DNA from: a virus
Taxonomy: Duplodnaviria > Caudoviricetes
Length of the DNA: 64,000 nt
Virus record (IMG/VR): IMGVR_UViG_3300001598_000001
Span: 67,490-131,489 of that record
Direction: 5' to 3' (one strand)
A program made the translations under genes and the position numbers. Shown here one piece after another: positions 1 to 64,000 of the stretch. Position 1 is the stretch's first letter, and each line of letters opens with the position of its first letter. The notes below the pieces were generated by a model. The model made no database searches. It saw only the letters and a list, made by a program, of their open reading frames with translations, and had not been told where the DNA came from.

Positions 1-64
1 CTGTAAAACACCAATATGTATTAGACAAGTGTAAGAACTGTCCCGCTTATAAACCTAATAAATA

Positions 65-106
65 AACGTTTGGGCTTGGGTATATCCCAAGCTCATTTGT
101 TTATTT
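65..106 (+). terminator. Probable intrinsic terminator after a gene ending at ~65
   Basis: Hairpin TGGGCTTGGG-tatat-CCCAAGCTCA followed by T-rich tract. Confidence 0.55.
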
Positions 107-174
107 TCTACACAAGGTTATCAAGCGAGTTAAATAATTTTGTGTAGAAAGTAAATAAATAGGAGGAAACTATA

Positions 175-549
175 ATGTTTATATTATCAATAGAGAACAT
201 TTCAAATATTTGCACTTTAATTGGTTTAATTGTTGGTTTAGTTGGTGCTATTGCTGCATTAATTCCAACACTTATTAAACTTGGTAAAGCATTAAAAGAA
301 ATTATTAACGATAAAAATTGGACTAAGATTAAAGAAATTGCAGATGCTGCAATGAAAGTTGCAGAAGAAACTGGCGCTAGCGGAGCTGATAAATTAACTA
401 TGGTTATTGCTTCTGTTAAAGCAGGTTGCGAAAAATGTGATATTATATTAGATGAAAATTTAGTAAATAATTTAATCACTTATATTAATAATACTATTGC
501 ATGGTTTAATAGTATGAAAGAAATTACAGAACAAACAGAAGGAGAATAA
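175..549 (+). CDS. Putative holin (LL-H-like), 124 aa
   Basis: AGGAGG RBS; N-terminal hydrophobic helix followed by AMKVAEETGASGADK, resembling the AE..G.G.K motif of LL-H-type holins. Confidence 0.5.
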   Translation: MFILSIENISNICTLIGLIVGLVGAIAALIPTLIKLGKALKEIINDKNWTKIKEIADAAMKVAEETGASGADKLTMVIASVKAGCEKCDIILDENLVNNLITYINNTIAWFNSMKEITEQTEGE

Positions 550-554
550 CTATT

Positions 555-839
555 ATGACATTAGCAGAATTGTTAAAAAAACAAAAACTATATGAGGATC
601 AACACAAAGAAAAAAAGCCTATTAAGGAACCAAAAAAGAAAATAGAGCCAAAAGTTGAAGAAAAACCAATAGATATAGAGGAAAGTAAAAAGGAAGAAGA
701 AAAAAATATAGATGATAAACCTGTGAAAAAGGAACCAAAAAAGAAAGTTGAAAAACCTGAATCACGTGTTTATATGGTAACAGAAGATATTGATCACGTT
801 AATGAAGAAAAAGTAGAAGAAGATCACTTTGAATTTTAG
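555..839 (+). CDS. Hypothetical K/E/P-rich protein, 94 aa
   Basis: GGAG RBS, open frame, low-complexity EPKKK repeats, ends DHFEF. Confidence 0.75.
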   Translation: MTLAELLKKQKLYEDQHKEKKPIKEPKKKIEPKVEEKPIDIEESKKEEEKNIDDKPVKKEPKKKVEKPESRVYMVTEDIDHVNEEKVEEDHFEF

Positions 840-847
840 TTTACCAT

Positions 848-881
848 TTCCTCTCGCCTAAGGGCGGGAGGATTTTTATTT
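848..881 (+). terminator. Intrinsic terminator
   Basis: TCCTCTCGCC-taag-GGCGGGAGGA hairpin then TTTTTATTT. Confidence 0.7.
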
Positions 882-900
882 ATTACAGGAGGGCGATTTT

Positions 901-1845
901 ATGGATAAAATCAGAGAAAATAAAGCTGCTGATGAACTTGTAACTATTATTCGTGAAATCGTTCAAGAGCAGTTAAATCAAAAAGATACAACCGTATTAG
1001 GCGAGGTTATTCAAAACAAAGGCAATAATCATGTCGATGTCTATATTTATCCTGATCGTGAGACAGTGGTACATAATATATTAAATAGTAGTGGATATAA
1101 TTTATTACCAGGAGATTTTGTTCATATTTATAAGGTTGGAAATCAAATTTCAAAAGCTTTTATTATTAGTAAAATTGTTCCATATACTGGTATTATTAAT
1201 AACACAATTAATCCAGTTGGAAACTCTAATACTGTTATATCTATAACTTCTGATTATTGGATTAGTTGAGAGAACAATCAATGGATGTTAAATATATCTC
1301 CAAAATTAATTAATAATATAACTAATTCTACTAATGTAGAATTTGGTATTATTCGTTATTTGACATCACAAACACACCAAGGTAACAAATATCGTAATTA
1401 TAATAAAAAAGGTTATACTAAAACCAAAATAATTAATTTTGTTAGTAATCAAAAACAGACACGTCCACGTGCTCAAGATTGGGTTGGCGGGACCTTTAAG
1501 AACATTGTTATAGATGTTGTATCAGGAATATATAAACTGAATATTACTGATTATATTAATAATTTAATTTATTATGATATAGGCAGTACTCGTAAAAGAT
1601 CTTGGATTAATAAGAATTCACGTGCGCGATATAATACTTATTTAAAACAGGGATATTGATATCGTAAATATGGATTTTGATTTAAAATTAACAATGGTAG
1701 AGAATATGTTGAAAATCAAAAAATTTTTGAAATTAGAAATTTTGATCAAAAAGTATTAAAACATATAACTGATTATGATAATTATATAATCGAGAATAAT
1801 AATAATCTTGAACAAAATATAATTATCAAATTGATTAAAAGATAA
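901..1845 (+). CDS. Hypothetical protein, 314 aa (TGA=Trp); possible virion/baseplate protein
   Basis: ORFs 901-1269 and 1285-1659 are in one frame joined across in-frame TGAs; ends TAA at 1843-1845; CAGGAGG RBS. Confidence 0.7.
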
Positions 1846-1985
1846 TTATTAAAGAAAGAATATTTTGTAAGCGCGCCAGGCGTCGGCCAGTAGTAGTCAT
1901 TTTTGTTTTCACACATGAGGGGTGGGGTTTAAATTATATTCTTTCTTAATATTATTATATATGAAATAAAAGGAGCATTTTATTT

Positions 1986-2663
1986 ATGGAGATTAAATTT
2001 AAAAAAAATATTGATCAATATAAATATTTAGTTATGTTTGATTTAGCCAGTAAAATTACTGGTGTCTGTTTATGAGATATTCAAAATCATAAACCTATAG
2101 AAACACAAATATTAAAAGTTACAGGAAAATACGAATTACCTGTTGCAGAATTATTTGAATTAATTCATAATTATTTTGGTTATTTACAACACGAATATCA
2201 TATTGATTTAAAAGATGTTCTTGTTGGAAAAGAAGCTATGCCAAGTCAATTGCATGGCGGATCATCTACTGTACAAACATTTATTGCACTTTCACGTAGT
2301 CACAGTATTTTAGATAATTATTTATATCAACATAATATTGATTGTTATGATTATAAAGGTGTCGCTCCAATTACAACACATGCTTATTATAAGCAACTAG
2401 CAAATCTTGATAGTAAAGCTAAAGTAGATAAAGAAATGATTAGACAATATTTGTATAATTTATATAATTTGACTACAATTACATTAGATGAATCAGATGC
2501 TATATTTTTAGCGAAGACTTTATTAGAAGTTAAATGAAATCGAGATTTAGACGAAGCAATTCGCGAAGAAAAAAGACACCGTAAAACATTAAAAGCGGCT
2601 CATGCGATTAATTTATCAGAAGAAGAAATAAAACGTCTTAAATCGCTTAAAAATGCGTTTTAA
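1986..2663 (+). CDS. RuvC-like (RNase H fold) Holliday junction resolvase, 225 aa (TGA=Trp)
   Basis: Motifs MFDLASKITGV, VGKEAM, DESDAIFLA give the D-E-DxxD acidic set; two in-frame TGAs. Confidence 0.7.
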
Positions 2664-2694
2664 GAGCATATTATAATTTACAGGAGGCCAGTTT

Positions 2695-3702
2695 ATGGGA
2701 CGTAGTACAGTATATAATGATAATTTGACTCAAAATTGGTCAAATGTATCACAACAAAATAAAAGATTAGTTAAAGACTTTTTACAATATTGTAAATCCA
2801 ATGATAAAAGTCCACAAACTCTTCATCAATATGAAGAGTGACTTAAAGTTTTCTTTTGTTGAAATTTTCAAGAAAACGAAGATAAATTTTTTATTGATTT
2901 AAAAAAGAGAGATTTTGTTTATTATTTTGGATGATGTAGAGAGTTAGGAATGAGTGCAAATCGTATTGCCGCACTTAAGTCTGTTCTTAGTAGTTTATCA
3001 TCTGAAATTGAATTATTATATGAAGATTTATATCCTAATTTTCATAATCAACTTAGAGGATTAGAACCTGTACATATTACTACTGTTCGTGAAAAAACAG
3101 TTTTATCAACAGAAGAAATTAATAACATTCTACAAACATTGGTAGAAAAGAAAGAATATCAATTAGCTTGTTATTTAGCATTGTTGTGTGCTTCTGGTGC
3201 TCGAAAAGCAGAAATGCTACAAATGCGACCTGATTTTTTCACTGAAAGCCACGAAGTTTTCGATGGATATATGTATTGCACTCCACCTATTAGATCTAAA
3301 GGAAGGGGAAAACAAGGAAAAATTATTAAAAAATATGTGATTAAAGAATTTTTTAAACCTTTTTTTGATTTATGAATGGAAGAACGTGAAAAAGAAAATA
3401 TTACATTGTCGAATTTATTTGTAACTAAAAAAGATGGTCAATACGTGGAAGCTACCACATCAACAGCTAATAGTTTTGCTGCAAAAATTTCGAAAATGTT
3501 TAATATAGATTATTATAACCACTCTGGTAGACATTATTTTTGTACATTATTAAAATCAATGAATTTACCAGATGATGTTATAGTACAAATTTTTAGTTGA
3601 AGTGACGGATCCATGGTTAAAATTTATGATGATACGCCAGTCGAAGAAAAATTAAATAAATTTTTTATGCAATTTAAAAAGGAAGAAATAAAAGGAGAAT
3701 AG
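2695..3702 (+). CDS. Tyrosine recombinase/integrase, 335 aa (TGA=Trp)
   Basis: Catalytic set R (SGAR), K (RSKG), HxxR (HSGR), H/W position (FS*SD, TGA), Y (KIYD); fragments 2950-3375 and 3376-3600 share the frame. Confidence 0.85.
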
Positions 3703-3704
3703 AT

Positions 3705-4343
3705 ATGGAAGAAAAAATTTTATTATCAGAGATATTATCTTTAGCTGTTCAAATGAGAACCAATCCTTCTGATGAAACAGCTAAACAATTAGATTCTATT
3801 ATTAATAAGTTAATAGTACGTACATACATACCTACCGCTAGCAAAGGGACAATAGCTGCTGCGATTATTGATTTAGTTGTTACACAACCTGAGCTTGATG
3901 CTATTACTGGAAGTATGCAATTATATATTGGTAAATATTTTTATGGAATTCTAGGTTATTTAGTTAATTGTGAAGACGATGTTAGTGTAAAACCAATTAC
4001 TACAGGTGTAGTTGATAATATGTTTTCTTCTGGTTTAATTGATTATGTTTTAAGATTTTGTAATAATGATTTCCAAAAACTAGAACATATGATTGATGAT
4101 TGTATGAATTTTAATAATATATTACGATTATTAGAATCTTGTTCTTATTTTAATAATGATAATTTAAATAAATATGAACAATTAATAAAGGATTTCCAAG
4201 AAACATTAACAGAACCTAAATTAAAATATTTAAATGATTTATTTATTAATCAATCAGATGATTTTAAGCAATTAAAGCAGTTATTAAGTGAAACTGCAAT
4301 GGATAGAGTAAATAATATTGAATTAGATTCTGTTAAAAAATAA
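3705..4343 (+). CDS. Hypothetical protein, 212 aa (possibly tail assembly chaperone)
   Basis: AAGGAG RBS, helical character, lies upstream of tape-measure region; function is inference. Confidence 0.7.
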   Translation: MEEKILLSEILSLAVQMRTNPSDETAKQLDSIINKLIVRTYIPTASKGTIAAAIIDLVVTQPELDAITGSMQLYIGKYFYGILGYLVNCEDDVSVKPITTGVVDNMFSSGLIDYVLRFCNNDFQKLEHMIDDCMNFNNILRLLESCSYFNNDNLNKYEQLIKDFQETLTEPKLKYLNDLFINQSDDFKQLKQLLSETAMDRVNNIELDSVKK

Positions 4344-4366
4344 AATATAATTTAAGGAGATTTTAT

Positions 4367-4684
4367 ATGATTTACCTCGGACCAATACAAAATTATGCTC
4401 CGAAAAAAGCGAAATATATTAGTTATCTATCACGTAAAATGGTAGATTCTTATGCGCAATTAAAATATGAAGTTTATCAAAATAAAAATAATACGCAGAT
4501 TAAAGAATTTGTAATTATTTGGTTTTGAGTTGACGACGGAGTATATTATTCTCATGTAATTCAATGAAACGAAAAGCATAATCATTGTATTAAGCACAAA
4601 GTTCATGAAATTATAACTGGAACAAATGATAATGATGAAAAAATATACGCATTTGTTAAAAGGAATTGAAAGAAGATTTGGTAA
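4367..4684 (+). CDS. Hypothetical protein, 105 aa (TGA=Trp), absent from ORF track
   Basis: TAAGGAGA RBS, ATG 4367, three in-frame TGAs, TAA 4682-4684. Confidence 0.65.
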
Positions 4685-4731
4685 AAAAAGGTAAAAACAA
4701 ACAAGAAGGAAAACTTGTAAAAACCATTTAT

Positions 4732-4805
4732 GTTGATTTAATTTAATGGAAGAATAGTTGTTCAGTAAACAATGCACATTGGTTCGATTCCAATAATCAA
4801 CGCCA
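4732..4805 (+). tRNA. tRNA-Thr(AGT), divergent (C33, G73)
   Basis: Acceptor GTTGATT/AATCAAC, anticodon arm GTTGT-TC AGT AA-ACAAT, T arm ATTGG-TTCGATT-CCAAT, encoded CCA. Confidence 0.6.
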
Positions 4806-4822
4806 TTATAAAAAAAATACAC

Positions 4823-4851
4823 TTGACAGTTTTTTAATTACCCAATATAAT
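4823..4851 (+). promoter_or_regulatory. Sigma-A-type promoter with CCCA before -10, driving RNA island
   Basis: TTGACA-17 nt-TATAAT. Confidence 0.8.
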
Positions 4852-4876
4852 ATTAATGTAACCGTTAAAAGGTTAA

Positions 4877-5054
4877 AATATTTATCAATACTTTTACTTA
4901 TCGAAATGAGTTTGATCAACTATGTTAATTGATAAGAGAGAACGCTGTAGAGTTGACACTACACTGGTATGAAAATTCGTATCAGATAAAAACAGAGGTT
5001 CGGATATGAGAAGAGTAATTATCTTCCTAAAAGATTAGTTCAAAGATAAATATT
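4877..5054 (+). ncRNA. Putative structured ncRNA (~180 nt), unassigned
   Basis: Perfect 10-bp terminal pairing AATATTTATC/GATAAATATT enclosing hairpins such as CTGGTATGAA/TTCGTATCAG; no ORF; directly after promoter. Confidence 0.4.
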
Positions 5055-5058
5055 ATAT

Positions 5059-5153
5059 AGGGGCTTAGTGTAGTGGTAGCACACGAGACTTCAAATCTCG
5101 GGTAACAGCGTCCAAAGCTGCGGGTGTGGGTTCGATTCCTACAGCCCCTGCCA
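5059..5153 (+). tRNA. Opal-decoding tRNA-Trp(TCA) with 25-nt variable region
   Basis: Acceptor AGGGGCT/AGCCCCT, G73, CCA; anticodon arm CGAGA-CT TCA AA-TCTCG; T arm GTGGG-TTCGATT-CCTAC. Confidence 0.9.
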
Positions 5154-5161
5154 TATATTTA

Positions 5162-5694
5162 AACAGTATAAATTTAAATATATTAGATCTCGGTGTAAAC
5201 CAGACAATCTGGCCGAGAGTTACAAAGTAATGGATAGGTTTAGAGGATACCCTAAACTGAAAACCAAGATTATTATAGTGATATAATATGAGAAGATACC
5301 AACTAGTATCAACAACGGGTAACGTGCTAATATAATATCGGAGATAAAACCTAAATCCAACGCTCTCGTAATAACTCGTCCATATGCTCATACCAGGTGG
5401 TGCTGATGGTCAACATATGGAAAAACCAACAAGAGAGAATGCCTTGATGTCTAGTAAGTAGACTATAAGTTGGGATAAGGACAAGTAGCTGAATGGCGGT
5501 TCGTATGAAAAAGTACATATTTCAAAATCTGAAAGTCGGTGAAAGTTAGAGGTACCCAGTCCTCTCGATGGTAAAAAGGGCAAGAAGCTTTATGGTCGCA
5601 ACTTAAAGCTCAGACTTGTTCTATTCGTAGTTTAACAATCAGATATTATAAGTGGTAAGACGAAGGTCTCTAATACATTTAAATTTATACTGTT
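5162..5694 (+). ncRNA. Large structured ncRNA (~530 nt), ROOL-like
   Basis: 26-bp terminal helix 5162-5187/5669-5694 with one mismatch; elevated GC, many internal hairpins, no credible ORF, adjacent to tRNAs; family name from size/context only. Confidence 0.6.
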
Positions 5695-5713
5695 AAAGAG
5701 CAGTTTAAGATAT

Positions 5714-5783
5714 GGTTTTGGCAGGATTCAGTTAAGACATCTGCAGTAAATCTTAATGGTTGGTTCAACTCCAACAAAAACCA
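5714..5783 (+). ncRNA. tRNA-like RNA lacking a D-stem
   Basis: GGTTTT/AAAACC acceptor-like pair, T arm GTTGG-TTCAACT-CCAAC, central TTAAGA/TCTTAA stem with 13-nt loop. Confidence 0.45.
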
Positions 5784-5850
5784 CTTATTCGGGTTCGGGA
5801 TATGTCCATAAGCATATCAGCTCGTTAGTCCTAAGGAGAAAAACAAAGTT

Positions 5851-6117
5851 ATGGATGAAAACAAAATTTTAACAGCAGTTGAAGCTCGTACATTAGTACA
5901 AAAATCAACAACATTAAGAAATCGTATTTACAAGTTTATTAATGAAGAAGCTCGTGAAGGTAGAACAACTCTTGAATATGGTCTTACTTATGAAGATTTT
6001 AATTTAAGACAAAGTTTAATCGCAGATTTAAGATCTAATGGTTACACTGTAGATTTAATTATTGAAGAACCATTTGATAGCGGTTTTGCTATGATGAAAA
6101 TTTCTTGGGCAGAATAA
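5851..6117 (+). CDS. Hypothetical protein, 88 aa
   Basis: TAAGGAGA RBS, open frame. Confidence 0.75.
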   Translation: MDENKILTAVEARTLVQKSTTLRNRIYKFINEEAREGRTTLEYGLTYEDFNLRQSLIADLRSNGYTVDLIIEEPFDSGFAMMKISWAE

Positions 6118-6138
6118 TAAATAATAGTAATAAATATC

Positions 6139-6168
6139 GACAAGATCTCTAAGATGAGATCTTGTTTT
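6139..6168 (+). terminator. Intrinsic terminator
   Basis: ACAAGATCTC-taagat-GAGATCTTGT then TTTT. Confidence 0.65.
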
Positions 6169-6190
6169 TATATCTAAGGAGGTAATTCTT

Positions 6191-7402
6191 ATGAGTAAAA
6201 AAATTAAATTAAATGAAATGAAAAATGTGGATCGTAAATTAGAAACTCCACTATTTGGAAGAAATGCTTATGTGCAATTATCTCCAATATCACAATTTCT
6301 ATATGATATTACAATTGATTGTGTAGATTATGATTATGCTAATAATTATTTTAAGCAACGTCAGGTTCCAATCAATAATAGTGGTTGTAGTGTAGTTTGT
6401 ACCGATAATTTTACTGGCAGAGATTTAGATTGGTTTTACAATTGAGATTGTGAATTTTGGGTTCACACACCAGCATGTGATGGACGTTATGCCTCAAATG
6501 GTACAGCTAGTTCTGTTCCTGGTCTTACTAAACAAATGGTAGAAAGCGGGCAATATTTATCTGCTTACAATATTTTACCATTTTTTATGGTAGATGGTAT
6601 TAATGAATATGGTGTTTATTGTAGTACTAATGTTGTTCCTGAAGAAAAAGGTAATACTACTATAACTATACCTACTGAATCAAAGACAGCAGAAATTTCT
6701 ATGAATATGGTAGTACGTTATGTTTTAGATCATTATAAAACCGCTCAAGAAGCTGTTGAAGATTTACAAAAACATATAGCAATTTATAAAACCACTGGTT
6801 TAAAAAAAGTTGGATATGATGCTCATTATGAAATTCGTGATACACAACATAAATATGTAGTAGAAATTATTGATAATCAAGTTCAATATCAAGAACAACC
6901 TTATATTACTAATTTTCATTGTATAGGTGTTACTACTAATAGTGATGGAAAAGTTTACACTCCAGCCACTCAAGATGATAGTCACAATGCATATATTACT
7001 AATCATATTACCAAGCACGGTAGTGGACTAGAAAGATGAAATGTAATAGTTGATAATTACAATACAGCGGATAATAAAGAAAACATGGTTGCTTTAATGA
7101 AAGATTCTCTTAATTATAAAAAAGCATATAGTACTTTTGAAGAAGTATCTGACCCATTTTGGAATACAGAATTTGTAGGGGTTAACTCTCATGGAGATTT
7201 ATGTGTAGATAGTCCAGAGGCTGATTATGATTATATTAAACAATACACTGGACAGTTGTTTATTAATAGAAATAGAAATCAAGATAAAATTGGTACTTGA
7301 CATACCACTCACACTTGTATTTATGATCACATAGAACATAAAACATATTTTTATGATTCTAGCGAAGATGGTGTTGAACATATAATTACTTGAGATTTTT
7401 AA
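6191..7402 (+). CDS. Ntn-hydrolase (choloylglycine hydrolase / linear amide C-N hydrolase-like), 403 aa (TGA=Trp)
   Basis: GCS nucleophile site followed by TGRDLDW, DGINEYG motif; three track ORFs in one frame joined by TGA. Confidence 0.75.
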
Positions 7403-7418
7403 AATTTTCCATTATAAT
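7390..7418 (+). promoter_or_regulatory. Sigma-A-type promoter
   Basis: TTGAGA-17 nt-TATAAT, preceded by TCCAT. Confidence 0.65.
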
Positions 7419-7431
7419 AATATTAGATAAA

Positions 7432-7617
7432 AATAGGTGAAAACATACATAACTTAACAATAGACCCTATAATAGTATAAGATGGTAAGAGGCTTGTACT
7501 GATAGTTATGACGAAAGTATAATTCAAGATGGAGATTAGATCCTCGTTCAATTATATCACATCGGTGAAAAGGGTTTCCCTATATTAGGTAGACAAACAC
7601 CGTAAGAAACATCTATT
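7432..7617 (+). ncRNA. Putative structured ncRNA (~185 nt), unassigned
   Basis: Terminal pairing AATAGGTG/CATCTATT, internal GACCCT/AGGGTT; begins just after promoter; no ORF. Confidence 0.35.
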
Positions 7618-7679
7618 ATTTGGTGAACTGTTGAAGGTTTTAAATGTAAGTTAGGTTGACGTGCTTACAGCCAAATCAT

Positions 7680-7752
7680 GGGGATGCGTAGATCGTCTGT
7701 TATATTCATGTATAACAAAAACAAGAGGGGCAGCTCCTCTTCATCTCCACCA
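7680..7752 (+). ncRNA. Ala-accepting tRNA-like RNA resembling an isolated tmRNA tRNA-like domain
   Basis: GGGGATG/CATCTCC with G3-U70, A73, CCA; no D-stem; T-loop GGCAGCT; 7-bp TGTTATA/TATAACA hairpin where the mRNA domain would be. Confidence 0.6.
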
Positions 7753-7951
7753 AAAAGCTGACCGACAAAAGTCATTAAACTGCTCCATACATACTTTCAT
7801 GCGATGGTTAATTGAGAAGAGAAAGCGAAGTTAGAAGATTAAAATATCATTCTTCAAATTAGGTACTTTGGATAATTAAAAGCCTATATTTCATTATATG
7901 TAATAAAAATAGGATTTTATTACAATCATTAATCAACAGGAGGATTTAACA

Positions 7952-8287
7952 ATGAAATATTATAGTGAAAAAGTAAAAAAACTTTTTGATTCTGAAAAAG
8001 AATTAGAAACAGCAGAAAAAGAATTTGATGCTAAAGAATTAGAAGAAAAGAAAAAATTAGAAGCTAAAAAAGCTAGAGCAACTGAAGTAGAAGATGCCTA
8101 TAAACATTCTATTGAAGTTAGAAAAGAAGCGCAAAAATTAATTGATGAAGCTGATAATGCTTATTATGATTTAAGAGATGCTTTTGTTAAAGATTATGGT
8201 TCTTTCCATATGACATACAAAGATTCTAGCGAAAAACCAGTTACATTATCTTCTTTTTTTGATATTTTTGATAAATTTTGGTTTTAA
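7952..8287 (+). CDS. Hypothetical coiled-coil protein, 111 aa
   Basis: CAGGAGG RBS, open frame. Confidence 0.8.
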   Translation: MKYYSEKVKKLFDSEKELETAEKEFDAKELEEKKKLEAKKARATEVEDAYKHSIEVRKEAQKLIDEADNAYYDLRDAFVKDYGSFHMTYKDSSEKPVTLSSFFDIFDKFWF

Positions 8288-8288
8288 T

Positions 8289-8730
8289 TATTAAAGTGGT
8301 GTTCCGCTACCATTAAAGGCGAATTATGATGATGAATTAAAATTGGTGAAAACAACCAACCATTTCTCAGGTAGAGATAGACTGAATCGTTAGCGAAGGA
8401 TAGGTCGAGAACAAGTGTGATAGCATGCATACCAGAGGACCGAATGAGGGTGCATGTGCTGGCTAGAGGCAGAGAGCCCTGAAGAATATGCCGATGAGGA
8501 ACTTGCAACTAACTTTGATATTTTATGTGGTTGAGAACAAGTTTAGGTAGATGCTGAATTCCACGTTATAGCGAGATTACAAAATCACGTGCGAACCCAT
8601 AAAGCAGCCAAAAATATCTCAATTCTTCTGAATGATCGTTGACGGTCTATAATAGATAGGACTTATAGAAGAGAGATTCAGCCAAGAGGTGTTTGTGAGA
8701 AGGAAAACTCACCCTATCAAATAAACCTCT
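8289..8730 (+). ncRNA. Putative structured ncRNA region (one or more RNAs)
   Basis: GC-enriched non-coding stretch; TATTAAAGT/ACTTTGATA closes 8289-8520; hairpins e.g. TAGCATGCAT/GTGCATGTGCTG, GAGGT/ACCTC. Confidence 0.4.
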
Positions 8731-8849
8731 CAAATTGGAGCAAAGTAGTGACCACTTACGGCATAGCGGAATGGACTGCTGTATAAAAGGTCGGTGTTAT
8801 TCCTACCCGCTTTCATGGCAATGCAAAAAGGAATTACGTTTTAATATAT

Positions 8850-8923
8850 CGCAGGGTAGAGTAGTGGTTACTCAGTGGGCCCATAACCCACTCAGGCGAG
8901 TTCAATTCTCACCCCTGCAACCA
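8850..8923 (+). tRNA. Initiator tRNA-fMet(CAT)
   Basis: C1:A72 mismatch, GGG/CCC anticodon stem pairs, loop CC CAT AA, CCA end. Confidence 0.9.
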
Positions 8924-9011
8924 ATTATTATTATTTTTCCAAAGGAAAGATAATGAATATTAATTTTTTGTGGAAAAATAATAATTATTTAAATAATTAT
9001 TAATATAATAT

Positions 9012-9038
9012 AAGTCGCTTAAATAAAAGCGGCTTTTT
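9012..9038 (+). terminator. Intrinsic terminator ending RNA island
   Basis: AAGTCGCTT-aaataa-AAGCGGCTT then TTT. Confidence 0.55.
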
Positions 9039-9064
9039 ATTTAGTAAAATAGGGGGTATAGACC

Positions 9065-12000
9065 ATGAAAGAAAAAATAATTGAATATACAAACCTTAGT
9101 GATATTGATTTTAGTAAAAATAGCACGTTATACAAAGATATTAGTAGTATGGATAAGAAAGTCCGTGCTTTTGACGCTAGATCCAATGAAATTAATGATA
9201 AAATAAGTAAAGAAATATTCAGAGACGCTTTAGTAAGTGGTGGTAACAATAGTATTTTAGATTCTTTACATGGTATAGAAAACCTATGTCGTAGTAACGG
9301 AATTCAAACTAAAGTAACAGTAACAAACGATGGAATTAGTTTAGTGGCTTATGATGAAAATAATCAAGTTGTACCAGTTATCTCTTATATGGCTGGTTCA
9401 GATGGATTAGTAATTCGTGATAATTTAGTAGTATTAGATTCTTTGTATTATAGTCAAAATAATGCCACTGGTAAATCTCAATTAATTAATGGAACAGTTG
9501 CTTATTTAAATGAGTTTAATAAAATTTTAAAAACTAATTGAAGTAAGTTAAAATCACAAAAACAAGATTTTAGTTCTATTTTACAGTTTGCTCGTAATGA
9601 AGCTAATAAACAAATTCCTATAACTAATCAAGGAACTTATAAATTTGTTGGTAATTCTGGAAAAGAGATTTTATCAAACTTAAAAAAACAAAAAAATGTT
9701 TTTAAAAACAAGAGTAAGAGTTTCGATGTTGATCCTAGTGCGTTTTGAGAAAATATTATTTATGACACTGTTAGAAAATCGGTAGCTCCTGGGGTTACTT
9801 CACAAGATCAATCTTGAGCACAAAAAGAACGTGAAATTCGTCCAATAATAGAAAAACTTGCTAAAGAAGCTTCTAAACTACCTTCTGTAAAACAAGCAAC
9901 TCGATTATTTAGTGAAGATTATGATATTAGAAAATTAATTACTAAAGACAGTAATCTAAAAGCTAAGATTATGGAAGCGGTTAGATTTTTTTCTGAAATT
10001 ACTTGAAATCAATCTAATATGTCTGAAGCTGATGCCCATAAAGGTAAAGTGGCAATATTTGGCGATAGTAGAACTGGTATTTCTGGTCAAGAATCAATTA
10101 CTAAAAAAGATCAAGGTAGTTCATATTTAAAACGAACTAAAGCTGGTCAACACAATACTTATGCACATGTAGCTGGTGGTATTTTAACTTCTAAAACAGG
10201 TTTTAAAGGTAATTCTGCAGATTATGATTTATTTACTATTGCTCCTGTTGAATCTGAAGCAATTTCTGAAGGTATGAATAATATGTTTAAAGCAGCCGTA
10301 GAACACGAAAAGGTTGCTCGTGAAAACATTAAAAAATACGGAGAAAATATCAAACACAAGGCAGAATTAATTAAAATATTAAAAAATAAACTTGATACTA
10401 TTAAAAAAGATGACTATAGTGATTTAGAACATGAAATGATTTCTCAAATTATGGAAATTTATGAAAATTATCGCACTGTTCATGATACAGGTAATAATCA
10501 AGTGCAATTTGATACTCCTGAAGAATTTAGAGATTATTTAGTTAATGAAGCTAATAAACGTTTTGCTCAAAAAGTAAAACAACGCAAAACTTATAATAAA
10601 GAAAGAAAGAAATCTTTAACTAGTGAAATTGCTGATATTAAAGTTGCAAACACAGACGCTAAATATAAACAAGCAGCAGCTAAAGCTTATCATAAAATTA
10701 ATGAAGAATCTGTAGAAGATTTTGCTTTAGACAAATTGCGCAAACAATATCATATGGATTTTAATCCTAATAAGCCTCATTCTGATGTGTTGGATGATCA
10801 AATCATTATAGTTAAAGAAGCATTAGCTGAAATACAAACACAATTAATGCAACAACAAGTTTTTACAGAAAAAGATATTAAAAAAGCTATGAAAGCTGGA
10901 AATTATCAAATTTCTGAAGAAGCTGTGTTGGCTAAAATAAACGAACAACGAAAACAGCAAGGTTTAGATCCTGTTTCTATGAAAGACCTAAAAGTTGGAC
11001 TTAATAAAGAAAAAGGTGTATTTACAGCACAATATACTGAAGATTTTATTATCAAAGAAGGAACTAAATTATTAAATTATTTAGGTAGAGAACGTTGATC
11101 TTCTTCAAGTTTACCAGCAGATGTAATGAAATCTGTCTTAAAAGCACAAGCACGATTAATTGCTTCTGTTAAATCTGGTACTAATGATGTTAATGACACT
11201 AAATATCAAAAAGAATTTGCAAAAGCCAATTCTATGTATTTTGATTCCAATGATAATCTTAAAGTTGCAGGCGTTAGTGGAATTAGTTCATCTATTAAAG
11301 GTGAAAAATTTTATGGTTGAAGCCAAGGTGTTATGTCCTATGCTTTAGGTGAATTGTTTAATCAAAGTTATAAAAAGAATATTTCTAATGGTCAAGAAAA
11401 AGCAGTAGCTAAGTCTGAAGCTATTAATAAAGTTCGTGAAAAATGAAATGAATCTGTAGATAAACTAGTCGCACAAGGACAATTAACTACAGAACAAGGT
11501 GAAAAATTTAAACAATTAGTTACAGGTGTTAATGAAAAAACTGGAAAAGTAAATTTTAATACTGATTCAAAAATTACAGATTTTGTTAATAAAAATTTAG
11601 TACATTACGTCAAGTTAATTAATACTGTTTACAAAGATAATACAGGCCGTAAACTTGGTACTTATAAAAATAATAAAAATGAAGGAGAAGTTTTTGAACT
11701 TGATCCTTATGCTTTATATGATATAGGTATTAATCCGTCTATAGTTGCCGAGGGAGATTGGGATCCACATAAGAGAGTTTCAATGGCTCATAATGAAAGA
11801 CAAATTAAAGAAAGAGAAAATGAACGTTTAGCAGCTATGGGTAAAGACGTCACTGTTGAAAGAGCTATGCTTGATGTTCAATATGAACAAGCTATTGAAA
11901 AAAATACTAAATATCAAAATAAATTAAAAGCTGTTAGAGACGCAGTTACTAATAATTTTAATGCTGATAGAATTGATGTTGAAGACAAAGATAAAGATAT

Positions 12001-15000
12001 CACAGCTATTGTAAATTTAGCTGATTTAAATAATGCTAAAAATGTTGAAAGAGATGTTATTGACCCTGCTACATTTAATTCTAAAGATTTTACTCAAACT
12101 AAAGAGGGTATTATTTGGACAGCACAACAAAATAAATATCAAGAATTATTAAATGAGTTTATTGATCCAAATAAAATTAAAGAAATTGAAGAATTGCGTA
12201 AAGCTAAAAAATATAAAAAAGCAAAAGAATTAGAGGTACTAGAACAACAAAGAGTACAAAAAGCCGTATTAGATAAATATAAAGTTGAAAGTGCCAAAGA
12301 TATTAAAATTGCTGGAAAAACTAATATTCAAGGATATTTAAATAAGAGTGTATCTGGATTAGATTATGATGCTATGACAGGAGAGCTTTTAGATCTTGCT
12401 GGATACGATATAGAACAAGATGAAAATGGCAATTATCGTATTAACAACACAGCAGACTATGAATATAATCGTAGTATTCTGAGATCTTATGAAAACGCTC
12501 TTAAAGAAGATATTTTAGAAGATAGACAAGCAAAATTTGGAACTGGAATTTATAAAGCTGGTCTTGAACGTGAGCGAGCTTACGTAGAGAAAAAAGGTTC
12601 GGAATTTGAAAAATTTGCTAAAAAAGAAAGAACACATAGTAAATTTTTAAAAACTAAAGATTTAAATAATGCTGAAAAAGATACATTATATACTAGTAAG
12701 AGTGATATTAATGAAATGATTTCTCAACGAGAGAATGAAACTGATGAGGAATATAATAAACTTATTAAAGGTATATACAAAGATACTTTAGGTGTTAATA
12801 ATGCTCCAAGAAGAAAACAAAATGAAACTCTTCAAGATTATAATACTCGTATTAAAGATAGTGTATTAAAAGCTATTATAGAAGACGATAAAGATCTTAT
12901 CATGGATGTCACTAGAGATCCTAATAATACAGCTATGGCTGGTATGAAAGTTAAAATTAAACATTTAACTGGTATAGGCGAAGGTGTAGTTGGAGGAGAT
13001 CCAGCTTTAATTAAATTTCTTAAAGGTGACTATGATGGTGATAGATTAGGTTTAGCTTTAGATGCTGATGGTAATATTATTGGTGCTGTTCGTATGACTC
13101 AAAAACAAGTTGACGAACATATGCTAAAAGAAAGAATATTAGCGGAAGAAGATGCTGAAGTATTACGTTTTATTACCAATCAAAAAGGTGGAAGTACTTT
13201 ACCGTCTGCCAGCACAGCTATTAAAATAGACAAAAATGGTAAAAAATATATTGAAAATACTACGTTAGATGTAGCTGATTTAACAGGACTTGAACGTAAT
13301 GCTTCAACACAATTATTATCATTTGAAGCAAAACAAAATAAGGATGACTATGTTGGACTATATTCTAATTTTAGAACTAGTGCAACTACTGGATTAGAAG
13401 AAAAATTTGGAAAAGGTTTAGGTAAAACAGTAAATACTGCTAAAACTGGATTAGCTATTGAAGCCTTATCTTTATTATTGGCTCGTCCAGAACAAGCTGC
13501 AATTTCTTCTAAACACTTGAAAAATTTAGCAGCCACTGATCCTGAATTATTTAAACAGTGATTTGAATGAGAAGAAAATGAAAATGGTGAACTTATTCAT
13601 AAAAAAGATGAAAATGGCAATGTTATTTTCAAACAAGCTTATTTAGATCGTTATGAAAAATTAGCTAAAGATTTAAAGAATTCTGATAATTGAAACAGTG
13701 AAACTCAAAGAGAAGCATTATTACAAGAAATGGTTAATCTTGGAATGATTGAAGGTAGTGGTAAATTTACTGACGATCAATTCTTTGGTGAATTTTGAAA
13801 ACTTGCTAATACTGAATTAGGACGTAAAGGTTTAACTGGTATTAACAAACGTTATAATAAATTATACGGAAAAGATGGTAAATTAAAAGCTGGTGCTGAT
13901 TTAAGTATCATGGATCTTGATTTTATCAGAGATATGTTAAATTGGTTATCAGTTCAAAGTGCAGAACTTGCTCCTAATGAAACATTGGGACATATAGTAA
14001 CTACTGGTAGACAATCTGCTCTTGATAAACAACGTGTTTATGATCAAAAAAATTTAATTGAAAAACCAACTGAAAAACAAATCAAAGAACACAAAGAATC
14101 CTTGGGTAAAGATGTCGAAGTAGAAATTCTTAAATCTATTAATTTATTAATTGATACTATTAGACAGTCTAGTGGAGTCATTGCTCAAGCAGCAGGTATT
14201 AGTGGTGGTAATGGAAATCGTTTTGCTTATAATATTTCTAATATTACAGATAATAATAAGAGAAATGTTTTAGCTGCTGCATCCAGAGCTGGTGGCTATA
14301 CTAATAAAATTACACCTACTGAGATTGCTCGAGTGAATGCTCGTAGTGGGGATAAAATTTATAGTAATTGAGATGAAATAATTAAAATTTTAGAAGATCC
14401 TACTGTAGATGTTAAAGAGAAACAACGTATTATTGGTCAAATGTCCGATGCTGACAAAAATTGGGCATTAGCCACTCGTCGTGGTAAATTAGTTCACCAA
14501 TTTAGTGAAGATCAACGTTTAATTGAAAAATATAATTTAACTAACGTAGATCCAAATAAATGAAATGAAACATTAATTAATCAATTTAAAAACACCAATG
14601 ATATCAATGAAAGAAAAGAAATTTCTCAATTTTTAGGTATTTTAAACAAAAAATCTGACGAATTAAATCATGAAAATGGTGGTTTTGTAAAACAATATAA
14701 AGAATTTAGTGAATTAAGTAAAATTTTAGATATCAAAGATACAGATTGATTATCTAAAATTATAGCATCAGCTCAAATTTTAAATAAAATGTCTTCCAAT
14801 GAAACAGTTATTGGTAAAGAAGTTGGTATGCATAATTATATTAATGTTAATGGTGAAGATACTGTTGAACATGGATATATTGACCAAATTACCAGAGCGG
14901 CTGTTAAGAAGGCCCAAACAGATATTAATGGTGAAAAATATGAAGTAGATGCTAATCGTTATACAATGGAAGATTTAAAAACTACTTCTGGAACAGGGGT

Positions 15001-18000
15001 TGATCTTTCATTAAAAGACGCAGAACAAGTTCTTCGTTATATTAATTATGGTAGTCAGGCTAATAAACAGTTTAAAGAGGAATTAGGTGGACTTGCAAAA
15101 GTTCCTACCACAGCCAAAGAGTTAAAAGATTTTTTAGCCAATGAAAAAGATTTAAATAAATATGCTGCAATTCGTCAATTTGTTGATGATATTGAAGAAA
15201 ATGGTGGGGTACTTACTGACGATCAAGTTCAAATGTTAGCAGATAAAAATGCTATTTTTGAAGGACGTATTAAAAAAGTAGATACTCAAACAAATGAAGC
15301 TGCATCGTATCGTATTGGTGCAAGTCAAGCTAAAGAACTTATTCAAAGATCACAAAACGGAGAAGATATTAGTGGATTTTTAGGTAATTTTGTTGAAGAA
15401 AGACAATTTTATCAAGCTGGTAATTCTGTTTCTGAACTTAAAGAAGAAATTACTTTATTAAAACAAAAATATGAATTACAGTTAAAAATTAATAAAGCTT
15501 TATTAGAAGGAAAAGATAATGAAGCTGCTGTTCTACAAGAACAAGAAAAAGAAGTTGATCTAAAACTTAAAGAAGCTCAGAAATCAACTAATAAAATTGC
15601 TGACACCACAGAAAGAAAAAAATATGTTCGCGATACTCGTAAGGAGATTGAAGAACAATTACAAAAAGAAAATGATCAAGCTTTAAAGTTGTTACAAGCT
15701 CAAAAGAATGATAAACAAAAAGCTGGTCCTAATAAAAATATATTAGCTCGTTTGAGCACGGGATTTGATGAGGGAATTACTCAACGTTTGAATCGTGCAT
15801 TTAGTGGTTATGCTATTTTTGCTAAACTTACTCAAGGGATCCAAACCGTTAAAAAGAATGTTATTGATTTAGATAAAGTTTTGACTAATCTTCGTATTGT
15901 CACTCAACAAAATGAAGAAAGTACTCGAAACTTGATTAAGGGGTATTCAGAACTTGCAGGAGAATTAGGTGTGTCAACAACAGCTGTTGCTACAGCTGGA
16001 CAAGAATGGCTAAGACAAGGCTATGATATAGCAGAAACCAACAAATTAATTGAAGCTTCAACTAAATTAAGTATTTTAGGTATGATGTCTTCTGCTGATG
16101 CTGTTAAATCATTAACCAGTGCAATGAAAGGATTTAAAATGGAATCCTCAGAAGCAATAGATATAGTAGATAAATTAACCAAATTAGATGTTAATGCTGC
16201 TACTACTGCTGGTGAAATTGCTAGTGCATTATCAGAATTTGCAAACGCTGCAAGTTTAGGTGGCTTAAATATTGATCAAGCTTCAGCAATGGCAACTACT
16301 ATCATGGATGTTACTCAAAATAGTGGTTCTCAAGCTGGTAATGCTCTGAAAATGATGTTATCAAGATTTGGTAATGTTAAATCTGGTGCCTATTCAACTC
16401 TTAATATTTCTGGCGATGCAGATACGGAAAGTGCTAGTCTAAACGATGTAGAAAAGGTTTTAAAGAATATTGGTGTATCATTAAGATCATCAAATTTAGA
16501 ATTCCGTTCATTTAGCGAAGTTTTAGATGAAATTAGTGAAAAATGGGTTAATTTAGATAATGTTAGTAAGAATGCAATTGCAACTGCTTTTGCTGGAACA
16601 AGACAACGTGAATCTTTCCTTGTCTTGATGGAAAACTATGATAAATATCAACAATTACTAAAAGTATCTGAAAGTGCCGCTGGAACTTCTGAAGAAAAAA
16701 TTAAATCTTATCAAGAATCTATTGCTGCTTTACAAGAAGAAATAAAAGCCGCATGGGAAAATTTAGCTAATAATAAATCTATTTCTGACTTCTTAAAACT
16801 TATACTTAGTACTACAACCCAACTTATTAAATGATTACCGTGAATAGTTAATATATTAAAACCATTATTAGCTACTAAAACAATTAGTATCGCTTCCAAC
16901 TTTTTTGGTAATGGGTTAAAAAATGGATTTTCTGGTTTATTTAAAAATGTTACTGCTACACAAAAGAATACAACAGCAATTGAAAAATTAACTACAACTT
17001 TAGAAAATACTTCGAACACTTCTGGAAACGGCGTATATAGTCGTAATAATATTGCAGTTGGTGCTGCGGGTATTACATCTACAGGTGCATTAACTTATGG
17101 TAATAAATCTGTCGGTCTTGGTGATGATGGTAAGTATTATTATTTAAAGAACGATGGTTCTTTATCTAAAAGATCAGTTAGTGCTGCGGGACAAAAAGAA
17201 ATTCAACAAACCGCAGAAAATAATAAAAAGCTTAAAAAAGCTGGTAGTTGAAGAAATAAAACGGGTGGTGAAAAAGTTGCTGCTGGTGCAGCTGCTGGAT
17301 TATTAGCTGGGTTAACAGCTGATACCGATACCAAAGATATATATGGTACAGGAGACACAACCGTTAATTCTACATTACAAACTATAGATAAAGTTGCTAC
17401 TGGTGCGGTAACTGGTATAGCTACAGCAATTGGCGGACCTATTGTTGGGGGTATTGCTAATATATTAATGGAAGTTGCTACAAAATATGCAATGCCATGA
17501 TTAGAAAAAATTTTCTTCAAACGCGATTTTGAATTAAAACTTTTAAATAAAAGTATTAATGAAGCAAAAGAAAATATTGAAAAAATTAATAATATTCAAA
17601 ACTCTTTAAATACTTTAGTAGAATTATCAAATAAAAACATTTTAATTGGTGAAGATTATACCAAAGCTGTTGATGAATTCAATAAAATATCTGCAGCACT
17701 GGTTGATGACCCTAAAACACTTAGTGTTTGAAATGAAATTTTACATAATACAGATGATTTATTAGATGGTGTAGATAATGAAACGCTTTCTTTGTCTACT
17801 TTACGAGAAGCTTATTTAACTGGTAGTGCTCAAGAGAGAGCTGAAATAGCTACTGCTTTACGTGCATCATCAGAATTAGTTGAAGCTAGAGAATTCCAAC
17901 GAACTTATTCGGCAAAAATGTATGAAGTTAATGAAACTATTAATAGTGCTCGTCAATATGATGCTGAATTTTTAGAGAAAAACGGAGTTTTAGATCAATA

Positions 18001-20800
18001 TAAACAATATGCTAAAAATAAATATGCACAAATGAGTGATGCCGAAATTATTAAACAATTTGGCAGTGTTGCAAGCGAATTAAAGTATGGAATAAATTGA
18101 CTTGGTGGTTGGACAAATTTTAACACTAATAAAATGACTTCTTTAGACGTTGTTGCTCAGGAAGTTAGAAAATATTTAGAAGATAATGTTGATAAAACTT
18201 TCCAAGACAATTTTAACTCTGATGTTCATTTACGCGAAGAATTATCTACTTTATTAAATGAAAGTGTTCTTGTTGATTATTGAAACCAAACTATTGAAAG
18301 TTTAACTAAACAATTGGAACAAGGTGAAAATGTTAGTGAAGAACTACGCAAAGCTAATAACGAACTAAACAAAGTTCAAAATGCTATTAATTTAAAACAA
18401 AACTATACAGATGAAATTAATTATAAATATGCTCAAGCAGCATTATCTGCTTCTGGTTTAGAAAATTTAACTCAAGCACAATTAAATAATATGGGTTATA
18501 AAGATAAACTTAATAAAATTGCAGAAAATATGGAGTCTTATGGTTATTCTGTTTATAATTCTGATGGTGTGTTATCAGCTCAAGCTCAAACATATATTGA
18601 AAATGCTATTAGAAGTAATAGTAAAATATATGGATCTGTTAGTGGTCAAGTCTATTCATTAGCTGAAGTTTTAAACAAAGATAATGAAAATTTATTTAGA
18701 AATTATCAAGAAATTCTATGGCAGTGATCAGAAGCTTTGGGTGTAAGTGTTGATGAATTAGATGATTTAAAAGATACTTTAGGAGATATTACCTTAGCTC
18801 AAGTTTTAAAAACTCCAGACGAAACACGTCAAAATATTTCTGAACTAACTTCTATGTTCACATCTATTTCTTCTTCTACTGGTATTACCGCTGAAAATAT
18901 AGAGAACATTATTACAAAGTTCCCACAATTATTACCTTATGCAAGTAGTGTTGGTGATTTAATTGGGGGGTTAACCAAAGGCATAGAACAGTATAGTAAA
19001 TTATATGCATATCAGATCACTAATCAAATTTTAAATAGTGAATCTGTACTTTCAGATATTCAAAAAAATATGAGAGAGGGTACTGTAGATGTTGATATAA
19101 GTGAAGATGATCAAAAACAATTATATGAAACATTGTTATCTAACTATTCATTTGGTAATGGAAGTGTTTTAAATGATATGCTTGGTTTAATATGGGGTAA
19201 TGCTGAAGAAAACGGTATAAGTGAGGAAAATCAAGAAAAATTACGAACTATTGTAGAATCTTATTTACCAGATATAGAAAATACGCTTGAGCGAGATTCT
19301 ATTAAGCAACAAATAGATTATCAACAAAAATTATTTGATCAACAAATTAATAATTTACAAGAACAAAAAGAAATGTTAGATAATATAAATCATCAACGTG
19401 AGTATGAAAATAAATTAATCGAAGCTAAACTCAAATTAGAAAATTCTCAAAAAGAAAAGAAAAGAGTTTGAAGATCTGGAGTTGGTTGGACTTATGAAGC
19501 TGATCAAAACAGTATTTTAGAAGCCCAAAAACAATTAGAAGATGTTGAAAATGAAAAGAACGTCTCTAAAATTGATCAAGAAATTCAATTATTGAATTCA
19601 CAAAAAGAGTTATTAGCTAATATTGCTAGTAGTGAAGAATTTGAAAATATGCGAGATTCGTGAAAAGGTTGGTCTGAACAAATGAAGCTTTATAATGAAG
19701 ATCAAGAAACCATAATCACTAATTTATCAACTTTATATAGTTCAATTAGCAAAATTTCTACTAAGGATATAGCTGAAGACATAGCTGATGCTGGAGTAAA
19801 TAATGCTGATGAAAAATTAAATACATTAGATACTTTATATAATACAGCTCAATCTTATATAACTGGCGAAAATAAAAATGCTCCAACTACAGTAACTGCT
19901 TCCCAAGAATATGCAGATTGAGAAAATAATCGAAATAATGCTCTAACAGCTTATCAAACAAAAGCCAATGAGTATAAGAACGTTATTACTCAAGATTGAC
20001 AAACCAAACACTCAGATCATGCAGCCATTATGAAAGCTTCTCAGCTTCATAATCAACAAGATACTATCATGATTGATGGAAAAGCCTATACTGTTGGCAA
20101 TCAACCATTAAGTGACACAGATCCTTACTATCAATGAGTACAAGATGACCTTCGCGCAGGCGAAAAAGGCCCTCAAGACAGTAATGGTAAGGGTAAAGGT
20201 AAGTATGTTAAAGTATTTGATCCAAAAACAAGTACAGAGACAAACGAAGATGGAATATTAAATTATTCTCGAAGTAAAAGTAAAACATATGGAGAGGTTA
20301 ATGGTTCTGATGATAAAAAAGATTATAGTAGTTTAGTGTTATCAGATGTGGCAGCAAGTTTGAGTGATGGTACTATTTTAAGTAGTGAAAGTGGAACCGT
20401 AGAATATGTTATGGTTATGAACCATCAACTTAGACAATTAGATCCGAAGGCCAAAGGAACTTTAGATTTAAATAGTCATGGCGTTTTATTGAATGAATTA
20501 GGAACAGAAGCAATTGTAACACCTCAAGGTACAATTACAGCTCTTCCTTCTCACTCAGGTATTGTGCCAGCTGATATTACTCGTAATTTATGAGAATTAG
20601 GAGAAATTTCTCCTACACTTACACATTTGCTTGATCATTTGAATAATCAAATGGTTCCTGGAAAGAGTGTATTTGGTAATGATGAATCATTTAATATTAA
20701 TACTATTAATATGACAGTTAATGCTGATAATAGTTTTGATGCTCAAAAATTTATTGAGAGTGTTAGACAACGCGCAGCTTTAACAAAACATAATCGTTAA
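9065..20800 (+). CDS. Giant tape-measure protein, 3911 aa (TGA=Trp), with N-terminal RNAP-like and central PD-(D/E)XK-like domains
   Basis: Eleven track ORFs share one frame separated by TGA; TP901-type TMP core (LDKVLTNLRIVT...AGQEWLRQG...AFAGTRQRESFLVLM); VTRDP...GDYDGD at ~12908-13042; C-terminal NELGTEAIV motif. Confidence 0.9.
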
Positions 20801-20827
20801 AAAAAGAAATACAAGGATGGTGGTAAT

Positions 20828-21742
20828 ATGATTAAAGATTATTATATTTATGATGGTACAACTTTATTAGGATTGTTGTATATTCCCGTTGGAGTAAGTT
20901 CAGATAAAATTATTCCTTCGTTTATTACAACACTTGGTAAAGGATGTTTTAAAAATCAAAATTTTTCTACTATCATTATACCACCATCCATAAAAATTAT
21001 TGAAGATAATGTTTTTGAAAATTGTAAATTTTTAACATCACTAGAAATTCCATCTACAGTTGAAACTGTTGGAAATAATATTTGTTGTAATTGTAACAAA
21101 TTACAAACTTTTAAATATTCATCCACAACACAAATGGGTAAATTTATTTTACAAAATTGTTATATGTTAAAAGAGTTAATCATTAATGATGAAAATTTTC
21201 GTGTTTGATATCACAATTCTGAAAAAGTATTCGGAATAGGTGTTTTAGATTATGTTACAGATAATGGATATAAAATTTATAAAGGACACTGAAGTATTGA
21301 AGAATTATTAGGTTGGGGATTACCAGTCGGTAAAGAAAATTTAATTTATTTTGTAGAATATAATAATAAAGTTTGGTATGATCCTTCTTTAGAACAAGCT
21401 TATAAAGGATGTCAATATCTTAATAGTAATATGTCGATTTGTGATTTTTTTCATAAAAAATTTTTACCTATGGATACAATCACATGATCGGAATTTTCTA
21501 TTATATTGGGCATTTGTTCGCAAGGAAAACCATTCTGAGATTTAATGTGTCATAAAGATTTAAATACTAACAATGATAATATTTCTGTAAATGACTTAAT
21601 CAAAGTTTTACAAAAACATCAATTTTTATCTCCTATATTGTTAAGATGAGTAGAAGTGTTACAACATAAAAATGAATGTTTTACAAAGTTTACAGATATT
21701 AGTTATGAAAATATAAATTTATCTCAATATTTTCAATTATAA
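20828..21742 (+). CDS. BspA/TpLRR leucine-rich-repeat protein, 304 aa (TGA=Trp)
   Basis: Repeats IIPSFITTLGKGCF, IIPPSIKIIEDNVFENC, LEIPSTVETVGNNIC; frame continues to TAA 21740-21742. Confidence 0.75.
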
Positions 21743-21996
21743 TTTAGAGCGAGATAGTTAATTCTATCTCCTCTAATATGAAATTTTATTTTTACTTAAA
21801 ATATCTATATATTATATTAGTGGTAAAAATCGTTAGTAACTAACCTTATACGGTAAATTACTTGATAAAATTTCCACTATTAATATCAAGATGTTTTAAT
21901 TAGACTATAGATATTTTAATTAAATATATAATTTATATTATAGACTCAATAAAAGAGTCATTTTATTATACGCTTAAGGGCAAGGAGGAAAAAATT

Positions 21997-24900
21997 ATGG
22001 CAGTTTATAAACCAACATATTGTTACCCTTTTTTAAACACAATTGATATTCGTTTAGGTATAACACAAGATAATAATCTTCCTTGCGAATTTTTAAAATG
22101 TAAAGTAGATTCATCTAATATAAATATTACGGGTTATAAAATTAGATTATTAGATGGTAATAACAACCAAATTTTCCCTATAGCTAACAATGGTGAAGGA
22201 TATATTTCTTCCGTTGATGGATTATCAGGTGAAAGTGGTAGCGCTATTGTACCATTTGATAGACAAGGAATAAATTCTGGATTAAACGGAACATATTTAC
22301 AAATACCTTTTTTCCAAAATTATAATCACCCAATATATTTTAAACATCCTAAAAACGAACAATCTGCTGCTGCTTATAGTTCTCATAATGCTATATATTA
22401 TCGAGGAGATTATGTGGTTGATTATGTTATAGGTTTCGACTCAGAAGATCGACAAAGCGGTGATGACGCAGCAAATCCAAATAATTGGGTAGTTAGTCCT
22501 ACAGATAATAATATACTTTACTATAAACCAAGTGTTGAAAGTGAAACTCCTTTTGATAATTTTCAAATTAATGGAGACACTCCTATTTTAGGTCAAACTA
22601 TTTTATACATAGGTCCGATATCAAATGAAGAAACATCAGAAACCCCTAATAATGAATACAATGGGGTTTATCGTTTGGGTAAAACCACTTATGAGGATAA
22701 AATTATTGTTACTTTAACCAAAGTATTTAATTTATTTCACGCTGTTGGTAAATGAAGTATTATTAATACCAGTACTTCTATTACTCCAAAAGAAGGGGTG
22801 CTTTGGAACGATTTACGTGTTGAACAAACAATTGGTCTAGACACTGGTTTAGGACAATTGCAACAATGAACATCTGGTGCATGAGCACCTGTACCTGTAG
22901 AAGATTTTTTCCAAGTTACAGACAACGTATTTACCCCTGATCGTCGTTGAAATCCACCTTCTGGTGCTATTTGGGCTAATAAAAATAATCTTTCAGAAAA
23001 CAATGATGCTTTTCGTTGGCAATATAAAAAATATTCTTCTGGATATGAATATATTACTGTTTTAAAAGGTTATATGCACAATACTATATTTAAATCATCT
23101 GGAAGTAATATGGTTAAAGATTCAACAATAGTCATGTGGGTAGATTCTGAAGGCAATGACTTGCCAGGAATTGCTTCTGATTTACGTAGTTATAAATGAG
23201 AAATAACTTTATATCAAGGCAATTATGAACCTGGTCACGAATCTAATTATAGAAGTATTCAATATACTAATATTAATCCACAATATTTAGACATGGTATT
23301 AACCAGTGGAACTATTTTAGGTTCAAGACCATCTCGTATTCAAATTGCTAGTTCAAACGAGGATAATGCAATTTTACCTGGTAACAATAAAGATACTTTA
23401 GTATTACAAACACGTTATATGCAATTGTATAATTTTGCACCTACAGACAATAATCCTGAAAATTTATCTAATATTGGTAACAGGTTTTATGTATCATCTT
23501 ATGATTCTGCCTATGGACATGTTTATCCATTAGAAGGTAGTATTGATGGTAATATTTTATCGAACATTACTTCTCCTGGTAACGGAAGATGTCAATTTTT
23601 CAAGCATTCAAATGATCCAACTGCTATTTTAGATGGCGAAATTGTAGATTATTGTATTGATATTGATAATAAAAACATTGTCTTTAAAGGATGAGAAGAT
23701 CAAAGTGTTACTAGTGCTCGTTTAGTACCTGTTAATCCTAATGATGCAACTTCTCCTGATGTTACTTTATCTACTTATGGTTTAGGTTATACAGTTAAAA
23801 CAGGCGATCGTGTTTTACTTATTAATCAAACTAATCCAGAACAAAATGGAGTTTATAGAGTTAATATTGAAAAAACTGGTTCTGGATCGGCTGTTACTGA
23901 TTATACAGGATGATCTAGAGATGCTTCTTACGACTCATGGGGCAAGTATTTAGGAGCGATTATTTATGATCGCTATACTCATAAAAATTATGAATCTTTA
24001 GCTAATTCTGGTGGCACTTTATGAAATCCTAAAGCACAAGGTAGTGGAGATTCTTATTTATTCTTCTCTGAAGAAAAACCTATTATCTTGTTTAATGATA
24101 AAATTAAAACTGTTGTTACTTTTCTAGGAACTTTAAAAGAACCTACTATTGACAGTATAAAAGTTCAAACTGGAAATAGATTATTAATTAATGAAAATGG
24201 CCAATGAAAAATTTATACCGCAACAGTAAATGAATCTATAACACCAAGTACTGTTGATTGAACTGAAGATCAAAGTGCAAAAATTACTAATACTGATTAT
24301 ATTCAAATTACCGATGGTCGAGTATATGGTCATAATATTGTTCAAAATGGTGTTGTTACAGACGCTTTAAGTACAGCATGTGTATTACAAAATACAGTAA
24401 ACTATACTTATATTTCACCTTATATTAGTATTACTAAAAACATGTATTTAAAAATAATTGGACATAATATTGATTATGCTAATAAAACACCAAGTGCATG
24501 GTTAAAAATTAATGATATTGATACTAAGATATGAAGAATTAAACACGATACATTGTCTCAACCATTATTATCATATAGTAATGAAGATAATAATATACCT
24601 TATAAATATGAAGTTCGTTCATATTTTAAAGTTTCAGATGAGAACCCAGTATATTTTTATGAGACACCATATTTAACTATAGAAATCAATGGTAAAAACG
24701 GTGAGTTGTTAACTGGTACTACTTATGGACCTTTATTAACTGCTGAGCAATTAGATACTTATGCAGTTCTTGAAGGTGGAGAAATATATAATCCTTTTTA
24801 TACTATTATTTATTTATCAAAAGCAAATGTTAATGGTCGAGCTGTTCGTTTAACTGCTCATTATACTCAGTTTGAATCAATTTCTTGGGAAAATTATCGC

Positions 24901-26544
24901 TGAGTTTTATTAGATTCTAATGGTAATATTTTACAAGATACAGGTAAACGCTATGATAAAAATATGGAAGTTATTTTCTATGGTTTATCTAATGATCATG
25001 TTAATTCAAATAATAATTATTATAGTGTTATTTATGTAGAAGACAACGCAGGTAATATATTACGTTATACTTTGAAATTAGTAATTACGCCTCCACAAAA
25101 TACTGGAGACAATCTTGTACCATTTACAGCATGTTTTGATCAAGCTACTCATTCAGTTAAATTAAATTATCAAGATTATTATTTAACTTTACCTACTGTA
25201 AAAGATAGTGAAAAAGCTTTTATTAATGATCAAAGCGAATTATTTAGACAAGATAAAAGTATTATTTATGAAACAGATAAAATTTTAGATAATGATGTGT
25301 CATATATGAAAATTACTCATTATCAAGCTGATACTGGAGTTCCTATTTATTTTGGAAATTTAGGTGAAGATTATCAAAGTTCATATAATACTTCATTGGG
25401 TCTTGCTAATTTTAAAGGAATTAATTATCAATATGGTTTTGTAAGAAATGAATATACTATTGACCCAAATTATGTTTTAACTTTATCAGGCGATGATAAT
25501 GGTCAATTATATTATCAAACTGAAATTGAGCTCAATGATAATTATTGTGGTCAAATTTTTGATTTATCAATAGATAAAAGTGAAAACAGTCCAACTAAAT
25601 TACATTTAATTACATTTTTACCTGATAATTTTAGTGATGATGTTAATAACGAATTAAATTCTTTGAGAAATCAAATTGGGTTATTTGTAGACACTACTGA
25701 AGCTGATAATATTACAATTGATTTTGATCGTGCTCAATATAGCAACGATTTAAATTTATTTAATATTAATACTGAAGATGCTGTTCCATATTATTATTTA
25801 CAACCATCAACTGCTACAGTTAATATAGAAAAAGGTGAATTTTTACATTATAACTTAAGTGATTTTGATTCTAGTGATGAAATTATTAAAAATAAAAATT
25901 TATACATTTTGGGTCAAAATGATAGTAAATTTAATTCTGAAATATTAAATGGACAAACTTTTAGTAATATTAATATATATAATAGTGCTACTAAATTTTT
26001 TGGAAATTTAAATTTAATTTGTGAAAATGACGTACCTGATAATTATTTTATATTAAACAATAATAATAAAAATATATCTAATATAAGTACAAATGCTCCT
26101 TCATATTGAATGGAAAATAATAAATATATTATTATGGATTCAAATCAATATATGGGTCAAAATAATAACGATAATATTTTCCTAAATTATGAAGTTACTG
26201 ATACAGATGGAAATATATGGCCAAGCTCTAATGAAGAAAACTATTATTGGAATGAAAATAGTGAAACAATTACACCTAATCTTAATGCACCTAGTATTAA
26301 AAAATTTTTATTAAATTCTAATAAAGATGAGACTAGCGTTGTTCAAATGATACCTTATGCTCGTCATAATGGTTTGCATAATAAAACAATAAGTTTTATA
26401 GTAAAACTTTATGATGTTCGACAAATTTGTAATTTATTAGATGCTGGTACTTGCGATATTGTTTATGAAAACAATAAATTTATAATTAGCGATGCTAGCA
26501 ATAATAAAGAATTAGGTGTTTGTATTATACAAATTAATATATAA
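21997..26544 (+). CDS. Large tail/baseplate structural protein, 1515 aa (TGA=Trp)
   Basis: Five track ORFs in one frame; AAGGAGG RBS; follows TMP; contains GDRVLLINQTNPEQNGVY fibre-type motif. Confidence 0.75.
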
Positions 26545-26558
26545 GGAGGACAAGAATA

Positions 26559-27728
26559 ATGGCAAATATGCGAAAAGTTAAATTAACATTATCTAATGTT
26601 TCTTCTAGTATGTATCACGATGGTCAACTTAAAAGTTTATATAATTATTTATGAAACGATGCTGATGCTGACCAAATTATTAGTGGAATCACAAATTCGA
26701 ATGGTAAGTATATAAAAAATACTAATTACGAATCATTGATTTCACAATCATCTAATAAAAGTCCTATTATATTAAATTATCAAAAAGACGAAGCACATAA
26801 TATTGATTTATATGGTGGCTATGTTCAAAATAATTATAATACTGGCATGTATATGAGTTATTATCGTCGTGAATATGATAAATATACTTATGACGGTAAT
26901 AACTTTGAAGAATATAAAGGTGAATGAGAACCAGTAGCAGTTAAATTTTCTAATGGATATTTTAGAGATTTTAATATTAAAAACGATCATATTTATCAAT
27001 ATATTGCTTATAATCACATTAGTTTAGAACCTAATGTGATAGAAACAGATGTTATACAAATTTTTGCTAATAATATAGATCCTCAACAATCAGCTTTGTT
27101 TGGAGAGCCTGTGTTTTGCAAATGAAATGAATGAAGTATTATTGAATTGTTACCTGTCGAGAATCCTATCGATGCTCCAATAGTTAAAAAAGCTTATAAA
27201 GCTAATTTAGATCAACTATGATTATTTAAATACGATCTTCAAGTTGGACCTCAAACTCAGAATATTTCTCGAAATGATATTCAAACATTAGGTCAATTTA
27301 ATAAATTAGGTTATAGTGAACAGAATTTTATTTCTGGGGATGTAACCGCATTAATGGGTTCAGAAATTGTTGCTTGAAATAAACAAGTATATACTGAGCG
27401 ACTATGGCGTAGTCGTGAGAATCCATTATCTACCAATGAAAAAGTAAAAATGTTAGAACAATGAAGAAAACTTGTTGCTTCTAAAAATCCTAAATTATTA
27501 AAAGATATGAAGGGACAAAGTTGAATTGTTCAAATCGTTGGTAGTTCAAATACGCCAAAAAATGGTTATTATCAACAACCAGATTCAATAAGTTTTCAAT
27601 GAAAGCAAATAGAGTCTTTAGATCACGTAATTATTTATGGAGATTCTGTTGATATTCCTAAATCTGGATGTTCTAATTCAAAAAAATATACTTCTTTTTA
27701 TCGCAATCCTTCCTGTTGTCAAAAATAA
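26559..27728 (+). CDS. Putative tail protein, 389 aa (TGA=Trp)
   Basis: TAAGGAGG RBS; frame open through TGAs to TAA 27726-27728; LLKDMKGQSWIV near C-terminus; position in tail module. Confidence 0.7.
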
Positions 27729-27831
27729 AGAAGTTAATATAAAACAGGAATATTTTTAAATATAAAAATAAGATGGATAGAAAGTTTGCGATTAGAAATA
27801 AAAGGTTTAGAATTTAATAAGGAGGATACTT

Positions 27832-29871
27832 ATGGACAATATAATATTACACCATGGTTTTGATGCTAAAACAAAAATTACGATGGCCAGTGGTTCTCGT
27901 AAGAATATTGAAAATTTAGTTGTTGGTGATAAAATTAAATCTTATGATATTCAAACTGGTGAAAACTCCATTGGTGAAGTAATGAATGTCACACGACAAA
28001 TATGTCCAAATGTAGTCAAGTTTGTTTTTGAGTCTAAAGAATTAATAGGATGTAGAGACACTTTGTTTAGAATAGATGAACAATGAAAACAAATAGAAAT
28101 TGGCGATTTGGAATTAAAAGAAATTATTATTTTAGAAGAACAAGAACTAATTGAGTTAACTGTTGAGCCTAACCATAATTATTATGTAAATGGTTTGTTG
28201 GTTCATAATAGTGGCGAACCATCTCCAAACGATGTTGTCAGTAAAAAAATTCAATTAAAAAATCGTAGTGGAGAAATTTTATTTCCAACTACAAAATTAG
28301 AATTAGTTGAAGGTTTATTATCAGCTTTGACAGGAAAACAACCTACATTAGATTTTCAAACACCTTATACTCAAGTAGGTAGTAAAAATAAAATACCTCA
28401 AATTACGACTAATAATTTAGGACAAGTTACTAGTATTACTGAAATAGAAATTGAAGGTGGGGGTGGTGGTACTCCTAGTAGTTATCTTAAAAATGCTTTT
28501 GTCAATCAAAGCGATAATTCTTTAGTTGTAGTTAAGCAAGATGACTCATCAGTTACATTTATTCCTACAGATACTAATACTATTACTACTCTTGTAGAAG
28601 GCAATGATATTAAAATTGTTGATTCTGGAACAGATGGAAATCATAATTATACCATTGGTACTGTTGGTCTTGGTACTTTTGCTAAAAAAAGTAGTTTAGC
28701 TAGTACTGAACTTACCGATACCAATAATTTAATACGTAAGAACGATAATGTTTCGGAATTGACTAACGATGCTGGATATTTATCTAGTGTTTCAAAAACC
28801 GATATTGGTTTAGGTAATGTTGAAAATAAATCAAGTACCACTATTAGAAGTGAAATTACTTCACAAAACGTTATTGATGCTTTAGGATACACACCTTTAG
28901 AGGTACATAATCCAATTGATAATGAATTAAAAAGTGATTCTGTTAATGCTGTTCAAAATAGAATTATTAAAAGTGAATTAGATGGTATTAGAGAAATTGC
29001 CTCTGGCAAATCAAAGAATTATGTTATTTCTGATGAAGATAATATTACTGGAGAAGAGACTGATGAAGGTTATATTAATGTAACGGCTATTACAGGTATT
29101 GGTTCTTCTTATGCTGAATTATCTCAAAAATTAAAAATAGGAGATAATATTTATGTCACTAATATTTTACAACCTGATTTTTGGGTTTCTCAAATTAACT
29201 CAAGTATTAGTTTACACGTTTTAGAAATTGCTAAACAAAGTGTTAGTGGAGTTACAGTTAATGGTCGTAATGTTGTTGGATCAGATAATATTGCTGCTAT
29301 TACTGGTTTAATTGAAACTGTTCAAGCCACAGGTGGTGCTCATATTGGAGATAAAGGTACACCATCAGTTTCTTTAACCACTTCTGGAGGAGTTGCTACT
29401 CTTACATTTAATTATTTAAAAGGTGAAGATGGTGCTCAAGGAAATGCTGGAACAATTACTAGTGCTACAGCTACTGTAGATTACAACGATGGTACACCAA
29501 GTGCCGATGTTACATTAGGTGGTACTCCAGAAGCACGTACAATGCAATTTAATTTTCATAACATTAGTAAAAATATTGGTGTTTCTGTTAATGATGAAGT
29601 TTTAAATTTAACAGCGGGCAGCCATTTAGAAGGTATTGTGGTTCCAGCTACAACAACTGCTGGACGAGTATTAATGTCTACAACTACCAGTGGTGCTGCT
29701 GTATGAGGTTCGGTTGGAGGAGGAAATATTATTTCTGGTAGTGGTGCTCCTAGTGGAACTCCAAGCCCAGCTGTATATCCAACTATTTATATTGACACTA
29801 CTAATAAAGTTTTATATTATTGTATATCTGGAAGTACTTGAGTTGCTTTAGGTGCACACTGGTTGGCATAA
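27832..29871 (+). CDS. Hint-domain-capped tail fibre-like protein, 679 aa (TGA=Trp)
   Basis: N-terminal [27 protein letters not shown]...[13 protein letters not shown] Hint motifs; downstream fibre motifs ([24 protein letters not shown], short collagen-like KGEDGAQG). Confidence 0.8.
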
Positions 29872-29899
29872 TATAATATAGATTAGGAGGTGCAAATAT

Positions 29900-31060
29900 A
29901 TGAGTAAAATTATTGTTAGTTATTATAATAATATTCGAACCAAAATTCTTAATGAATTGCAACGAAGAACTAGTCTATATAATGTTGGATTAGATCTTAC
30001 TATGCCTCCCCAAGCCGTAGACAATACTAAATTGACTTTTTTACAAGGTCAGTTAAACAATAAATTAACCCAGGTTGCTACAGTTCCAGGAATTACAAAT
30101 GATCCTCAAATTACAAAATCTATTGAACCTTTACAAACCAAAGTAGATCAATTATCTAATATTGCTATCACTGCAGCTTCAGGTGGTTGTAACGCTGGTT
30201 GTGTTGGTTTATGTGCTGGCGGATGTTTAAATACATGTGTCAGTGGATGTTCTGGATCATGTTCAGGATGTGGAGGAAATTGTACTTCTTCATGTTCGGC
30301 TGTTTGTAAAACTGGATGTCAAGGTTGCTCTCACTCTTGTGAAAGTAATTGTACAGGATGCAGTGGATGTGGAAATGCATGTGATGGTTCATGTACAGGA
30401 AACTGTGGAGCACGTTGCTCCAGTAGTTGTGGTAGCAGTTGTTCACTAAACTGTGGCACTGGCTGTGGTGGATGTGCATCTACTTGTAGTAAAAGCTGTG
30501 GAAATGCTTGTAGTGCAAGCTGTTATCAAGGCTGCGGTGGATCTTGTGGTGATAACTGCGGTGGATCTTGTGGTGGATCCTGTTCAAGTTGTTCGGCCAA
30601 CTGTAAGGGTGGTTGCGGATTTTTCTGCTCTGGTGGTTGCGCTAGTGGATGTGCTAGCTGTGCAGGCGGATGCGATGGTGGATGTACAGGATGTCAAGGT
30701 TGCGGAGGAACTTGTTCAGGTTCGTGTACAGGAACTTGTGGTACTGGATGTAGCGGAAGTTGTCAAGGATGTAGTGGATGCAATGGATGTTCTAGTGGAT
30801 GTTATACTGGGTGTTCAGGTTGCACTAGTGGATGTAGTGGATATTGTAGTGCTACTTGTTCAGCTTGTAATGGCTGTACTGGAACTTGTCATGGTACATG
30901 TGTCCAAGCATGTAATGGTTGCACTGGTTGTGGTAGCAGCTGTGCAAACGTATGTGGTGCTAACTGTACAGGCGGATGTTCTACTAGTTGTTCAGCAACT
31001 TGTGGTGCCAACTGTGCAGGATATTGTTCTACTACTTGTACAGGCAGTGCTAAGAATTAA
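29900..31060 (+). CDS. Cys-rich CXXX-repeat protein, 386 aa; predicted radical-SAM substrate
   Basis: 96-aa Cys-free N-terminus ending SGG, then 76 Cys all spaced Cxx or Cxxx; AGGAGG RBS. Confidence 0.9.
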   Translation: MSKIIVSYYNNIRTKILNELQRRTSLYNVGLDLTMPPQAVDNTKLTFLQGQLNNKLTQVATVPGITNDPQITKSIEPLQTKVDQLSNIAITAASGGCNAGCVGLCAGGCLNTCVSGCSGSCSGCGGNCTSSCSAVCKTGCQGCSHSCESNCTGCSGCGNACDGSCTGNCGARCSSSCGSSCSLNCGTGCGGCASTCSKSCGNACSASCYQGCGGSCGDNCGGSCGGSCSSCSANCKGGCGFFCSGGCASGCASCAGGCDGGCTGCQGCGGTCSGSCTGTCGTGCSGSCQGCSGCNGCSSGCYTGCSGCTSGCSGYCSATCSACNGCTGTCHGTCVQACNGCTGCGSSCANVCGANCTGGCSTSCSATCGANCAGYCSTTCTGSAKN

Positions 31061-31074
31061 AAGGAGAATCAGAT

Positions 31075-31395
31075 ATGGAATTAAAAGAATGTTGTTCACA
31101 GTCAAATCATTGTAATACAACAATATATACAATGAAAATAGATAGTGGTTTTAGAGATTATATACAATCTATTTGATGGCTATATGATAAAAATTGTAGA
31201 AACATTGCTGATTGTATTTTTTATAATATTGATTATACATTATATTCAGAAGAATTAAAAGAATTATTATGTACTAAACGTTATATAACATGATTAATTA
31301 GTTCTATGTTACAAAAAAATAATCCAGAATTATCACCAGATGTTTTATGAAAAATTGATTTTGCTGAAAGTGAGGTTATAGTTTATGGCTTATAA
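31075..31395 (+). CDS. Small CXXX-system accessory-like protein, 106 aa (TGA=Trp), absent from ORF track
   Basis: AAGGAG RBS; ends LWKIDFAESEVIVYGL, a W-x-I-D-F terminal pattern like TIGR04116-type proteins; overlaps rSAM start. Confidence 0.65.
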
Positions 31396-32791
31396 TAGAA
31401 TAAAAAACGAACAATTTCAAGATATGATCGCAAGATTATTTCCAGAACATAATATACAAAATTCTATTACATGTGAAGGATGTAATGATCAAAAACATTT
31501 GGTAAGACCAGTAACTTTTCAAGTTACAGACGCATGTAATCTTAGATGTAAATATTGTTATCAAATTAATAAACAACATCACAAAATGCCTTTTGAAGTG
31601 GCTAAAAAGTTTATTGATATGTTATTATCATATAAAACTTGTGAAGATAATCCATATATAAATTGTGAAAATACTCCAGGAATTTCAATAGAATTTATTG
31701 GAGGAGAACCTTGATTAGAAATTGATTTAATTGATCAAATTACTGATTATTTTATTAAAAGAATGTTGGAATTACATCATCCTTGGGCTACAAAATATAT
31801 GATTAGTATTTGTTCCAATGGTATATTACACATGGAACCAAAAGTACAAGCCTATTTAAAAAAACATAAAGATCGCTTATCTTATTCTATTACTATAGAT
31901 GGGGATAAAGCGTTACATGATTCGGCTAGAGTTTTTGAAGATGGTGTTACAGGTTCTTATGATATTGCTATAAAAGGTGTAGAAAATTGATTGTCAATGG
32001 GAGGAAAAATGGGGTCAAAAATTACATTAGCTCCACAAAATATTGATAAAACTTTTTCAGCTGTTAAACATTTTATAGAATATGGTTATGACGATATTAA
32101 TATTAATTGCGTTTATGAAGAAGGTTGAACCCTTGAACACGCTAAAACACTATATAATGAATTAAAAAAAGTAGCAGATTATATGTTAGATAAAAATATA
32201 GTTAATGATATACGTTTAGCAATGTTTGAAGAAACTTTCTTTAAACCAAAAGCCGAAGATGATATTAATACTTGATGCGGAGGTAATGCATCAATGATCT
32301 CTGTAGATTGAAAAGGAGATATTTATCCATGTATTAGATATATGGAATCATCTTTAGGTTCAAGTAGAGAGCCAATTATTGTTGGCAATGTTGATGAAGG
32401 ATTGGTTACAAAACCAGAATGAGAAGAAATTATGAATTCTATGCGTGCTGTAACCAGACGAACACAAAATACAGACGAATGTTTTTACTGTCCAATTGCT
32501 GCTGGATGTTCAGATTGTCAAGCATATAATTATCAAATGTATGGAACTCTTAATCATAGAGCAACATTTATTTGTTGTATGCACAAAGCTAGAGCATTAG
32601 CAAATGTTTATTTTTGAAACAAATGATATAAACAATCGAATGAAAACAAACGTTTTCACAATTATGTACCTGATGATTGAGCTTTGGAAATTATTGATCA
32701 AACAGAATTAGACATGTTAAAACAACTAGAAAATGATATTCAAGATCGTCCTATTATTAATGACGATCCTACTATAAAAAAGGAGAATTAA
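31385..32791 (+). CDS. Radical SAM/SPASM peptide maturase, CXXX-repeat target type (TIGR04115-like), 468 aa (TGA=Trp)
   Basis: CNLRCKYC; IEFIGGEP; SPASM motifs WCGG...GDIYPC...CFYCPIAAGCSDC...ATFICCMHKARALAN. Confidence 0.9.
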
Positions 32792-32793
32792 AT

Positions 32794-33045
32794 ATGTTAG
32801 TATTTGATAAAGAACGTGTAATGCAATATTTTAAAAATCACACAGTTGAATTAATTATCCATAATAACACTTTAGAAGATGTTGAAAAATTATGTAATCA
32901 ATTAGAAGGATTAGAAGCAGAATTGGTTCTACTTCGTCATGATGATTTAACTGATGAAAATATTTATGTATATTGTGTTGCACATAATAATATAGATTAT
33001 TTAATTCCTATGAATAAAAAAGATATTTTTCTTAAAGAAAAATAA
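32794..33045 (+). CDS. Hypothetical protein, 83 aa, in rSAM operon
   Basis: AAGGAG RBS, abuts rSAM stop. Confidence 0.65.
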   Translation: MLVFDKERVMQYFKNHTVELIIHNNTLEDVEKLCNQLEGLEAELVLLRHDDLTDENIYVYCVAHNNIDYLIPMNKKDIFLKEK

Positions 33046-33090
33046 TCATATAAAAAATAATTAAACAGAATGTTAAAAGGAGAAAAAAAT

Positions 33091-33387
33091 ATGGAAAAAA
33101 GAATAGAAGTTGTTGAAGTAGATGTAGAATTAGCTAATGCATGTGAAGAAGCAGATTATGAATATAATTCTAAAAAAGATGTTATTGCCACTTATATTAA
33201 TAGTGGTTTAGATACTTCTTTGCCTACTTTTATTAAATATCAAGAAGAATTACAAGCTGCTTATAAAAAATTTATGGCTGCAAAAAGTGCGGTTGAACAA
33301 AAATATATTTTATCTAAATATAAAGATTGCACAGTTACTTGAAGTTTAAATTATGCAACAAATGAGTTAACTCTTACTATTTTATAA
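33091..33387 (+). CDS. Second CXXX-system accessory-like protein, 98 aa (TGA=Trp)
   Basis: AAAGGAG RBS before 33091; helical body then VTWSLNYATNELTLTIL, same terminal pattern as 31075 gene. Confidence 0.7.
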
Positions 33388-33423
33388 TTTTTCTAATCAA
33401 TATATATAAGGAGCTGATAAATA

Positions 33424-33630
33424 ATGGCTAAAATAAGACAAATTAATGTTAACGGAATTACTTATGATGTTAGTCAAGATGTAGATTTAATTTACAGCCC
33501 TACATCTAGCAATCCACAAAGCGGACAAGCTGTGGCAGGAGCTATTTCTACTAAAGCAGATAAAAGTCAGCTGGGAACACAAGTAATTTATGATATAGTA
33601 GATGGAACATTAAAAATTACAACTAAATAA
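33424..33630 (+). CDS. Small tail fibre-associated protein, 68 aa
   Basis: TAAGGAG RBS; SSNPQSGQAV motif; C-terminal GTLKITTK shared with 38042 gene. Confidence 0.7.
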   Translation: MAKIRQINVNGITYDVSQDVDLIYSPTSSNPQSGQAVAGAISTKADKSQLGTQVIYDIVDGTLKITTK

Positions 33631-33788
33631 ATATATATGAAATACCCATATATAATTAATTATTTTATATGGGAAAAATAAATAATATAATATTTTATTT
33701 AAGAACGAGTAGTAAATGTTTATATTATTTAATAGATATACTTTAATAGTATATACAAGGACTAAATAAAAGGAGGAGTAAAGTATAT

Positions 33789-34148
33789 ATGGCAAATAGA
33801 AATATATACAAAAAAGGCGGTGGAGGAGGACTCGGAAGCTACATAATAGTCATAAAACGAACAGGTACGGGTTCTGCTTTTGAAACAGAAACTCCTTGAA
33901 GAAAAGTTTTAGATTCTTATGCTAATGCCGAGACTCTATATCTATCCGTTGTTGAGTTAGATGATTCTTTTCGAGTCTTAAATGTAGACTACGTAAGAGC
34001 AAACAATCAACTCAAATTATTAGCCTTGGATTCTGAAAGAAATAAATTATATACTTTAACTTCAGATAGACAAGGTTGGCTATCCATCACAGAAACCGAC
34101 GCCGGGGGTGGAAGCATATCGGGCGATATAACATATGAGGAGATATAA
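33789..34148 (+). CDS. Hypothetical tail-module protein, 119 aa (TGA=Trp), absent from ORF track
   Basis: AAGGAGG RBS; MANRNI...ITYEEI mirrors both termini of the next gene. Confidence 0.6.
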
Positions 34149-34151
34149 AAT

Positions 34152-35411
34152 ATGGCAAACAAAAACATTCAATTGAAAAACAGAAATGGAGATTTATTAT
34201 TCCCTCGAACCAGAGTTGGATTATTAGTTAATGATTCTGGTGTAGCTGTAGACGTTGCTCTTCAGAGTGATCTCCCTGAAAAAGTTAGTGATTTAGTAAA
34301 TGATGCTGGATATATTACAGTTGATGTCAGCACTTTAGCTAATTACTACTTAAAAAGCGAAACCTACACACAAACAGAAGTTAACAATTTAATCGCAGCT
34401 GTAAAACAATTTGCTTATGAAATTGTTACTAGTGACCCAGAAAAATGGGATCAAGAAGAAGCTGCAAAACACCTAAATAAAATTATTCTTTATAAACCAT
34501 CTGGTAAGAGCTACTACATTGAATATGTTGTAATTAACACAGGTTCAGAAGCAGATCCAGTTTATAAAGTTGAAAAATTAGGTGATACAGATATTAAATT
34601 AGAAAACTATTATACTAAATCTGAAATTGATGGTAAAGTTTCTGAATTAAACACTGCTATCGCTGGTAAAGTTGCTCAATCTGCATATGACACTAAGATT
34701 GCTGACATCGAAAGTGACATTGCTGACAAAGTAGATCAAGATGAATACGATGGTAAAATTAGTGAACTTGAAACTGCTATTGACGGTAAAGTTGATAAAG
34801 TTACTGGAAAAGGATTATCAACTGAAGATTACACAACAGCTGAAAAAACAAAATTAGGTGGAATTGAAGCTGGTGCTGAAGTTAATGTCATTGAAATCAT
34901 TAAATTAAATGGTCATGATTTATCAGTTGATAGTGCAAAGAGAGTTGATTTAGGTACTATTGCTACTAGCGAAGAATTGACTACTTTAGCAGGAAGAGTA
35001 AGTGCTCTTGAAACTAAAGTTGGCAATGACACAGTTGCAAACCAAATCGACAGTAAGATTGCTGCTCTTAATTTAGCAAATACTTATTATGGTAAATCAG
35101 CTGGTGAAGCCAATGCTACTGCTATTACTGGTTTACAAGGTAGAATGACTACAGCTGAAAATGCTATTGATGCTTTAGAGTTATTAGTTGGTGACACTTC
35201 AGTCTCATCTCAAATTGATGCTAAGATTACTGCTCTTAACTTACCAAATACTTATTATTCTAAGACTGCTGGTGAAGCTAATGCTGCAGCTATTGCTGGT
35301 ATCAAAAATGGTACTACAATCAATAACTTCGGTGGAGTTGAAAGTGCTCTTGCTGACATTGAAAGTGAAATCGAAGCTTTACCATTCGTTACTTACGAAG
35401 AAATTGCTTAA
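34152..35411 (+). CDS. Coiled-coil tail/head fibre protein, 419 aa
   Basis: KVDKVTGKGLSTEDYTTAEKTKLGGIEAGAEVN fibre motif, YYxKSE repeats, internal duplicated QIDxKIxALNLxNTYY. Confidence 0.8.
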   Translation: MANKNIQLKNRNGDLLFPRTRVGLLVNDSGVAVDVALQSDLPEKVSDLVNDAGYITVDVSTLANYYLKSETYTQTEVNNLIAAVKQFAYEIVTSDPEKWDQEEAAKHLNKIILYKPSGKSYYIEYVVINTGSEADPVYKVEKLGDTDIKLENYYTKSEIDGKVSELNTAIAGKVAQSAYDTKIADIESDIADKVDQDEYDGKISELETAIDGKVDKVTGKGLSTEDYTTAEKTKLGGIEAGAEVNVIEIIKLNGHDLSVDSAKRVDLGTIATSEELTTLAGRVSALETKVGNDTVANQIDSKIAALNLANTYYGKSAGEANATAITGLQGRMTTAENAIDALELLVGDTSVSSQIDAKITALNLPNTYYSKTAGEANAAAIAGIKNGTTINNFGGVESALADIESEIEALPFVTYEEIA

Positions 35412-35436
35412 TTAAATAAAAGTAAAGTTTTATTGG

Positions 35437-35462
35437 GATAGGGGAGAAATCCCCTATCTTTT
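35437..35462 (+). terminator. Intrinsic terminator
   Basis: GATAGGGGA-gaaa-TCCCCTATC then TTTT. Confidence 0.7.
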
Positions 35463-35489
35463 GAAAAAATAAAGGAGGATTATATAATT

Positions 35490-36713
35490 ATGGCAAATTA
35501 TTATGAATCAAAACACACAGGAAATCAAATTGATAGAGGAATATATAAAACCAAATTTATGGGTTACTTTATTGATCAACAAATGTATAATCCTACTGAA
35601 CTAGGAAATAAACCTGCCACAACACAAGAAAAACAATTATGTTTGATGACTCTCGTTAACGGTGCCGTTTATCAAGACTTAAGTACAGGTAGTTTTTATA
35701 CATGCAAAAATAACACTTTAGTTAAAGTCTCTACGGTTAGTAATTACTCTGTTACTGGTAGTGCTGATGATGGAACTGAAGCTTTTAATTCAGACGATAA
35801 CGAGATTGATTGAACTAAAACCACAATTACTTTAAGTGATGGTACAAGTGTTAATACTAAAAATTTAGTAATTGGTGACAATTTTTTTGTTGATATAACA
35901 GATAAACCTGATAGATGAGTTAGTGCAATATATAGAAAATCTGGAGGAGCTATTTCATCGATTACATTTTCAAAATTAGAAACTCAAAAAATTGATTTAA
36001 ATAATGTAGCATATGTAAACGAAAATAGTGTTAACAGATTTGTAAGTACTAATTCATTTGCTGGACCTGTTGGAAATCAACAAACTCAAGCTGGTGTTTA
36101 TTTAGGAGTGGATGGTAATCCATTACCTGGACCAAATGCTCATATATCAATAATTAGTGATAATAATGCAAGTTATATTGACTTTGGTAAACCTAATAAT
36201 GATTATAGTTTTAGAATTATTAAATGAGACGATTCTTCTAATACTAACGCCCAGTTTGTTTATGACGAGGGGAATACTCTCACTTTACCACGTAAAACGG
36301 GTATTTTAGCAGTAACAACTGATATTCCAGATATTACTGGTAAAGTTAATAAAACTGGTGATACTATGACTGGTTCTTTAACTATTGGAACAGGAACACC
36401 TTTACAATTTACAGGTGTTGGCAGTGGAACATATAATAAAGCAGCTTTTGTCTGTAATATAAACGATGGTATTGGGTTTGAAGCACCAATGACTACTGAT
36501 AGTGTATCAGGAACCAAATTACCAATTACTTTCTCTTGAAGAGGTGGCAGTGCCACTATGGGGGGTTTTAAAGTTATTGATACAGGATGCTATGAAAAAA
36601 TTGGTAGTAATAATTGGAGAAAACTTACTGCTGTTACCAACAATGGTACGAATGTTGGCAACTTAAATTTACAATTAGAAAATGGTGTTTTAAAAATTAC
36701 CACAAATTCTTAA
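35490..36713 (+). CDS. Tail fibre protein, 407 aa (TGA=Trp)
   Basis: Frame continues through TGAs to TAA 36711-36713; LTLPRKTGILAVTTDI and KVNKTGDTMTGSL fibre motifs. Confidence 0.75.
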
Positions 36714-36775
36714 TATATGATAATAATAAATAAAAATATTTTTTTATTGGTTAAAACAAGGAGGTAGTATGTATT

Positions 36776-38029
36776 ATGGCACAAATTAATCAATATATTA
36801 ATTTTTCGAGTGGCGAATCGCTACCTTTTACTTTTACAAAAGATGAAACCTGTGTTGATGTTGATACTAACATTGACAATATTATTGAACAATTAAATAA
36901 TAATTTAACTTCGCCGCGTTTTAAAATTTTAGTTTTATATCCAGACGAAACTATTAATTATGAAATACCATTAGATGATATTCAAATTGGTGGAAGTTAT
37001 AGTGAAAATTATCAAAATGGACAAAGACGTTCTTTGTCTTTTACTTTATATAACGAGTCAGGTAAATATACACCTGATATTAATACATTATGAACTGGAA
37101 CACGTTTGCGTTTAGAAATGGGTTTAAATTTAATTGATAACACTACTATATGATTTTCAAAGGGAATTTATGTTATTAATAAATTAACTCCTAATTATAC
37201 TTCTTCTGGTAAAACATTACAAATTTCTGCTTCAGATAAATTTAGTTTGTTTGAAGATTCTACAGGAAAATTAGATGTTACTTATGAAATAGAAGCTGGA
37301 TCTAATATTGAAGAAGTTATCAAAACAATTTTACTAACTGATATGGGAAATGGTTTTCCTTTGGATTCCCGACCTATTATTTATCATTCTAGTTTAAAAA
37401 ATAAAACAACACAATGTGTTATTTCTAAAAGTCCTGGAGATTCTTATGGAAGTATTTTATTAGATTTAGCGACGCAATTATCTGCAGAAATTTTTTATAA
37501 TGCTCAAGGATATTTAACTATTTTACCAATTAACGACGTTACTAATGATAGTGACAAAACATTAATTTATAATTTTAATACTTCAAAAGGAGATATTTCA
37601 CAATTAGATTTTAATTTTGATATGAATACTATTGTTAATAAAATTATTGTTATTGGTAGTAGTGCTAATGGTGGGGTTTATCGTTCTGAAGCATTAAATG
37701 ATGATATTAGTTCTCCACTGTGTTATCAACGTATTGGTTATCGTTTAGGTAATGTTATTAATGATAGTAATATTACTTCGAATGTATTAGCCGAAGAGCG
37801 TGCAAAATATGAATTGCGTCAACAATTAGTAATTAAAAGTTCAACAACTGCTAGTGTATTATTTAATCCACTACTAGAAGTTAATAATTTAATTACTATT
37901 ACTGATGAATTTTTTAATTTAAATTATGAACGTTTTTTAATTCAAAGTGTTTCTTGTAGTTTGGACTTTTCAGGAACCACCTCAATAACTTTCAGTAATT
38001 TAAGAAATTTACCTTTTGTAGTAAAATAA
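36776..38029 (+). CDS. Tail hub/baseplate-like protein, 417 aa (TGA=Trp)
   Basis: 36776-37093 and 37247-38029 share a frame; IVNKIIVIG, LAEERAKYEL, NPLLEVNNLITI hub-type motifs. Confidence 0.7.
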
Positions 38030-38041
38030 GGAGGAAAAATT

Positions 38042-38488
38042 ATGGCAAATACAATAATTGAACCAGGATTACGCGCCGACATTATGCGAAAACAAATGGA
38101 GACCAAAAATCAATTAAAGAACAAAGGCGATATTTATGTTGGAACTGGTGTGTCTGATGAAAGTACTGGAGAAGTTATTTACGCTACAGATTTTTTATCT
38201 GTAGGTTCAAACAATACAATATTACAAGCAGATAGTAATGCTACTAATGGTTTAAAATATGATTTTATTTCAGAAAACAATTTTGGTAATAATAAATTAC
38301 CTGCATCGATCATTACCGAGAGTACTACTAAAAAGTTTGTTACTCAAGATCAAATAGATAGTTGAACCGCAAAACAAGATGCTATTACAGATAGTAATAA
38401 ACTACCAGTAAATAAAATAAGCGGTTTAGGTACACAAGTTACTTATAATCTTGATGAAGACGGAACTTTAAAAATTACCACAAAATAA
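38042..38488 (+). CDS. Tail fibre-associated protein, 148 aa (TGA=Trp)
   Basis: KGDIYVGTG motif, QIDSWTAKQ, ends GTLKITTK. Confidence 0.7.
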
Positions 38489-38503
38489 TAAGGAGGGATA
38501 TAT

Positions 38504-39421
38504 ATGGCAAATAGTCACGATTTACAATTTAATGGTACTAATGTTACCAATATTTTATACAACAATTCGCAAGTTAATATTTTAAAATATGGTGCCTCTG
38601 GTCAAGAAGAAGTTCGTTGAGCAAGACCTTTTACTTATTCTACAGGAACCCTTCCAACAGGAGTTGCTAGTATTACTTGTTATAGACAAACTTCACTCTG
38701 CGGTGCTAGTACTGGAGTAGTAGCTAATGGAGCTACAATTTACTATGGAGATGGATTATATTTTACAGCTACTGCAGCTAGTGGATACAACCCTCCAACT
38801 TCAAGTTATCCAGATAGTTCACATTTATTGACCGTTAATAGTACTATTATAGGAGCAACATATATTACACCTGGACAAAAAATGAACTTTTATGCAAGTA
38901 TTACATGTGGAGCTGGATTTAATGGTAGTGCTGATGATCCAGCAGTAGTCTATCGATTGGCTGGAAGTTCAGAAATTAAAGGTATATCAACTGGAAGTGG
39001 TGCAACAACAAATATAAAAGTAACCACTGGTTCGATTGAAGTCGGAATACTAGATAAATATTGAACAGGTGACTATGTATGGATGGGAACATTGGTGACT
39101 GATAGTCAAATTACTATTGATTATTATCCAGATAAAAGCTATACAACAGAAAGCCCACGTATTAGTGTTGCACCTAAAAAGCGCGGTAGCGCTACTTTTG
39201 GTATAAGCTGAGGAAGTACAAAACGTCTTGCTAAAAATTTGACAGGTACTTTAGCTCCTGGCAGTGATCCACGTTTAGCATTCGATTCTATTGAATATGA
39301 TGGTTCTGTGGTTACGGTATATATTAGAAATACTATGACCAGTGGTAGTTATTCAATAACAGGTTCTGTAACAGTTTCTGGAACCGTCAATGAATATAAT
39401 AGTACAATTATAGAATATTAA
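38504..39421 (+). CDS. Putative receptor-binding fibre-tip protein with invertible C-terminus, 305 aa (TGA=Trp)
   Basis: AGGAGG RBS; contains site A (38818-38836) then TV...TYITPG, matched by inverted cassette at 41185. Confidence 0.75.
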
Positions 39422-39453
39422 AAAAAAGAGGATTTTTTATCCTCTTTTTTTTT
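39421..39453. terminator. Bidirectional terminator after fibre-tip gene
   Basis: A-tract-GAGGAT/ATCCTC-T-tract. Confidence 0.7.
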
Positions 39454-39454
39454 G

Positions 39455-39619
39455 TTCAATATTTTTCACCGTTCCAATACTTTTTAAGTATTTCTTCTCT
39501 TAATTCGGAAGAATACTTTTTAAACTTTTGACCTTTTTTCGCCATATAAAAACCTCCTAACGTATATTTTACGCTAAGAGGCTTTTTTATTTCTTGTGAA
39601 CTAAATTGGGTTCAGTTCA
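39455..39619 (-). mobile_element. IS3/IS150-family remnant (left end plus first ~26 codons of orfA)
   Basis: Minus strand begins TGAACTGAACCCAATTTAG; AGGAGG RBS; ATG 39545 MAKKGQKFKKYSSELREEILKKYWNG, cut off at crossover-like site B. Confidence 0.6.
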
Positions 39620-39638
39620 TATTTCCCTCTTTTTTTTA

Positions 39639-40247
39639 TTAAATGTTTATAATTTGTAAATATGTTTTTAGCGTATTTAAATGACAGTGTAAACGATTTT
39701 TAATCCAATTATTACTTCTACCGTCTTTTTTCCATTTAATAATTTTTTCAGTATATGGCTCTAATATATGATGTTTGTTTCTACTGCCCACTGGTCTACC
39801 CAATTGAATTCCTTGTGCTTTTCTTAAAGCCAACGCTTCTTTAGTTCTTTGTGAAATTAGACTACGTTCAATGTCTGCTGTTAGACTGAACGCAAATGAT
39901 ACAACTTTAGAAGAAATAGAATCATCTAATATAAAACCTTCTTTAATAGTATAAAACTGTACATGCTTTTTACTTAAGGTGTTAAAAATATTCATAATCA
40001 TATATAAGCTTCTTCCTATTCTAGAAATTTCTGTACAAATTAAAGTATCATCTTTTTTTAATTTTTTTAATAAGTCCCCTAATAAACGTTGTTCAGGATC
40101 TTTTGTGCCAGATATAGTTTCTTCAATCCACTTATCAATTGTAATATTGTGTTCTTTACAATAATTGTTAATTTCAAACCTTTGGTTTTCAACAGTTTGA
40201 CCTCCTGTAGAAACACGAATATATGCATATTTCATAAATAAAATCAT
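39639..40247 (-). CDS. Serine recombinase (DNA invertase/resolvase), ~200 aa
   Basis: YAYIRVST catalytic Ser, SRIGR, ERSLISQRTKEAL, LGRP, C-terminal HTH; start may be 40235. Confidence 0.92.
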   Translation of the reverse strand: MILFMKYAYIRVSTGGQTVENQRFEINNYCKEHNITIDKWIEETISGTKDPEQRLLGDLLKKLKKDDTLICTEISRIGRSLYMIMNIFNTLSKKHVQFYTIKEGFILDDSISSKVVSFAFSLTADIERSLISQRTKEALALRKAQGIQLGRPVGSRNKHHILEPYTEKIIKWKKDGRSNNWIKNRLHCHLNTLKTYLQIINI

Positions 40248-40276
40248 CGTCCTTTCATATATATATTCATATTAAT

Positions 40277-40305
40277 ATTATATTGGGTTTTATAAGAAAA
40301 CACAA
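40277..40305 (-). promoter_or_regulatory. Promoter for invertase
   Basis: Minus strand TTGTGT-17 nt-TATAAT with CCCAA before -10. Confidence 0.6.
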
Positions 40306-40372
40306 CTCTGACAAATATTATTCATTTTATTTCACCGTTACAGGTGCTGTAACGGTGATTTTTTTGGAATGT

Positions 40373-40401
40373 AAAAAAAAGAGGGCTTTAACCCCTCTTT
40401 T
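40373..40401. terminator. Terminator at end of inverted cassette
   Basis: A-tract-GAGGG/CCCTC-T-tract. Confidence 0.65.
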
Positions 40402-40410
40402 ATAGTATAA

Positions 40411-40695
40411 CTAAGCTTTTGGAATAGTAACACTCTTTGATTGTTTACCATCTCGTGAAAACTGTGCTCTAACAAATTCTGTGTCTACTGAAGGACCTGT
40501 TGTGCATGTCTCTCTAGTATATCATACCATTTTATCAGTTACAGTCGAATTTGCAGCAATAGTAAAACTTTCACTTCCTGAACAATAAGTTCAAGTTGAT
40601 CCTGCTTTCTTTCATTTTGTAATGTCAACCGTACACACAACATCAAATGGATTGGGATTTTGAATTGATGAGATTGTTATTGTTTTTAATGCCAT
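40411..40695 (-). CDS. Small protein in inverted cassette, 94 aa (TGA=Trp), absent from ORF track
   Basis: CAGGAGG RBS, ATG 40695 MALKTITISSIQNPNPF, three TGAs, TAG 40413-40411. Confidence 0.65.
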
Positions 40696-40710
40696 AAATA
40701 TTCCTCCTGT

Positions 40711-41185
40711 TTATATAATATCGGAACGAGTTCCACAAATTGGATCTTTAATTGTTTTAATACCTATTCCTTCAATTTTAGTAAGGTGAAAAATAGTTTC
40801 AACACCCACTATAGTCGTCGTGCCACCACCTGCTGTAACAGACACTACCAGTTCTCAATATTCACCTGTAGCTGCGTCTAACTGAGTTTGAACTAAATAT
40901 CCATCACAACTTTGTGAATATGATCTTTGAAATAATGTTCCAGGAATCTTTTTTCTTACAGATGATCCTGTCCCAATATCTCCCGTAATGTATATTTCAT
41001 TAAATTGTTCAATTGCAGGAAATTCTGTATTTAAATTGTATTTTTGTGTTGATGTTGATCCATAATCTTTAACCGTACCACTAGAATAAGCGCGATCACC
41101 TGAGAATATAATTATACTACCAGGATCACCTGGGGTAATATAACTTACACCAAGTATAGCACCTGTAACGGTCATTGGATTTGAA
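40711..41185 (-). other. Silent alternative C-terminal cassette for the 38504 fibre-tip gene
   Basis: No RBS/start; begins at site E in the same register (TVTGAILGVSYITPG vs TVNSTIIGATYITPG); open (one TGA) to TAA 40713-40711. Confidence 0.75.
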
Positions 41186-41229
41186 TATATTTTTAACAAA
41201 TGAAAAAACAACAAAAAAAATAGAAAATT

Positions 41230-41345
41230 TTGATTATCTTAAATATGCCCAATATAATACTAATATAAGGGAAAGCTCGTTCAATGAAATTCTGATTTTA
41301 TTGATTCATAATAAAATTGACAATTAAAATTTTTCCCATTATAAT
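41230..41345 (+). promoter_or_regulatory. Tandem sigma-A-type promoters for replication module
   Basis: TTGATT-17-TATAAT (41230-41258) and TTGACA-17-TATAAT (41317-41345), both with CCCA before -10. Confidence 0.75.
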
Positions 41346-41455
41346 AGTAATGTAAGTGATATCTGAAATATTAAAAGCGTACTTTATATAATATAAATAA
41401 TTTATCACTTATATAGTTTTTTATATCAAAATAATATATAGGAGGATACAAAAAA

Positions 41456-42388
41456 ATGGCACAAGAAAAAACAAGTAGACAAAATTCTGTTCATATTGTA
41501 GGTTATTTAAAAGAAAACCTATTAGAACAAATTACTAATTCACAAGGAATGAAAGTAATTAGAGGATCAATTATTATTGCTACAGATGATGTTAATAGTC
41601 ATAAAGTTCAATTTTATGTTCCTGAATTAAAGAAAGATGGAAGTGTTTCTAAAGATTATGATTCATTATATTCTTTATTACCTGAAAACACTATTAGTAT
41701 TGCAAGTTTTTTAAAGAGTACGCCTTCAGCTAATTTTGCAACTGCAGCTAATGCTTCATCTAAAGTTTGGGTTATGGCCAGATTTGATGAATATGTCACT
41801 AGACAAGGTGAAAGAGAAACTTCAGCTTTATTATTAAAAGGTTTTAAAGCAGGATTTAAAACAGTTACTGACAATGATGGTTTTACTCCACATGCAGAAT
41901 TTACCTGTGATGTTTATTTAAACAAAATTGACAAAGAAGTTAAAGATGGTTCTGAAACAGGAAGACTTCTAGTTGAAGGTATCATGCCAACATGGGATGG
42001 TTCTGTTAACAGAATTGGTTTTGTAGCACCAGCAGAAAATGGTATTGCTAATTATGTTACAACTAATTATAAAACAGGTGATACAGTTACATTAAAAGGT
42101 GACTTAATTAATGCATCTTATAGAGAAGAACATGAAGTAGATTCAGGATTCTTTGGTAGAGGTAATGAAGTTCAATATACCACTCGTTTTACTAAAGAAA
42201 GATTAATTCAAGGTGGTTCTAAAGATCCAATTCATCAAGGTAGTGCAGGATGTATTACTAGAGAAGAAATTAAAAATGGTTTAGCAGCAAGAGAATTAAA
42301 AATTACAAACAATACTCAACGCACTGTCAAACCAGCAGCACCAAAAGTCGAAACACCAATTGCAGATGTTTCCGAATTTGATTTTTAA
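41456..42388 (+). CDS. Putative ssDNA-binding protein (two OB-like folds, acidic tail), 310 aa
   Basis: NSVHIVGYL and GDTVTLKGDL OB-type strands; flexible tail ending SEFDF; heads recombination/replication genes. Confidence 0.6.
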   Translation: MAQEKTSRQNSVHIVGYLKENLLEQITNSQGMKVIRGSIIIATDDVNSHKVQFYVPELKKDGSVSKDYDSLYSLLPENTISIASFLKSTPSANFATAANASSKVWVMARFDEYVTRQGERETSALLLKGFKAGFKTVTDNDGFTPHAEFTCDVYLNKIDKEVKDGSETGRLLVEGIMPTWDGSVNRIGFVAPAENGIANYVTTNYKTGDTVTLKGDLINASYREEHEVDSGFFGRGNEVQYTTRFTKERLIQGGSKDPIHQGSAGCITREEIKNGLAARELKITNNTQRTVKPAAPKVETPIADVSEFDF

Positions 42389-42405
42389 TTTAGGAGGTAT
42401 ATTTT

Positions 42406-42759
42406 ATGGCAGAAAATCAATTAACAGTTATTAATAGTTTAGCAGAAACTGAAATTACTAGTGAACTAGTAGCTTCTCAAGATTTTAATCTTAAATATAA
42501 ATTACTTTTAGATACAATGGCAAAATTAGAAGAAATTAAAACAGAAGTCAATAAAAGAATTCAAGAAGTTTTACGTGATCAATATTTATCTTCTGGTGAA
42601 CAATCTGTTGCTAGTGAAAATTATACTTATACTTATGTTCCAGGTAGTATGAGAGAAACTTTTGATACAAAGAGTTTTAAAGTTGATCAACCTGAACTAT
42701 ATAAAAAATATGTTAAGACTAGTGAAGTTAAAGAAAGTTTAAGAGTTAATAAAAAATAA
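42406..42759 (+). CDS. Hypothetical protein, 117 aa
   Basis: FDTKSFKVDQPELYKKY resembles C-terminal part of phage YqaJ-like proteins. Confidence 0.7.
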   Translation: MAENQLTVINSLAETEITSELVASQDFNLKYKLLLDTMAKLEEIKTEVNKRIQEVLRDQYLSSGEQSVASENYTYTYVPGSMRETFDTKSFKVDQPELYKKYVKTSEVKESLRVNKK

Positions 42760-42760
42760 T

Positions 42761-43375
42761 ATGATTAAAGAAGTTACATTATTACCAAATGGTCTCGAGG
42801 TAGTTTTTTATCCCGAGACCCATCAATATTTTGTTAACGATCGCGAAGTCCCTAGTATTACTAGTTTATTAAAAAAAGTATATGGAGACACTTATGCAGG
42901 AGTTAATCCTGCAATATTAAAAGCGTCTGCAGAATATGGCAGCAGGGTTCATGATGAACTTAATAAATTAATTTCAATGAGAAAAGAAAATAATAATATA
43001 CCTTTGGTTTCAGATCTTCAAGAAGTTAATAATTATTTTACATATATAGAGGATATATACAAAATACATCCAGAGATGAATGAAAAAGTTGTCGCTTTAT
43101 ATGATGAAAATAATAACGTTGTCGCATGTGGACGTTTTGATATGTTGTGTTATGTTGGTGGTAAATTAACTTTGGTTGATTTTAAAACCACTTCTTCCAT
43201 TCATAAAAAATTGGTTACAGCTCAATTAAATCTTTATTTAAGAGCTGCTTATCAATCTAAATATATTACTTCAACAGATCTTGGATTAGGAGTTGTTCAA
43301 TTGAGTGGAATCACCGCTAAATATGTACCTATTCCAAAATTAAATGATGAATTTTGTCAACAATTCTATAAATAG
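42761..43375 (+). CDS. PD-(D/E)XK exonuclease, 204 aa
   Basis: PSITSLL, YGSRVH, GRFDML, LVDFKT, QLNLY. Confidence 0.85.
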   Translation: MIKEVTLLPNGLEVVFYPETHQYFVNDREVPSITSLLKKVYGDTYAGVNPAILKASAEYGSRVHDELNKLISMRKENNNIPLVSDLQEVNNYFTYIEDIYKIHPEMNEKVVALYDENNNVVACGRFDMLCYVGGKLTLVDFKTTSSIHKKLVTAQLNLYLRAAYQSKYITSTDLGLGVVQLSGITAKYVPIPKLNDEFCQQFYK

Positions 43376-43390
43376 GAGGTATAAACAATT

Positions 43391-44005
43391 ATGAGCAGTG
43401 AAAAACAATTTTCTGTTTATAAACATACTTTTCCAAATAACAAAGTATATATTGGTATTACCTCTCAAAATCCTCAAGATCGTTGAAAACAATATAACAA
43501 CGATCAACCTAAATTGTATAATGCGATAAAAAAATATGGGTGAGATAATGTTCAACATGAAGTTTTATTCACTAATTTAACGCAAGAAGAAGCTGCACAA
43601 CAAGAAATAAAACTCATTGAACAATATGATGCTATAAAAAATGGTTATAATAATACCAAGGGTGGTGAAGGACGACTTCGCTATACTACAGCAGAAGAAA
43701 TTGATATGCATATACTTGAACAAAAAAGAAAAAAACAAACATATCAATACGAACATCGAGATCATATTAAGCAAAAACACCACCAACGTTATTTATTGCA
43801 TAAAGAAGAAATTAGTAAACAAAATAAAGTATTGTATCAAGATAATAAAGAAAAATATCAAACTAAAAATCATGAACAATATTTAAAACATCGTAAGAAA
43901 CGTCTTCAACAACAAAAAGATTATGATCAATCTCACATTGAAGAAAAACGATTATATAATCGTCAACGTTATTATAAATTAAAAGAACAACATAAGGAGG
44001 TATAA
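43391..44005 (+). CDS. GIY-YIG homing endonuclease, 204 aa (TGA=Trp)
   Basis: SVYKHT...VYIGIT...RW, LYNAIKKYGW, E..LI, NGYNNTKGG. Confidence 0.85.
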
Positions 44006-44009
44006 TTTT

Positions 44010-44846
44010 ATGACTAGTATTAAAATTCCATTATTAACAGCTTCGGATATTGAAGTTAAAATTAAGCAAGTTACTAAAGCTGGTGCTTTAGCTTTACTTT
44101 ATAAGACAGCAAGAACTGATAGAAAATATTTAAATCAAGTTTATGGTCCTATGAATTGGACAAGTGATTATAAAGTAATTAAAGATAATCTATATTGTGG
44201 TATTGGTGTTAGAGAAGATGCTGATCATGATTTCGTTTGGAAATATGACTGTGGTATTGAATCTAGGGCTGATGACGAAGGTAATGAAAAGAAAGGTGAA
44301 GCATCTGATGCTTTCAAAAGAGCAGGTTTCCAATGGGGTATTGGTGAAGAACTTTATTCAGCACCTTTTATTTGGTTAAGTGTAGAAACTGAACAAGATA
44401 GTAGTGGTAAATGGAAATTAAAGAATGCTTTTTCTCACTATTCAGTTGGACACATTGAATATGATGAAAAAACACGTACAATTGTAGGATTAAATATTAT
44501 TAATAATAAAGGTATTGAAGTTTTTACTTATACCGATCCTGATTATACAGCTCCTACTACTAATAAGGGCGCCAAGGCCTCAAATAAGCCAGTAGAGACC
44601 AATTCTAATGCTAATAGTATAAATACTAAGACAGTAGAAAAAATGCCTCTAAAGACATTAATTGGTCAAGTCGGTAAAATGATTAAAACTATGTATGAGG
44701 CAAATGGTAATATGGATGAGTATGCTAATATTGTTGTTGATGTTACTGGAGATAAACAATTTAAATGTAACCAAGCTACTGAAGAACAATATGATTTAGT
44801 TTTAGACATTTATAATAGATTAATAGATGCTGGATATAAAAAATAA
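44010..44846 (+). CDS. Sak/Rad52-like single-strand annealing protein, 278 aa
   Basis: LNQVYGPMNW, KGEASDAFKRAGFQWGIGEELY. Confidence 0.85.
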   Translation: MTSIKIPLLTASDIEVKIKQVTKAGALALLYKTARTDRKYLNQVYGPMNWTSDYKVIKDNLYCGIGVREDADHDFVWKYDCGIESRADDEGNEKKGEASDAFKRAGFQWGIGEELYSAPFIWLSVETEQDSSGKWKLKNAFSHYSVGHIEYDEKTRTIVGLNIINNKGIEVFTYTDPDYTAPTTNKGAKASNKPVETNSNANSINTKTVEKMPLKTLIGQVGKMIKTMYEANGNMDEYANIVVDVTGDKQFKCNQATEEQYDLVLDIYNRLIDAGYKK

Positions 44847-44848
44847 TT

Positions 44849-45346
44849 ATGGCATTTAGCACTGGTAATAGCTTTGTATGTAGTCAATGTGGTAAACGTA
44901 TTTGAGGAAACAAGTTTCAATATGAAAATCAATCTTTATGTTTACATTGTTATGAAGCTTTAATTAAAAAAGAAAATACACAACAAGAGGGCAGTCGAGA
45001 TGATTTGTATAATTATATTCAAGGATTATTTCACCAAGAATGTCCTCCTGAAGTAAGTGTAGCAATAGAAAAATGAATTAAAAAAGGTAAAAAGTATACG
45101 GGTATTAAATATACTTTATATTATTTTTATGAAATTTTAGGTAATAAACCAGATTCTATTACTCTTATTAACTGAATTATTGAAACACAATATGATTTAG
45201 CAAGACAACATATAGCAGATCGTAATGAATTAAAAAATATTAATAGTCAGGTTCAAATAAATATTCCGCCTACTATTATTAAATTACACCCTAATAAAAA
45301 GAAAAACATACATAGGAATATTAATTATAAAATGGAGGATTTATAA
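44849..45346 (+). CDS. Zn-finger protein upstream of helicase, 165 aa (TGA=Trp), absent from ORF track
   Basis: CSQC...CLHC; GIKYTLYYFYEI; TAA 45344-45346; loader role is inference. Confidence 0.7.
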
Positions 45347-45350
45347 AATT

Positions 45351-46922
45351 ATGGAAAACGATAATATTAATACTTCGTCAAATAAAATTGCTGTTATTCA
45401 AGTACTAGCAGCTTTAATTGTTAATCCATTATTATTTGCAGATAATAATTATCGTTTTTCAATTGATGATTTTCCAGAACAATTCCATAAAATTGTTTAT
45501 GGAGCTGTAGAACATTTGGCTAAAAATGGTATGCAAAAAATTGATTATATTGATATTGATCAATTTTTAAAACAATATACGACTCAATATAAAGTTTTCT
45601 GTGCAAACAAAGGAATCGAATATATTCAACATGCTATTAATATGTATGATGCTAAAAAATTTGATTATTATTATAATACTTTAAAGAAGCACAGTTTAAT
45701 TAATTCTTTAAATTCACAAGGTATCGATACTAGTGATTTATATGATCCTAATATTATTGATCCTAAAAAAAGTGCAGAAATGCAGGCCAAATTTGATAAT
45801 TTAACAGTTAATGATATTTTATTAAACGAAGAAACTAAAATTATCATGGCCAAAGAAACTTTTGGTGGATCTAGTGATTTAGTTCAAAATAGACTTGGTG
45901 ATGATATTGAAGACTTAATTAGTGAGTTAAAAGAAAGTCCAGAAATTGGTTTACCATTGTGTTCACCTAAATTAACCACTATTTATAGAGGTCAGCGTTT
46001 AGGATGTGTCTTTATGGAATCCGCTCCTTCTGGTACAGGTAAAACTCGTAGAGCTGTTTCAGAGGCTTGTCATTTATCAGTATCTGAAATATATGATTTA
46101 GAACAAAAAAAGTGGGTTCATAATTCTTTTACTGAATCCGTATTAGTTTTAGAAACTGAATTAGAGCTTAAAGAAATTCAAACAATGGCTTTAGCATATG
46201 TATCTGGAGTTCCTGAAACTCATATTCTTGATGGTAAATATTATGATGATGAAGAAGCTAGAGTCAATAAAGCTGGACAAATTATTAAAAATAGTAATTT
46301 ATTTTTAGTTGCTATGACTAATTATGACACAGAAGACATTATTAATATTATTAAAAAATATCATCAAATTTATGGAGTTAATTACGTATATTATGATTAT
46401 CTTTCAGAAAGTTTAAAAATATTGGCTGAAGGAACCCGTAAAACCAAAACTCCGTTGCGTACAGACCAAATACTTTTAGCTATGATTACGAGTTTAAAAG
46501 ATTGTGCCAAGCAATTGGGTATTTATATTTGGACAGCAACACAATTATCAGGCGACTATAAAAACGCCAAAGAATTAGATGCTGGATATTTAAGATCAGC
46601 AAAATCTTTATCTGACAAAATTGACGTAGGTACTATTATGATGCCAGTACGTGAAATTGATCAAGATATTATAAATAGTTACTGTGCAAAAGGTTTTGAA
46701 GTTATTCCAAATTTTGTTGTATCGGTATATAAAATTAGACGTGGTACATATCAAAATATCAAAGTTTATGTTAATTTTGATCGTAATACTTGTCGTATGA
46801 CAGATTGTTTTGTTACAGATGCTAAAGGGGTTATTTTACCTATTGCTGATACTAATATTGAAATGATTTTAGATGATACTAAAATTGAAGATTTTGCAGA
46901 AGCATATGATTTTGATTTTTAG
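45351..46922 (+). CDS. dnaB: Replicative DNA helicase, 523 aa
   Basis: Walker A SAPSGTGKT, YYDYL, TATQLS, RSAKSLSDKID. Confidence 0.9.
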   Translation: MENDNINTSSNKIAVIQVLAALIVNPLLFADNNYRFSIDDFPEQFHKIVYGAVEHLAKNGMQKIDYIDIDQFLKQYTTQYKVFCANKGIEYIQHAINMYDAKKFDYYYNTLKKHSLINSLNSQGIDTSDLYDPNIIDPKKSAEMQAKFDNLTVNDILLNEETKIIMAKETFGGSSDLVQNRLGDDIEDLISELKESPEIGLPLCSPKLTTIYRGQRLGCVFMESAPSGTGKTRRAVSEACHLSVSEIYDLEQKKWVHNSFTESVLVLETELELKEIQTMALAYVSGVPETHILDGKYYDDEEARVNKAGQIIKNSNLFLVAMTNYDTEDIINIIKKYHQIYGVNYVYYDYLSESLKILAEGTRKTKTPLRTDQILLAMITSLKDCAKQLGIYIWTATQLSGDYKNAKELDAGYLRSAKSLSDKIDVGTIMMPVREIDQDIINSYCAKGFEVIPNFVVSVYKIRRGTYQNIKVYVNFDRNTCRMTDCFVTDAKGVILPIADTNIEMILDDTKIEDFAEAYDFDF

Positions 46923-46934
46923 AGGTAGACAAAT

Positions 46935-48032
46935 ATGTTAGATAGTAATAAAGTTAAAGACATGTTGTCTACTGATGATATCATCAAATTGTGTTGTGAT
47001 CTACAAGAAGACCCTAATTATTTTTATGATAATCAAGGTCACCCAATTTTCTTAACTTGTTTAGATCACCATGGAGGAGATTCTTGGAAATGTTATTATT
47101 ATCCAGAAACTAAATTATTTCATGTATACACAAGAGGAGCATCAAAAGATATTTTTGAAATTGTTCAACAAGTAAAAGATTTTACTGACTTCCGCCAAGC
47201 TTTTGAATATGTTGTTGATTATTTTCATTTGAAAGATGATCATAGTGAATATATTAATACAGATTTGACTAGTGACTGGGGGATTTTTCAACAAATTACC
47301 GATTACTCCAATATTGAAAAAGAAGAACAACAACAAATTCCTGTTATACAAGAAAATTTAATTGAGTATTTTTATCCATTGGCAGCGCCTGAGGAATGGA
47401 TTGAAGATCATATTACTCCTGAAGTAATGTATCATTTTGGAATTCGTATTGATAGCGCATTACAAAAAATTATCATTCCACAACGAAACATAGACGGACA
47501 ATTAATTGGTATTAGAGGACGTTCTTTTGATCCACAAGAAATTTTAGATGGAAAGAAATATATGCCAATTTTTATTGAAGGTCAAGTATTTAGAACACCA
47601 AATGGACGTACATTATTTGGTTTATATGAAAACAAAGATACTATACACAAAGTTAAAAGAGCATTAATTGTTGAAGGTGAAAAAAGTGTTATGCAATTAG
47701 CTTCTTATTATGGTATAGATGATTGTTGGGCAGTTGCCACATATGGTTCAACTCTCACAACAGATCAAGTGCAATTATTATTAGATTTAGATATCTCTGA
47801 AATTGTCATTGGATATGATCGTGAATTTGAAGGTGGACGTGGTGACGGTGATACTGTAGATTATGAAAAGAAAATTTTAAAAATGGTTGAACCTTTATTA
47901 CCTTATGTAAACGTTTCGGTAATTATGGATTATAATCATTTAACTAAATATAAAGACAGTCCTACAGACTGTGGAAAAGAAGTTTTTGAGCAATTATTTC
48001 ATGAACGCATGAAATTAAATAGTATAGGTTAA
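46935..48032 (+). CDS. dnaG: DNA primase (Toprim), 365 aa
   Basis: IIIPQRN..GIRGR, IVEGEKS, IGYDRE, KDSPTD. Confidence 0.85.
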   Translation: MLDSNKVKDMLSTDDIIKLCCDLQEDPNYFYDNQGHPIFLTCLDHHGGDSWKCYYYPETKLFHVYTRGASKDIFEIVQQVKDFTDFRQAFEYVVDYFHLKDDHSEYINTDLTSDWGIFQQITDYSNIEKEEQQQIPVIQENLIEYFYPLAAPEEWIEDHITPEVMYHFGIRIDSALQKIIIPQRNIDGQLIGIRGRSFDPQEILDGKKYMPIFIEGQVFRTPNGRTLFGLYENKDTIHKVKRALIVEGEKSVMQLASYYGIDDCWAVATYGSTLTTDQVQLLLDLDISEIVIGYDREFEGGRGDGDTVDYEKKILKMVEPLLPYVNVSVIMDYNHLTKYKDSPTDCGKEVFEQLFHERMKLNSIG

Positions 48033-48043
48033 GGAGGAAGTAT

Positions 48044-49033
48044 ATGACAAAACATAGTAATAAATTTTCATATAGTAAATTAAATACATATGATAATTGT
48101 GGTTTTAAATATTATTTACAATATGATCAAGGTCATTTCTTGTATACAGAATCTTTACCATCTGAATTAGGTACAACTCTTCACCATTGTGAAGAACATA
48201 TTGCATTAGCAATTATGGAAAATAAACCAGTTAATTATGATAAACTTAAAGATGATCTTCTAAATATTAATATACCTAAAAAATCAGTTTACGACACTGA
48301 AGGTGGAATTTTTGGGGTTAATATTTTGAAAAAGAAATATCCTGAAGAATTTTTTAGAGTAGATAATGAAGGAAAGTCTTATTTAACTAAAATAGAAAGA
48401 TATTTAGAAAAAGGGATTTATAGATTAGAAAATTGATTAAAAAATAATCCTGATTGAAAAATATATGGTGTTGAACATTTCTTTTCTATCCAATGAAATG
48501 GTGGGGTGTTAAGTGGTTTTATTGATCGTATTTTGTTTAATCCAAAAACAGGAGAATATCTTGTTGAAGATTTAAAAACAAAAGATCATCCATTTAGAGA
48601 AGAAGACTTAGTTACTCCTCTACAATTTGTTATTTATACAAAAGCATTGAGCGAATCGTTAAATATTCCCGTAGAAAAAATTAAATGTCAATACAATTTA
48701 CCATTTTGTGATTTGATTCAACCAGCTGGTACTCCTGGTTTCGTAGACAGAGGAACTAAAAAGATAAATCAAATATTTGAAAAAATTAACAATCATGATT
48801 GGACACCAAAACCATCGCCATTATGTTATTGGTGTAATTTCTCAGATACTAATCCTTCTCAACCAAAAGAAGGTAAAAACTTATGTCCATATTATTCTCT
48901 TTGGACAAAAGGAGGTACTCATAAAGTTTGAGAAGTAGCACATAAATGGAATGGCATGGATGATTATGCAAAATTAATTCAAGAAATTAAAAAAGAAAAT
49001 GAAGAATTATTAAATATAGATTTTGATTTTTAG
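48044..49033 (+). CDS. RecB/Cas4-like PD-(D/E)XK nuclease, 329 aa (TGA=Trp)
   Basis: FSYSKLNTYDNC, LGTTLH, GFIDRI, VEDLKT, QFVIY, CYWC...C. Confidence 0.85.
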
Positions 49034-49043
49034 GAGATAAATT

Positions 49044-49505
49044 ATGGAAAAAGAAATTATAAAAATTACATTTAATCCAGAACAATTAGAAGAATATACT
49101 TTCCAAGATAAAGATAATATTCCTGTTTGTAGCTTTTTACACATTTATGAAGCTATAGGTTTATTTCCTTATATTGAAGAGTATAAAAACGAACATTCTG
49201 ACTATCAACTATGTGCTATTACTGATTTATCATGTAATTTCTACACTCTACAATTTTTTAAAAGATTAATTAATTTAAACTGGGGATGTTATGAGTTAGA
49301 CATTAAAGATGATAATAAAATTATTTGGAATACTAAAAAGTATCCTAAGGGCACTAAACATTATGAAAAAACATTAAAATCTAAAATAAAAAGTTGTATT
49401 AACTTAGATTTTGCAAATTATTGTCCTGGTCTTGATGATGAATTGGAAGATTATGTATTAAAATTTGCTGTTATTATTCCAGATTCTGAAGAAAACGATA
49501 AATAA
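49044..49505 (+). CDS. Hypothetical protein, 153 aa
   Basis: AGGAG RBS, open frame. Confidence 0.7.
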   Translation: MEKEIIKITFNPEQLEEYTFQDKDNIPVCSFLHIYEAIGLFPYIEEYKNEHSDYQLCAITDLSCNFYTLQFFKRLINLNWGCYELDIKDDNKIIWNTKKYPKGTKHYEKTLKSKIKSCINLDFANYCPGLDDELEDYVLKFAVIIPDSEENDK

Positions 49506-49535
49506 AAGTGGTATGATTATCACTTTTTTATTTAA

Positions 49536-49564
49536 TTGCAAAAACATTTATTTCCCATTATAAT
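49536..49564 (+). promoter_or_regulatory. Sigma-A-type promoter
   Basis: TTGCAA-17-TATAAT with CCCAT before -10, after hairpin AAAAGTGGTA/TATCACTTTT. Confidence 0.7.
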
Positions 49565-49591
49565 ATATATAGTAATTAAAAGGAGGAAAAA

Positions 49592-50125
49592 ATGGATATT
49601 ACATGGAATATTATCGAATGGTATAAAACTACTAATGATCCTTTCAAAATTATTCTTTTATATTTATTAGTTCAAATGATTAATGTAGTGACCTCTACGT
49701 TAAAGAGTGTAATTTTAGTAAAAGGAACTAAAAAAGCTGCTATAGCAATTAATACTTTTCACTATGTTATTAACGCTTTAGTTGTTGCATTGATTGGTAA
49801 TGTTATTGCTAATATTCCAATTGTTTTAATAATCACAGCAATTACTAATTTTATAGGAGTATGGTGGGGATTAACATTAATTGATAAATTAAAGAAAGAT
49901 CGTTTGTGGCGTATTAGTGCGACTGTCAAATCTGCGGATTGGGAATCATTAAAAAATGATCTTAAAAATCATAACATTAAATTTATTAAATTTGAAACCG
50001 ATTGGGATAAAATTGATTTAATTGATGTATTTTCACATTCGCGTGAAGAAAGTAGTCAAATTAGTGAAATTTTTAGCCATTATAAAGTAAAATATACTAT
50101 TTATAGTAATAATTATAATTTATAA
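49592..50125 (+). CDS. Membrane protein (UPF0316/DUF5698-like), 177 aa
   Basis: Three TM segments with NVVTSTLKSVILVKG, soluble C-terminal domain. Confidence 0.6.
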   Translation: MDITWNIIEWYKTTNDPFKIILLYLLVQMINVVTSTLKSVILVKGTKKAAIAINTFHYVINALVVALIGNVIANIPIVLIITAITNFIGVWWGLTLIDKLKKDRLWRISATVKSADWESLKNDLKNHNIKFIKFETDWDKIDLIDVFSHSREESSQISEIFSHYKVKYTIYSNNYNL

Positions 50126-50140
50126 TAGAGGAGAATAAAA

Positions 50141-50395
50141 ATGAAAATTAAAGAACTAACAACATACTTGTCTACAGAAATTTATAACAACAATCCTATA
50201 ATTTTATCCGATTCTGGTTGGGAATGTGATCCTACTGATATTAATGGAATTTATTATAGTAAAAAAGCTAATGTTCTTATTTTTACACAAGGATATGATT
50301 ATCATTTTGATGATTTTACTTTAGATGTTATTCAAGATGATATTAATAATTACAATTTAAGATTTCACGTGGACGATTTTCAATGTATTAAATAA
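50141..50395 (+). CDS. Hypothetical protein, 84 aa
   Basis: GAGGAG RBS; SDSGWECDPT motif. Confidence 0.75.
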   Translation: MKIKELTTYLSTEIYNNNPIILSDSGWECDPTDINGIYYSKKANVLIFTQGYDYHFDDFTLDVIQDDINNYNLRFHVDDFQCIK

Positions 50396-50404
50396 GGAGT
50401 GCTT

Positions 50405-50767
50405 ATGAATAGAAAAATACCAAAATTAAAATATTTTAAGACTAAAAAAGAGCAAGAACCATATATTATAAAAACCACAGCAATAGCTGACGAGTTTAGT
50501 GTTGCTTTAAACAACAGTATTTACAAACAAATGAATCCCAATTTACCAGAAATTAAAGTGGGACAAGAAATTGAAGTATGTGAAGAACCTTTTGCATATT
50601 TCAAATATAAAGGCAATATTTATCCAATATATAGTGATGATCCTGGACAACAAAATTATATTAAATTAAATGGAGAAGATTATGGAGCTGGTTCTTTTAC
50701 TTCTTATCCATATGATGTCGAATATTTTATTTATATTATTGAACAACAAAAAAGAGGAAAAAAATAG
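50405..50767 (+). CDS. Hypothetical protein, ~120 aa
   Basis: TAAGGAG RBS fits ATG 50405. Confidence 0.7.
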   Translation: MNRKIPKLKYFKTKKEQEPYIIKTTAIADEFSVALNNSIYKQMNPNLPEIKVGQEIEVCEEPFAYFKYKGNIYPIYSDDPGQQNYIKLNGEDYGAGSFTSYPYDVEYFIYIIEQQKRGKK

Positions 50768-50782
50768 GAGTGGAAGTTAAAT

Positions 50783-51505
50783 ATGTATAAACATTTATAT
50801 GAAAATTTTAAACACTGGTATCATGGTGGAAATATTTGGTTTTATTCTGATCCACATTTTGGTGATATAGAATCTTATAAAATTAGATTTCCTAAAGAGT
50901 TCGACTTTGATAACAACTCAGACAGACCATCAGATGATTGGGTTGTAAATAAATTAGATCAAATCCAGATTGATAACATTAATAAAAAAGTTCGTAAGAA
51001 TGATACATTAATTATTTTAGGTGATGTTGGTGATTTGGAATGTATTAGACGCTTAAAAGCCGACTATAAAGTTCTTATTATGGGTAATCACGACCTAGGC
51101 GCTTCTAATTATCAAAGAAGAATCGGGTATTTAGATAAATCGCATCTTGGTGAAGATAAAAAATATCATTATATAGAAAAAGATAATAAATTGTTTGATG
51201 AAGTGTATGAAGGAACGCTACAAATTAGTCCTAAAATTATATTAAGTCACGAGCCAATAGAATATAAATATTGTTTAAATGTTCATGGTCATGTTCATCC
51301 ATGCAGACCTTTAACTGAATTAGATTTGCCATATTATGAATTAATCACAGCTGATCATATTTATAAATATTATAACTGTTGTGCTGAATATTTAAATTAT
51401 ACACCAATTTGTTTAAAATCGATTGTAGAATCTGGCGTATTAAAACATATAACAGATATTCATCGAGAAACTATTGACAAAGCTAGTAGTGTAAAAGGAG
51501 TGTAA
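50783..51505 (+). CDS. Calcineurin-like metallophosphoesterase, 240 aa
   Basis: SDPHF, LGDV, MGNHD, SHEP, HGHVH. Confidence 0.9.
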   Translation: MYKHLYENFKHWYHGGNIWFYSDPHFGDIESYKIRFPKEFDFDNNSDRPSDDWVVNKLDQIQIDNINKKVRKNDTLIILGDVGDLECIRRLKADYKVLIMGNHDLGASNYQRRIGYLDKSHLGEDKKYHYIEKDNKLFDEVYEGTLQISPKIILSHEPIEYKYCLNVHGHVHPCRPLTELDLPYYELITADHIYKYYNCCAEYLNYTPICLKSIVESGVLKHITDIHRETIDKASSVKGV

Positions 51506-51510
51506 AAATT

Positions 51511-51702
51511 ATGGATGACAAAAATATAAAATTATTATCACTATTTAAAAGATTTTTTACAGAAGAAGAAGTTTGGAAAGATTTGGCTTTTGGCACAGAT
51601 CAAAATAAACTATATATTGATAGTTGTATTGTATATAAAGATGAAGAAGAAAAAAAATTGTTACAAGAATGGTTAACAGAGGAGGAATCAAAACATGAAT
51701 AA
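51511..51702 (+). CDS. Hypothetical protein, 63 aa
   Basis: AAGGAG RBS, packed operon. Confidence 0.65.
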   Translation: MDDKNIKLLSLFKRFFTEEEVWKDLAFGTDQNKLYIDSCIVYKDEEEKKLLQEWLTEEESKHE

Positions 51703-51994
51703 TTTAGAAATATTAGAAAACACCGTAAAAAGTCCAGAAGTTCAGTCGAATAGTTGGGATGCTTTATTAGAACTTAGCAGTGCTAGTTGTTTAAGTTGTG
51801 ATAATGATGATTCACAATGTTCTGATTGTATTGTAAGAAATAGTAAGAATATTATTCGTGAAGATTTAAGAAAATTAGTACAATATCAAGAATTATTTCA
51901 AAAAATTATTAAGTCCGACCCCACTTTAGAATATAGTGGCAAAGAATTAAGTGATTATTATTACGATATCGAAAACAAGGAGAAAACATTATAA
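51695..51994 (+). CDS. Hypothetical protein, 99 aa
   Basis: GAGGAGG RBS; CxxC-x6-CxxC. Confidence 0.65.
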   Translation: MNNLEILENTVKSPEVQSNSWDALLELSSASCLSCDNDDSQCSDCIVRNSKNIIREDLRKLVQYQELFQKIIKSDPTLEYSGKELSDYYYDIENKEKTL

Positions 51995-52329
51995 TGAAAA
52001 AGAAGATGGTGTTAGATCGTCAATTTACAGTTTTAGTTGAATGGTGCTATACTAATAATCCTAAAACATCTATTGAGCACTGTTATATTTGGCCAACCAG
52101 AAAAAATGATTATCAATATGATGGTGAAAATTATGTTGGACATCATGGTAATGAAGGTATGTCTTTTTCTATTTATGATTCTTTAGAAACCGCAATCGTT
52201 CATGCTCAATATAATCCAAAGCATATTATTTTTCAAAAATTAAATAGATTAGAGCGTCGTAAGAAAAAAGAAATTTTAAATTCTTATTCTTGGGATAATT
52301 ATAAGGGATTGATAAAAAATAATAATTAA
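51994..52329 (+). CDS. Hypothetical protein, 111 aa
   Basis: AAGGAG RBS, TAATG coupling. Confidence 0.65.
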   Translation: MKKKMVLDRQFTVLVEWCYTNNPKTSIEHCYIWPTRKNDYQYDGENYVGHHGNEGMSFSIYDSLETAIVHAQYNPKHIIFQKLNRLERRKKKEILNSYSWDNYKGLIKNNN

Positions 52330-52347
52330 TAATATATTAATAAAAGC

Positions 52348-52376
52348 TTGTTTTTTAAATCAATACCCACTATAAT
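52348..52376 (+). promoter_or_regulatory. Sigma-A-type promoter
   Basis: TTGTTT-17-TATAAT with CCCAC before -10. Confidence 0.6.
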
Positions 52377-52400
52377 ATAATTAAAGGAGAAAAGAAACGC

Positions 52401-52817
52401 ATGTTTAAGAAATTATCAAAACTTGATAGAATCTTAGTAATTATTGCTTTAGCTTTAGCTGCAATATGTTTAGTTTTAGACTGTTTTATTGCACCAACCA
52501 GAGCTACTACAATTATTAAAGCTATTGTTGGTTTATATATGTTAGGTTGTATTGTTTATTTCGGAATTAGAGATGACAAGAAACCAGTTAAGAAACCAGC
52601 AGCTAAAAAGACTGTTGCAACTGCTGCTGCAGAAACTGCACCTGTCGATTCAGCTAAAGATACTACAAAATCAATAAAAATTAAATATAAGATGCAGGAG
52701 CTTCGGTCTCCTGCATATCTGTATGGGGCTGTAGCTCACCTGGGAGAGCACTTCCATGGCATGGAAGGGGTAGCGAGTTCGATCCTCGTCAGCTCCACCA
52801 AAAAAAGGAGAATATAA
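52401..52817 (+). CDS. Two-TM membrane protein with K/A/P-rich tail; frame runs through a hairpin and tRNA-Ala
   Basis: AAAGGAG RBS; two hydrophobic helices; true end uncertain (~52680). Confidence 0.6.
   Translation: MFKKLSKLDRILVIIALALAAICLVLDCFIAPTRATTIIKAIVGLYMLGCIVYFGIRDDKKPVKKPAAKKTVATAAAETAPVDSAKDTTKSIKIKYKMQELRSPAYLYGAVAHLGEHFHGMEGVASSILVSSTKKRRI
52725..52800 (+). tRNA. tRNA-Ala(GGC)
   Basis: GGGGCTG/CAGCTCC with G3-U70, anticodon arm CTTCC-AT GGC AT-GGAAG, T arm, ACCA. Confidence 0.95.
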
Positions 52818-53077
52818 TGTGGTACGAAATATTTTTAACATTTTATTATATATTTAGTTTTACTCAAAGTATTCCTGCTGTTATTAAATTATTAATGACA
52901 CACAAAAGTCATGATTATAATCTTGGTTATAAAATATTACAAACTTTAGCGTTAATTTGTTGGACAATTTATGTTTTTAATACAGCACAGCAACCATTTC
53001 AAAAAATTGCTGCAATTGTAGATATGGGATTACTTACTTTAGAAGATATACTAATTTTAATATATTATAACAAATAG
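52817..53077 (+). CDS. PQ-loop/SemiSWEET-like three-helix membrane protein, 86 aa
   Basis: SIPAVIKLLMTHKSHD then two more TM helices. Confidence 0.55.
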   Translation: MWYEIFLTFYYIFSFTQSIPAVIKLLMTHKSHDYNLGYKILQTLALICWTIYVFNTAQQPFQKIAAIVDMGLLTLEDILILIYYNK

Positions 53078-53090
53078 AAAGGAGATATCA

Positions 53091-56000
53091 ATGACAGGTT
53101 TTTATTCATTACATAATCATTCTCAATATTCTAATATTAGAATGTTAGATTGTATTATTAAACCTAAAGATTTGGTTCAAAAAGCAATTGATTTAGGATA
53201 TAAAGGTATTGCACTCACTGATCATGAGTCTCTTTCTGGTTCAATTGATATGTTAAAGATCCGTGATAGTATTAAAGAAACTAATCCAGATTTTAAAATT
53301 ATTTTTGGTAACGAAATATATTTAATTGAAGAGTGTATGATTAAAAACACCCCTAAATATTATCATTTTATATTATTAGCAAAAGATGAAATTGGTTGGA
53401 AACAATTACAAACACTTTCTGATAGAGCATGGGATCGTTCTTATGTTGAAAAGGGATTGCGTAGAACTCCTACAACATATAAAGATCTTGAAGAAATTGT
53501 AAAACCTAATCCAGGACATGTTTTTGCATCTACTGCATGTTTAGGTGGTTATTTACCAAATTGTATTCTTGATCACGAAGTTGATAAGGCAAATCGTTTT
53601 GTTCAATGGTGTATAAAAGTTTTTGGTGCTGATAATATTGCATTAGAAATACAACCTTCAGATTCTGAAGAACAAACTACTGTTAACAGAGTATTGGTTA
53701 ATTTTGCCAATCATTATAATTTACCTTATATTGTTACTACTGATAGTCATTATCTTGAAAAAGATGATTTTAATATTCACAGCGCTTTTTTAAATAGTAA
53801 ACAATCTAGTGATAGAGAAACAGAAAAATTTTATCGTTTTACCTATATGATGAACGAGGAAGAAATTCGTTCATTGTTAAAGCTAAGTAAGTTAACTGAT
53901 CAAGAAATTGATATTGCTTTTAGCAATACTTGTAAAATTGCTAACCAAATTGTAGATTTTGATTTTAGACACGACACAAATATTCCTTGTCCAAATCTTC
54001 CTCAATTTAAATTAGAACACATATTAAAGCCTTGGTATGAACAATATGAATGTATTAAGTATTATGCTTATAGTAAATATGATCAAGATCAATATTTATT
54101 ATATTTAATTGAACAAGGTATTAAATCAAAAGGTATTAGTATTGACACAGTTAAAGCTGAACGTATTAATACTGAATTAGATGTTCTTCGTTACATTACA
54201 GATGCTAATAATCAACCTGTAAGTGGTTATTTAAATCTAGTCAAAACAATTGAAGATATTATTTGGGAAATTAGTTTTATAGGTGTATCTAGAGGATCTG
54301 CCATGTCTTTTTATATTAATTACCTTATTGGTATTGTTCAAGCTAATCCATTAGATTATGATATTGCTTATTGGCGTTTCTTAAATAAAGCAAGATCAGG
54401 CGCTGGCAACTGGCCTGATGTTGATATTGATATTGCTCCATCTAAAACTGAAGATGTTATTAATTTATTGAAGCAACGTTTTGGAGAAAAAAATGTTATT
54501 AATTGTGCAACTTTTAAAACAGAATCTTTAAAATCTGCTATTTTAACCGCAATGAGAGGGTTGGGATATAACAATGATGATGCACAAGCAATTGCATCAC
54601 TTGTTCCTGCTCATCGTGGTAAGATTTATTCATTACAAGATTGTCTCGAAGGTAATGAAGAAATGGGTTTTGAACCAGTTCCAGGATTTCAAGATAAATT
54701 AAATCAATATCCAAAATTATTAGATACTATTCGTAAAATTGAAGGGCTTTCAACCAATGCAAGTATTCATGCTTCTGCAGTATATATTACTAAAGAAGGA
54801 TATGATAATTATGTTTCTTGTATGAGAGCACCAAATGGTACAAAAATTACATCATTAAATATGCATGATTCCGATGATTGTGGTATGTTAAAATTCGACC
54901 TATTAAGAACTGATGCGGAAGAAAAATTGATGCAATGTATGTCTTTGCTATTAGAACATAATGAAATTCAATGGCAAGGTAGTTTAAGATCAACATATGA
55001 TAAATATTTACATCCAGATCATTTAATATATAATAATTCAAAAATGTGGGCCGATGCTGCTTCTGGAAAAATTGCCAATTTATTCCAATTTGAAACGCAA
55101 GTAGGTGCAGTTTGTATCGCTAAAACTAGACCTGAAAACATTAAGCAAATGGGGGCCGCAAATGCTGTTATGAGATTACAAGCTGAAGGTGGTAAAGAAT
55201 CTCCAATTGATCGTTATGTCCGTTTTAGAAACGATAACGATTTATGGTATTTAGAAATGGCTGAAGCTGGATTGAATGGTGAAGAAGTTAAAATTCTCGA
55301 AAAATATTTAAAACACAAATTTGGTTGTGCTGTTGAGCAAGAGGATGTTATGCAATTATTAATGGATCCTCAAGTTGCTAATTTTACTTTAAAAGAAGCT
55401 GATCATGCAAGAAAAATTATTGCTAAAAAGAAATTAGCTGAAATCACACAACTTAAAGATGACTTTTATAATGCAGGAGTTGCTCGTAAAGAATTTTCTG
55501 ATTATGTTTGGACTAATTGTATTGAACCACAATTAGGTTATTCTTTCTCGGTTCCTCATGATATCGGTTATAGTTTAATTGCTTTACAAGAAATGAATTG
55601 CGCATCTAATTTTAATTCATTATATTGGCAATGTGCTTGTTTAAATGTAAATAGTGGAAACTCTAACACAGACGCGATAGACGAAGAAAATGATGAAGAT
55701 GATAAATTAATCGAGGAAGAGGAAAATAATGCTGAGGAAGCCGAAAAAGGGGCAAAAACAAAGCGTGTAGCTCCAAACTATGGTAAAATTGCCAAAGCTA
55801 TCTCAGATGCTCAGCTTTCTGGAGTTAAAATTGATCTTCCCGATATTAATGAAGCTGAAGATCGTTTTATTCCAGATATTCAAAGAAACAGTATTCTATA
55901 TAGTTTACAAGCTGTTAATACTATTAGTTTTGATTTATTAGACCGTATTATTCAAAATCGTCCTTATACGGGTGTACTTGATTTTTATAACAAGGTACAA

Positions 56001-57032
56001 CCTACTCAATCTCAAATGATTGGAATTATTAAAGCTGGATGTTTTGATAATTTATGTTCAATGGATAGAAAATTAATTATGGAAAAATTTTTATATTATT
56101 TAGCTAATCAACAATATCCTAAAAAAGAAAAAATGACTGCTGTTCAATTAAAGAAAGCATTAGATATGGGATTAAATCTTGATAAATATTCAGACGGAAT
56201 TCGTATGTATAAATTTAAAAAATATTTAGACTCAACTCCTATTGATACATCTAGTAAAACTCGTAGATATATTTTAAAAGAAGAAGTCGCTTTAAAATTC
56301 TTTAATGCTAAAATTAAATCTAAATTGGATATGAATAATTTTGAGTATGGCTATCTACCAAACAACAGTGTTTTTATAAAATGCGCAGCATTTGACAAAT
56401 TATATCAACAAGAATTAAGTGAATTAATGATTTATTTAAATTCTGATGAAGGTAGGACAGAATTTATGAATTTTGAACAAAAAATTTTCATTAACGAACT
56501 TAAAGAAAAATATTGCCAAGGAAATTTATCTACTTGGGAAATGGAGACCATGTGTTTCTATCATGGATCTCATGAACTTAAAGGTATGAATGAAATGATT
56601 TATAATACCAAAGATTTCAATCAATTACCAGAAAATCCCGTAGCTAAAGTTATAATGGATAAAGATGGAAATGAAAAAAACATTTATAATTCTTGTACTT
56701 TAGCGGGAACGGTTACTAATTCCGACAACAACAAACACATTGTTAGCATACTTACTTTACATGGTATAGTTAATATAAAACTATATACTACATTCTATAC
56801 ACAATATAATCAAAAGATTAGTACTATTGATAATAAAACAAAAAAGAAAACTACCATTGAAGATTCGTGGTTTACTCGTGGTAATAAAATTTTAGTTCAT
56901 GGATATCGTCGTGAAAATATGTTTATTGCCAAACCTGATTATTCACAAGGTGGTATGCGTTGTGTTGGTTTAATTGAAAATATTTTACCAGATGGAACAA
57001 TTAGCGTGAGATATAAACGTAATAAAAAATAA
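53091..57032 (+). CDS. dnaE: DNA polymerase III alpha (family C), 1313 aa
   Basis: PHP domain HNHSQYS/TDHE/TDSHY, SRGSA, PDVDID, HASA, LKFDLL, FQFE. Confidence 0.95.
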   Translation: MTGFYSLHNHSQYSNIRMLDCIIKPKDLVQKAIDLGYKGIALTDHESLSGSIDMLKIRDSIKETNPDFKIIFGNEIYLIEECMIKNTPKYYHFILLAKDEIGWKQLQTLSDRAWDRSYVEKGLRRTPTTYKDLEEIVKPNPGHVFASTACLGGYLPNCILDHEVDKANRFVQWCIKVFGADNIALEIQPSDSEEQTTVNRVLVNFANHYNLPYIVTTDSHYLEKDDFNIHSAFLNSKQSSDRETEKFYRFTYMMNEEEIRSLLKLSKLTDQEIDIAFSNTCKIANQIVDFDFRHDTNIPCPNLPQFKLEHILKPWYEQYECIKYYAYSKYDQDQYLLYLIEQGIKSKGISIDTVKAERINTELDVLRYITDANNQPVSGYLNLVKTIEDIIWEISFIGVSRGSAMSFYINYLIGIVQANPLDYDIAYWRFLNKARSGAGNWPDVDIDIAPSKTEDVINLLKQRFGEKNVINCATFKTESLKSAILTAMRGLGYNNDDAQAIASLVPAHRGKIYSLQDCLEGNEEMGFEPVPGFQDKLNQYPKLLDTIRKIEGLSTNASIHASAVYITKEGYDNYVSCMRAPNGTKITSLNMHDSDDCGMLKFDLLRTDAEEKLMQCMSLLLEHNEIQWQGSLRSTYDKYLHPDHLIYNNSKMWADAASGKIANLFQFETQVGAVCIAKTRPENIKQMGAANAVMRLQAEGGKESPIDRYVRFRNDNDLWYLEMAEAGLNGEEVKILEKYLKHKFGCAVEQEDVMQLLMDPQVANFTLKEADHARKIIAKKKLAEITQLKDDFYNAGVARKEFSDYVWTNCIEPQLGYSFSVPHDIGYSLIALQEMNCASNFNSLYWQCACLNVNSGNSNTDAIDEENDEDDKLIEEEENNAEEAEKGAKTKRVAPNYGKIAKAISDAQLSGVKIDLPDINEAEDRFIPDIQRNSILYSLQAVNTISFDLLDRIIQNRPYTGVLDFYNKVQPTQSQMIGIIKAGCFDNLCSMDRKLIMEKFLYYLANQQYPKKEKMTAVQLKKALDMGLNLDKYSDGIRMYKFKKYLDSTPIDTSSKTRRYILKEEVALKFFNAKIKSKLDMNNFEYGYLPNNSVFIKCAAFDKLYQQELSELMIYLNSDEGRTEFMNFEQKIFINELKEKYCQGNLSTWEMETMCFYHGSHELKGMNEMIYNTKDFNQLPENPVAKVIMDKDGNEKNIYNSCTLAGTVTNSDNNKHIVSILTLHGIVNIKLYTTFYTQYNQKISTIDNKTKKKTTIEDSWFTRGNKILVHGYRRENMFIAKPDYSQGGMRCVGLIENILPDGTISVRYKRNKK

Positions 57033-57051
57033 TAAAAGGAGGAAGAAATTT

Positions 57052-57876
57052 ATGAAAAAATATTTTGTTGTTAGTGATATACATAGCTTTTTTACTCCTT
57101 TTATGAACGCATTAAACGAGGCACAATTTGATATAAATAATTCCGAACACATTTTAATTGTTTGTGGAGATTTATTTGATAGAGGTAAAGAAAGTGTAAA
57201 GTTATATAAATTCATTAAAAGTCTTCCAAAAGATAGACGCATATTAATTCGTGGTAATCATGAATATTTATTAAAAGACCTTGTGTCTAAAAAAGTACCT
57301 GAAAGTCATGACTTTTCTAATGGTACTGTACAAACTATTATGGACTTTACGGGTTATTCATCTTTGGATTTACACAATGATTGGTGGGTATATGATGCGT
57401 GGCCATCCATGTGCGAAGACTTTAAAAATTATACTTACATTATTGATTGGATTTTTAATAGTGATGAATGGGTTAATTATTTTGAATTGGGACAATATAT
57501 TTTTGTTCATAGTTTTATACCGTTAAAAGATACTTCTGTTTTAGGAGGGTCATTAATATATAGTTATCATCCACAAGTAGAATTTATTCAAGATTGGCGC
57601 AATTCCTGTTCTGCATTGGAATGGGAGGAAAGCACATGGGGCTGTCCTTGGCAATTATATAAAATGGGTTTATTTCAAAAAGAAGAAGATAAGGGAAAGA
57701 TTCTTGTGTGTGGTCATTGGCACGCTTCAGATTTTCATCGTGAATTTGATGAAGATTATAGTGACAATTATAATATTTATACAGGAAAAAATTTAATTGC
57801 TTTAGACGGGTGTACTGTTGTAACGAATCATGTTAACGTATTGGTAATTTCAGAGGAGGATCTAATTAATGGATAA
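57052..57876 (+). CDS. Calcineurin-like metallophosphoesterase, 274 aa
   Basis: SDIH, GDLFDRG, RGNHE, FVHS, GHWH. Confidence 0.9.
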   Translation: MKKYFVVSDIHSFFTPFMNALNEAQFDINNSEHILIVCGDLFDRGKESVKLYKFIKSLPKDRRILIRGNHEYLLKDLVSKKVPESHDFSNGTVQTIMDFTGYSSLDLHNDWWVYDAWPSMCEDFKNYTYIIDWIFNSDEWVNYFELGQYIFVHSFIPLKDTSVLGGSLIYSYHPQVEFIQDWRNSCSALEWEESTWGCPWQLYKMGLFQKEEDKGKILVCGHWHASDFHREFDEDYSDNYNIYTGKNLIALDGCTVVTNHVNVLVISEEDLING

Positions 57877-58108
57877 TATTAATAATAACAATGTGAATCA
57901 TCCAAGTCATTATAACCAAGGAAAATATGAAGTCATCGATGTTATCAAAGATGCTTTAACAAAAGAAGAACTTTATGGATTTTGTATAGCTAATGCTTTA
58001 AAATATATTTTAAGAGCTGAGCATAAACATGAAAGTCCGATAGAGGATTTAAACAAAGCTGTCTGGTATTTAAATTATATTATTGATATATTAAAAGAAA
58101 GTAAATAA
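57869..58108 (+). CDS. DUF3310 (T7 gp1.7-like nucleotide kinase-like), 79 aa
   Basis: VNHPSHY, EVIDVI, NALKYILRA, EDLNKAVWYL. Confidence 0.85.
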   Translation: MDNINNNNVNHPSHYNQGKYEVIDVIKDALTKEELYGFCIANALKYILRAEHKHESPIEDLNKAVWYLNYIIDILKESK

Positions 58109-58110
58109 AT

Positions 58111-58974
58111 ATGGAATGAACACAGTTAAACACTAAGCGTTATTATGAATATATTAATAATATAATAACCACTAGAGGGCAATGAAATATTCCTGAAGGT
58201 GAATATTGAGAAGGGCATCATATTATATTAAATAGTTTTGGTGGTCTTCCTAAAAAATTTCATAAAAGTCAACCACAACATGAAAATATTATATGATTAT
58301 ATCCTCAAGAACATTTTATTGCTCATAAAATCTTAGCTGAAGACAATCCTAATAATTATATTGTTAATCTTGCTTTTAGTGCCATGGCTTTAATGAGTAA
58401 TGGATATTCTTTGACTGCTGATGAATATAATTTGATTAAAAAAATAATTTCAGAACAACGAAAAGGAAAACCTGTAAGTGAAGAAACCAGGCACAAAGTT
58501 AGCGAAGGATTAAAAGGAAATATTCCATGAAATAAAGGATTAAGTAAAAAAACAGATCAAAGACTTCAAAAATTATCTGAAAAAATAACTCAATTAAATA
58601 TGCACAACAAACCATGAAACAAAGGTTTATCAGGTTATGAAGGGTACAATAAAGGATATAAATGGACAGATGAACAAAGAAAACATCAAAGTATGGCTCA
58701 AAGAGGTTGTAAAAAACCAAAGGTTAGTCAAGCATTAAAAGGTCGAATTAGATCCGATATTAGTTTACGTAATAGGGGACGAATCGCAGTTAATCGTAAA
58801 AAAGTTTTATGTTTAGAAACGGGACAAATATTTGACTCTGTTGCCCAGGCTCAACAATGACTAATTGATACTACAGGTCACGGAGGTCATATTACCAGTG
58901 TATGTAATGGATCTCGAAATATAGCTGGTGGATATCATTGAACTTATGAAATTAATAAACAATTGAAAAAATAA
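58111..58974 (+). CDS. HNH homing endonuclease with NUMOD repeats, 287 aa (TGA=Trp), absent from ORF track
   Basis: EGHHIILNSFGG, EHFIAHKIL, SEETRHKVSEGLKGNIPWNKG, AGGYHW. Confidence 0.8.
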
Positions 58975-58989
58975 TAAGGAGGACAAATA

Positions 58990-59535
58990 ATGAAAATTTA
59001 TTTAGCTGGATCTATATTTTATTACGGAGATTATTTAAGAAATAAAAAATGGGCCGAACAAATTCGTGCTACTTTCCCAGGGGTAGACTTATATAGTCCA
59101 ATTGAAAATACAGATATCAATGGTACTGAAGGGAAAAAGAAATTTGCAGGATCACAGGAGATTGCCAACGCAGATAATGATCGATTAGATAAAACAGATA
59201 TTCTAATTGCTTGTTTAGATAATGATGTAATTCCTTCTGGAACCTGTGCTGAAATTGGTAAATTTCATGAAAAAATTGCCAGAGGAGAACATAAATATAT
59301 AATAGGAATTTGTACCGATAATCGTCAATGTTTTTTAACACATAGTATTGAAAAAGACAATGGTGGATGTCAATCATTAGGTGAACAACAGTATAGTTAT
59401 CAAAATTTATATGTAACAGGTTTAATTAAACAAGGTGGTATATTAGTTTCTAATATTGATGATGCTATTAATTTTATAAAAAGCAAATGTGCTGAATATT
59501 TGCAAGAATATATAATGGAGGATGATGATGAATAA
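58990..59535 (+). CDS. Nucleoside 2-deoxyribosyltransferase family protein, 181 aa
   Basis: KIYLAG, YSP, SGTCAEIG, QNLYV. Confidence 0.85.
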   Translation: MKIYLAGSIFYYGDYLRNKKWAEQIRATFPGVDLYSPIENTDINGTEGKKKFAGSQEIANADNDRLDKTDILIACLDNDVIPSGTCAEIGKFHEKIARGEHKYIIGICTDNRQCFLTHSIEKDNGGCQSLGEQQYSYQNLYVTGLIKQGGILVSNIDDAINFIKSKCAEYLQEYIMEDDDE

Positions 59536-60796
59536 TATGATTTATGGAATTACAGACAAACCTAAAAAATGGTATGAATGGATTTTATATCCTCTACAAA
59601 TGGTTTTAGCAGTATTTGTAGCAACCGTGTTGATTGCGAATATCTGTGGAACACCAGTCAGCTCAGCTTTAATTGGTGCAGGTTTGGCGACTATTATATA
59701 TGAGTTAGTTACAGGTTTTAAATCACCAATGTTTATTTCTAGTTGTGGAGCCACTGTTTCAGCTGTTCTTGGTGCATTAGCATTAGGAGGCGGTAATAAT
59801 TATTTAGCAGTATTTATTGGCGGTTTAATTATTTTAATTGTTTATGCTATTTTTGCTTTTATTGTTAAATTAGGCGGAGTTGAAAAATTTAGCAAAATTT
59901 TCCCTCCAATTATTGTTGGTCCAGTCACTATGGTTATTGGATTAAACTTAGCGGGATTTATTCCGACCTATGTTGGTACAAACAATTGAGCAATGGTAGT
60001 AGCGTTATTCACAATGTTTATCACTGCTCTTACTTCTCACTACTTTAAAGGCTTTGCTAAAACAATTGCATTCTTAATTGGTTTAATGAGTGGATATATA
60101 TTTGCACTTATATTAACATTGACAGGCGTAGAAGAATTGGTTGTTTTCGAATCTGTTCAACATTTCTTCACTCTTCCAGAATTTGCATTTTTAAAATTTA
60201 AGAATAGTCCATTTGAATGGAAACAATTATTAGATATTTTATTATTATTTGTTCCTGTTGCTATATGTGCTTTATTAGAACACTATTCTGATCATAAAAC
60301 ATTATCTAATATTATTGGAACAGATTTGACTCAAAATCCTGGTTTAAATAAAACTTTATTAGGAAATGGTGCAGCTTCTGCTGTAGGAACTTTAGTAGGT
60401 GGACTACCTCAAACCTCCTATGGAGAAGGAGTTAGTGTTATTGGTTTTAGTAAAGTTGCATCTGTGATTGTATCTACAATTGCTGCTATATTCTTATGTT
60501 TATTAGCATTTATTGAACCTGTTAGAATATTTATTAATTCTATTCCATCATGTGTTTTTGGTGGATGTGCAATGATATTATATGGATATATTGCGGCTTC
60601 AGGATTAAAAACACTATTTGCAAGCAAAGCAGATTTAGATAATAGTAAAAATTTAATTATTGTTTCTGTAATTCTTACAGTTGGTGTTAGTGGAGTATTT
60701 TTCTTAACTGAAAGTTTTGTAGGAGTATCATTAGCAATGATATTAGGGGTAATTTTAAATTTAATTCTTAAAAACAAAAAGGAGGTTATCAATTAG
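59522..60796 (+). CDS. Uracil/xanthine permease (NCS2, UraA/PyrP-like), ~424 aa (TGA=Trp)
   Basis: FPPIIVGPVTMVIGL, EH..D, TSYGE, VFGG..LYGYI; start may be 59528. Confidence 0.88.
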
Positions 60797-60797
60797 T

Positions 60798-61010
60798 ATG
60801 TTAAAAATTATATTTATGCACCAAGATGGTTGTCCACAATGCACTATGGTAGAAAATTTATTAAAGAAAAATAATATACAATATGAAAGCTGTAAAGATA
60901 TTGATACTATGGTAGCTATGGGTATTACTCATACACCTGCATTAATAGTTGATGATCAAATTTTACAAGGCAAACCAATGATGAATTGGATTAATCAATA
61001 TAGAGGTTAA
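60798..61010 (+). CDS. Glutaredoxin-like NrdH-type redoxin, 70 aa
   Basis: CPQC, HTPALIVD; next to nrdD. Confidence 0.85.
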   Translation: MLKIIFMHQDGCPQCTMVENLLKKNNIQYESCKDIDTMVAMGITHTPALIVDDQILQGKPMMNWINQYRG

Positions 61011-61015
61011 AACAT

Positions 61016-61819
61016 ATGGATAAACATACTTTGTTAAATACGGAGATGTTTAAAGATAATGAATATTTAGAACGATATATCAATTTAATTAATTCAAATT
61101 TATCCACAGAGTCCAAACCCTTTATTACACAACAACATCATATTGTTCCAGTACACGTCTTTAAATATAAAAAGATGCCAATAGACAACTCAATTAATAA
61201 TTTAGTTAATTTAAAATTTAGCGATCATCTTTTAGCGCATTATTATTTAATGCGCTGCGCTAATAATACAAGAGTGGAATTAGCAAATGCCAATGCTATT
61301 TTTAAAAATATTAATAATCCTCATTCTCAAGATTTAGAAACATGAATTATTAATAATAGCGATTTACTCAATGATATTAACAAACGAAGATGTGAATTAA
61401 TATCTATACATCACTCTGACGTATCTGGTGTTAAAAATAGTCGTGCAACTAAAGTATATCAATATGATAAAAATGGAAAAATAGTATGCGTTTATTCTTT
61501 AATTAATGACTGTGCACAAGCACTTCATTATTCACCTGATAGTCTTCGTTCAATACTATCTCGCAACAAAATTATTCAAATTAATGAATTTTTCTATTCT
61601 AAAAATTCTAATATTAATTTAGTGGAAATTAAACAATATAGTTTGTATAAACAGCAATTAATTAAAAGAAAACGTTCACCAAGAATGTTTATTTGTGAAT
61701 ATTGTGGCAAAGAATATAGTTTATTATTATCTGAACAAAATTATATAAGTAGTTTGGAGCATCATCACTATTGTTATGAGTGTGCAAAAAAACACTGTGG
61801 TAAAGCAAAAAGGAGGTAA
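61016..61819 (+). CDS. HNH homing endonuclease, 267 aa (TGA=Trp)
   Basis: QQHHIVP, NLVNLKFSDHLLAHYYL, KVYQYDKNG NUMOD1-like, CEYC. Confidence 0.8.
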
Positions 61820-61825
61820 GTCAAC

Positions 61826-63769
61826 ATGAAAAAAGAAAATATTATAAATAGATTTAATGATAAAAAATGGAAATATATTACTGATTATAAAACAGCGGCT
61901 AATGCAGCTAGTGGAAGCGAAGTTGATAGTAATGCAAATGTTACATCTAAAAATGTGGCTACACTTTCTGCTGAAATCAGTAAAAAGGATGTTATTTCAT
62001 TAGGATATTACATTATTTATCATTATATAGAACAAAAATATGGTAGCGAATTGGCAGAGCAATTTTTAAAAGATGAAGACGAACATATTATTTATGTACA
62101 TGATTCCACCTCTTTAATGCCTTATTGCGTTGCAATTTCATTATATCCTTTTCTATTAAACGGATTAAGAGAATTAGGAGGAACTTCTGCAGCACCTAAA
62201 CATTGTGATTCTTTTATTGGAGGATTGTGTAATTTAATATTCTTAATCGCAGGACAGTTTGCAGGCGCAGTTGCTGTCCCAGAAACAATACCATATTTAG
62301 ATCATTTTCTTCGTATTGATTATGGTAATGATTATGTTAATCATTTAGATGATATAATTGAATGTTTTGGTAATCGTAAATCGACATTACGAAATAAAAT
62401 AGAAGATTTATTTCAAGAATTTGTTTATTGTGTAAATCAACCCGCTGCAGCAAGAGGTTATCAATCACCATTTACAAATATAGCTTATTTTGATAAAGGA
62501 TATTTTGAATCTATATTTAAAGATTTTGTATTTCCTGATGGAGATGAGCCTTGCTGAGAAACAACTAAAGAATTACAGAAAATGTTTATGAAATGATTCA
62601 ACAAAGAACGTACAAAAGAAGTAATTACATTCCCTGTTGAAACCATGAATTTATTAACTGATGGAAAAGAATATGTAGATAAAGAAATGGCTGATTTTAC
62701 TGCAGAGATGCATAGCGAAGGTCATTCATTCTTTGTGTATCAATCTGATTCAGCCGATGCATTAAGTTCTTGTTGTCGTTTGAAAAATGCAATTGAATCA
62801 AATGTATTTAGTTATACATTAGGTGCTGGTGGTATTGAAACAGGTAGTAAAAAAGTTATTACTTTAAACATTAATAGAATTGTTCAAAATTGGTTTAAAG
62901 AAGAAGTTAATGTTAAATATAAGAGAAATAAATTAACCCTATCTGAATATATAACTAATATTGTCAGTAGAGTTCATAAATATTTAGAAGCTTGAAATGA
63001 TCATTTATGGGATATGTATAATAGCGGTTTGTTAACCGTATATAAAGCAGGGTTTATTGATTTAGATAAGCAATATCTTACTATAGGTTTTAATGGTTTT
63101 ATTGAAGGTGCAGAATTCTTACAAAGTATGAATGAATTTATTCCTTCACAATATCAAGGTATTGAAATAAGACCTGATAATGAAGCTTATAAGCAATATA
63201 CATATGATATATTAAATACTATTAAAGAATTAAATGGTAAAGATAGAACTGAACATTTAAGATTTAATACTGAACAAGTCCCTGCAGAAAATGCTGGAGC
63301 AAAATTATATAATTGGGATAAAAAAGATGGTTATGTAGTTCCTACAAATAGAAATTTATATAATTCTTATTTCTATCCCGTAGAAGACGAAACATATGAT
63401 CCAATTACTAAAATGTATTTACAAGGTAAAGATTTTATTGGTAATTTAGATGGTGGTAGCGCTTATCACTGTAATCTTTCTGAACACCTAAGTCAAAAAC
63501 AATATAGATATTTAATGGATGTTGCAGTTAAAGCTGGATGTTCATATTGGACATATAATATACCTAATACTATTTGTAATAATTGTGGTCATATTGATAA
63601 GAGAATGTTAACTGAATGTCCAGAATGTCATAGTACTAATATAGATTATGCAAGTCGTATTATTGGATATTTAAAAAGAATTTCAAATTTTAGTGAAGTA
63701 AGACAAATTGAAGCTCATCGTCGTTATTATGCCTCAGGTTCTACTATAAATCATGAAAAAGAAAAGTAA
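61826..63769 (+). CDS. nrdD: Anaerobic (class III) ribonucleotide reductase, 647 aa (TGA=Trp)
   Basis: YVHD, PYC, SSCCRL, EQVPAE, CNNC...CPEC, glycyl-radical RIIGY. Confidence 0.95.
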
Positions 63770-64000
63770 AAATTTTAATGAAATCTTAAAATTTTATCCG
63801 CAATGTAAAGTTGATTATCGACACGGAGGAATTGATTTAAGCGGTAAAAAAATAAATCATTTATTACCTATTTATTTTAGTCATTACAATAATAGAGGTG
63901 GCTGAGTATGTAAATGTGATTGTGGACAATATACATTCTACAACACAGATAAATTAACAAGTGGAGAGGCTACCACTTGTTCTTCCTCTTGTGTATATAA
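63753..64000 (+). CDS. Partial homing-endonuclease-like protein (runs off window)
   Basis: DLSGKKINHL...WVCKCDCG...LTSGEATTC repeat typical of phage HNH/AP2 proteins; W is TGA. Confidence 0.65.

Follow-up and report, generated by a model that had tools for sequence, protein, structure and literature searches.

The segment from position 7680 to 7752 on the plus strand of the window very probably encodes a functional, tag-less tmRNA homologue that consists of the tRNA-like domain (TLD) only. The window is the whole stretch of 64,000 nucleotides that was analysed. It makes up the right half of a viral record that is complete, measures 131,489 bp, carries direct terminal repeats, and has a G+C content of 29%. 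An earlier note on this DNA had described the segment as an alanine-accepting, tag-less TLD-only tmRNA. This identification is upheld by a D-region motif and a T-loop that are common to the element and to full-length tmRNAs.

The mini-tmRNA gene (7680-7752, +) is 73 nt long, with the CCA end encoded, and all of its parts lie on the plus strand. The acceptor 5' strand GGGGATG (7680-7686) pairs with positions 7742-7748 at 7 of 7 positions, including G3:U70. It is followed by an unpaired D region of 11 nt, CGTAGATCGTC (7687-7697), by a hairpin of 7-8 bp (TGTTATA, loop TTCATG, TATAACA; 7698-7717), and by the linker AAAAC (7718-7722). The T arm (7723-7741) comprises a 6-bp stem (AAGAGG/CCTCTT) and the non-canonical loop GGCAGCT, and directly adjoins the acceptor 3' strand. 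The last segment (7742-7752) contains this strand, CATCTCC, then A73 at 7749 and the encoded CCA at 7750-7752. As the T stem has 6 bp and not 5, acceptor and T arm would stack over 13 bp. The alanine identity set is complete in the acceptor, namely G1-C72, G2-C71, G3:U70, G4-C69, and A73. The 36 nt that separate the T arm from the acceptor 5' strand form a single hairpin. An mRNA-like domain with resume codon and tag ORF is absent, as are pseudoknots, and ARAGORN detected no tag peptide at the element under default or lenient settings. The fold likewise has no D or anticodon arm and no Ala anticodon, and in place of a canonical T-loop (the GUUCGAAUC type) it carries GGCAGCU on the 6-bp stem. 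The anatomy outlined in the earlier note was thus recovered feature by feature at exactly 7680-7752 (+), the 6-bp T stem being a refinement.

Folding of the element with ViennaRNA resulted in a minimum free energy of -23.6 kcal/mol (z = -3.6), which was equalled by 0 of 200 shuffled sequences. The three-way junction is both the minimum-energy and the centroid structure, and the fold is unchanged when the entire 651-nt intergenic region is folded. Based on base composition and both strands, the combination of GGGG, a 7-bp acceptor with G3:U70, and ACCA is expected about 0.0014 times per genome. This expectation drops to about 5e-6 once the abutting 6-bp hairpin is included. A structural scan of about 282 kb, covering the window genome and related phage loci, yielded nothing comparable outside the tRNAs called by ARAGORN. 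The arrangement at 7680-7752 is not due to chance.

Standard detectors respond weakly to the element. ARAGORN made no call at 7680-7752, even at a lenient threshold, and the Rfam tRNA model had no match there. The comparison with the Rfam tmRNA model that the earlier note had proposed gave a divided answer. A match to RF00023 spans exactly 7680-7752, but its 14.6 bits fall below the gathering score of 47, and only the acceptor stem and ACCA are aligned. The phage's own tRNA-Ala(GGC) reaches 30.1 bits on the same model, so the Rfam tmRNA score does not by itself support the identity. The D region was left unaligned by the model; a stemless D-loop with the conserved tmRNA motif (of the ...GGAUUCGAC type) is present in it. 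For RF02544, no match was listed at E up to 10, in a search in which overlaps within the same clan are suppressed and a weaker match could be hidden. Other readings of the region were discarded. No convincing ORF extends over the element under code 11 or code 4, and a protein-coding region was ruled out under both. A minus-strand intrinsic terminator composed of the T arm and a T run would have no minus-strand gene to terminate. A permuted or two-piece tmRNA was suggested by a lenient ARAGORN "tmRNAp" call at 7298-7560, which was one of 11 low-threshold calls and had no Rfam support.

The family with the T-loop GGCAGCU was collected from viral, genome, and metagenome collections using the pattern GGGGCAGCTCC-N7-CTCCACCA, which describes the T-loop and the 3' end and leaves the 5' half, the D region, and the outer T stem free. 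After removal of chance matches, including L052, L065, and L067, 34 unique sequences were retained. Since the T-loop and CTCCACCA are both fixed in the search pattern, their invariance is by construction. Evidence independent of the pattern comes from the GGGG at the 5' end, the motif in the D region, the AC, the paired outer T stem, and the bodies of full-length tmRNAs. The acceptor with G3:U70, A73, and CCA is conserved in 34/34 sequences, with the 3' strand CTCCACCA fixed by the pattern. G-N-A-G...G is likewise found in the D region of all 34, and an AC precedes their T stem. This AC ends the 5-nt linker of the element, and full-length tmRNAs have GGAC at the same place. A further pattern, GGGGNNNCGNAGATCG...GGCAGCT, matched four known family members and otherwise only chance sequences in GC-rich contigs, and a covariance model, R1, added little beyond the pattern searches.

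Full-length tmRNAs form the majority of the family matches. In these RNAs of 343-468 nt, found in bacterial MAGs and phage contigs, the T-loop GGGGCAGCUCC is followed by CTCCACCA. Their 5' end reads GGGG-NNN and then CGUAG(G/A)UUCGAC, while towards the 3' end GGAC leads into a T stem of 6 bp with the GGCAGCU loop, and the acceptor 3' strand with ACCA closes the molecule. Carriers include MAGs of Bacillota and Eremiobacterota/Vulcanimicrobiota as well as low-GC phage contigs. One 412-nt member (L032) scores 88.9 bits on RF00023, and its tag frame, read by eye from the sequence, ends in ALAA. The GGCAGCU T-loop is therefore a trait of a genuine tmRNA lineage and no bar to TLD membership. The remark in the earlier note that GGCAG T-loops occur in some tmRNAs is confirmed by the same loop in full-length representatives such as L032.

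The best match to the element is a 386-nt tmRNA with 34-36% GC (L100/L104), whose TLD is identical at 47/53 positions. The two share the acceptor, the D-loop motif, the T-loop, the 6-bp T stem, and ACCA, and the only pair that differs between their T stems is a compensated change (C-G to A-U). The acceptor GGGGAUG/CAUCUCC is identical in the element and in the full-length tmRNAs of L100, L104, and L093. Over the 5' part, 17/19 positions agree between CGUAGAU-CGUC of the element and the full-length D-loop CGUAGAUUCGAC, the differences being a 1-nt deletion and a change of A to U. Compared to the full-length RNA, about 310 nt comprising P2, PK1, the tag frame, and PK2-4 are replaced by the hairpin of 7-8 bp, which is best described as a closed stub of helix P2.

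These comparisons also bear on a different origin of the element, namely a minihelix derived from tRNA-Ala and unrelated to tmRNA, either as a decayed tRNA-Ala of the phage's tRNA island or as a tRNA-like signal at which RNase P/RNase Z would process the transcript ahead of the gene at 7952-8287. The element does lie within an island of tRNA and non-coding RNA genes, its acceptor resembles that of the phage's tRNA-Ala(GGC), and distant relatives carry tRNA-Ala(UGC) upstream of a homologous small gene. In addition, tRNA-Ala and Ala minihelices share the acceptor identity set and ACCA with the element. However, the phage's own tRNA-Ala is identical to the element at only 33/53 positions, and the likeness is confined to the acceptor, whereas D region and T-loop match those of tmRNAs. 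The true tRNAs of the phage all have canonical T-loops. Unlike tRNA-Ala, the element has no D stem, anticodon arm, or canonical T-loop, and no tRNA is called by ARAGORN or Rfam. Moreover, family members in T7-like phages stand outside tRNA arrays. On these comparisons, a derivation from tRNA-Ala appears already largely refuted and is exceedingly improbable. The earlier note had named homology to a decayed ordinary tRNA-Ala as an outcome that would speak against its reading, and the homologues found are TLDs of tmRNAs (47/53 versus 33/53).

The TLD-only form of the GGCAGCU lineage is represented by seven distinct short forms of 73-162 nt, the element being the shortest and the others measuring 76-162 nt. 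Besides the window, they stem from IMG/VR viral contigs (L028, L030, L031, L033) and metagenome contigs (L083, L091). All keep the alanine acceptor and the T-loop as well as the D core G-N-A-G...G and the AC in front of the T stem, with a single hairpin in between whose length and sequence differ. The nucleotides G9, A11, G12, and G16 are invariant among them. One common fold is found in all short forms, with 91/91 base-pair cells standard across the seven sequences and six pairs altered on both sides. The observed covariation was matched by 0/500 shuffles, and pairing falls to 52-65% in each of the slid controls. Two short forms are intermediate in size, namely L033:1762-1892 (-) with 131 nt and L083:6470-6631 (+) with 162 nt, each with a GGCAGCT T-loop and an alanine acceptor. 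They may represent stages between full-length and minimal tmRNA, or may contain very short frames.

T7-like podophages with the standard code carry the short forms L028, L030, and L031 in their structural modules. One is placed between the gene in the scaffold position and the capsid gene, another just upstream of the large terminase gene. The carrier phages are not relatives of the window phage, as tblastn between them gave only two matches, both weak and unrelated. The T7-like contig L030 additionally contains a group I intron at 5914-6130 (+).

Short forms with invariant loops and compensatory exchanges recur among unrelated phages, and this also argues against an inert remnant, in which a full-length phage tmRNA was internally deleted and the 73-nt piece decays as a pseudogene. 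Full-length tmRNAs with a nearly identical TLD do exist (L100/L104), and the window locus has no retrievable close relative that would reveal purifying selection. Exact 18-mer searches, blastn against GenBank phages, and searches with the neighbouring proteins P0002 and P0122 found none, so selection at the window locus is deduced from the wider family. Yet all three helices of the element are perfect, and in each lineage a clean hairpin closes the deletion. Perfect helices and invariant loops across independent phage lineages indicate that neither a tRNA nor a tmRNA is decaying here. A published precedent also exists in mycobacteriophage DS6A (PMC4131195). Decay to an inert piece is consequently very improbable, and the reading as a functional TLD-only tmRNA is preferred.

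Some positions of this tmRNA homologue deviate from the parent lineage where SmpB would be contacted. At the base of P2, full-length members have GAC...GGAC (the full-length D-loop counterpart being GAUUCGAC...GGAC), while the element has GUC...AAAC and has lost one D-loop U. The GAC...GGAC motif presumably corresponds to G19-A20 and G333-A334 of E. coli tmRNA, which are important for SmpB binding. All short forms keep the G and the AC of this motif, and the remaining positions vary. Given the changes at the P2 base and the loss of the D-loop U, the SmpB affinity of the short form could be reduced. Throughout the lineage, A replaces the first G of the canonical D-loop GG, and it may be speculated that this A covaries with the altered T-loop position 55.

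In the window, the mini-tmRNA gene is located in a 549-nt non-coding gap within an island of RNA genes, all on the plus strand. The island contains a tRNA-like gene (4732-4802, +; 54.7 bits in Rfam, not called by default ARAGORN), a suppressor tRNA(UCA) of 95 nt whose variable arm is long (5059-5153, +), a ROOL RNA 12 nt past it (5165-5688, +; 233 bits), and an initiator-like tRNA-Met(CAU) (8850-8923, +). In the tRNA-like gene, the anticodon loop is TCAGTAA, with C for the expected U33; CCA is encoded, and lenient ARAGORN assigns the anticodon AGU. A perfect sigma-70 consensus, TTGACA-17-TATAAT, precedes the suppressor tRNA and ROOL at 4823-4851 (+). The tRNA-Met shows the initiator marks of a C1xA72 mismatch and a GGG/CCC anticodon stem, and the non-coding stretch 8292-8843 lies directly upstream of it. 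CCA is encoded and the T-loop canonical throughout the other tRNA genes of the window phage, so the encoded CCA of the element fits the style of the phage.

Judging from its tRNA(UCA), the window phage reads TGA as a sense codon, presumably for Trp. Under code 4, three code-11 fragments at 6191-7402 (+) fuse into a 403-aa Ntn-hydrolase (PF03417/PF02275) with four in-frame TGA codons. Downstream of the element, 9065-20800 (+) becomes a single ORF of 3911 aa with 28 in-frame TGA codons under the same code.

TLD-only tmRNAs have already been published as a kind. The mycobacteriophage DS6A encodes a "TLD only" (CDS-less) tmRNA (tmID 11587; Hudson, Lau & Williams 2014, PMC4131195; Hudson & Williams 2025, PMC11915505), which was located here at L044:28478-28556. 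As far as the literature search went, DS6A is the only phage with such an RNA in print. Like the window element, the DS6A element is phage-encoded, measures about 75-80 nt, and contains little more than the TLD. In both, G3:U70 marks the acceptor, the D-loop has no stem, and a T arm and a single short internal hairpin complete the molecule; both lack a tag frame and pseudoknots, and occur in a phage without its own SmpB. The DS6A element has canonical loops (T-loop UUCGAUU, D-loop GGUCGAC), carries GCAC ahead of its T arm, and does not include CCA in the gene. In the window element, the T-loop is GGCAGCU on a T stem of 6 bp, the D region reads CGUAGAUCGUC, and CCA is encoded. With blastn and covariance model R1, no similarity in sequence was detected between the two. 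They are independent truncations of different tmRNA lineages. CDS-less tmRNAs are further known from mitochondria of jakobids and oomycetes (RF02544) and from plastids of Mallomonadaceae (PMC11915505). The organellar RNAs resemble the element in their size of about 65-100 nt, the missing tag frame, and an SmpB that is encoded elsewhere, but they are vertically inherited and belong to other lineages. What is particular to the window element is the lineage with the non-canonical T-loop, the fact that standard tools overlook it, and the setting in a TGA-recoded phage.

The function of the element can be proposed by analogy and from its features. The RNA would be transcribed from an upstream sigma-70-like promoter, jointly with the downstream small gene. 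Two candidate promoters were located by consensus match only. The first, TAGACA-18-TATTAT (7590-7619, +; 10/12), lies about 60 nt upstream, and a start from it would leave a short leader for removal by RNase P. The stronger candidate is TTGAGA-17-TATAAT (7390-7418, +; 11/12) at the end of the upstream gene. RNase P would trim the 5' end, and the U at position -1 suits this processing. AlaRS substrates are defined by G3:U70, and a minihelix of acceptor and T arm can in principle be charged. Since the alanine identity set is complete, charging with alanine by the host AlaRS is predicted. No SmpB gene was found in the complete genome of the window phage, so that the RNA would have to be bound by host SmpB. 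Lacking a resume codon, it is unable to add a degradation tag. Its most likely effect would be to compete for SmpB, and perhaps also for stalled ribosomes, with the tmRNA of the host, with the consequence that fewer phage proteins from truncated or paused mRNAs are subjected to ssrA tagging and proteolysis. From the sequence we infer expression, processing, charging, SmpB binding, and an inhibitory effect of the element.

This decoy mechanism, i.e., competition for host SmpB or stalled ribosomes, is put forward tentatively, with a probability that falls a little short of even. In E. coli, a TLD molecule similar to that of DS6A is reported to be a strong inhibitor of tmRNA, whether chargeable or not, with titration of SmpB as a possible cause (PMC4131195, citing Mao et al. 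2009; PMC11915505). The decoy is favoured by this inhibition, which is the only experiment in print. As no sequence similarity to the DS6A element was detected, the experiment provides an analogy and no test of the window RNA.

Productive rescue without tagging was considered as a second, not very likely function. The mini-tmRNA, charged with alanine and acting together with SmpB and EF-Tu, would accept the nascent chain on a stalled ribosome. The peptidyl-RNA would then be released or hydrolysed, the ribosome freed, and the phage protein, extended by one Ala, would escape degradation. We know of no mechanism by which a peptidyl-TLD could be released when no tag frame supplies a stop codon. 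Untagged rescue is also a proposed role of the mitochondrial CDS-less tmRNAs. Mitochondria conserve these RNAs alongside an imported SmpB (PMC11915505), which is in line with such a function. Every short form strictly conserves the encoded CCA and the alanine identity set; a pure SmpB sponge would not need either, so that their conservation favours rescue. Furthermore, full-length tmRNAs that presumably work have the same acceptor and T arm, and the short forms are located in late or structural operons. Against this, the published TLD-like molecule reportedly inhibited tmRNA irrespective of charging (PMC4131195). The decoy and untagged rescue, the two functions ranked highest here, are also those that the earlier note had put forward.

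The earlier note had linked the mini-tmRNA to late phage mRNAs that stall at UGA. The distribution of the family does not support this link, as the same mini form occurs in standard-code phages. For the window phage itself it is possible, given the position in an island with a suppressor tRNA and upstream of the UGA-rich giant gene, but it is unproven and not general. In a broader and improbable scenario, GGCAGCU mini-tmRNAs would be a horizontally mobile module of late operons that silences host ssrA tagging or substitutes untagged rescue. In the TGA=Trp phage, together with the opal-suppressor and initiator-like tRNAs, the module would specifically shield UGA-rich late proteins, such as the product of the 3911-aa gene with its 28 UGA codons, from tmRNA tagging at UGA pauses. 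If this is true, anti-trans-translation is a part of phage stop-codon recoding. That the element neighbours an opal-suppressor tRNA in a phage with recoded TGA points to a possible link between ribosome rescue and stop-codon recoding.

Several aspects of the family are of wider importance. The TLD-only form has repeatedly emerged or been disseminated among phages without kinship, which range from T7-like podophages to a recoded phage of 131 kb. It also reveals an annotation gap, as the non-canonical T-loop of the parent lineage hides the form from ARAGORN and from Rfam thresholds. The family points to indispensable nucleotides of the TLD, which are the D-loop core G-N-A-G...G, the AC that precedes the T stem, and the loop GGCAGCU. 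Its members are natural variants with which it can be tested whether phages block or bypass host trans-translation.

The downstream small gene (7952-8287, +) encodes P0001, a small K/E-rich protein without a Pfam domain. Homologues of P0001 recur within tRNA/ROOL/RAGATH-33 arrays of large phages (loci L002-L021). No copy of the element was found near any of 26 loci with P0001 homologues, which are at most 60% identical, and ten records of P0001-sharing phages contained no full-length tmRNA and one more candidate short form. This candidate (L117:1501-1586, corresponding to G007:C1:148351-148436) is 86 nt long, pairs G3 with U70, carries ACCA, and has a T-loop of the canonical type; it obtains 36.4 bits on RF00023 without being called by ARAGORN. 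Its carrier, a phage of 166 kb, shares a P0001-like gene, and the RNA itself is probably a further mini-tmRNA of the TLD-only type. Two phages with the P0001 family contain twister-sister ribozymes (L019:5234-5313 and L020:3104-3183). Finally, a tRNA-like RNA of 115 nt with a canonical T arm and a 7-bp acceptor was observed at L123:1501-1615 (G006:C1:52269-52383, -). With C3-G70, no CCA, and no ARAGORN call, this RNA may be an intron-containing or otherwise aberrant tRNA.

Follow-up and report, generated by a model that had tools for sequence, protein, structure and literature searches.

Does the giant tape measure protein of this phage carry an RNA polymerase of its own? The window analyzed here is a 64,000-nucleotide stretch of IMG/VR virus record IMGVR_UViG_3300001598_000001 (Duplodnaviria; Caudoviricetes), from a 131-kb, TGA-recoded, gut-type, SPbeta-like phage, and it contains a gene for a 3911-aa tape measure protein (P0001) in which polymerase-like motifs had been noticed. 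To our knowledge, virion RNA polymerases fused to tape measures are known in only one phage group, the P23-45-like Thermus phages. We find that P0001 contains a module that is fused to the tape measure and homologous to RNA polymerase (RNAP) largest subunits, and we consider it likely that this protein carries a single-chain two-barrel RNAP of the cellular beta/beta' type, which would be delivered with the DNA and make RNA on the entering genome.

A single reading frame with TGA read as tryptophan

The tape measure gene is a single 3911-aa ORF, as first proposed, when translated with table 4, which reads through 28 in-frame TGA codons. Under table 11 the same region breaks into at least 12 pieces, so the fusion is indeed hidden in standard-code annotation. 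These many ORFs would suit a reading in which there is no fusion at all: TGA would be a stop, the region would consist of separate small genes, and the DYDGD motif would lie in a free-standing 592-aa protein (11783..13561). This is barely credible, given that a single frame stays open across all 28 TGA codons and that the tryptophan meaning of TGA is directly supported: the TGA-coded residues W3691 and W3843 align with columns that are tryptophan in 90% or more of the homologues, and the ORF of most of these is open in the standard code. Standard-code relatives also carry the polymerase module and the tape measure on a single polypeptide, encoded by unbroken ~4000-aa ORFs with the parts in the same order (in some relatives, an apparent break in the ORF is a group I intron). 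The phage has a tRNA with anticodon UCA, likely the opal suppressor needed for translating the tape measure gene, and in-frame TGA is missing altogether from the early genes. The last observation counts against TGA as a stop in this gene and fits a standard-code host with stage-specific recoding by the phage; a low-GC host that itself uses code 4, as the original prediction had it, is unlikely.

Table 1. Features of the tape measure gene and the associated tRNA, in window coordinates
Feature	Position	Strand	Basis
Whole polyprotein: N-terminal region, RNAP-like module, nuclease-like domain, tape measure	9065..20800	+	ORF with TGA=Trp; homologues are unbroken ~4000-aa ORFs
Candidate beta-like (second barrel) region, aa ~560-900	10742..11764	+	Colinear with family profile; predicted packing in P0016
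Conserved basic block G666-x-K668-x5-G674-x2-R677	11051..11095	+	Alignment A5; predicted interface in P0016
beta'-type double-psi beta-barrel (DPBB-A), aa ~1176-1340	12590..13084	+	AF2, VIA-align 2, Foldseek
G-D-Y-D-G-D metal-binding loop, aa 1321-1326 (D1322, D1324, G1325, D1326)	13025..13042	+	Invariant columns; A3 profile
Candidate bridge-helix/trigger-loop blocks YVGLYSN (G1431) and EQAAISSKH (Q1477, I1480, K1483)	13349..13516	+	Invariant columns; homologue model
PD-(D/E)XK (RecB-like) nuclease-like domain, aa ~1800-2000	14462..15064	+	Near-invariant residues; Pfam in homologue P0067
Tape measure core, Pfam PhageMin_Tail, aa 2296-2511	15950..16597	+	Pfam, PHROG
tRNA, anticodon UCA	5059..5153	+	ARAGORN; Rfam tRNA, 59.9 bits

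The tape measure identity of the protein holds for aa ~2000-3600 (PF10145 at the core, E 2.3e-27; PHROG tape measure families, with PHROG 4211 at E 6.4e-38), and the tape measure portion extends from the core to the C-terminus. This part has 92 homologues, one of which carries the source name tape measure protein, and relatives in cultured phages bear tape measure annotations. A nuclease-like domain follows the polymerase module and precedes the tape measure, and G1807, G1930, D1970, K1972, and Q1988 in it are almost invariant; a Pfam search of P0001 gave no match for it, and at the equivalent position of the homologue P0067 (aa 1660-1805) Pfam PDDEXK_1 matches with E 5.7e-6.

Conservation of the catalytic motifs

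Three motifs had suggested a polymerase, namely MDVTRDP (aa 1280-1286, nt 12902-12922), GDYDGD, and the beta-like IKEGTKLLNYLGRER (aa 663-677, nt 11051-11095), and all three lie where they had been placed. The metal-loop motif alone is weak evidence, because D.DGD appears in 6.9% of shuffles of the 3911-aa protein; the longer pattern R.P-(25-60)-D.DGD appears in 0.08%. What makes the motif real is its conservation across the family, one of the two points on which the original prediction had staked the polymerase reading (the other being a predicted double-psi barrel). Of the 59 homologous tape measures of at least 3600 aa, 56 have RxP...DxDGD exactly once, ~1100-1600 aa into the protein, and many of them have exactly NADFDGD; none of the 33 homologues below that length has the motif. 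Across 28 sequences with only ~15% identity, ten residues (R1284, P1286, D1322, D1324, G1325, D1326, G1431, Q1477, I1480, and K1483) do not vary, P0001 retains 10/10 of them, and the metal-loop columns are invariant in each of alignments A2, A3, A4, and A6. The putative catalytic residues are thus conserved across a large family.

P0001 is the most diverged member of that family. No pairwise similarity to anything was found for its N-terminal part, and outside the motif neither BLAST nor phmmer relates it to other members. When P0001 was left out of the family HMM, the profile was nevertheless colinear with it over aa 578-1822 (19.6 bits, E 1.5e-8 for a single sequence).

Similarity to RNA polymerase largest subunits

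The original reading of RxP...NADFDGD as beta'-like is borne out by the family profile, by the predicted barrel of P0001, and by the model of a homologue, all of which match RNAP largest subunits. The A3 profile gave 36 matches among 177,635 PDB sequences, nearly all of them RNAP largest subunits (phiKZ gp55, E 7.9e-4; vaccinia Rpo147, 9.2e-4; AR9 beta', 1e-3; RPB1, 0.013), and every match falls on the RxP...DFDGD stretch, aligned to NADFDGD of the largest subunits. The match to the P23-45 tape measure (8h2n) covers the motif only and is not significant (E 0.49). Pfam RNA_pol_Rpb1_2 falls at the motif of P0067 below its cut-off (E 2.2e-4, 22.0 bits vs 25.3), and LEF-9 and Rpb1_2 are the best sub-threshold Pfam matches of other family members; for P0001 itself, no significant RNAP match was found by sequence.

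For P0001 aa 882-1781, AF2 gave a model that is confident in a double-psi beta-barrel at aa ~1190-1322 (pLDDT 85-94), which ends at the DYDGD loop, and poor elsewhere (mean pLDDT 58.8); the whole of DPBB-A starts at a K-K-G-S-E-F block, takes in R1284-D-P1286, and ends with the Mg loop. With VIA-align 2 this barrel matches a designed DPBB (Z 5.9, rmsd 2.1 A over 69 residues) and RNAP beta'/Rpo1N chains (Z 5.4-6.0), and its top Foldseek match is AR9 beta'; taken alone, it is matched as well by Cdc48-N and designed DPBBs as by RNAPs. The homologue P0016 (locus L067) gave a far more confident model (aa 705-1625, pLDDT 83.4, pTM 0.80), and RNAP beta'/RPB1-type chains make up all of its top 50 Foldseek matches (best 2.6e-4). 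VIA-align 2 scores it at Z 8.8 against RPB1 (425 aligned residues, rmsd 6.2 A), 8.6 against Rpo147, 8.5 against Rpo1N, and 7.5 against QDE-1, Z of 8-9 being only moderate for a 920-residue model. A second-look search found 196 chains with Z of at least 8, and the best 50 of the 196 are all RNAP largest subunits; crAss-type proteins are weak among the structural matches. Residues ~334-871 of the model superpose on RPB1 and Rpo147 through the barrel and the candidate bridge helix and trigger loop, and residues 121-340 align with the clamp part of largest subunits. Two long helices within the superposing stretch, 585-619 and 631-668, contain the conserved blocks G..SN and EQ..IS.K, whose residues are kept in P0001, where the model is only moderately confident.

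A candidate second barrel

Two double-psi barrels had been expected. The one at DYDGD is predicted in P0001; the second, a candidate, is represented by a conserved basic block and by a predicted interface in P0016. The block has the pattern G-x-K-x5-G-x2-R, its lysine is kept in ~24/29 sequences of alignment A5, and some members have SGDKGLG or TGDKILGG. Packing of P0016 residues 400-704 on 705-1394 was predicted with ipSAE 0.74 vs 0.00 for the best control (58 of 80 solved complexes attain the ipSAE mark, as do 2 of 110 mismatched pairs), a pass that may partly reflect the arbitrary cut through one protein and its likeness to solved RNAPs. At least 80% of contacts agree between runs, the partner has pLDDT of at least 78, and the interface joins residues 551-575, the equivalent of the basic block, to the DxDGD loop at 1225-1229. 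The proposed kinship with the beta GDK..xxG.K motif therefore stands as a conserved block near the DxDGD loop in the P0016 prediction, without any beta-subunit similarity by profile or Pfam search. The block probably belongs to a beta-like barrel closing the active site.

Discussion

Taken together, the first ~1750 residues would hold a fast-evolving single-chain two-barrel RNAP, whose beta'-like half (aa ~1000-1750) would comprise a clamp-like N-terminal part, a double-psi barrel ending in the DYDGD Mg loop, and bridge-helix-like and trigger-loop-like helices, followed by the putative RecB-like nuclease domain and then by the tape measure proper. The tail tube houses the tape measure, which is expelled into the host envelope on infection, and for this reason the polymerase would be co-delivered with the DNA. 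The delivered enzyme may then make RNA on the entering genome, in pre-early transcription or in transcription-coupled DNA entry. Its catalytic activity, its presence in the virion, and the templates that it reads, like the fold of the second barrel, are what we infer for it.

The experimental precedent is gp96 of the Thermus phage P23-45, a tape-measure-fused virion RNAP (Chaban et al. 2024, PMC10770324; PDB 8h2n) for which transcription-coupled DNA entry or pre-early transcription on the entering genome has been shown (PMC10770324). Both phages are long-tailed siphoviruses that carry a two-barrel-type RNAP module, here a predicted one, toward the N-terminus of a giant tape measure, both encode a second, free-standing RNAP, and both have some relatives with shorter tape measures that lack the module. 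Viruses of the fusion family described here probably inject their own polymerase with the tail tape. The two differ in layout, since the gp96 core occupies aa 327-1124 whereas the Mg loop of the gut family lies at aa ~1100-1600, and since gp96 is clamp-less with a short connector whereas ~655 aa separate the basic block from DxDGD here and superpose on the beta'/RPB1 clamp. In the predicted models our module, with its clamp-like N-terminal part, resembles a cellular-type beta' more than it does gp96. The gut family also has the RecB-like nuclease domain after the module, its hosts are mesophilic gut or rumen bacteria, it uses codes 11, 15, or 4, and the second polymerase here is of YonO type and not of gp64 type. 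Multisubunit RNAP largest subunits (bacterial beta', Rpo1N, RPB1, Rpo147, and jumbo-phage beta'-like proteins) share the K.G...RxP...NADFDGD barrel and the downstream helices and are the best profile and structural matches of the module (Z 8-9 over 220-440 residues), which is far smaller, lies within a 3911-aa protein, and has 9-14% identity to them. The phage resembles SPbeta in size, in its PolIII-alpha gene, and in a YomI-like tape measure core (25% identity), and its protein P0094 is a genuine homologue of YonO (26-27% identity, E ~1e-30), so that its predicted gene content includes two phage polymerases, as in P23-45. YonO of the Bacillus phage SPbeta is a free ~800-aa protein, and the similarity of the fused module to YonO or P0094 is limited to the DFDGD loop. 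A PF00562 search of the phage genome gave no matches, and a separate beta, alpha, or omega partner is not encoded. Like crAss-like gp66 and N4 vRNAP, the polymerase would be delivered within a very large virion protein; those two are podovirus ejection proteins and not tape measures, and N4 vRNAP is T7-like.

Among other explanations, the one that deserves most weight, although we think it improbable, keeps an active polymerase and gives it a job other than gene expression, such as pulling the 131-kb genome in by transcribing it or making primers or processed RNA together with the RecB-like nuclease. About 16 sigma-70-type promoters (TTGACA-17-CCCA[T/A]TATAAT) lie upstream of the suppressor tRNA, the YonO operon, and the early and replication modules, which means that these modules have no obvious need of a virion polymerase and that, on the sequence, host RNAP could start infection without it. 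No candidate promoter emerged for the fused enzyme, which also counts against our main reading. The conserved position of the nuclease-like domain directly after the polymerase favors a job other than gene expression, and so does the tethering of the enzyme to a tape measure that forms a channel, as has been proposed for gp96 (PMC10770324); against this, gp96, the sole studied precedent, has its own promoters, from which it transcribes defined pre-early genes (PMC10770324).

Slightly less probable again is a module left over from a polymerase, whose only role today would be structural, or that of a plug, within the tape measure and which would be inactive in this very diverged copy, as the lack of BLAST or phmmer similarity outside the motif and the weak model beyond the barrel might suggest. 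The retention of all ten invariant residues, including three aspartates, at ~15% identity argues instead for selection on catalysis, and the shorter homologues lack the module altogether and do not have decayed copies of it. Cell-wall hydrolases of the RlpA, MltA, or 3D type are often carried by tape measures, and a chance DxDGD in an Asp-rich protein, next to a barrel of one of these other DPBB families, would account for the frequency of D.DGD in shuffles and for the indifference of the P0001 barrel to RNAPs over Cdc48-N and designed DPBBs. We judge this very improbable, because it would leave unexplained the family-wide position of a motif that is often NADFDGD, a profile that matches almost only RNAP largest subunits, and a P0016 model that superposes on RPB1 and Rpo147 far past the barrel.

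The fusion occurs under three genetic codes and in no fewer than 56 distinct protein clusters, which come from metagenomes of the human gut and the rumen. It thus defines a large and apparently undescribed family in gut and rumen phages: the searchable literature does not mention it, and no genome of the YonO-plus-tape-measure type is among those that a published survey of two-RNAP phages lists. Such enzymes are hidden by standard-code annotation or by Pfam alone. The family has the architecture of P23-45 without being related to it in sequence. A more detailed account, which we put forward tentatively and rate somewhat below even, is that a large group of gut and rumen SPbeta-like siphoviruses injects a miniaturised, clamp-bearing RNAP in beta-beta' order, coupled to a RecB-like nuclease and fast-evolving with only ~10 catalytic residues fixed, and that its fusion arose independently of gp96. 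If the module is active, early infection by abundant gut Firmicutes phages would have to be reread, and structural and evolutionary studies would gain a relative of cellular RNAP that is compact and single-chain. If the fusions are indeed independent, tape-measure-delivered transcription would be a recurrent strategy of long-tailed phages and not a Thermus oddity.

A conserved, probably catalytic motif in a recoded tape-measure gene

With TGA read as tryptophan, the window's 3911-aa tape-measure protein (P0001) is encoded by a single ORF (9065..20800, + strand) containing 28 in-frame TGA codons, while under the standard code the same stretch falls into at least 12 pieces. The original prediction, that an RNA polymerase (RNAP) of the virion is fused to the tape measure and hidden from standard-code annotation, had the ORF right, and its three motifs lie where it placed them (see table). 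Likeness to tape-measure proteins is restricted to aa ~2000-3600 (PF10145, E 2.3e-27; PHROG 4211, E 6.4e-38). TGA recoding in this phage is real, because the TGA-coded W3691 and W3843 align to columns where 90% or more of homologues have tryptophan, a tRNA with anticodon UCA is encoded by the phage, the virus record covers a complete genome (131,489 bp, with terminal repeats), and across the whole genome in-frame TGA is frequent in structural genes and absent (0) from the early block.

The recoding is also stage-specific: early and replication genes lack in-frame TGA (whole genome; 41456-57032 in the window), with all 14 tryptophans of PolIII-alpha encoded by TGG and most tryptophans of the structural genes by TGA. 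Rfam places a full-length ROOL RNA (RF03087, 233 bits) directly after tRNA(UCA) and finds an additional tRNA nearby.

In shuffled P0001 sequences, D.DGD arises in 6.9% and RxP-(25-60)-D.DGD in 0.08%; the decisive evidence that RxP...DxDGD is beyond chance is comparative. The original prediction had staked itself on conservation of DxDGD in homologous tape measures. Among 92 homologues of the tape-measure part (2183-4870 aa), exactly one RxP...DxDGD, frequently the canonical NADFDGD, is found at aa ~1100-1600 in 56 of the 59 that reach 3600 aa, and in none of the 33 shorter ones. Scans of IMG/VR and metagenome contigs gave 137 loci with 49 motif-bearing ORFs, which fall into ~27 distinct types; the human gut and the rumen are among the sources, and the ORFs use code 11, 15 (TAG=Gln), or 4. 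A group I intron explains why the ORFs of several relatives appear to end ~76-130 aa after the tape-measure domain begins; such an intron (Rfam, 76 bits) splits the conserved tape-measure core in L020, similarly in L021 and L022, and possibly in L024, L045, and L048. One relative (L057 and L058) has a single 7185-aa ORF (212..21766), far longer than other members, with DFDGD ~2040 aa from its start.

Positions of features in the window, unless another sequence is named (G000, whole genome; L-numbers, loci)
Feature	Nucleotides	Strand	P0001 residues	Remark
MDVTRDP	12902-12922	+	1280-1286	
GDYDGD	13025-13042	+	1321-1326	
IKEGTKLLNYLGRER	11051-11095	+	663-677	
Residues invariant in the family			R1284, P1286, D1322, D1324, G1325, D1326, G1431, Q1477, I1480, K1483	
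RecB/PD-(D/E)XK nuclease-like signature	14462-15064	+	~1800-2000	between polymerase module and tape measure
tRNA, anticodon UCA	5059-5153			
ROOL RNA	5165-5688	+		
Additional tRNA	4732-4802			
Sigma-70-type promoters	~4846, 7413, 41253, 41340, 49559	+		
Radical SAM/SPASM enzyme	31385-32791			in cluster 29900-32791
YonO homologue	G000 43119-46019 = L138:3120-6020	-		outside the window; 966 aa, RSP...ADFDGD, 7 in-frame TGA
Group I intron	L020:10290-10571	+		

A diverged member of the family

The copy in the window is highly diverged. For P0001 aa 601-1800, phmmer against 1.84 billion representatives returned the self-match alone; for the N-terminal part, no match came from phmmer against the PDB, a pattern scan of IMG/VR, or a tblastn search of 50,697 phage records, nor from Pfam and PHROGs N-terminal of aa ~2000, and an ESM Atlas feature search with aa 401-921 gave no usable match. 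BLAST and phmmer of aa 1-2000 against the homologues recovered only a weak stretch around the motif. Despite this lack of pairwise similarity, sequence profiles place the N-terminal module in the motif-bearing family, since a family HMM built without P0001 aligns its aa 578-1822 colinearly (E 1.5e-8 in a one-sequence search), and since P0001 keeps all ten invariant columns of A3, an alignment of 28 sequences (900-aa fragments, ~15% identity), which are invariant in the family alignments A2, A4, and A6 as well. (Alignment A1, of a P0001 fragment with full-length homologues, misplaced the motif and was excluded from the results.) That the catalytic set persists as the remainder of the sequence diverges speaks for a functional active site in P0001.

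Likeness to RNA polymerase largest subunits

Searched against all PDB sequences, the A3 profile has 36 matches, almost all of them RNAP largest subunits and all on the RxP...DFDGD stretch, including phiKZ gp55 (E 7.9e-4), vaccinia Rpo147 (E 9.2e-4), AR9 beta' (E 1e-3), RPB1 (E 0.013), and the P23-45 tape measure (8h2n, E 0.49). Pfam RNA_pol_Rpb1_2 falls at the motif of the homologue P0067 just under the cut-off (E 2.2e-4), and in other members the families that come closest to the threshold are Rpb1_2 and baculovirus LEF-9.

A double-psi beta-barrel at the motif, one of the two that the original prediction had called for, is predicted in P0001. The AlphaFold2 model of P0001 aa 882-1781, made with A3, is poor as a whole (mean pLDDT 58.8) but confident, at 85-94, over aa ~1190-1322, where the predicted barrel superposes on a designed double-psi barrel with Z 5.9 (rmsd 2.1 Å, 69 residues) and on plastid, mycobacterial, archaeal, and AR9 beta'-type chains with Z 5.4-6.0; its sole near-significant Foldseek match is AR9 beta'. 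The homologue P0016 (locus L067) gave a model of aa 705-1625 (55-row alignment) with pLDDT 83.4 and pTM 0.80, whose best 50 Foldseek matches in the PDB are all beta'/RPB1-type chains (top 2.6e-4). Against 48,161 representatives, VIA-align 2 put RPB1 on top (Z 8.8, 425 aligned, rmsd 6.2 Å), with Rpo147 at 8.6, Rpo1N at 8.5, Pol I at 8.4, mycobacterial beta' at 7.8, and QDE-1 at 7.5. A second-look search returned 196 chains with Z of at least 8, the best 50 of the 196 all being RNAP largest subunits, and a core superposition fits model residues 334-867 to RPB1 356-1413 (225 aligned, rmsd 3.9 Å, Z 8.8). Neither P23-45 gp96 (8h2n) nor crAss gp66 is among the best 50 structural matches listed for this model. 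In a viral structure library, another 'minor tail protein' ranks first (1.6e-10), followed by several segments of crAss-like giant proteins and nucleocytoviral and poxviral RNAP subunits, mixed with unnamed proteins. These Z values are moderate, but the match lists are homogeneous and the matches extend well past the barrel. Family motif, A3 profile, barrel, and homologue model together support the proposed RNAP-like module in the tape measure, and we consider homology between this module and the catalytic subunit of RNAP very likely.

A candidate second barrel

The upstream motif that had been read as beta-like is a conserved basic block, G-x-K-x5-G-x2-R, with the lysine present in ~24 of 29 sequences and forms such as SGDKGLG or TGDKILGG in some members. 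It lies ~655 aa before DxDGD, a spacing reminiscent of a beta part followed by a beta' part, with clamp-like sequence separating the two, in agreement with the alignment of P0016 model residues 121-340 to the N-terminal part of RPB1. No RNAP beta subunit was matched by the profile of the upstream region (A5) in the PDB, and Pfam RNA_pol_Rpb2_6 had no match in six frames of the genome. Complex prediction places aa 400-704 of P0016 against its aa 705-1394 with ipSAE 0.74, compared with 0.00 for the best control (a mark that 58 of the 80 solved complexes and 2 of the 110 mismatched pairs attain; the alignments were of proteins from the protein search only), with contact agreement between runs of at least 80% and partner pLDDT of at least 78. 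The predicted interface includes both the DxDGD loop (1225-1229) and residues 551-575, the basic block. This modeling supports a putative two-barrel active site, at a score that the arbitrary cut of the polypeptide and the likeness to solved RNAPs may raise.

Genome context and comparison with known systems

The 131-kb genome is SPbeta-like, with genes for DnaB, primase, PolIII-alpha, and NrdD, a YomI-like tape-measure core, and a YonO homologue (PHROG 8308, E 3.7e-89; 26-27% identity to SPbeta YonO, E ~1e-30). In the nuclease-like region of the tape-measure protein, the family shows near-invariance at G1807, G1930, D1970, K1972, and Q1988, and P0067 has a Pfam PDDEXK_1 match at the equivalent place. 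In the tail region, a radical SAM/SPASM enzyme gene adjoins a 386-aa ORF.

Across the whole genome, ~16 sigma-70-type promoters (TTGACA-17-CCCA[T/A]TATAAT) stand ahead of the early and replication modules, the YonO operon, and the suppressor tRNA; the CCCA that immediately precedes their -10 is conserved to an unusual degree. The intergenic word CCCATTATAAT, considered as a phage-specific promoter, was ruled out as such, being the -10 of these promoters, which have their -35 element 17 bp before it; no distinct promoter motif that the fused enzyme might use was found. Since sigma-70-type promoters stand before the early modules, the host RNAP can probably start the infection programme.

The closest known system is gp96 of P23-45, in which aa 327-1124 of a 5002-aa tape measure form a two-barrel RNAP that lacks a clamp, is active, and transcribes the pre-early genes of a phage with two phage polymerases (PMC10770324). 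The architecture is the same, but the family described here has no detectable sequence relation to gp96, has a nuclease-like domain in addition, and occurs in mesophilic gut and rumen phages rather than a Thermus phage; in the predicted models, its module appears closer to the cellular-type beta' with a clamp part. Full-text literature searches found no report of tape-measure-RNAP fusions outside the Thermus group. The supplement of PMC10770324 on two-RNAP phages contains no genome with YonO plus such a tape measure, although its 'Cyano_RUMTOR_01356' family (BK033905) may overlap. The second polymerase of P23-45 is gp64, and its place is taken here by the YonO homologue. The module is probably a working, tape-delivered polymerase, and together with the YonO homologue it would give this phage two phage polymerases.

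Follow-up and report, generated by a model that had tools for sequence, protein, structure and literature searches.

The locus described here raises the question of why a phage should encode a radical SAM/SPASM maturase, an enzyme type usually studied as a maker of small secreted peptides, in the host-recognition end of its genome, together with a protein that is several hundred residues long and carries dozens of target cysteines. The genome is that of a complete 131-kb phage of an anaerobe, and the genes lie on the plus strand of the window, the 64,000-nucleotide stretch that was analysed. We propose that they form a phage cassette, expressed late, whose product is an enzymatically modified protein destined for the virion's tail end, and put the probability of this reading at roughly 0.45. 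A literature search found no paper describing the cassette.

The first gene (29900-31060; ORF translation) encodes a 386-residue protein with 76 cysteines, referred to here as the ladder protein. The cysteines begin at residue 97, directly after ...AASGG, and are separated by three residues (Cxxx, 58 gaps) or two (Cxx, 17 gaps) and by nothing else; the counts given in the preliminary description, including a cysteine-free N-terminus ending in SGG, are all reproduced. Spacing this strict across 284 residues is not attributable to chance. The presumed substrate region (30188..31060) comprises the ladder itself, residues 97-380, followed by a 6-residue tail and the stop codon. Its composition, from the cysteine counts, is dominated by Cys (76, or 27%), with Gly (69), Ser (50), Thr (24), Ala (20) and Asn (16); the spacers are Gly, Ser and Thr, acidic residues are limited to three Asp and one Glu, and there is neither Trp nor a TGA codon. 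Searches of the protein against Pfam and NCBIfam found nothing, and a whole-protein hmmscan reported no family, for which composition filters are possibly responsible. The sole PHROG match (phrog_6085, function not known) covers residues 93-158, and the BFVD matches are other ladder proteins only. Of the target models of the CXXX-repeat system, the 18-position repeat model TIGR04114 gave seven separate matches on the ORF, the best at 17.3 bits (cut-off 20), TIGR04117 reached 11.5 bits at best (cut-off 50) and TIGR04118 had no match (cut-off 35).

Residues 1-96 (29900..30187) form an N-terminal domain that is, by its profile match, a divergent member of a ~105-residue domain specific to Cys-ladder proteins. 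An HMM built from 69 such domains aligns end-to-end with residues 5-97 (12.9 bits, E 6e-6 when searched against this single target). In the alignment A5, R23 and C97 are invariant and E19 and R22 exceed 90%. AlphaFold2 (AF2) predicts helices at 6-24, 42-59 and 76-87 with pLDDT of about 60-90. The family counts 632 clusters (50% identity) among 1.84 billion representatives, and in nearly all of the 150 matches listed the domain begins within the first few residues. It was found in 103 ladder proteins, in no case without a ladder and never on other fibre proteins. Since the domain is confined to ladder proteins, a recognition or leader role is preferred over a generic tail anchor; of the two functions suggested earlier for this region, leader and/or tail anchor, the first fits better.

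The maturase (31385-32791, 468 residues, read with TGA as Trp) starts 325 nt beyond the end of the ladder gene on the same strand. Residues 42-410 match TIGR04115 over model positions 3-359 of 359 with 434.4 bits (cut-off 350), a six-frame search with the same model gives 418.8 bits, and Pfam identifies Radical_SAM and SPASM; the proposed identification as a TIGR04115 enzyme is thus borne out. Across 30 homologues there is no variation in the CX3CX2C motif (C51/C55/C58) or in the seven SPASM cysteines (298, 316, 366, 369, 375, 378 and 397). The second-best family is PapB (NF047865; 171.5 bits, cut-off 340), followed by CcpM and the SCIFF maturase, with lower scores for QhpD (TIGR03906, 89 bits) and HxsB (82 bits). 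The closest solved structure is CteB (5WGG, 113 bits), of which residues 88-425 align with profile positions 21-372. Judged by these profile coordinates, the enzyme lacks the recognition (RRE) domain that its relatives have at the N-terminus: nothing in it corresponds to the first ~75-90 residues of the SCIFF, CcpM, HxsB and CefB maturases, and CteB residues 1-87, the RRE-like domain of CteB, are unmatched. In 146 of 161 related loci a ladder gene stands beside the maturase gene, nearly always directly upstream and on the same strand. The 386-residue ladder protein is therefore very probably the substrate of the 468-residue maturase.

Two further genes of the cassette, also read with TGA as Trp, belong, according to profile comparison, to a single accessory family. 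E (33070-33387, 105 residues, one TGA), the canonical accessory protein, scores 86.6 bits against an accessory HMM that matches 124 loci. B (31075-31395, 106 residues, three TGA), a divergent paralogue encoded at the canonical accessory position, after the substrate gene and before the maturase gene, scores 15.4 bits (E 1.6e-3) over its full length, collinear with the model and including the C-terminal W-x-I-D-F motif; hhalign against the phage-type accessory profile gives a probability of 76.6% (E 2e-5, 86 columns). The C-termini, ...LWKIDFAESEVIVYGL in B and ...TWSLNYATNELTLTIL in E, agree with the shared ending W-x-(I/L)-(D/N)-(F/Y) noted at the outset. The start of E is more likely at 33091 (98 residues) than at 33070, since the Shine-Dalgarno context AAAAGGAGAA occurs there as at B and D and the family alignment begins, without exception, with this methionine. 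The preliminary description had assigned both proteins to TIGR04116. That model (cut-off 50 bits) recognises neither of them at E up to 1, nor in six frames at E up to 10; homology to the family does hold, as hhalign of the phage-type profile (E as first row) against bona fide TIGR04116 members (L164, L169, L167 and L163) gives a probability of 95.3% (E 2.4e-8, 93 columns). On these alignments B and E are placed in a divergent branch homologous to TIGR04116. The AF2 model of E (pLDDT 93) has a beta-alpha-alpha-beta-beta fold with no clear match to a solved RRE or other solved protein; Foldseek against the PDB gave a best E of 0.56 and VIA-align Z values up to 7.7, generic helical hairpins throughout. 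For comparison, a stand-alone, PqqD-like RRE would be expected to show a winged helix built from three strands and three helices. The remaining gene, D (32794-33045, 83 residues), is an ORFan in homology searches, with no homologue in the 161 related loci, none in 5.8 billion protein clusters and no usable match in the Atlas, and probably lies outside the conserved part of the system. Spacing within the cassette ranges from an 11-nt overlap to 45 nt between genes.

Because the maturase has no RRE domain, we infer that the ladder protein would be captured through its own ~100-residue N-terminal domain together with the ~100-residue accessories E and B. The enzyme would then proceed along the 76 cysteines, bonding each thiol to a carbon of a nearby residue to give small thioether rings in series. 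This chemistry has a slight edge in our judgement, as the known chemistry among the next-best families (PapB, CcpM and the SCIFF maturase) is the formation of thioethers on Cys-rich peptides. Counting against it, PapB-type chemistry requires Asp or Glu acceptors (PMC12373016) and the ladder offers only four acidic residues. The near absence of carboxylate acceptors, in a chain that is so rich in cysteine and spaced by Gly, Ser and Thr, would also suit a metallothionein-like scaffold for metal or iron-sulfur clusters, with the radical SAM enzyme performing something other than serial thioether formation, such as oxidation or other conversion of selected cysteines or cluster delivery. SPASM enzymes with non-thioether chemistries exist and score against the maturase (anaerobic sulfatase maturase 49 bits, cyclophane formers 44-49 bits). 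AF2 returns pLDDT of 30-40 over ladder residues 113-356 and thus no usable model of the unmodified chain, as expected of a fold that depends on ligands or on cross-links. Nonetheless, targets of this maturase family are defined by their strict Cx3 period, the top characterised relatives (PapB, CteB and the QhpD family) are all makers of Cys thioethers, and a dedicated maturase and accessory in more than 120 loci argue for covalent modification; we regard a predominantly metal-binding ladder as improbable.

The cassette lies inside the tail morphogenesis module. A tape measure gene was found at 9065-20800 and tail protein genes at 34152-35411 (phrog_10588) and 36776-38029 (phrog_1887, tail, 3e-40; phrog_177, baseplate hub), in agreement with the earlier placement of the cluster between fibre genes. 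Immediately upstream is a fibre-like gene (27832..29871, plus strand, 679 residues) with PHROG matches of unknown function only, and downstream are fibre, tail and baseplate-like genes (33424..39421, plus strand, PHROG matches). The upstream gene shares an IQLKNRxGxxLFP motif with the gene at 34152, and the N-terminus of its product is mini-intein-like. The earliest strong terminator past the cassette is at 39420-39452.

Codon usage links the maturase to this module. The phage encodes a tRNA with anticodon UCA that reads TGA (5059..5150, plus strand; ARAGORN; Rfam tRNA 59.9 bits, 22-nt variable arm). Most replication genes are TGA-free, with no TGA codons in the DnaB helicase, primase or DNA polymerase (all 14 Trp codons of the polymerase are TGG), whereas structural genes use TGA; the tape measure gene has 28 TGA and 12 TGG. 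In the maturase nine of ten Trp codons are TGA and one is TGG, and TGA encodes the invariant tryptophans of columns 248, 297 and 411 as well as that of column 432, where 28 of 29 homologues have Trp. The suggestion that the enzyme needs TGA readthrough like late genes is upheld, and use of TGA in the manner of structural genes ties the maturase to late expression. Recoding is thereby an independent, sequence-level argument for co-production with the structural proteins.

The same genome bears on whether this is an ordinary secreted RiPP cluster residing in a phage, with a leader that is cleaved and a Cys-rich core that is exported. The maturase family was defined on bacterial RiPP-like clusters, and clusters with 66-80-residue precursors and an adjacent ABC exporter exist (L164, L167 and L169, used as controls for the classical CXXX form). 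There the enzyme is a ~715-residue fusion of TIGR04115 and TIGR04119 (TIGR04119 at 235-251 bits), and the accessories score against TIGR04116 with 101-103 bits (L164, L169) or 37.9 bits (L167). The phage substrate, by contrast, has 386 residues and a folded domain of ~100 residues instead of a short leader, and the maturase tree puts the phage and classical forms on opposite sides of a split with SH-like support of 0.95. ABC transporter (ABC_tran) and C39 peptidase (Peptidase_C39) genes are absent from the entire 131-kb genome, extending to the whole phage the earlier statement that exporter and leader peptidase are missing, and TIGR04119 has no match in it at E up to 10. A secreted RiPP is accordingly very unlikely here.

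Related loci support the tail setting. Among the 161 related loci, the named recurrent neighbours on the upstream side belong to tail fibres, tails and baseplates; on the downstream side they are lysis genes, with endolysin and holin families recurring. In a survey of 117 upstream neighbours from 75 non-redundant loci, all named families among the top 25 PHROGs were tail fibre, tail, collar-fibre, minor tail or baseplate. In Pfam terms, the families that recur are Phage_tail_fib, BppU_N, Mtd_N, Mu gp48, P2 GpU and P2 I. The cultured isolate Desnuesiella massiliensis has the order baseplate wedge, tail protein, fibre, ladder, accessory, maturase, holin. Prophages with the cassette are also present in Neglectibacter timonensis SN17 and Anaerobacterium chartisolvens DSM 27016; the Desnuesiella strain is mt10. 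Genome-mining calls of a 'RiPP cluster' at such Clostridia loci are probably prophage tail modules. The maturase is present on 306 IMG/VR contigs, and the cassette is carried by prophages of myovirus type, by phages of 60 kb and of 90-175 kb, and by phages in which either TAG or TGA is recoded. The expected synteny with tail-fibre genes was found, but the refuting condition named at the outset, clusters that occur independently of tail modules, applies in part: at 37-39% identity there are distant relatives in bacteria that stand alone as RiPP-like clusters and have ABC exporters. In L170, the closest relative examined, the cassette adjoins SSB and NrdD and not annotated tail genes.

The position between fibre and lysis genes carries its own ambiguity. 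Cargo ('moron') genes classically sit at this junction too, and for that reason synteny by itself is no proof of a structural role. The enzyme-substrate pair could hold while its product acts outside the virion as late cargo, released at lysis or kept intracellular, possibly as a decoy, as a matrix protein of bacteriocin-like or adhesive character, or as a buffer for redox state or metals. Such a role would be in keeping with the promoter-like site TTGACA-17-TATTAT (29792-29820) directly 5' of the ladder gene, with the L170 arrangement and with the ladder protein having no homology to known fibre or virion domains in Pfam, NCBIfam or PHROG. It would also suit the patchy distribution over phage types; the nearest complete phage by polymerase similarity has no maturase, so that the cassette is dispensable for that lineage. 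Against cargo stand the fibre-like and tail genes that flank the cassette, the lack of a terminator around it, the late-gene TGA signature of the maturase and a genome without an export route. In addition, in a group of 24 phage contigs the ladder is part of an 816-residue fusion protein that contains two glycine-rich PF12810 domains, and the same domains fill the neighbouring 888-residue protein; the fusion argues that the product is not a small diffusible peptide and points to a large structural protein. We consider a cargo role unlikely, albeit the most serious of the alternatives.

Returning to a modified component of the tail end, we envisage that the product stays unexported and would either become part of the tail or fibre apparatus, as a built-in or an attached component, or be freed with the particles at lysis. 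Association with the virion or tail seems to us an even bet. The stapled or metal-loaded virion fibre of the preliminary description is a hypothesis. What the sequence analysis shows directly is the set of genes, their families, the codon signature of late genes and the repeated placement in tail modules; the chemistry, the function of the accessories and the site in the particle are inferred. The most specific form of the proposal, in which phages of strict anaerobes convert the 76-Cys ladder into a chain of thioether rings and so obtain a covalently stapled, redox-proof tail rod or tip, is tentative. Thioether cross-links would be redox-proof, independent of oxygen and stable in the reducing gut, and a stapled rod would be useful where extracellular disulfides are unreliable. 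If correct, this would be the first virion protein to be cross-linked enzymatically by machinery of the RiPP type with a full-size protein as its substrate, and post-translational chemistry of a kind new to virions. Such a product would suggest a route by which gut phages stabilise extracellular fibres without disulfides, and would yield an enzyme that installs very many cross-links processively.

To our knowledge the CXXX-repeat system (NCBIfam/TIGRFAMs) has been defined through comparative genomics only, with TIGR04115 as maturase, TIGR04116 as accessory, TIGR04114, TIGR04117 and TIGR04118 as targets and TIGR04119 as a maturase domain. The phage cassette shares with it the TIGR04115 maturase, a homologous accessory, a Cx3-repeat target and the order target-accessory-maturase. 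It differs in the large substrate with its own N-terminal domain, in having neither TIGR04119 nor an exporter, in accessories that the TIGR04116 model misses and in its location in a phage tail module. The match to the CXXX system put forward earlier stands for TIGR04115, but TIGR04114 is represented by sub-threshold repeat matches only and TIGR04119 is absent. The traits of a classical secreted RiPP cluster are lacking: there is no short precursor, no exporter or leader peptidase and no RRE on the enzyme.

Several characterised systems offer partial parallels. In the HXS antiphage system, a radical SAM-matured effector with HxS repeats acts in bacterial defence on phage DNA entry (PMC13128918). 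Both systems combine an orphan SPASM maturase with a repeat target, and HXS proved to have a role in phage-host conflict instead of making an antibiotic peptide. HXS is a bacterial defence, the CXXX ladder cassette is phage-encoded and the similarity to HxsB is low. PapB, the maturase of the ranthipeptide freyrasin, forms Cys-to-Asp thioethers on CX3D motifs; the leader docks on the enzyme's own RRE and an acidic acceptor C-terminal to the Cys is required (PMC12373016). The SPASM architecture and the four-residue period of the substrate motifs are common to both. The phage maturase differs in having no RRE region and its ladder in having four acidic residues per 76 Cys; identity as a PapB-type ranthipeptide maturase was rejected on this scarcity and on the sub-threshold PapB score. 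CteB, the SCIFF maturase (PDB 5WGG/5WHY), is likewise a thioether-forming SPASM enzyme acting on a Cys-rich peptide, although its substrate is a ~45-residue peptide with six Cys and not a 386-residue protein. QhpD, also of the radical SAM/SPASM type, makes Cys thioether cross-links within a protein subunit, not within a secreted peptide. It introduces few cross-links, into the small subunit of a periplasmic dehydrogenase that lacks a repeat ladder and is unconnected with phages; even so, this maturation of the quinohemoprotein amine dehydrogenase gamma-subunit is the nearest precedent for the stapling of a structural protein.

The virus record is complete (131,489 bp, with direct terminal repeats), and the window is its second half. 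Under the standard code the genes of the cassette region fall into fragments that join up once TGA is translated as Trp. The first gene encodes the ladder protein (29900-31060, + strand), the presumed substrate, with 386 aa and 76 Cys, the first of them at residue 97. The gaps between cysteines are three residues (58) or two (17) and no other, and every count that the preliminary description gave for this protein was correct on recounting. The spacers are mostly G/S/T/A/N, with four acidic residues and no Trp. Four genes on the same strand follow, their spacing ranging from an 11-nt overlap to 45 nt: accessory B (106 aa, 31075-31395), the radical SAM/SPASM maturase (468 aa, 31385-32791), D (83 aa, 32794-33045) and accessory E (105 aa as called, 33070-33387). 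For E a start at 33091, giving 98 aa, seems more likely than the call, since the context AAAAGGAGAA-N-ATG is common to B, D and E.

Strong conservation in the ladder is limited to the first three units after the N-terminal domain (residues 1-96, the N-domain), which read SSCRGACTGLC in most loci and SGGCNAGCVGLC in the window. It is compatible with the speculation that modification starts here and then proceeds along the low-complexity chain. In an AF2 model of the full-length protein, residues 113-356 have pLDDT values of 30-40, so that no statement on the ladder fold is possible; searched against BFVD, this model found other ladder proteins only, at E 0.07 or weaker. Among related loci fetched for comparison, L011, L091, L102, L111 and L118 have the ladder divided between two genes, which at times overlap in different frames; the first carries the N-domain and 11-32 Cys, the second 41-96 Cys and no N-domain.

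The maturase matches TIGR04115 at 434 bits (cut-off 350), and the next-ranked families are PapB (171 bits), CcpM, the SCIFF maturase, the QhpD family, DynA and HxsB. In 30 homologues the cysteines of its CX3CX2C motif and the seven of its SPASM motif are all retained. Going by the families nearest to it, the enzyme would form thioether cross-links. Profiles of the related families enter only at positions 74-93, against maturase residues 17-45, and the alignment to CteB, the nearest solved structure, begins at CteB residue 88. The maturase thus lacks the N-terminal region with which its relatives recognise their substrates. We take the missing region to be an RRE, from the structure of CteB. 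This naming rests also on a discussion of PapB (PMC12373016). Since the enzyme has no recognition region of its own, recognition of the substrate would fall to the N-domain and the accessories.

Homologues of the maturase number more than 3,000, some interrupted by inteins, and 306 matches are found in IMG/VR. INPHARED holds no close maturase from a cultured phage; the best match, at 34% identity, comes from faecal metagenome phages, and jumbo phages of Salmonella and Erwinia reach about 26%. The cultured Salmonella phage SPN3US (L176, NC_027402) has two unannotated ORFs of ~133 aa (1115-1513 and 1527-1928), each with 20-21 ladder cysteines, 5' of the two radical SAM genes of this phage; what is annotated as gp100 is the second of these ORFs read off frame. 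As a cultured phage, SPN3US could serve for experiments.

The coding of the maturase bears on when it is made. Nine of its ten Trp codons are TGA; three of these stand at columns with Trp in 29 of 29 homologues and a fourth in 28 of 29. TGA use is module-wise: the codon is frequent in the structural genes (901-39421), with 28 TGA against 12 TGG in the tape measure, and absent from the DnaB helicase, the primase, the Erf-like protein and the DNA polymerase, which has 14 TGG. One exonuclease gene of the replication block has 4 TGA. A tRNA with anticodon UCA (5059-5150) would read TGA. With 22 nt, its variable arm is not what a Trp tRNA usually shows, and ARAGORN labels the tRNA SeC; despite this label, the maturase TGA codons stand at invariant Trp columns. 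Directly after it lies a full-length ROOL RNA (5165-5688; Rfam RF03087, 233 bits against a gathering score of 99). One further tRNA (4732-4802) was found by Rfam and not listed by ARAGORN, and a tRNA-Met (8850-8923) was found by ARAGORN and not listed by Rfam at the gathering score. From the TGA content of the maturase and the module-wise use of this codon, it follows that the enzyme can be produced only during TGA readthrough, together with the structural proteins. The earlier proposal that the maturase and accessories require readthrough like late genes therefore holds for the maturase; the ladder gene, which contains neither TGA nor TGG as a Trp codon, is uninformative on timing.

The N-domain was invisible to simple searches: residues 1-100 had no homologue in a word-seeded search, nor by phmmer against the related loci. 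It took a profile of other N-domains to reveal homology. In other loci the ladder proteins share a domain of ~105 aa with the consensus LTAxEINxLKxKVKAEMxRR..GSL..Y.G..YDF..P..G..I..EHG.K, and the profile of this domain can be aligned with residues 5-97 of the ladder protein here. The alignment shows no variation at R23 or at the first ladder Cys. The fetched loci contain 103 ladder proteins with the domain and no instance of it apart from a ladder. A search of 1.84 billion representatives returned 632 clusters; in nearly all of the 150 matches listed it begins within the first few residues, and the proteins that bear it there span roughly 70-540 aa. AF2 predicts three helices with moderate confidence. 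The region had been suggested to act as leader and/or tail anchor. A domain confined to ladder proteins fits better with a dedicated role in recognition or handling than with general tail attachment.

An accessory HMM, grown in this analysis from E, identifies one accessory in 124 related loci, in a slot nearly always flanked by the ladder gene and the maturase. E itself reaches 86.6 bits. B occupies the canonical slot and gives a weak yet full-length match that includes the C-terminal W-x-(I/L)-D-F strand, with an hhalign probability of 76.6% against the accessory profile. The window thus carries two accessory paralogues, a canonical E displaced downstream and a divergent B. Their assignment to TIGR04116 needs qualification: the curated model matches neither B nor E, but the phage-type profile aligns end-to-end with proteins that pass TIGR04116 (hhalign 95.3%, E 2.4e-8). 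The AF2 fold of E is beta-alpha-alpha-beta-beta (pLDDT 93). The model has no clear solved relative in the PDB, and in BFVD it is matched only by uncharacterised phage proteins of ~90 aa. The reading of the accessory as a PqqD-like RRE acting in trans is thus neither supported nor excluded by the predicted structure. D had no homologue in any search (related loci, protein clusters, Atlas); it was dropped as a conserved cassette component and is an ORFan.

In this phage the cassette lies among tail and fibre genes. On its 5' side are the tape measure (9065-20800, 3,911 aa), directly followed by a BspA-type LRR protein (20828-21742), a 1,515-aa protein and a fibre-like gene from 27832; on its 3' side are further fibre-like genes, a tail protein (phrog_10588) and a tail or baseplate-hub-like protein (phrog_1887, 3e-40). 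The first convincing terminator 3' of the cassette is at 39420. A promoter-like hexamer pair stands directly 5' of the ladder gene, though in DNA as AT-rich as this, matches of the kind are frequent. No ABC transporter or C39 peptidase is encoded in the whole genome, which extends to the full record the earlier observation that the window has no exporter or leader peptidase.

Several features of this region are recorded here in their own right. Tape-measure homology of the 3,911-aa ORF is confined to about residues 2000-3600 and does not extend into the N-terminal ~2000 residues. The fibre-like gene at 27832 starts (27832-28220) with a gp41-1-like mini-intein (Hint) at residues 10-126, ending VHN|S, which matches solved inteins at E 5e-5. 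Stops in all frames upstream leave it without an N-extein, and it may act only as a self-cleaving pro-domain. Three fibre-module proteins (68, 407 and 148 aa) end in the peptide (D/N)G(T/V)LKITT (33600-33630, 36678-36713, 38456-38491), which may be a docking strand. A 202-aa gene (39639-40247, - strand), with a terminator on either side, directly follows the last fibre gene; by eye its N-terminus resembles a serine recombinase/invertase (YIRVSTxxQ). Inversion of the fibre genes by this neighbour was considered and rejected, as no convincing long inverted repeats surround them. A tyrosine integrase (Phage_integrase, 2695-3702, 5 TGA codons) suggests that the phage may be temperate. Its tail protein at 36776 led to no close relatives; the DNA polymerase found relatives at 35-40% identity only, and none of the four records contains TIGR04115.

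In 146 of 161 related loci a ladder gene with at least 8 Cys stands beside the maturase, and with a median of 52 ladder Cys per non-redundant locus and a maximum of 119, the 76 of the window are ordinary for the family. In a Desnuesiella massiliensis isolate (mt10, L123) the genes run tail protein, baseplate wedge proteins, tail protein, fibre-like protein, ladder, 185-aa protein, accessory, maturase and holin; the baseplate markers of this locus recur in 26 of 75 non-redundant loci. Other cultured hosts of prophages with the cassette are Neglectibacter timonensis SN17 (L097), Anaerobacterium chartisolvens DSM 27016 (L135), Eubacterium pyruvativorans i6 (L095) and Vallitalea maricola (L140). 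Of the 25 PHROGs most frequent among 117 upstream neighbours, all that carry a name are tail, fibre or baseplate families, and the Pfam families seen repeatedly there are those of phage tails; on the downstream side, families of endolysins and holins come up repeatedly. One group of large phage contigs (24) has a ladder fused with two glycine-rich domains (PF12810), and in these contigs the maturase is followed by an endolysin. Clusters independent of tail modules do exist in a distant branch (37-39% identity), but not as a rule in the branch of the window. The closest maturases (64-66% identity) are on L170 and L171, phage contigs recoded TAG=Gln rather than TGA, the first cassette adjoining SSB and NrdD and the second an Mtd_N fibre gene. 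As the window phage reads TGA as Trp, the cassette has moved between phages with different codes.

The cassette, then, combines a conserved set of enzyme, substrate and accessory with late-type coding of the enzyme, a position in the tail module and no export genes. We propose that its product associates with the tail. CXXX-repeat families were defined years ago by comparative genomics. Literature searches (CXXX-repeat, TIGR04115, SPASM/tail fiber, prophage ranthi-/sactipeptides, virion thioethers) found no paper on the phage form. To it the window contributes (i) a timing argument based on recoding; (ii) paired accessory paralogues; (iii) the classical system, recovered explicitly as a positive control; (iv) the size of the N-domain family; (v) a complete-genome check for export genes.

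Comparison with known systems sets the phage form apart. The PapB reaction depends on an acidic acceptor (PMC12373016), and acidic residues are nearly absent from the ladder, so the chemistry here cannot be PapB-like in detail. The classical bacterial system, recovered in L164, L167 and L169, has an enzyme of ~715 aa that scores 510-573 bits against TIGR04115 and 235-251 bits against TIGR04119, whereas the window phage has no TIGR04119. Against TIGR04116 the classical accessory reaches 101-103 bits in two of these loci (L164 and L169) and 38 bits in the third (L167). The same two loci have an ABC exporter after the enzyme, unlike the window phage, and the precursors of L169 have 66-80 aa and 8-9 Cys, in contrast to the large substrate with N-domain. 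The loci of this type are the most distant ones (37-39% identity), from Halanaerobiales, Halothermothrix and a Clostridiaceae genome. In a FastTree phylogeny of 72 maturases, these distant loci, seven in number, form one side of a split (SH-like support 0.95), and the enzyme of the window groups on the opposite side, among loci with the N-domain. The phage form is thus a distinct branch, with a large substrate bearing an N-domain, no TIGR04119 and no exporter.
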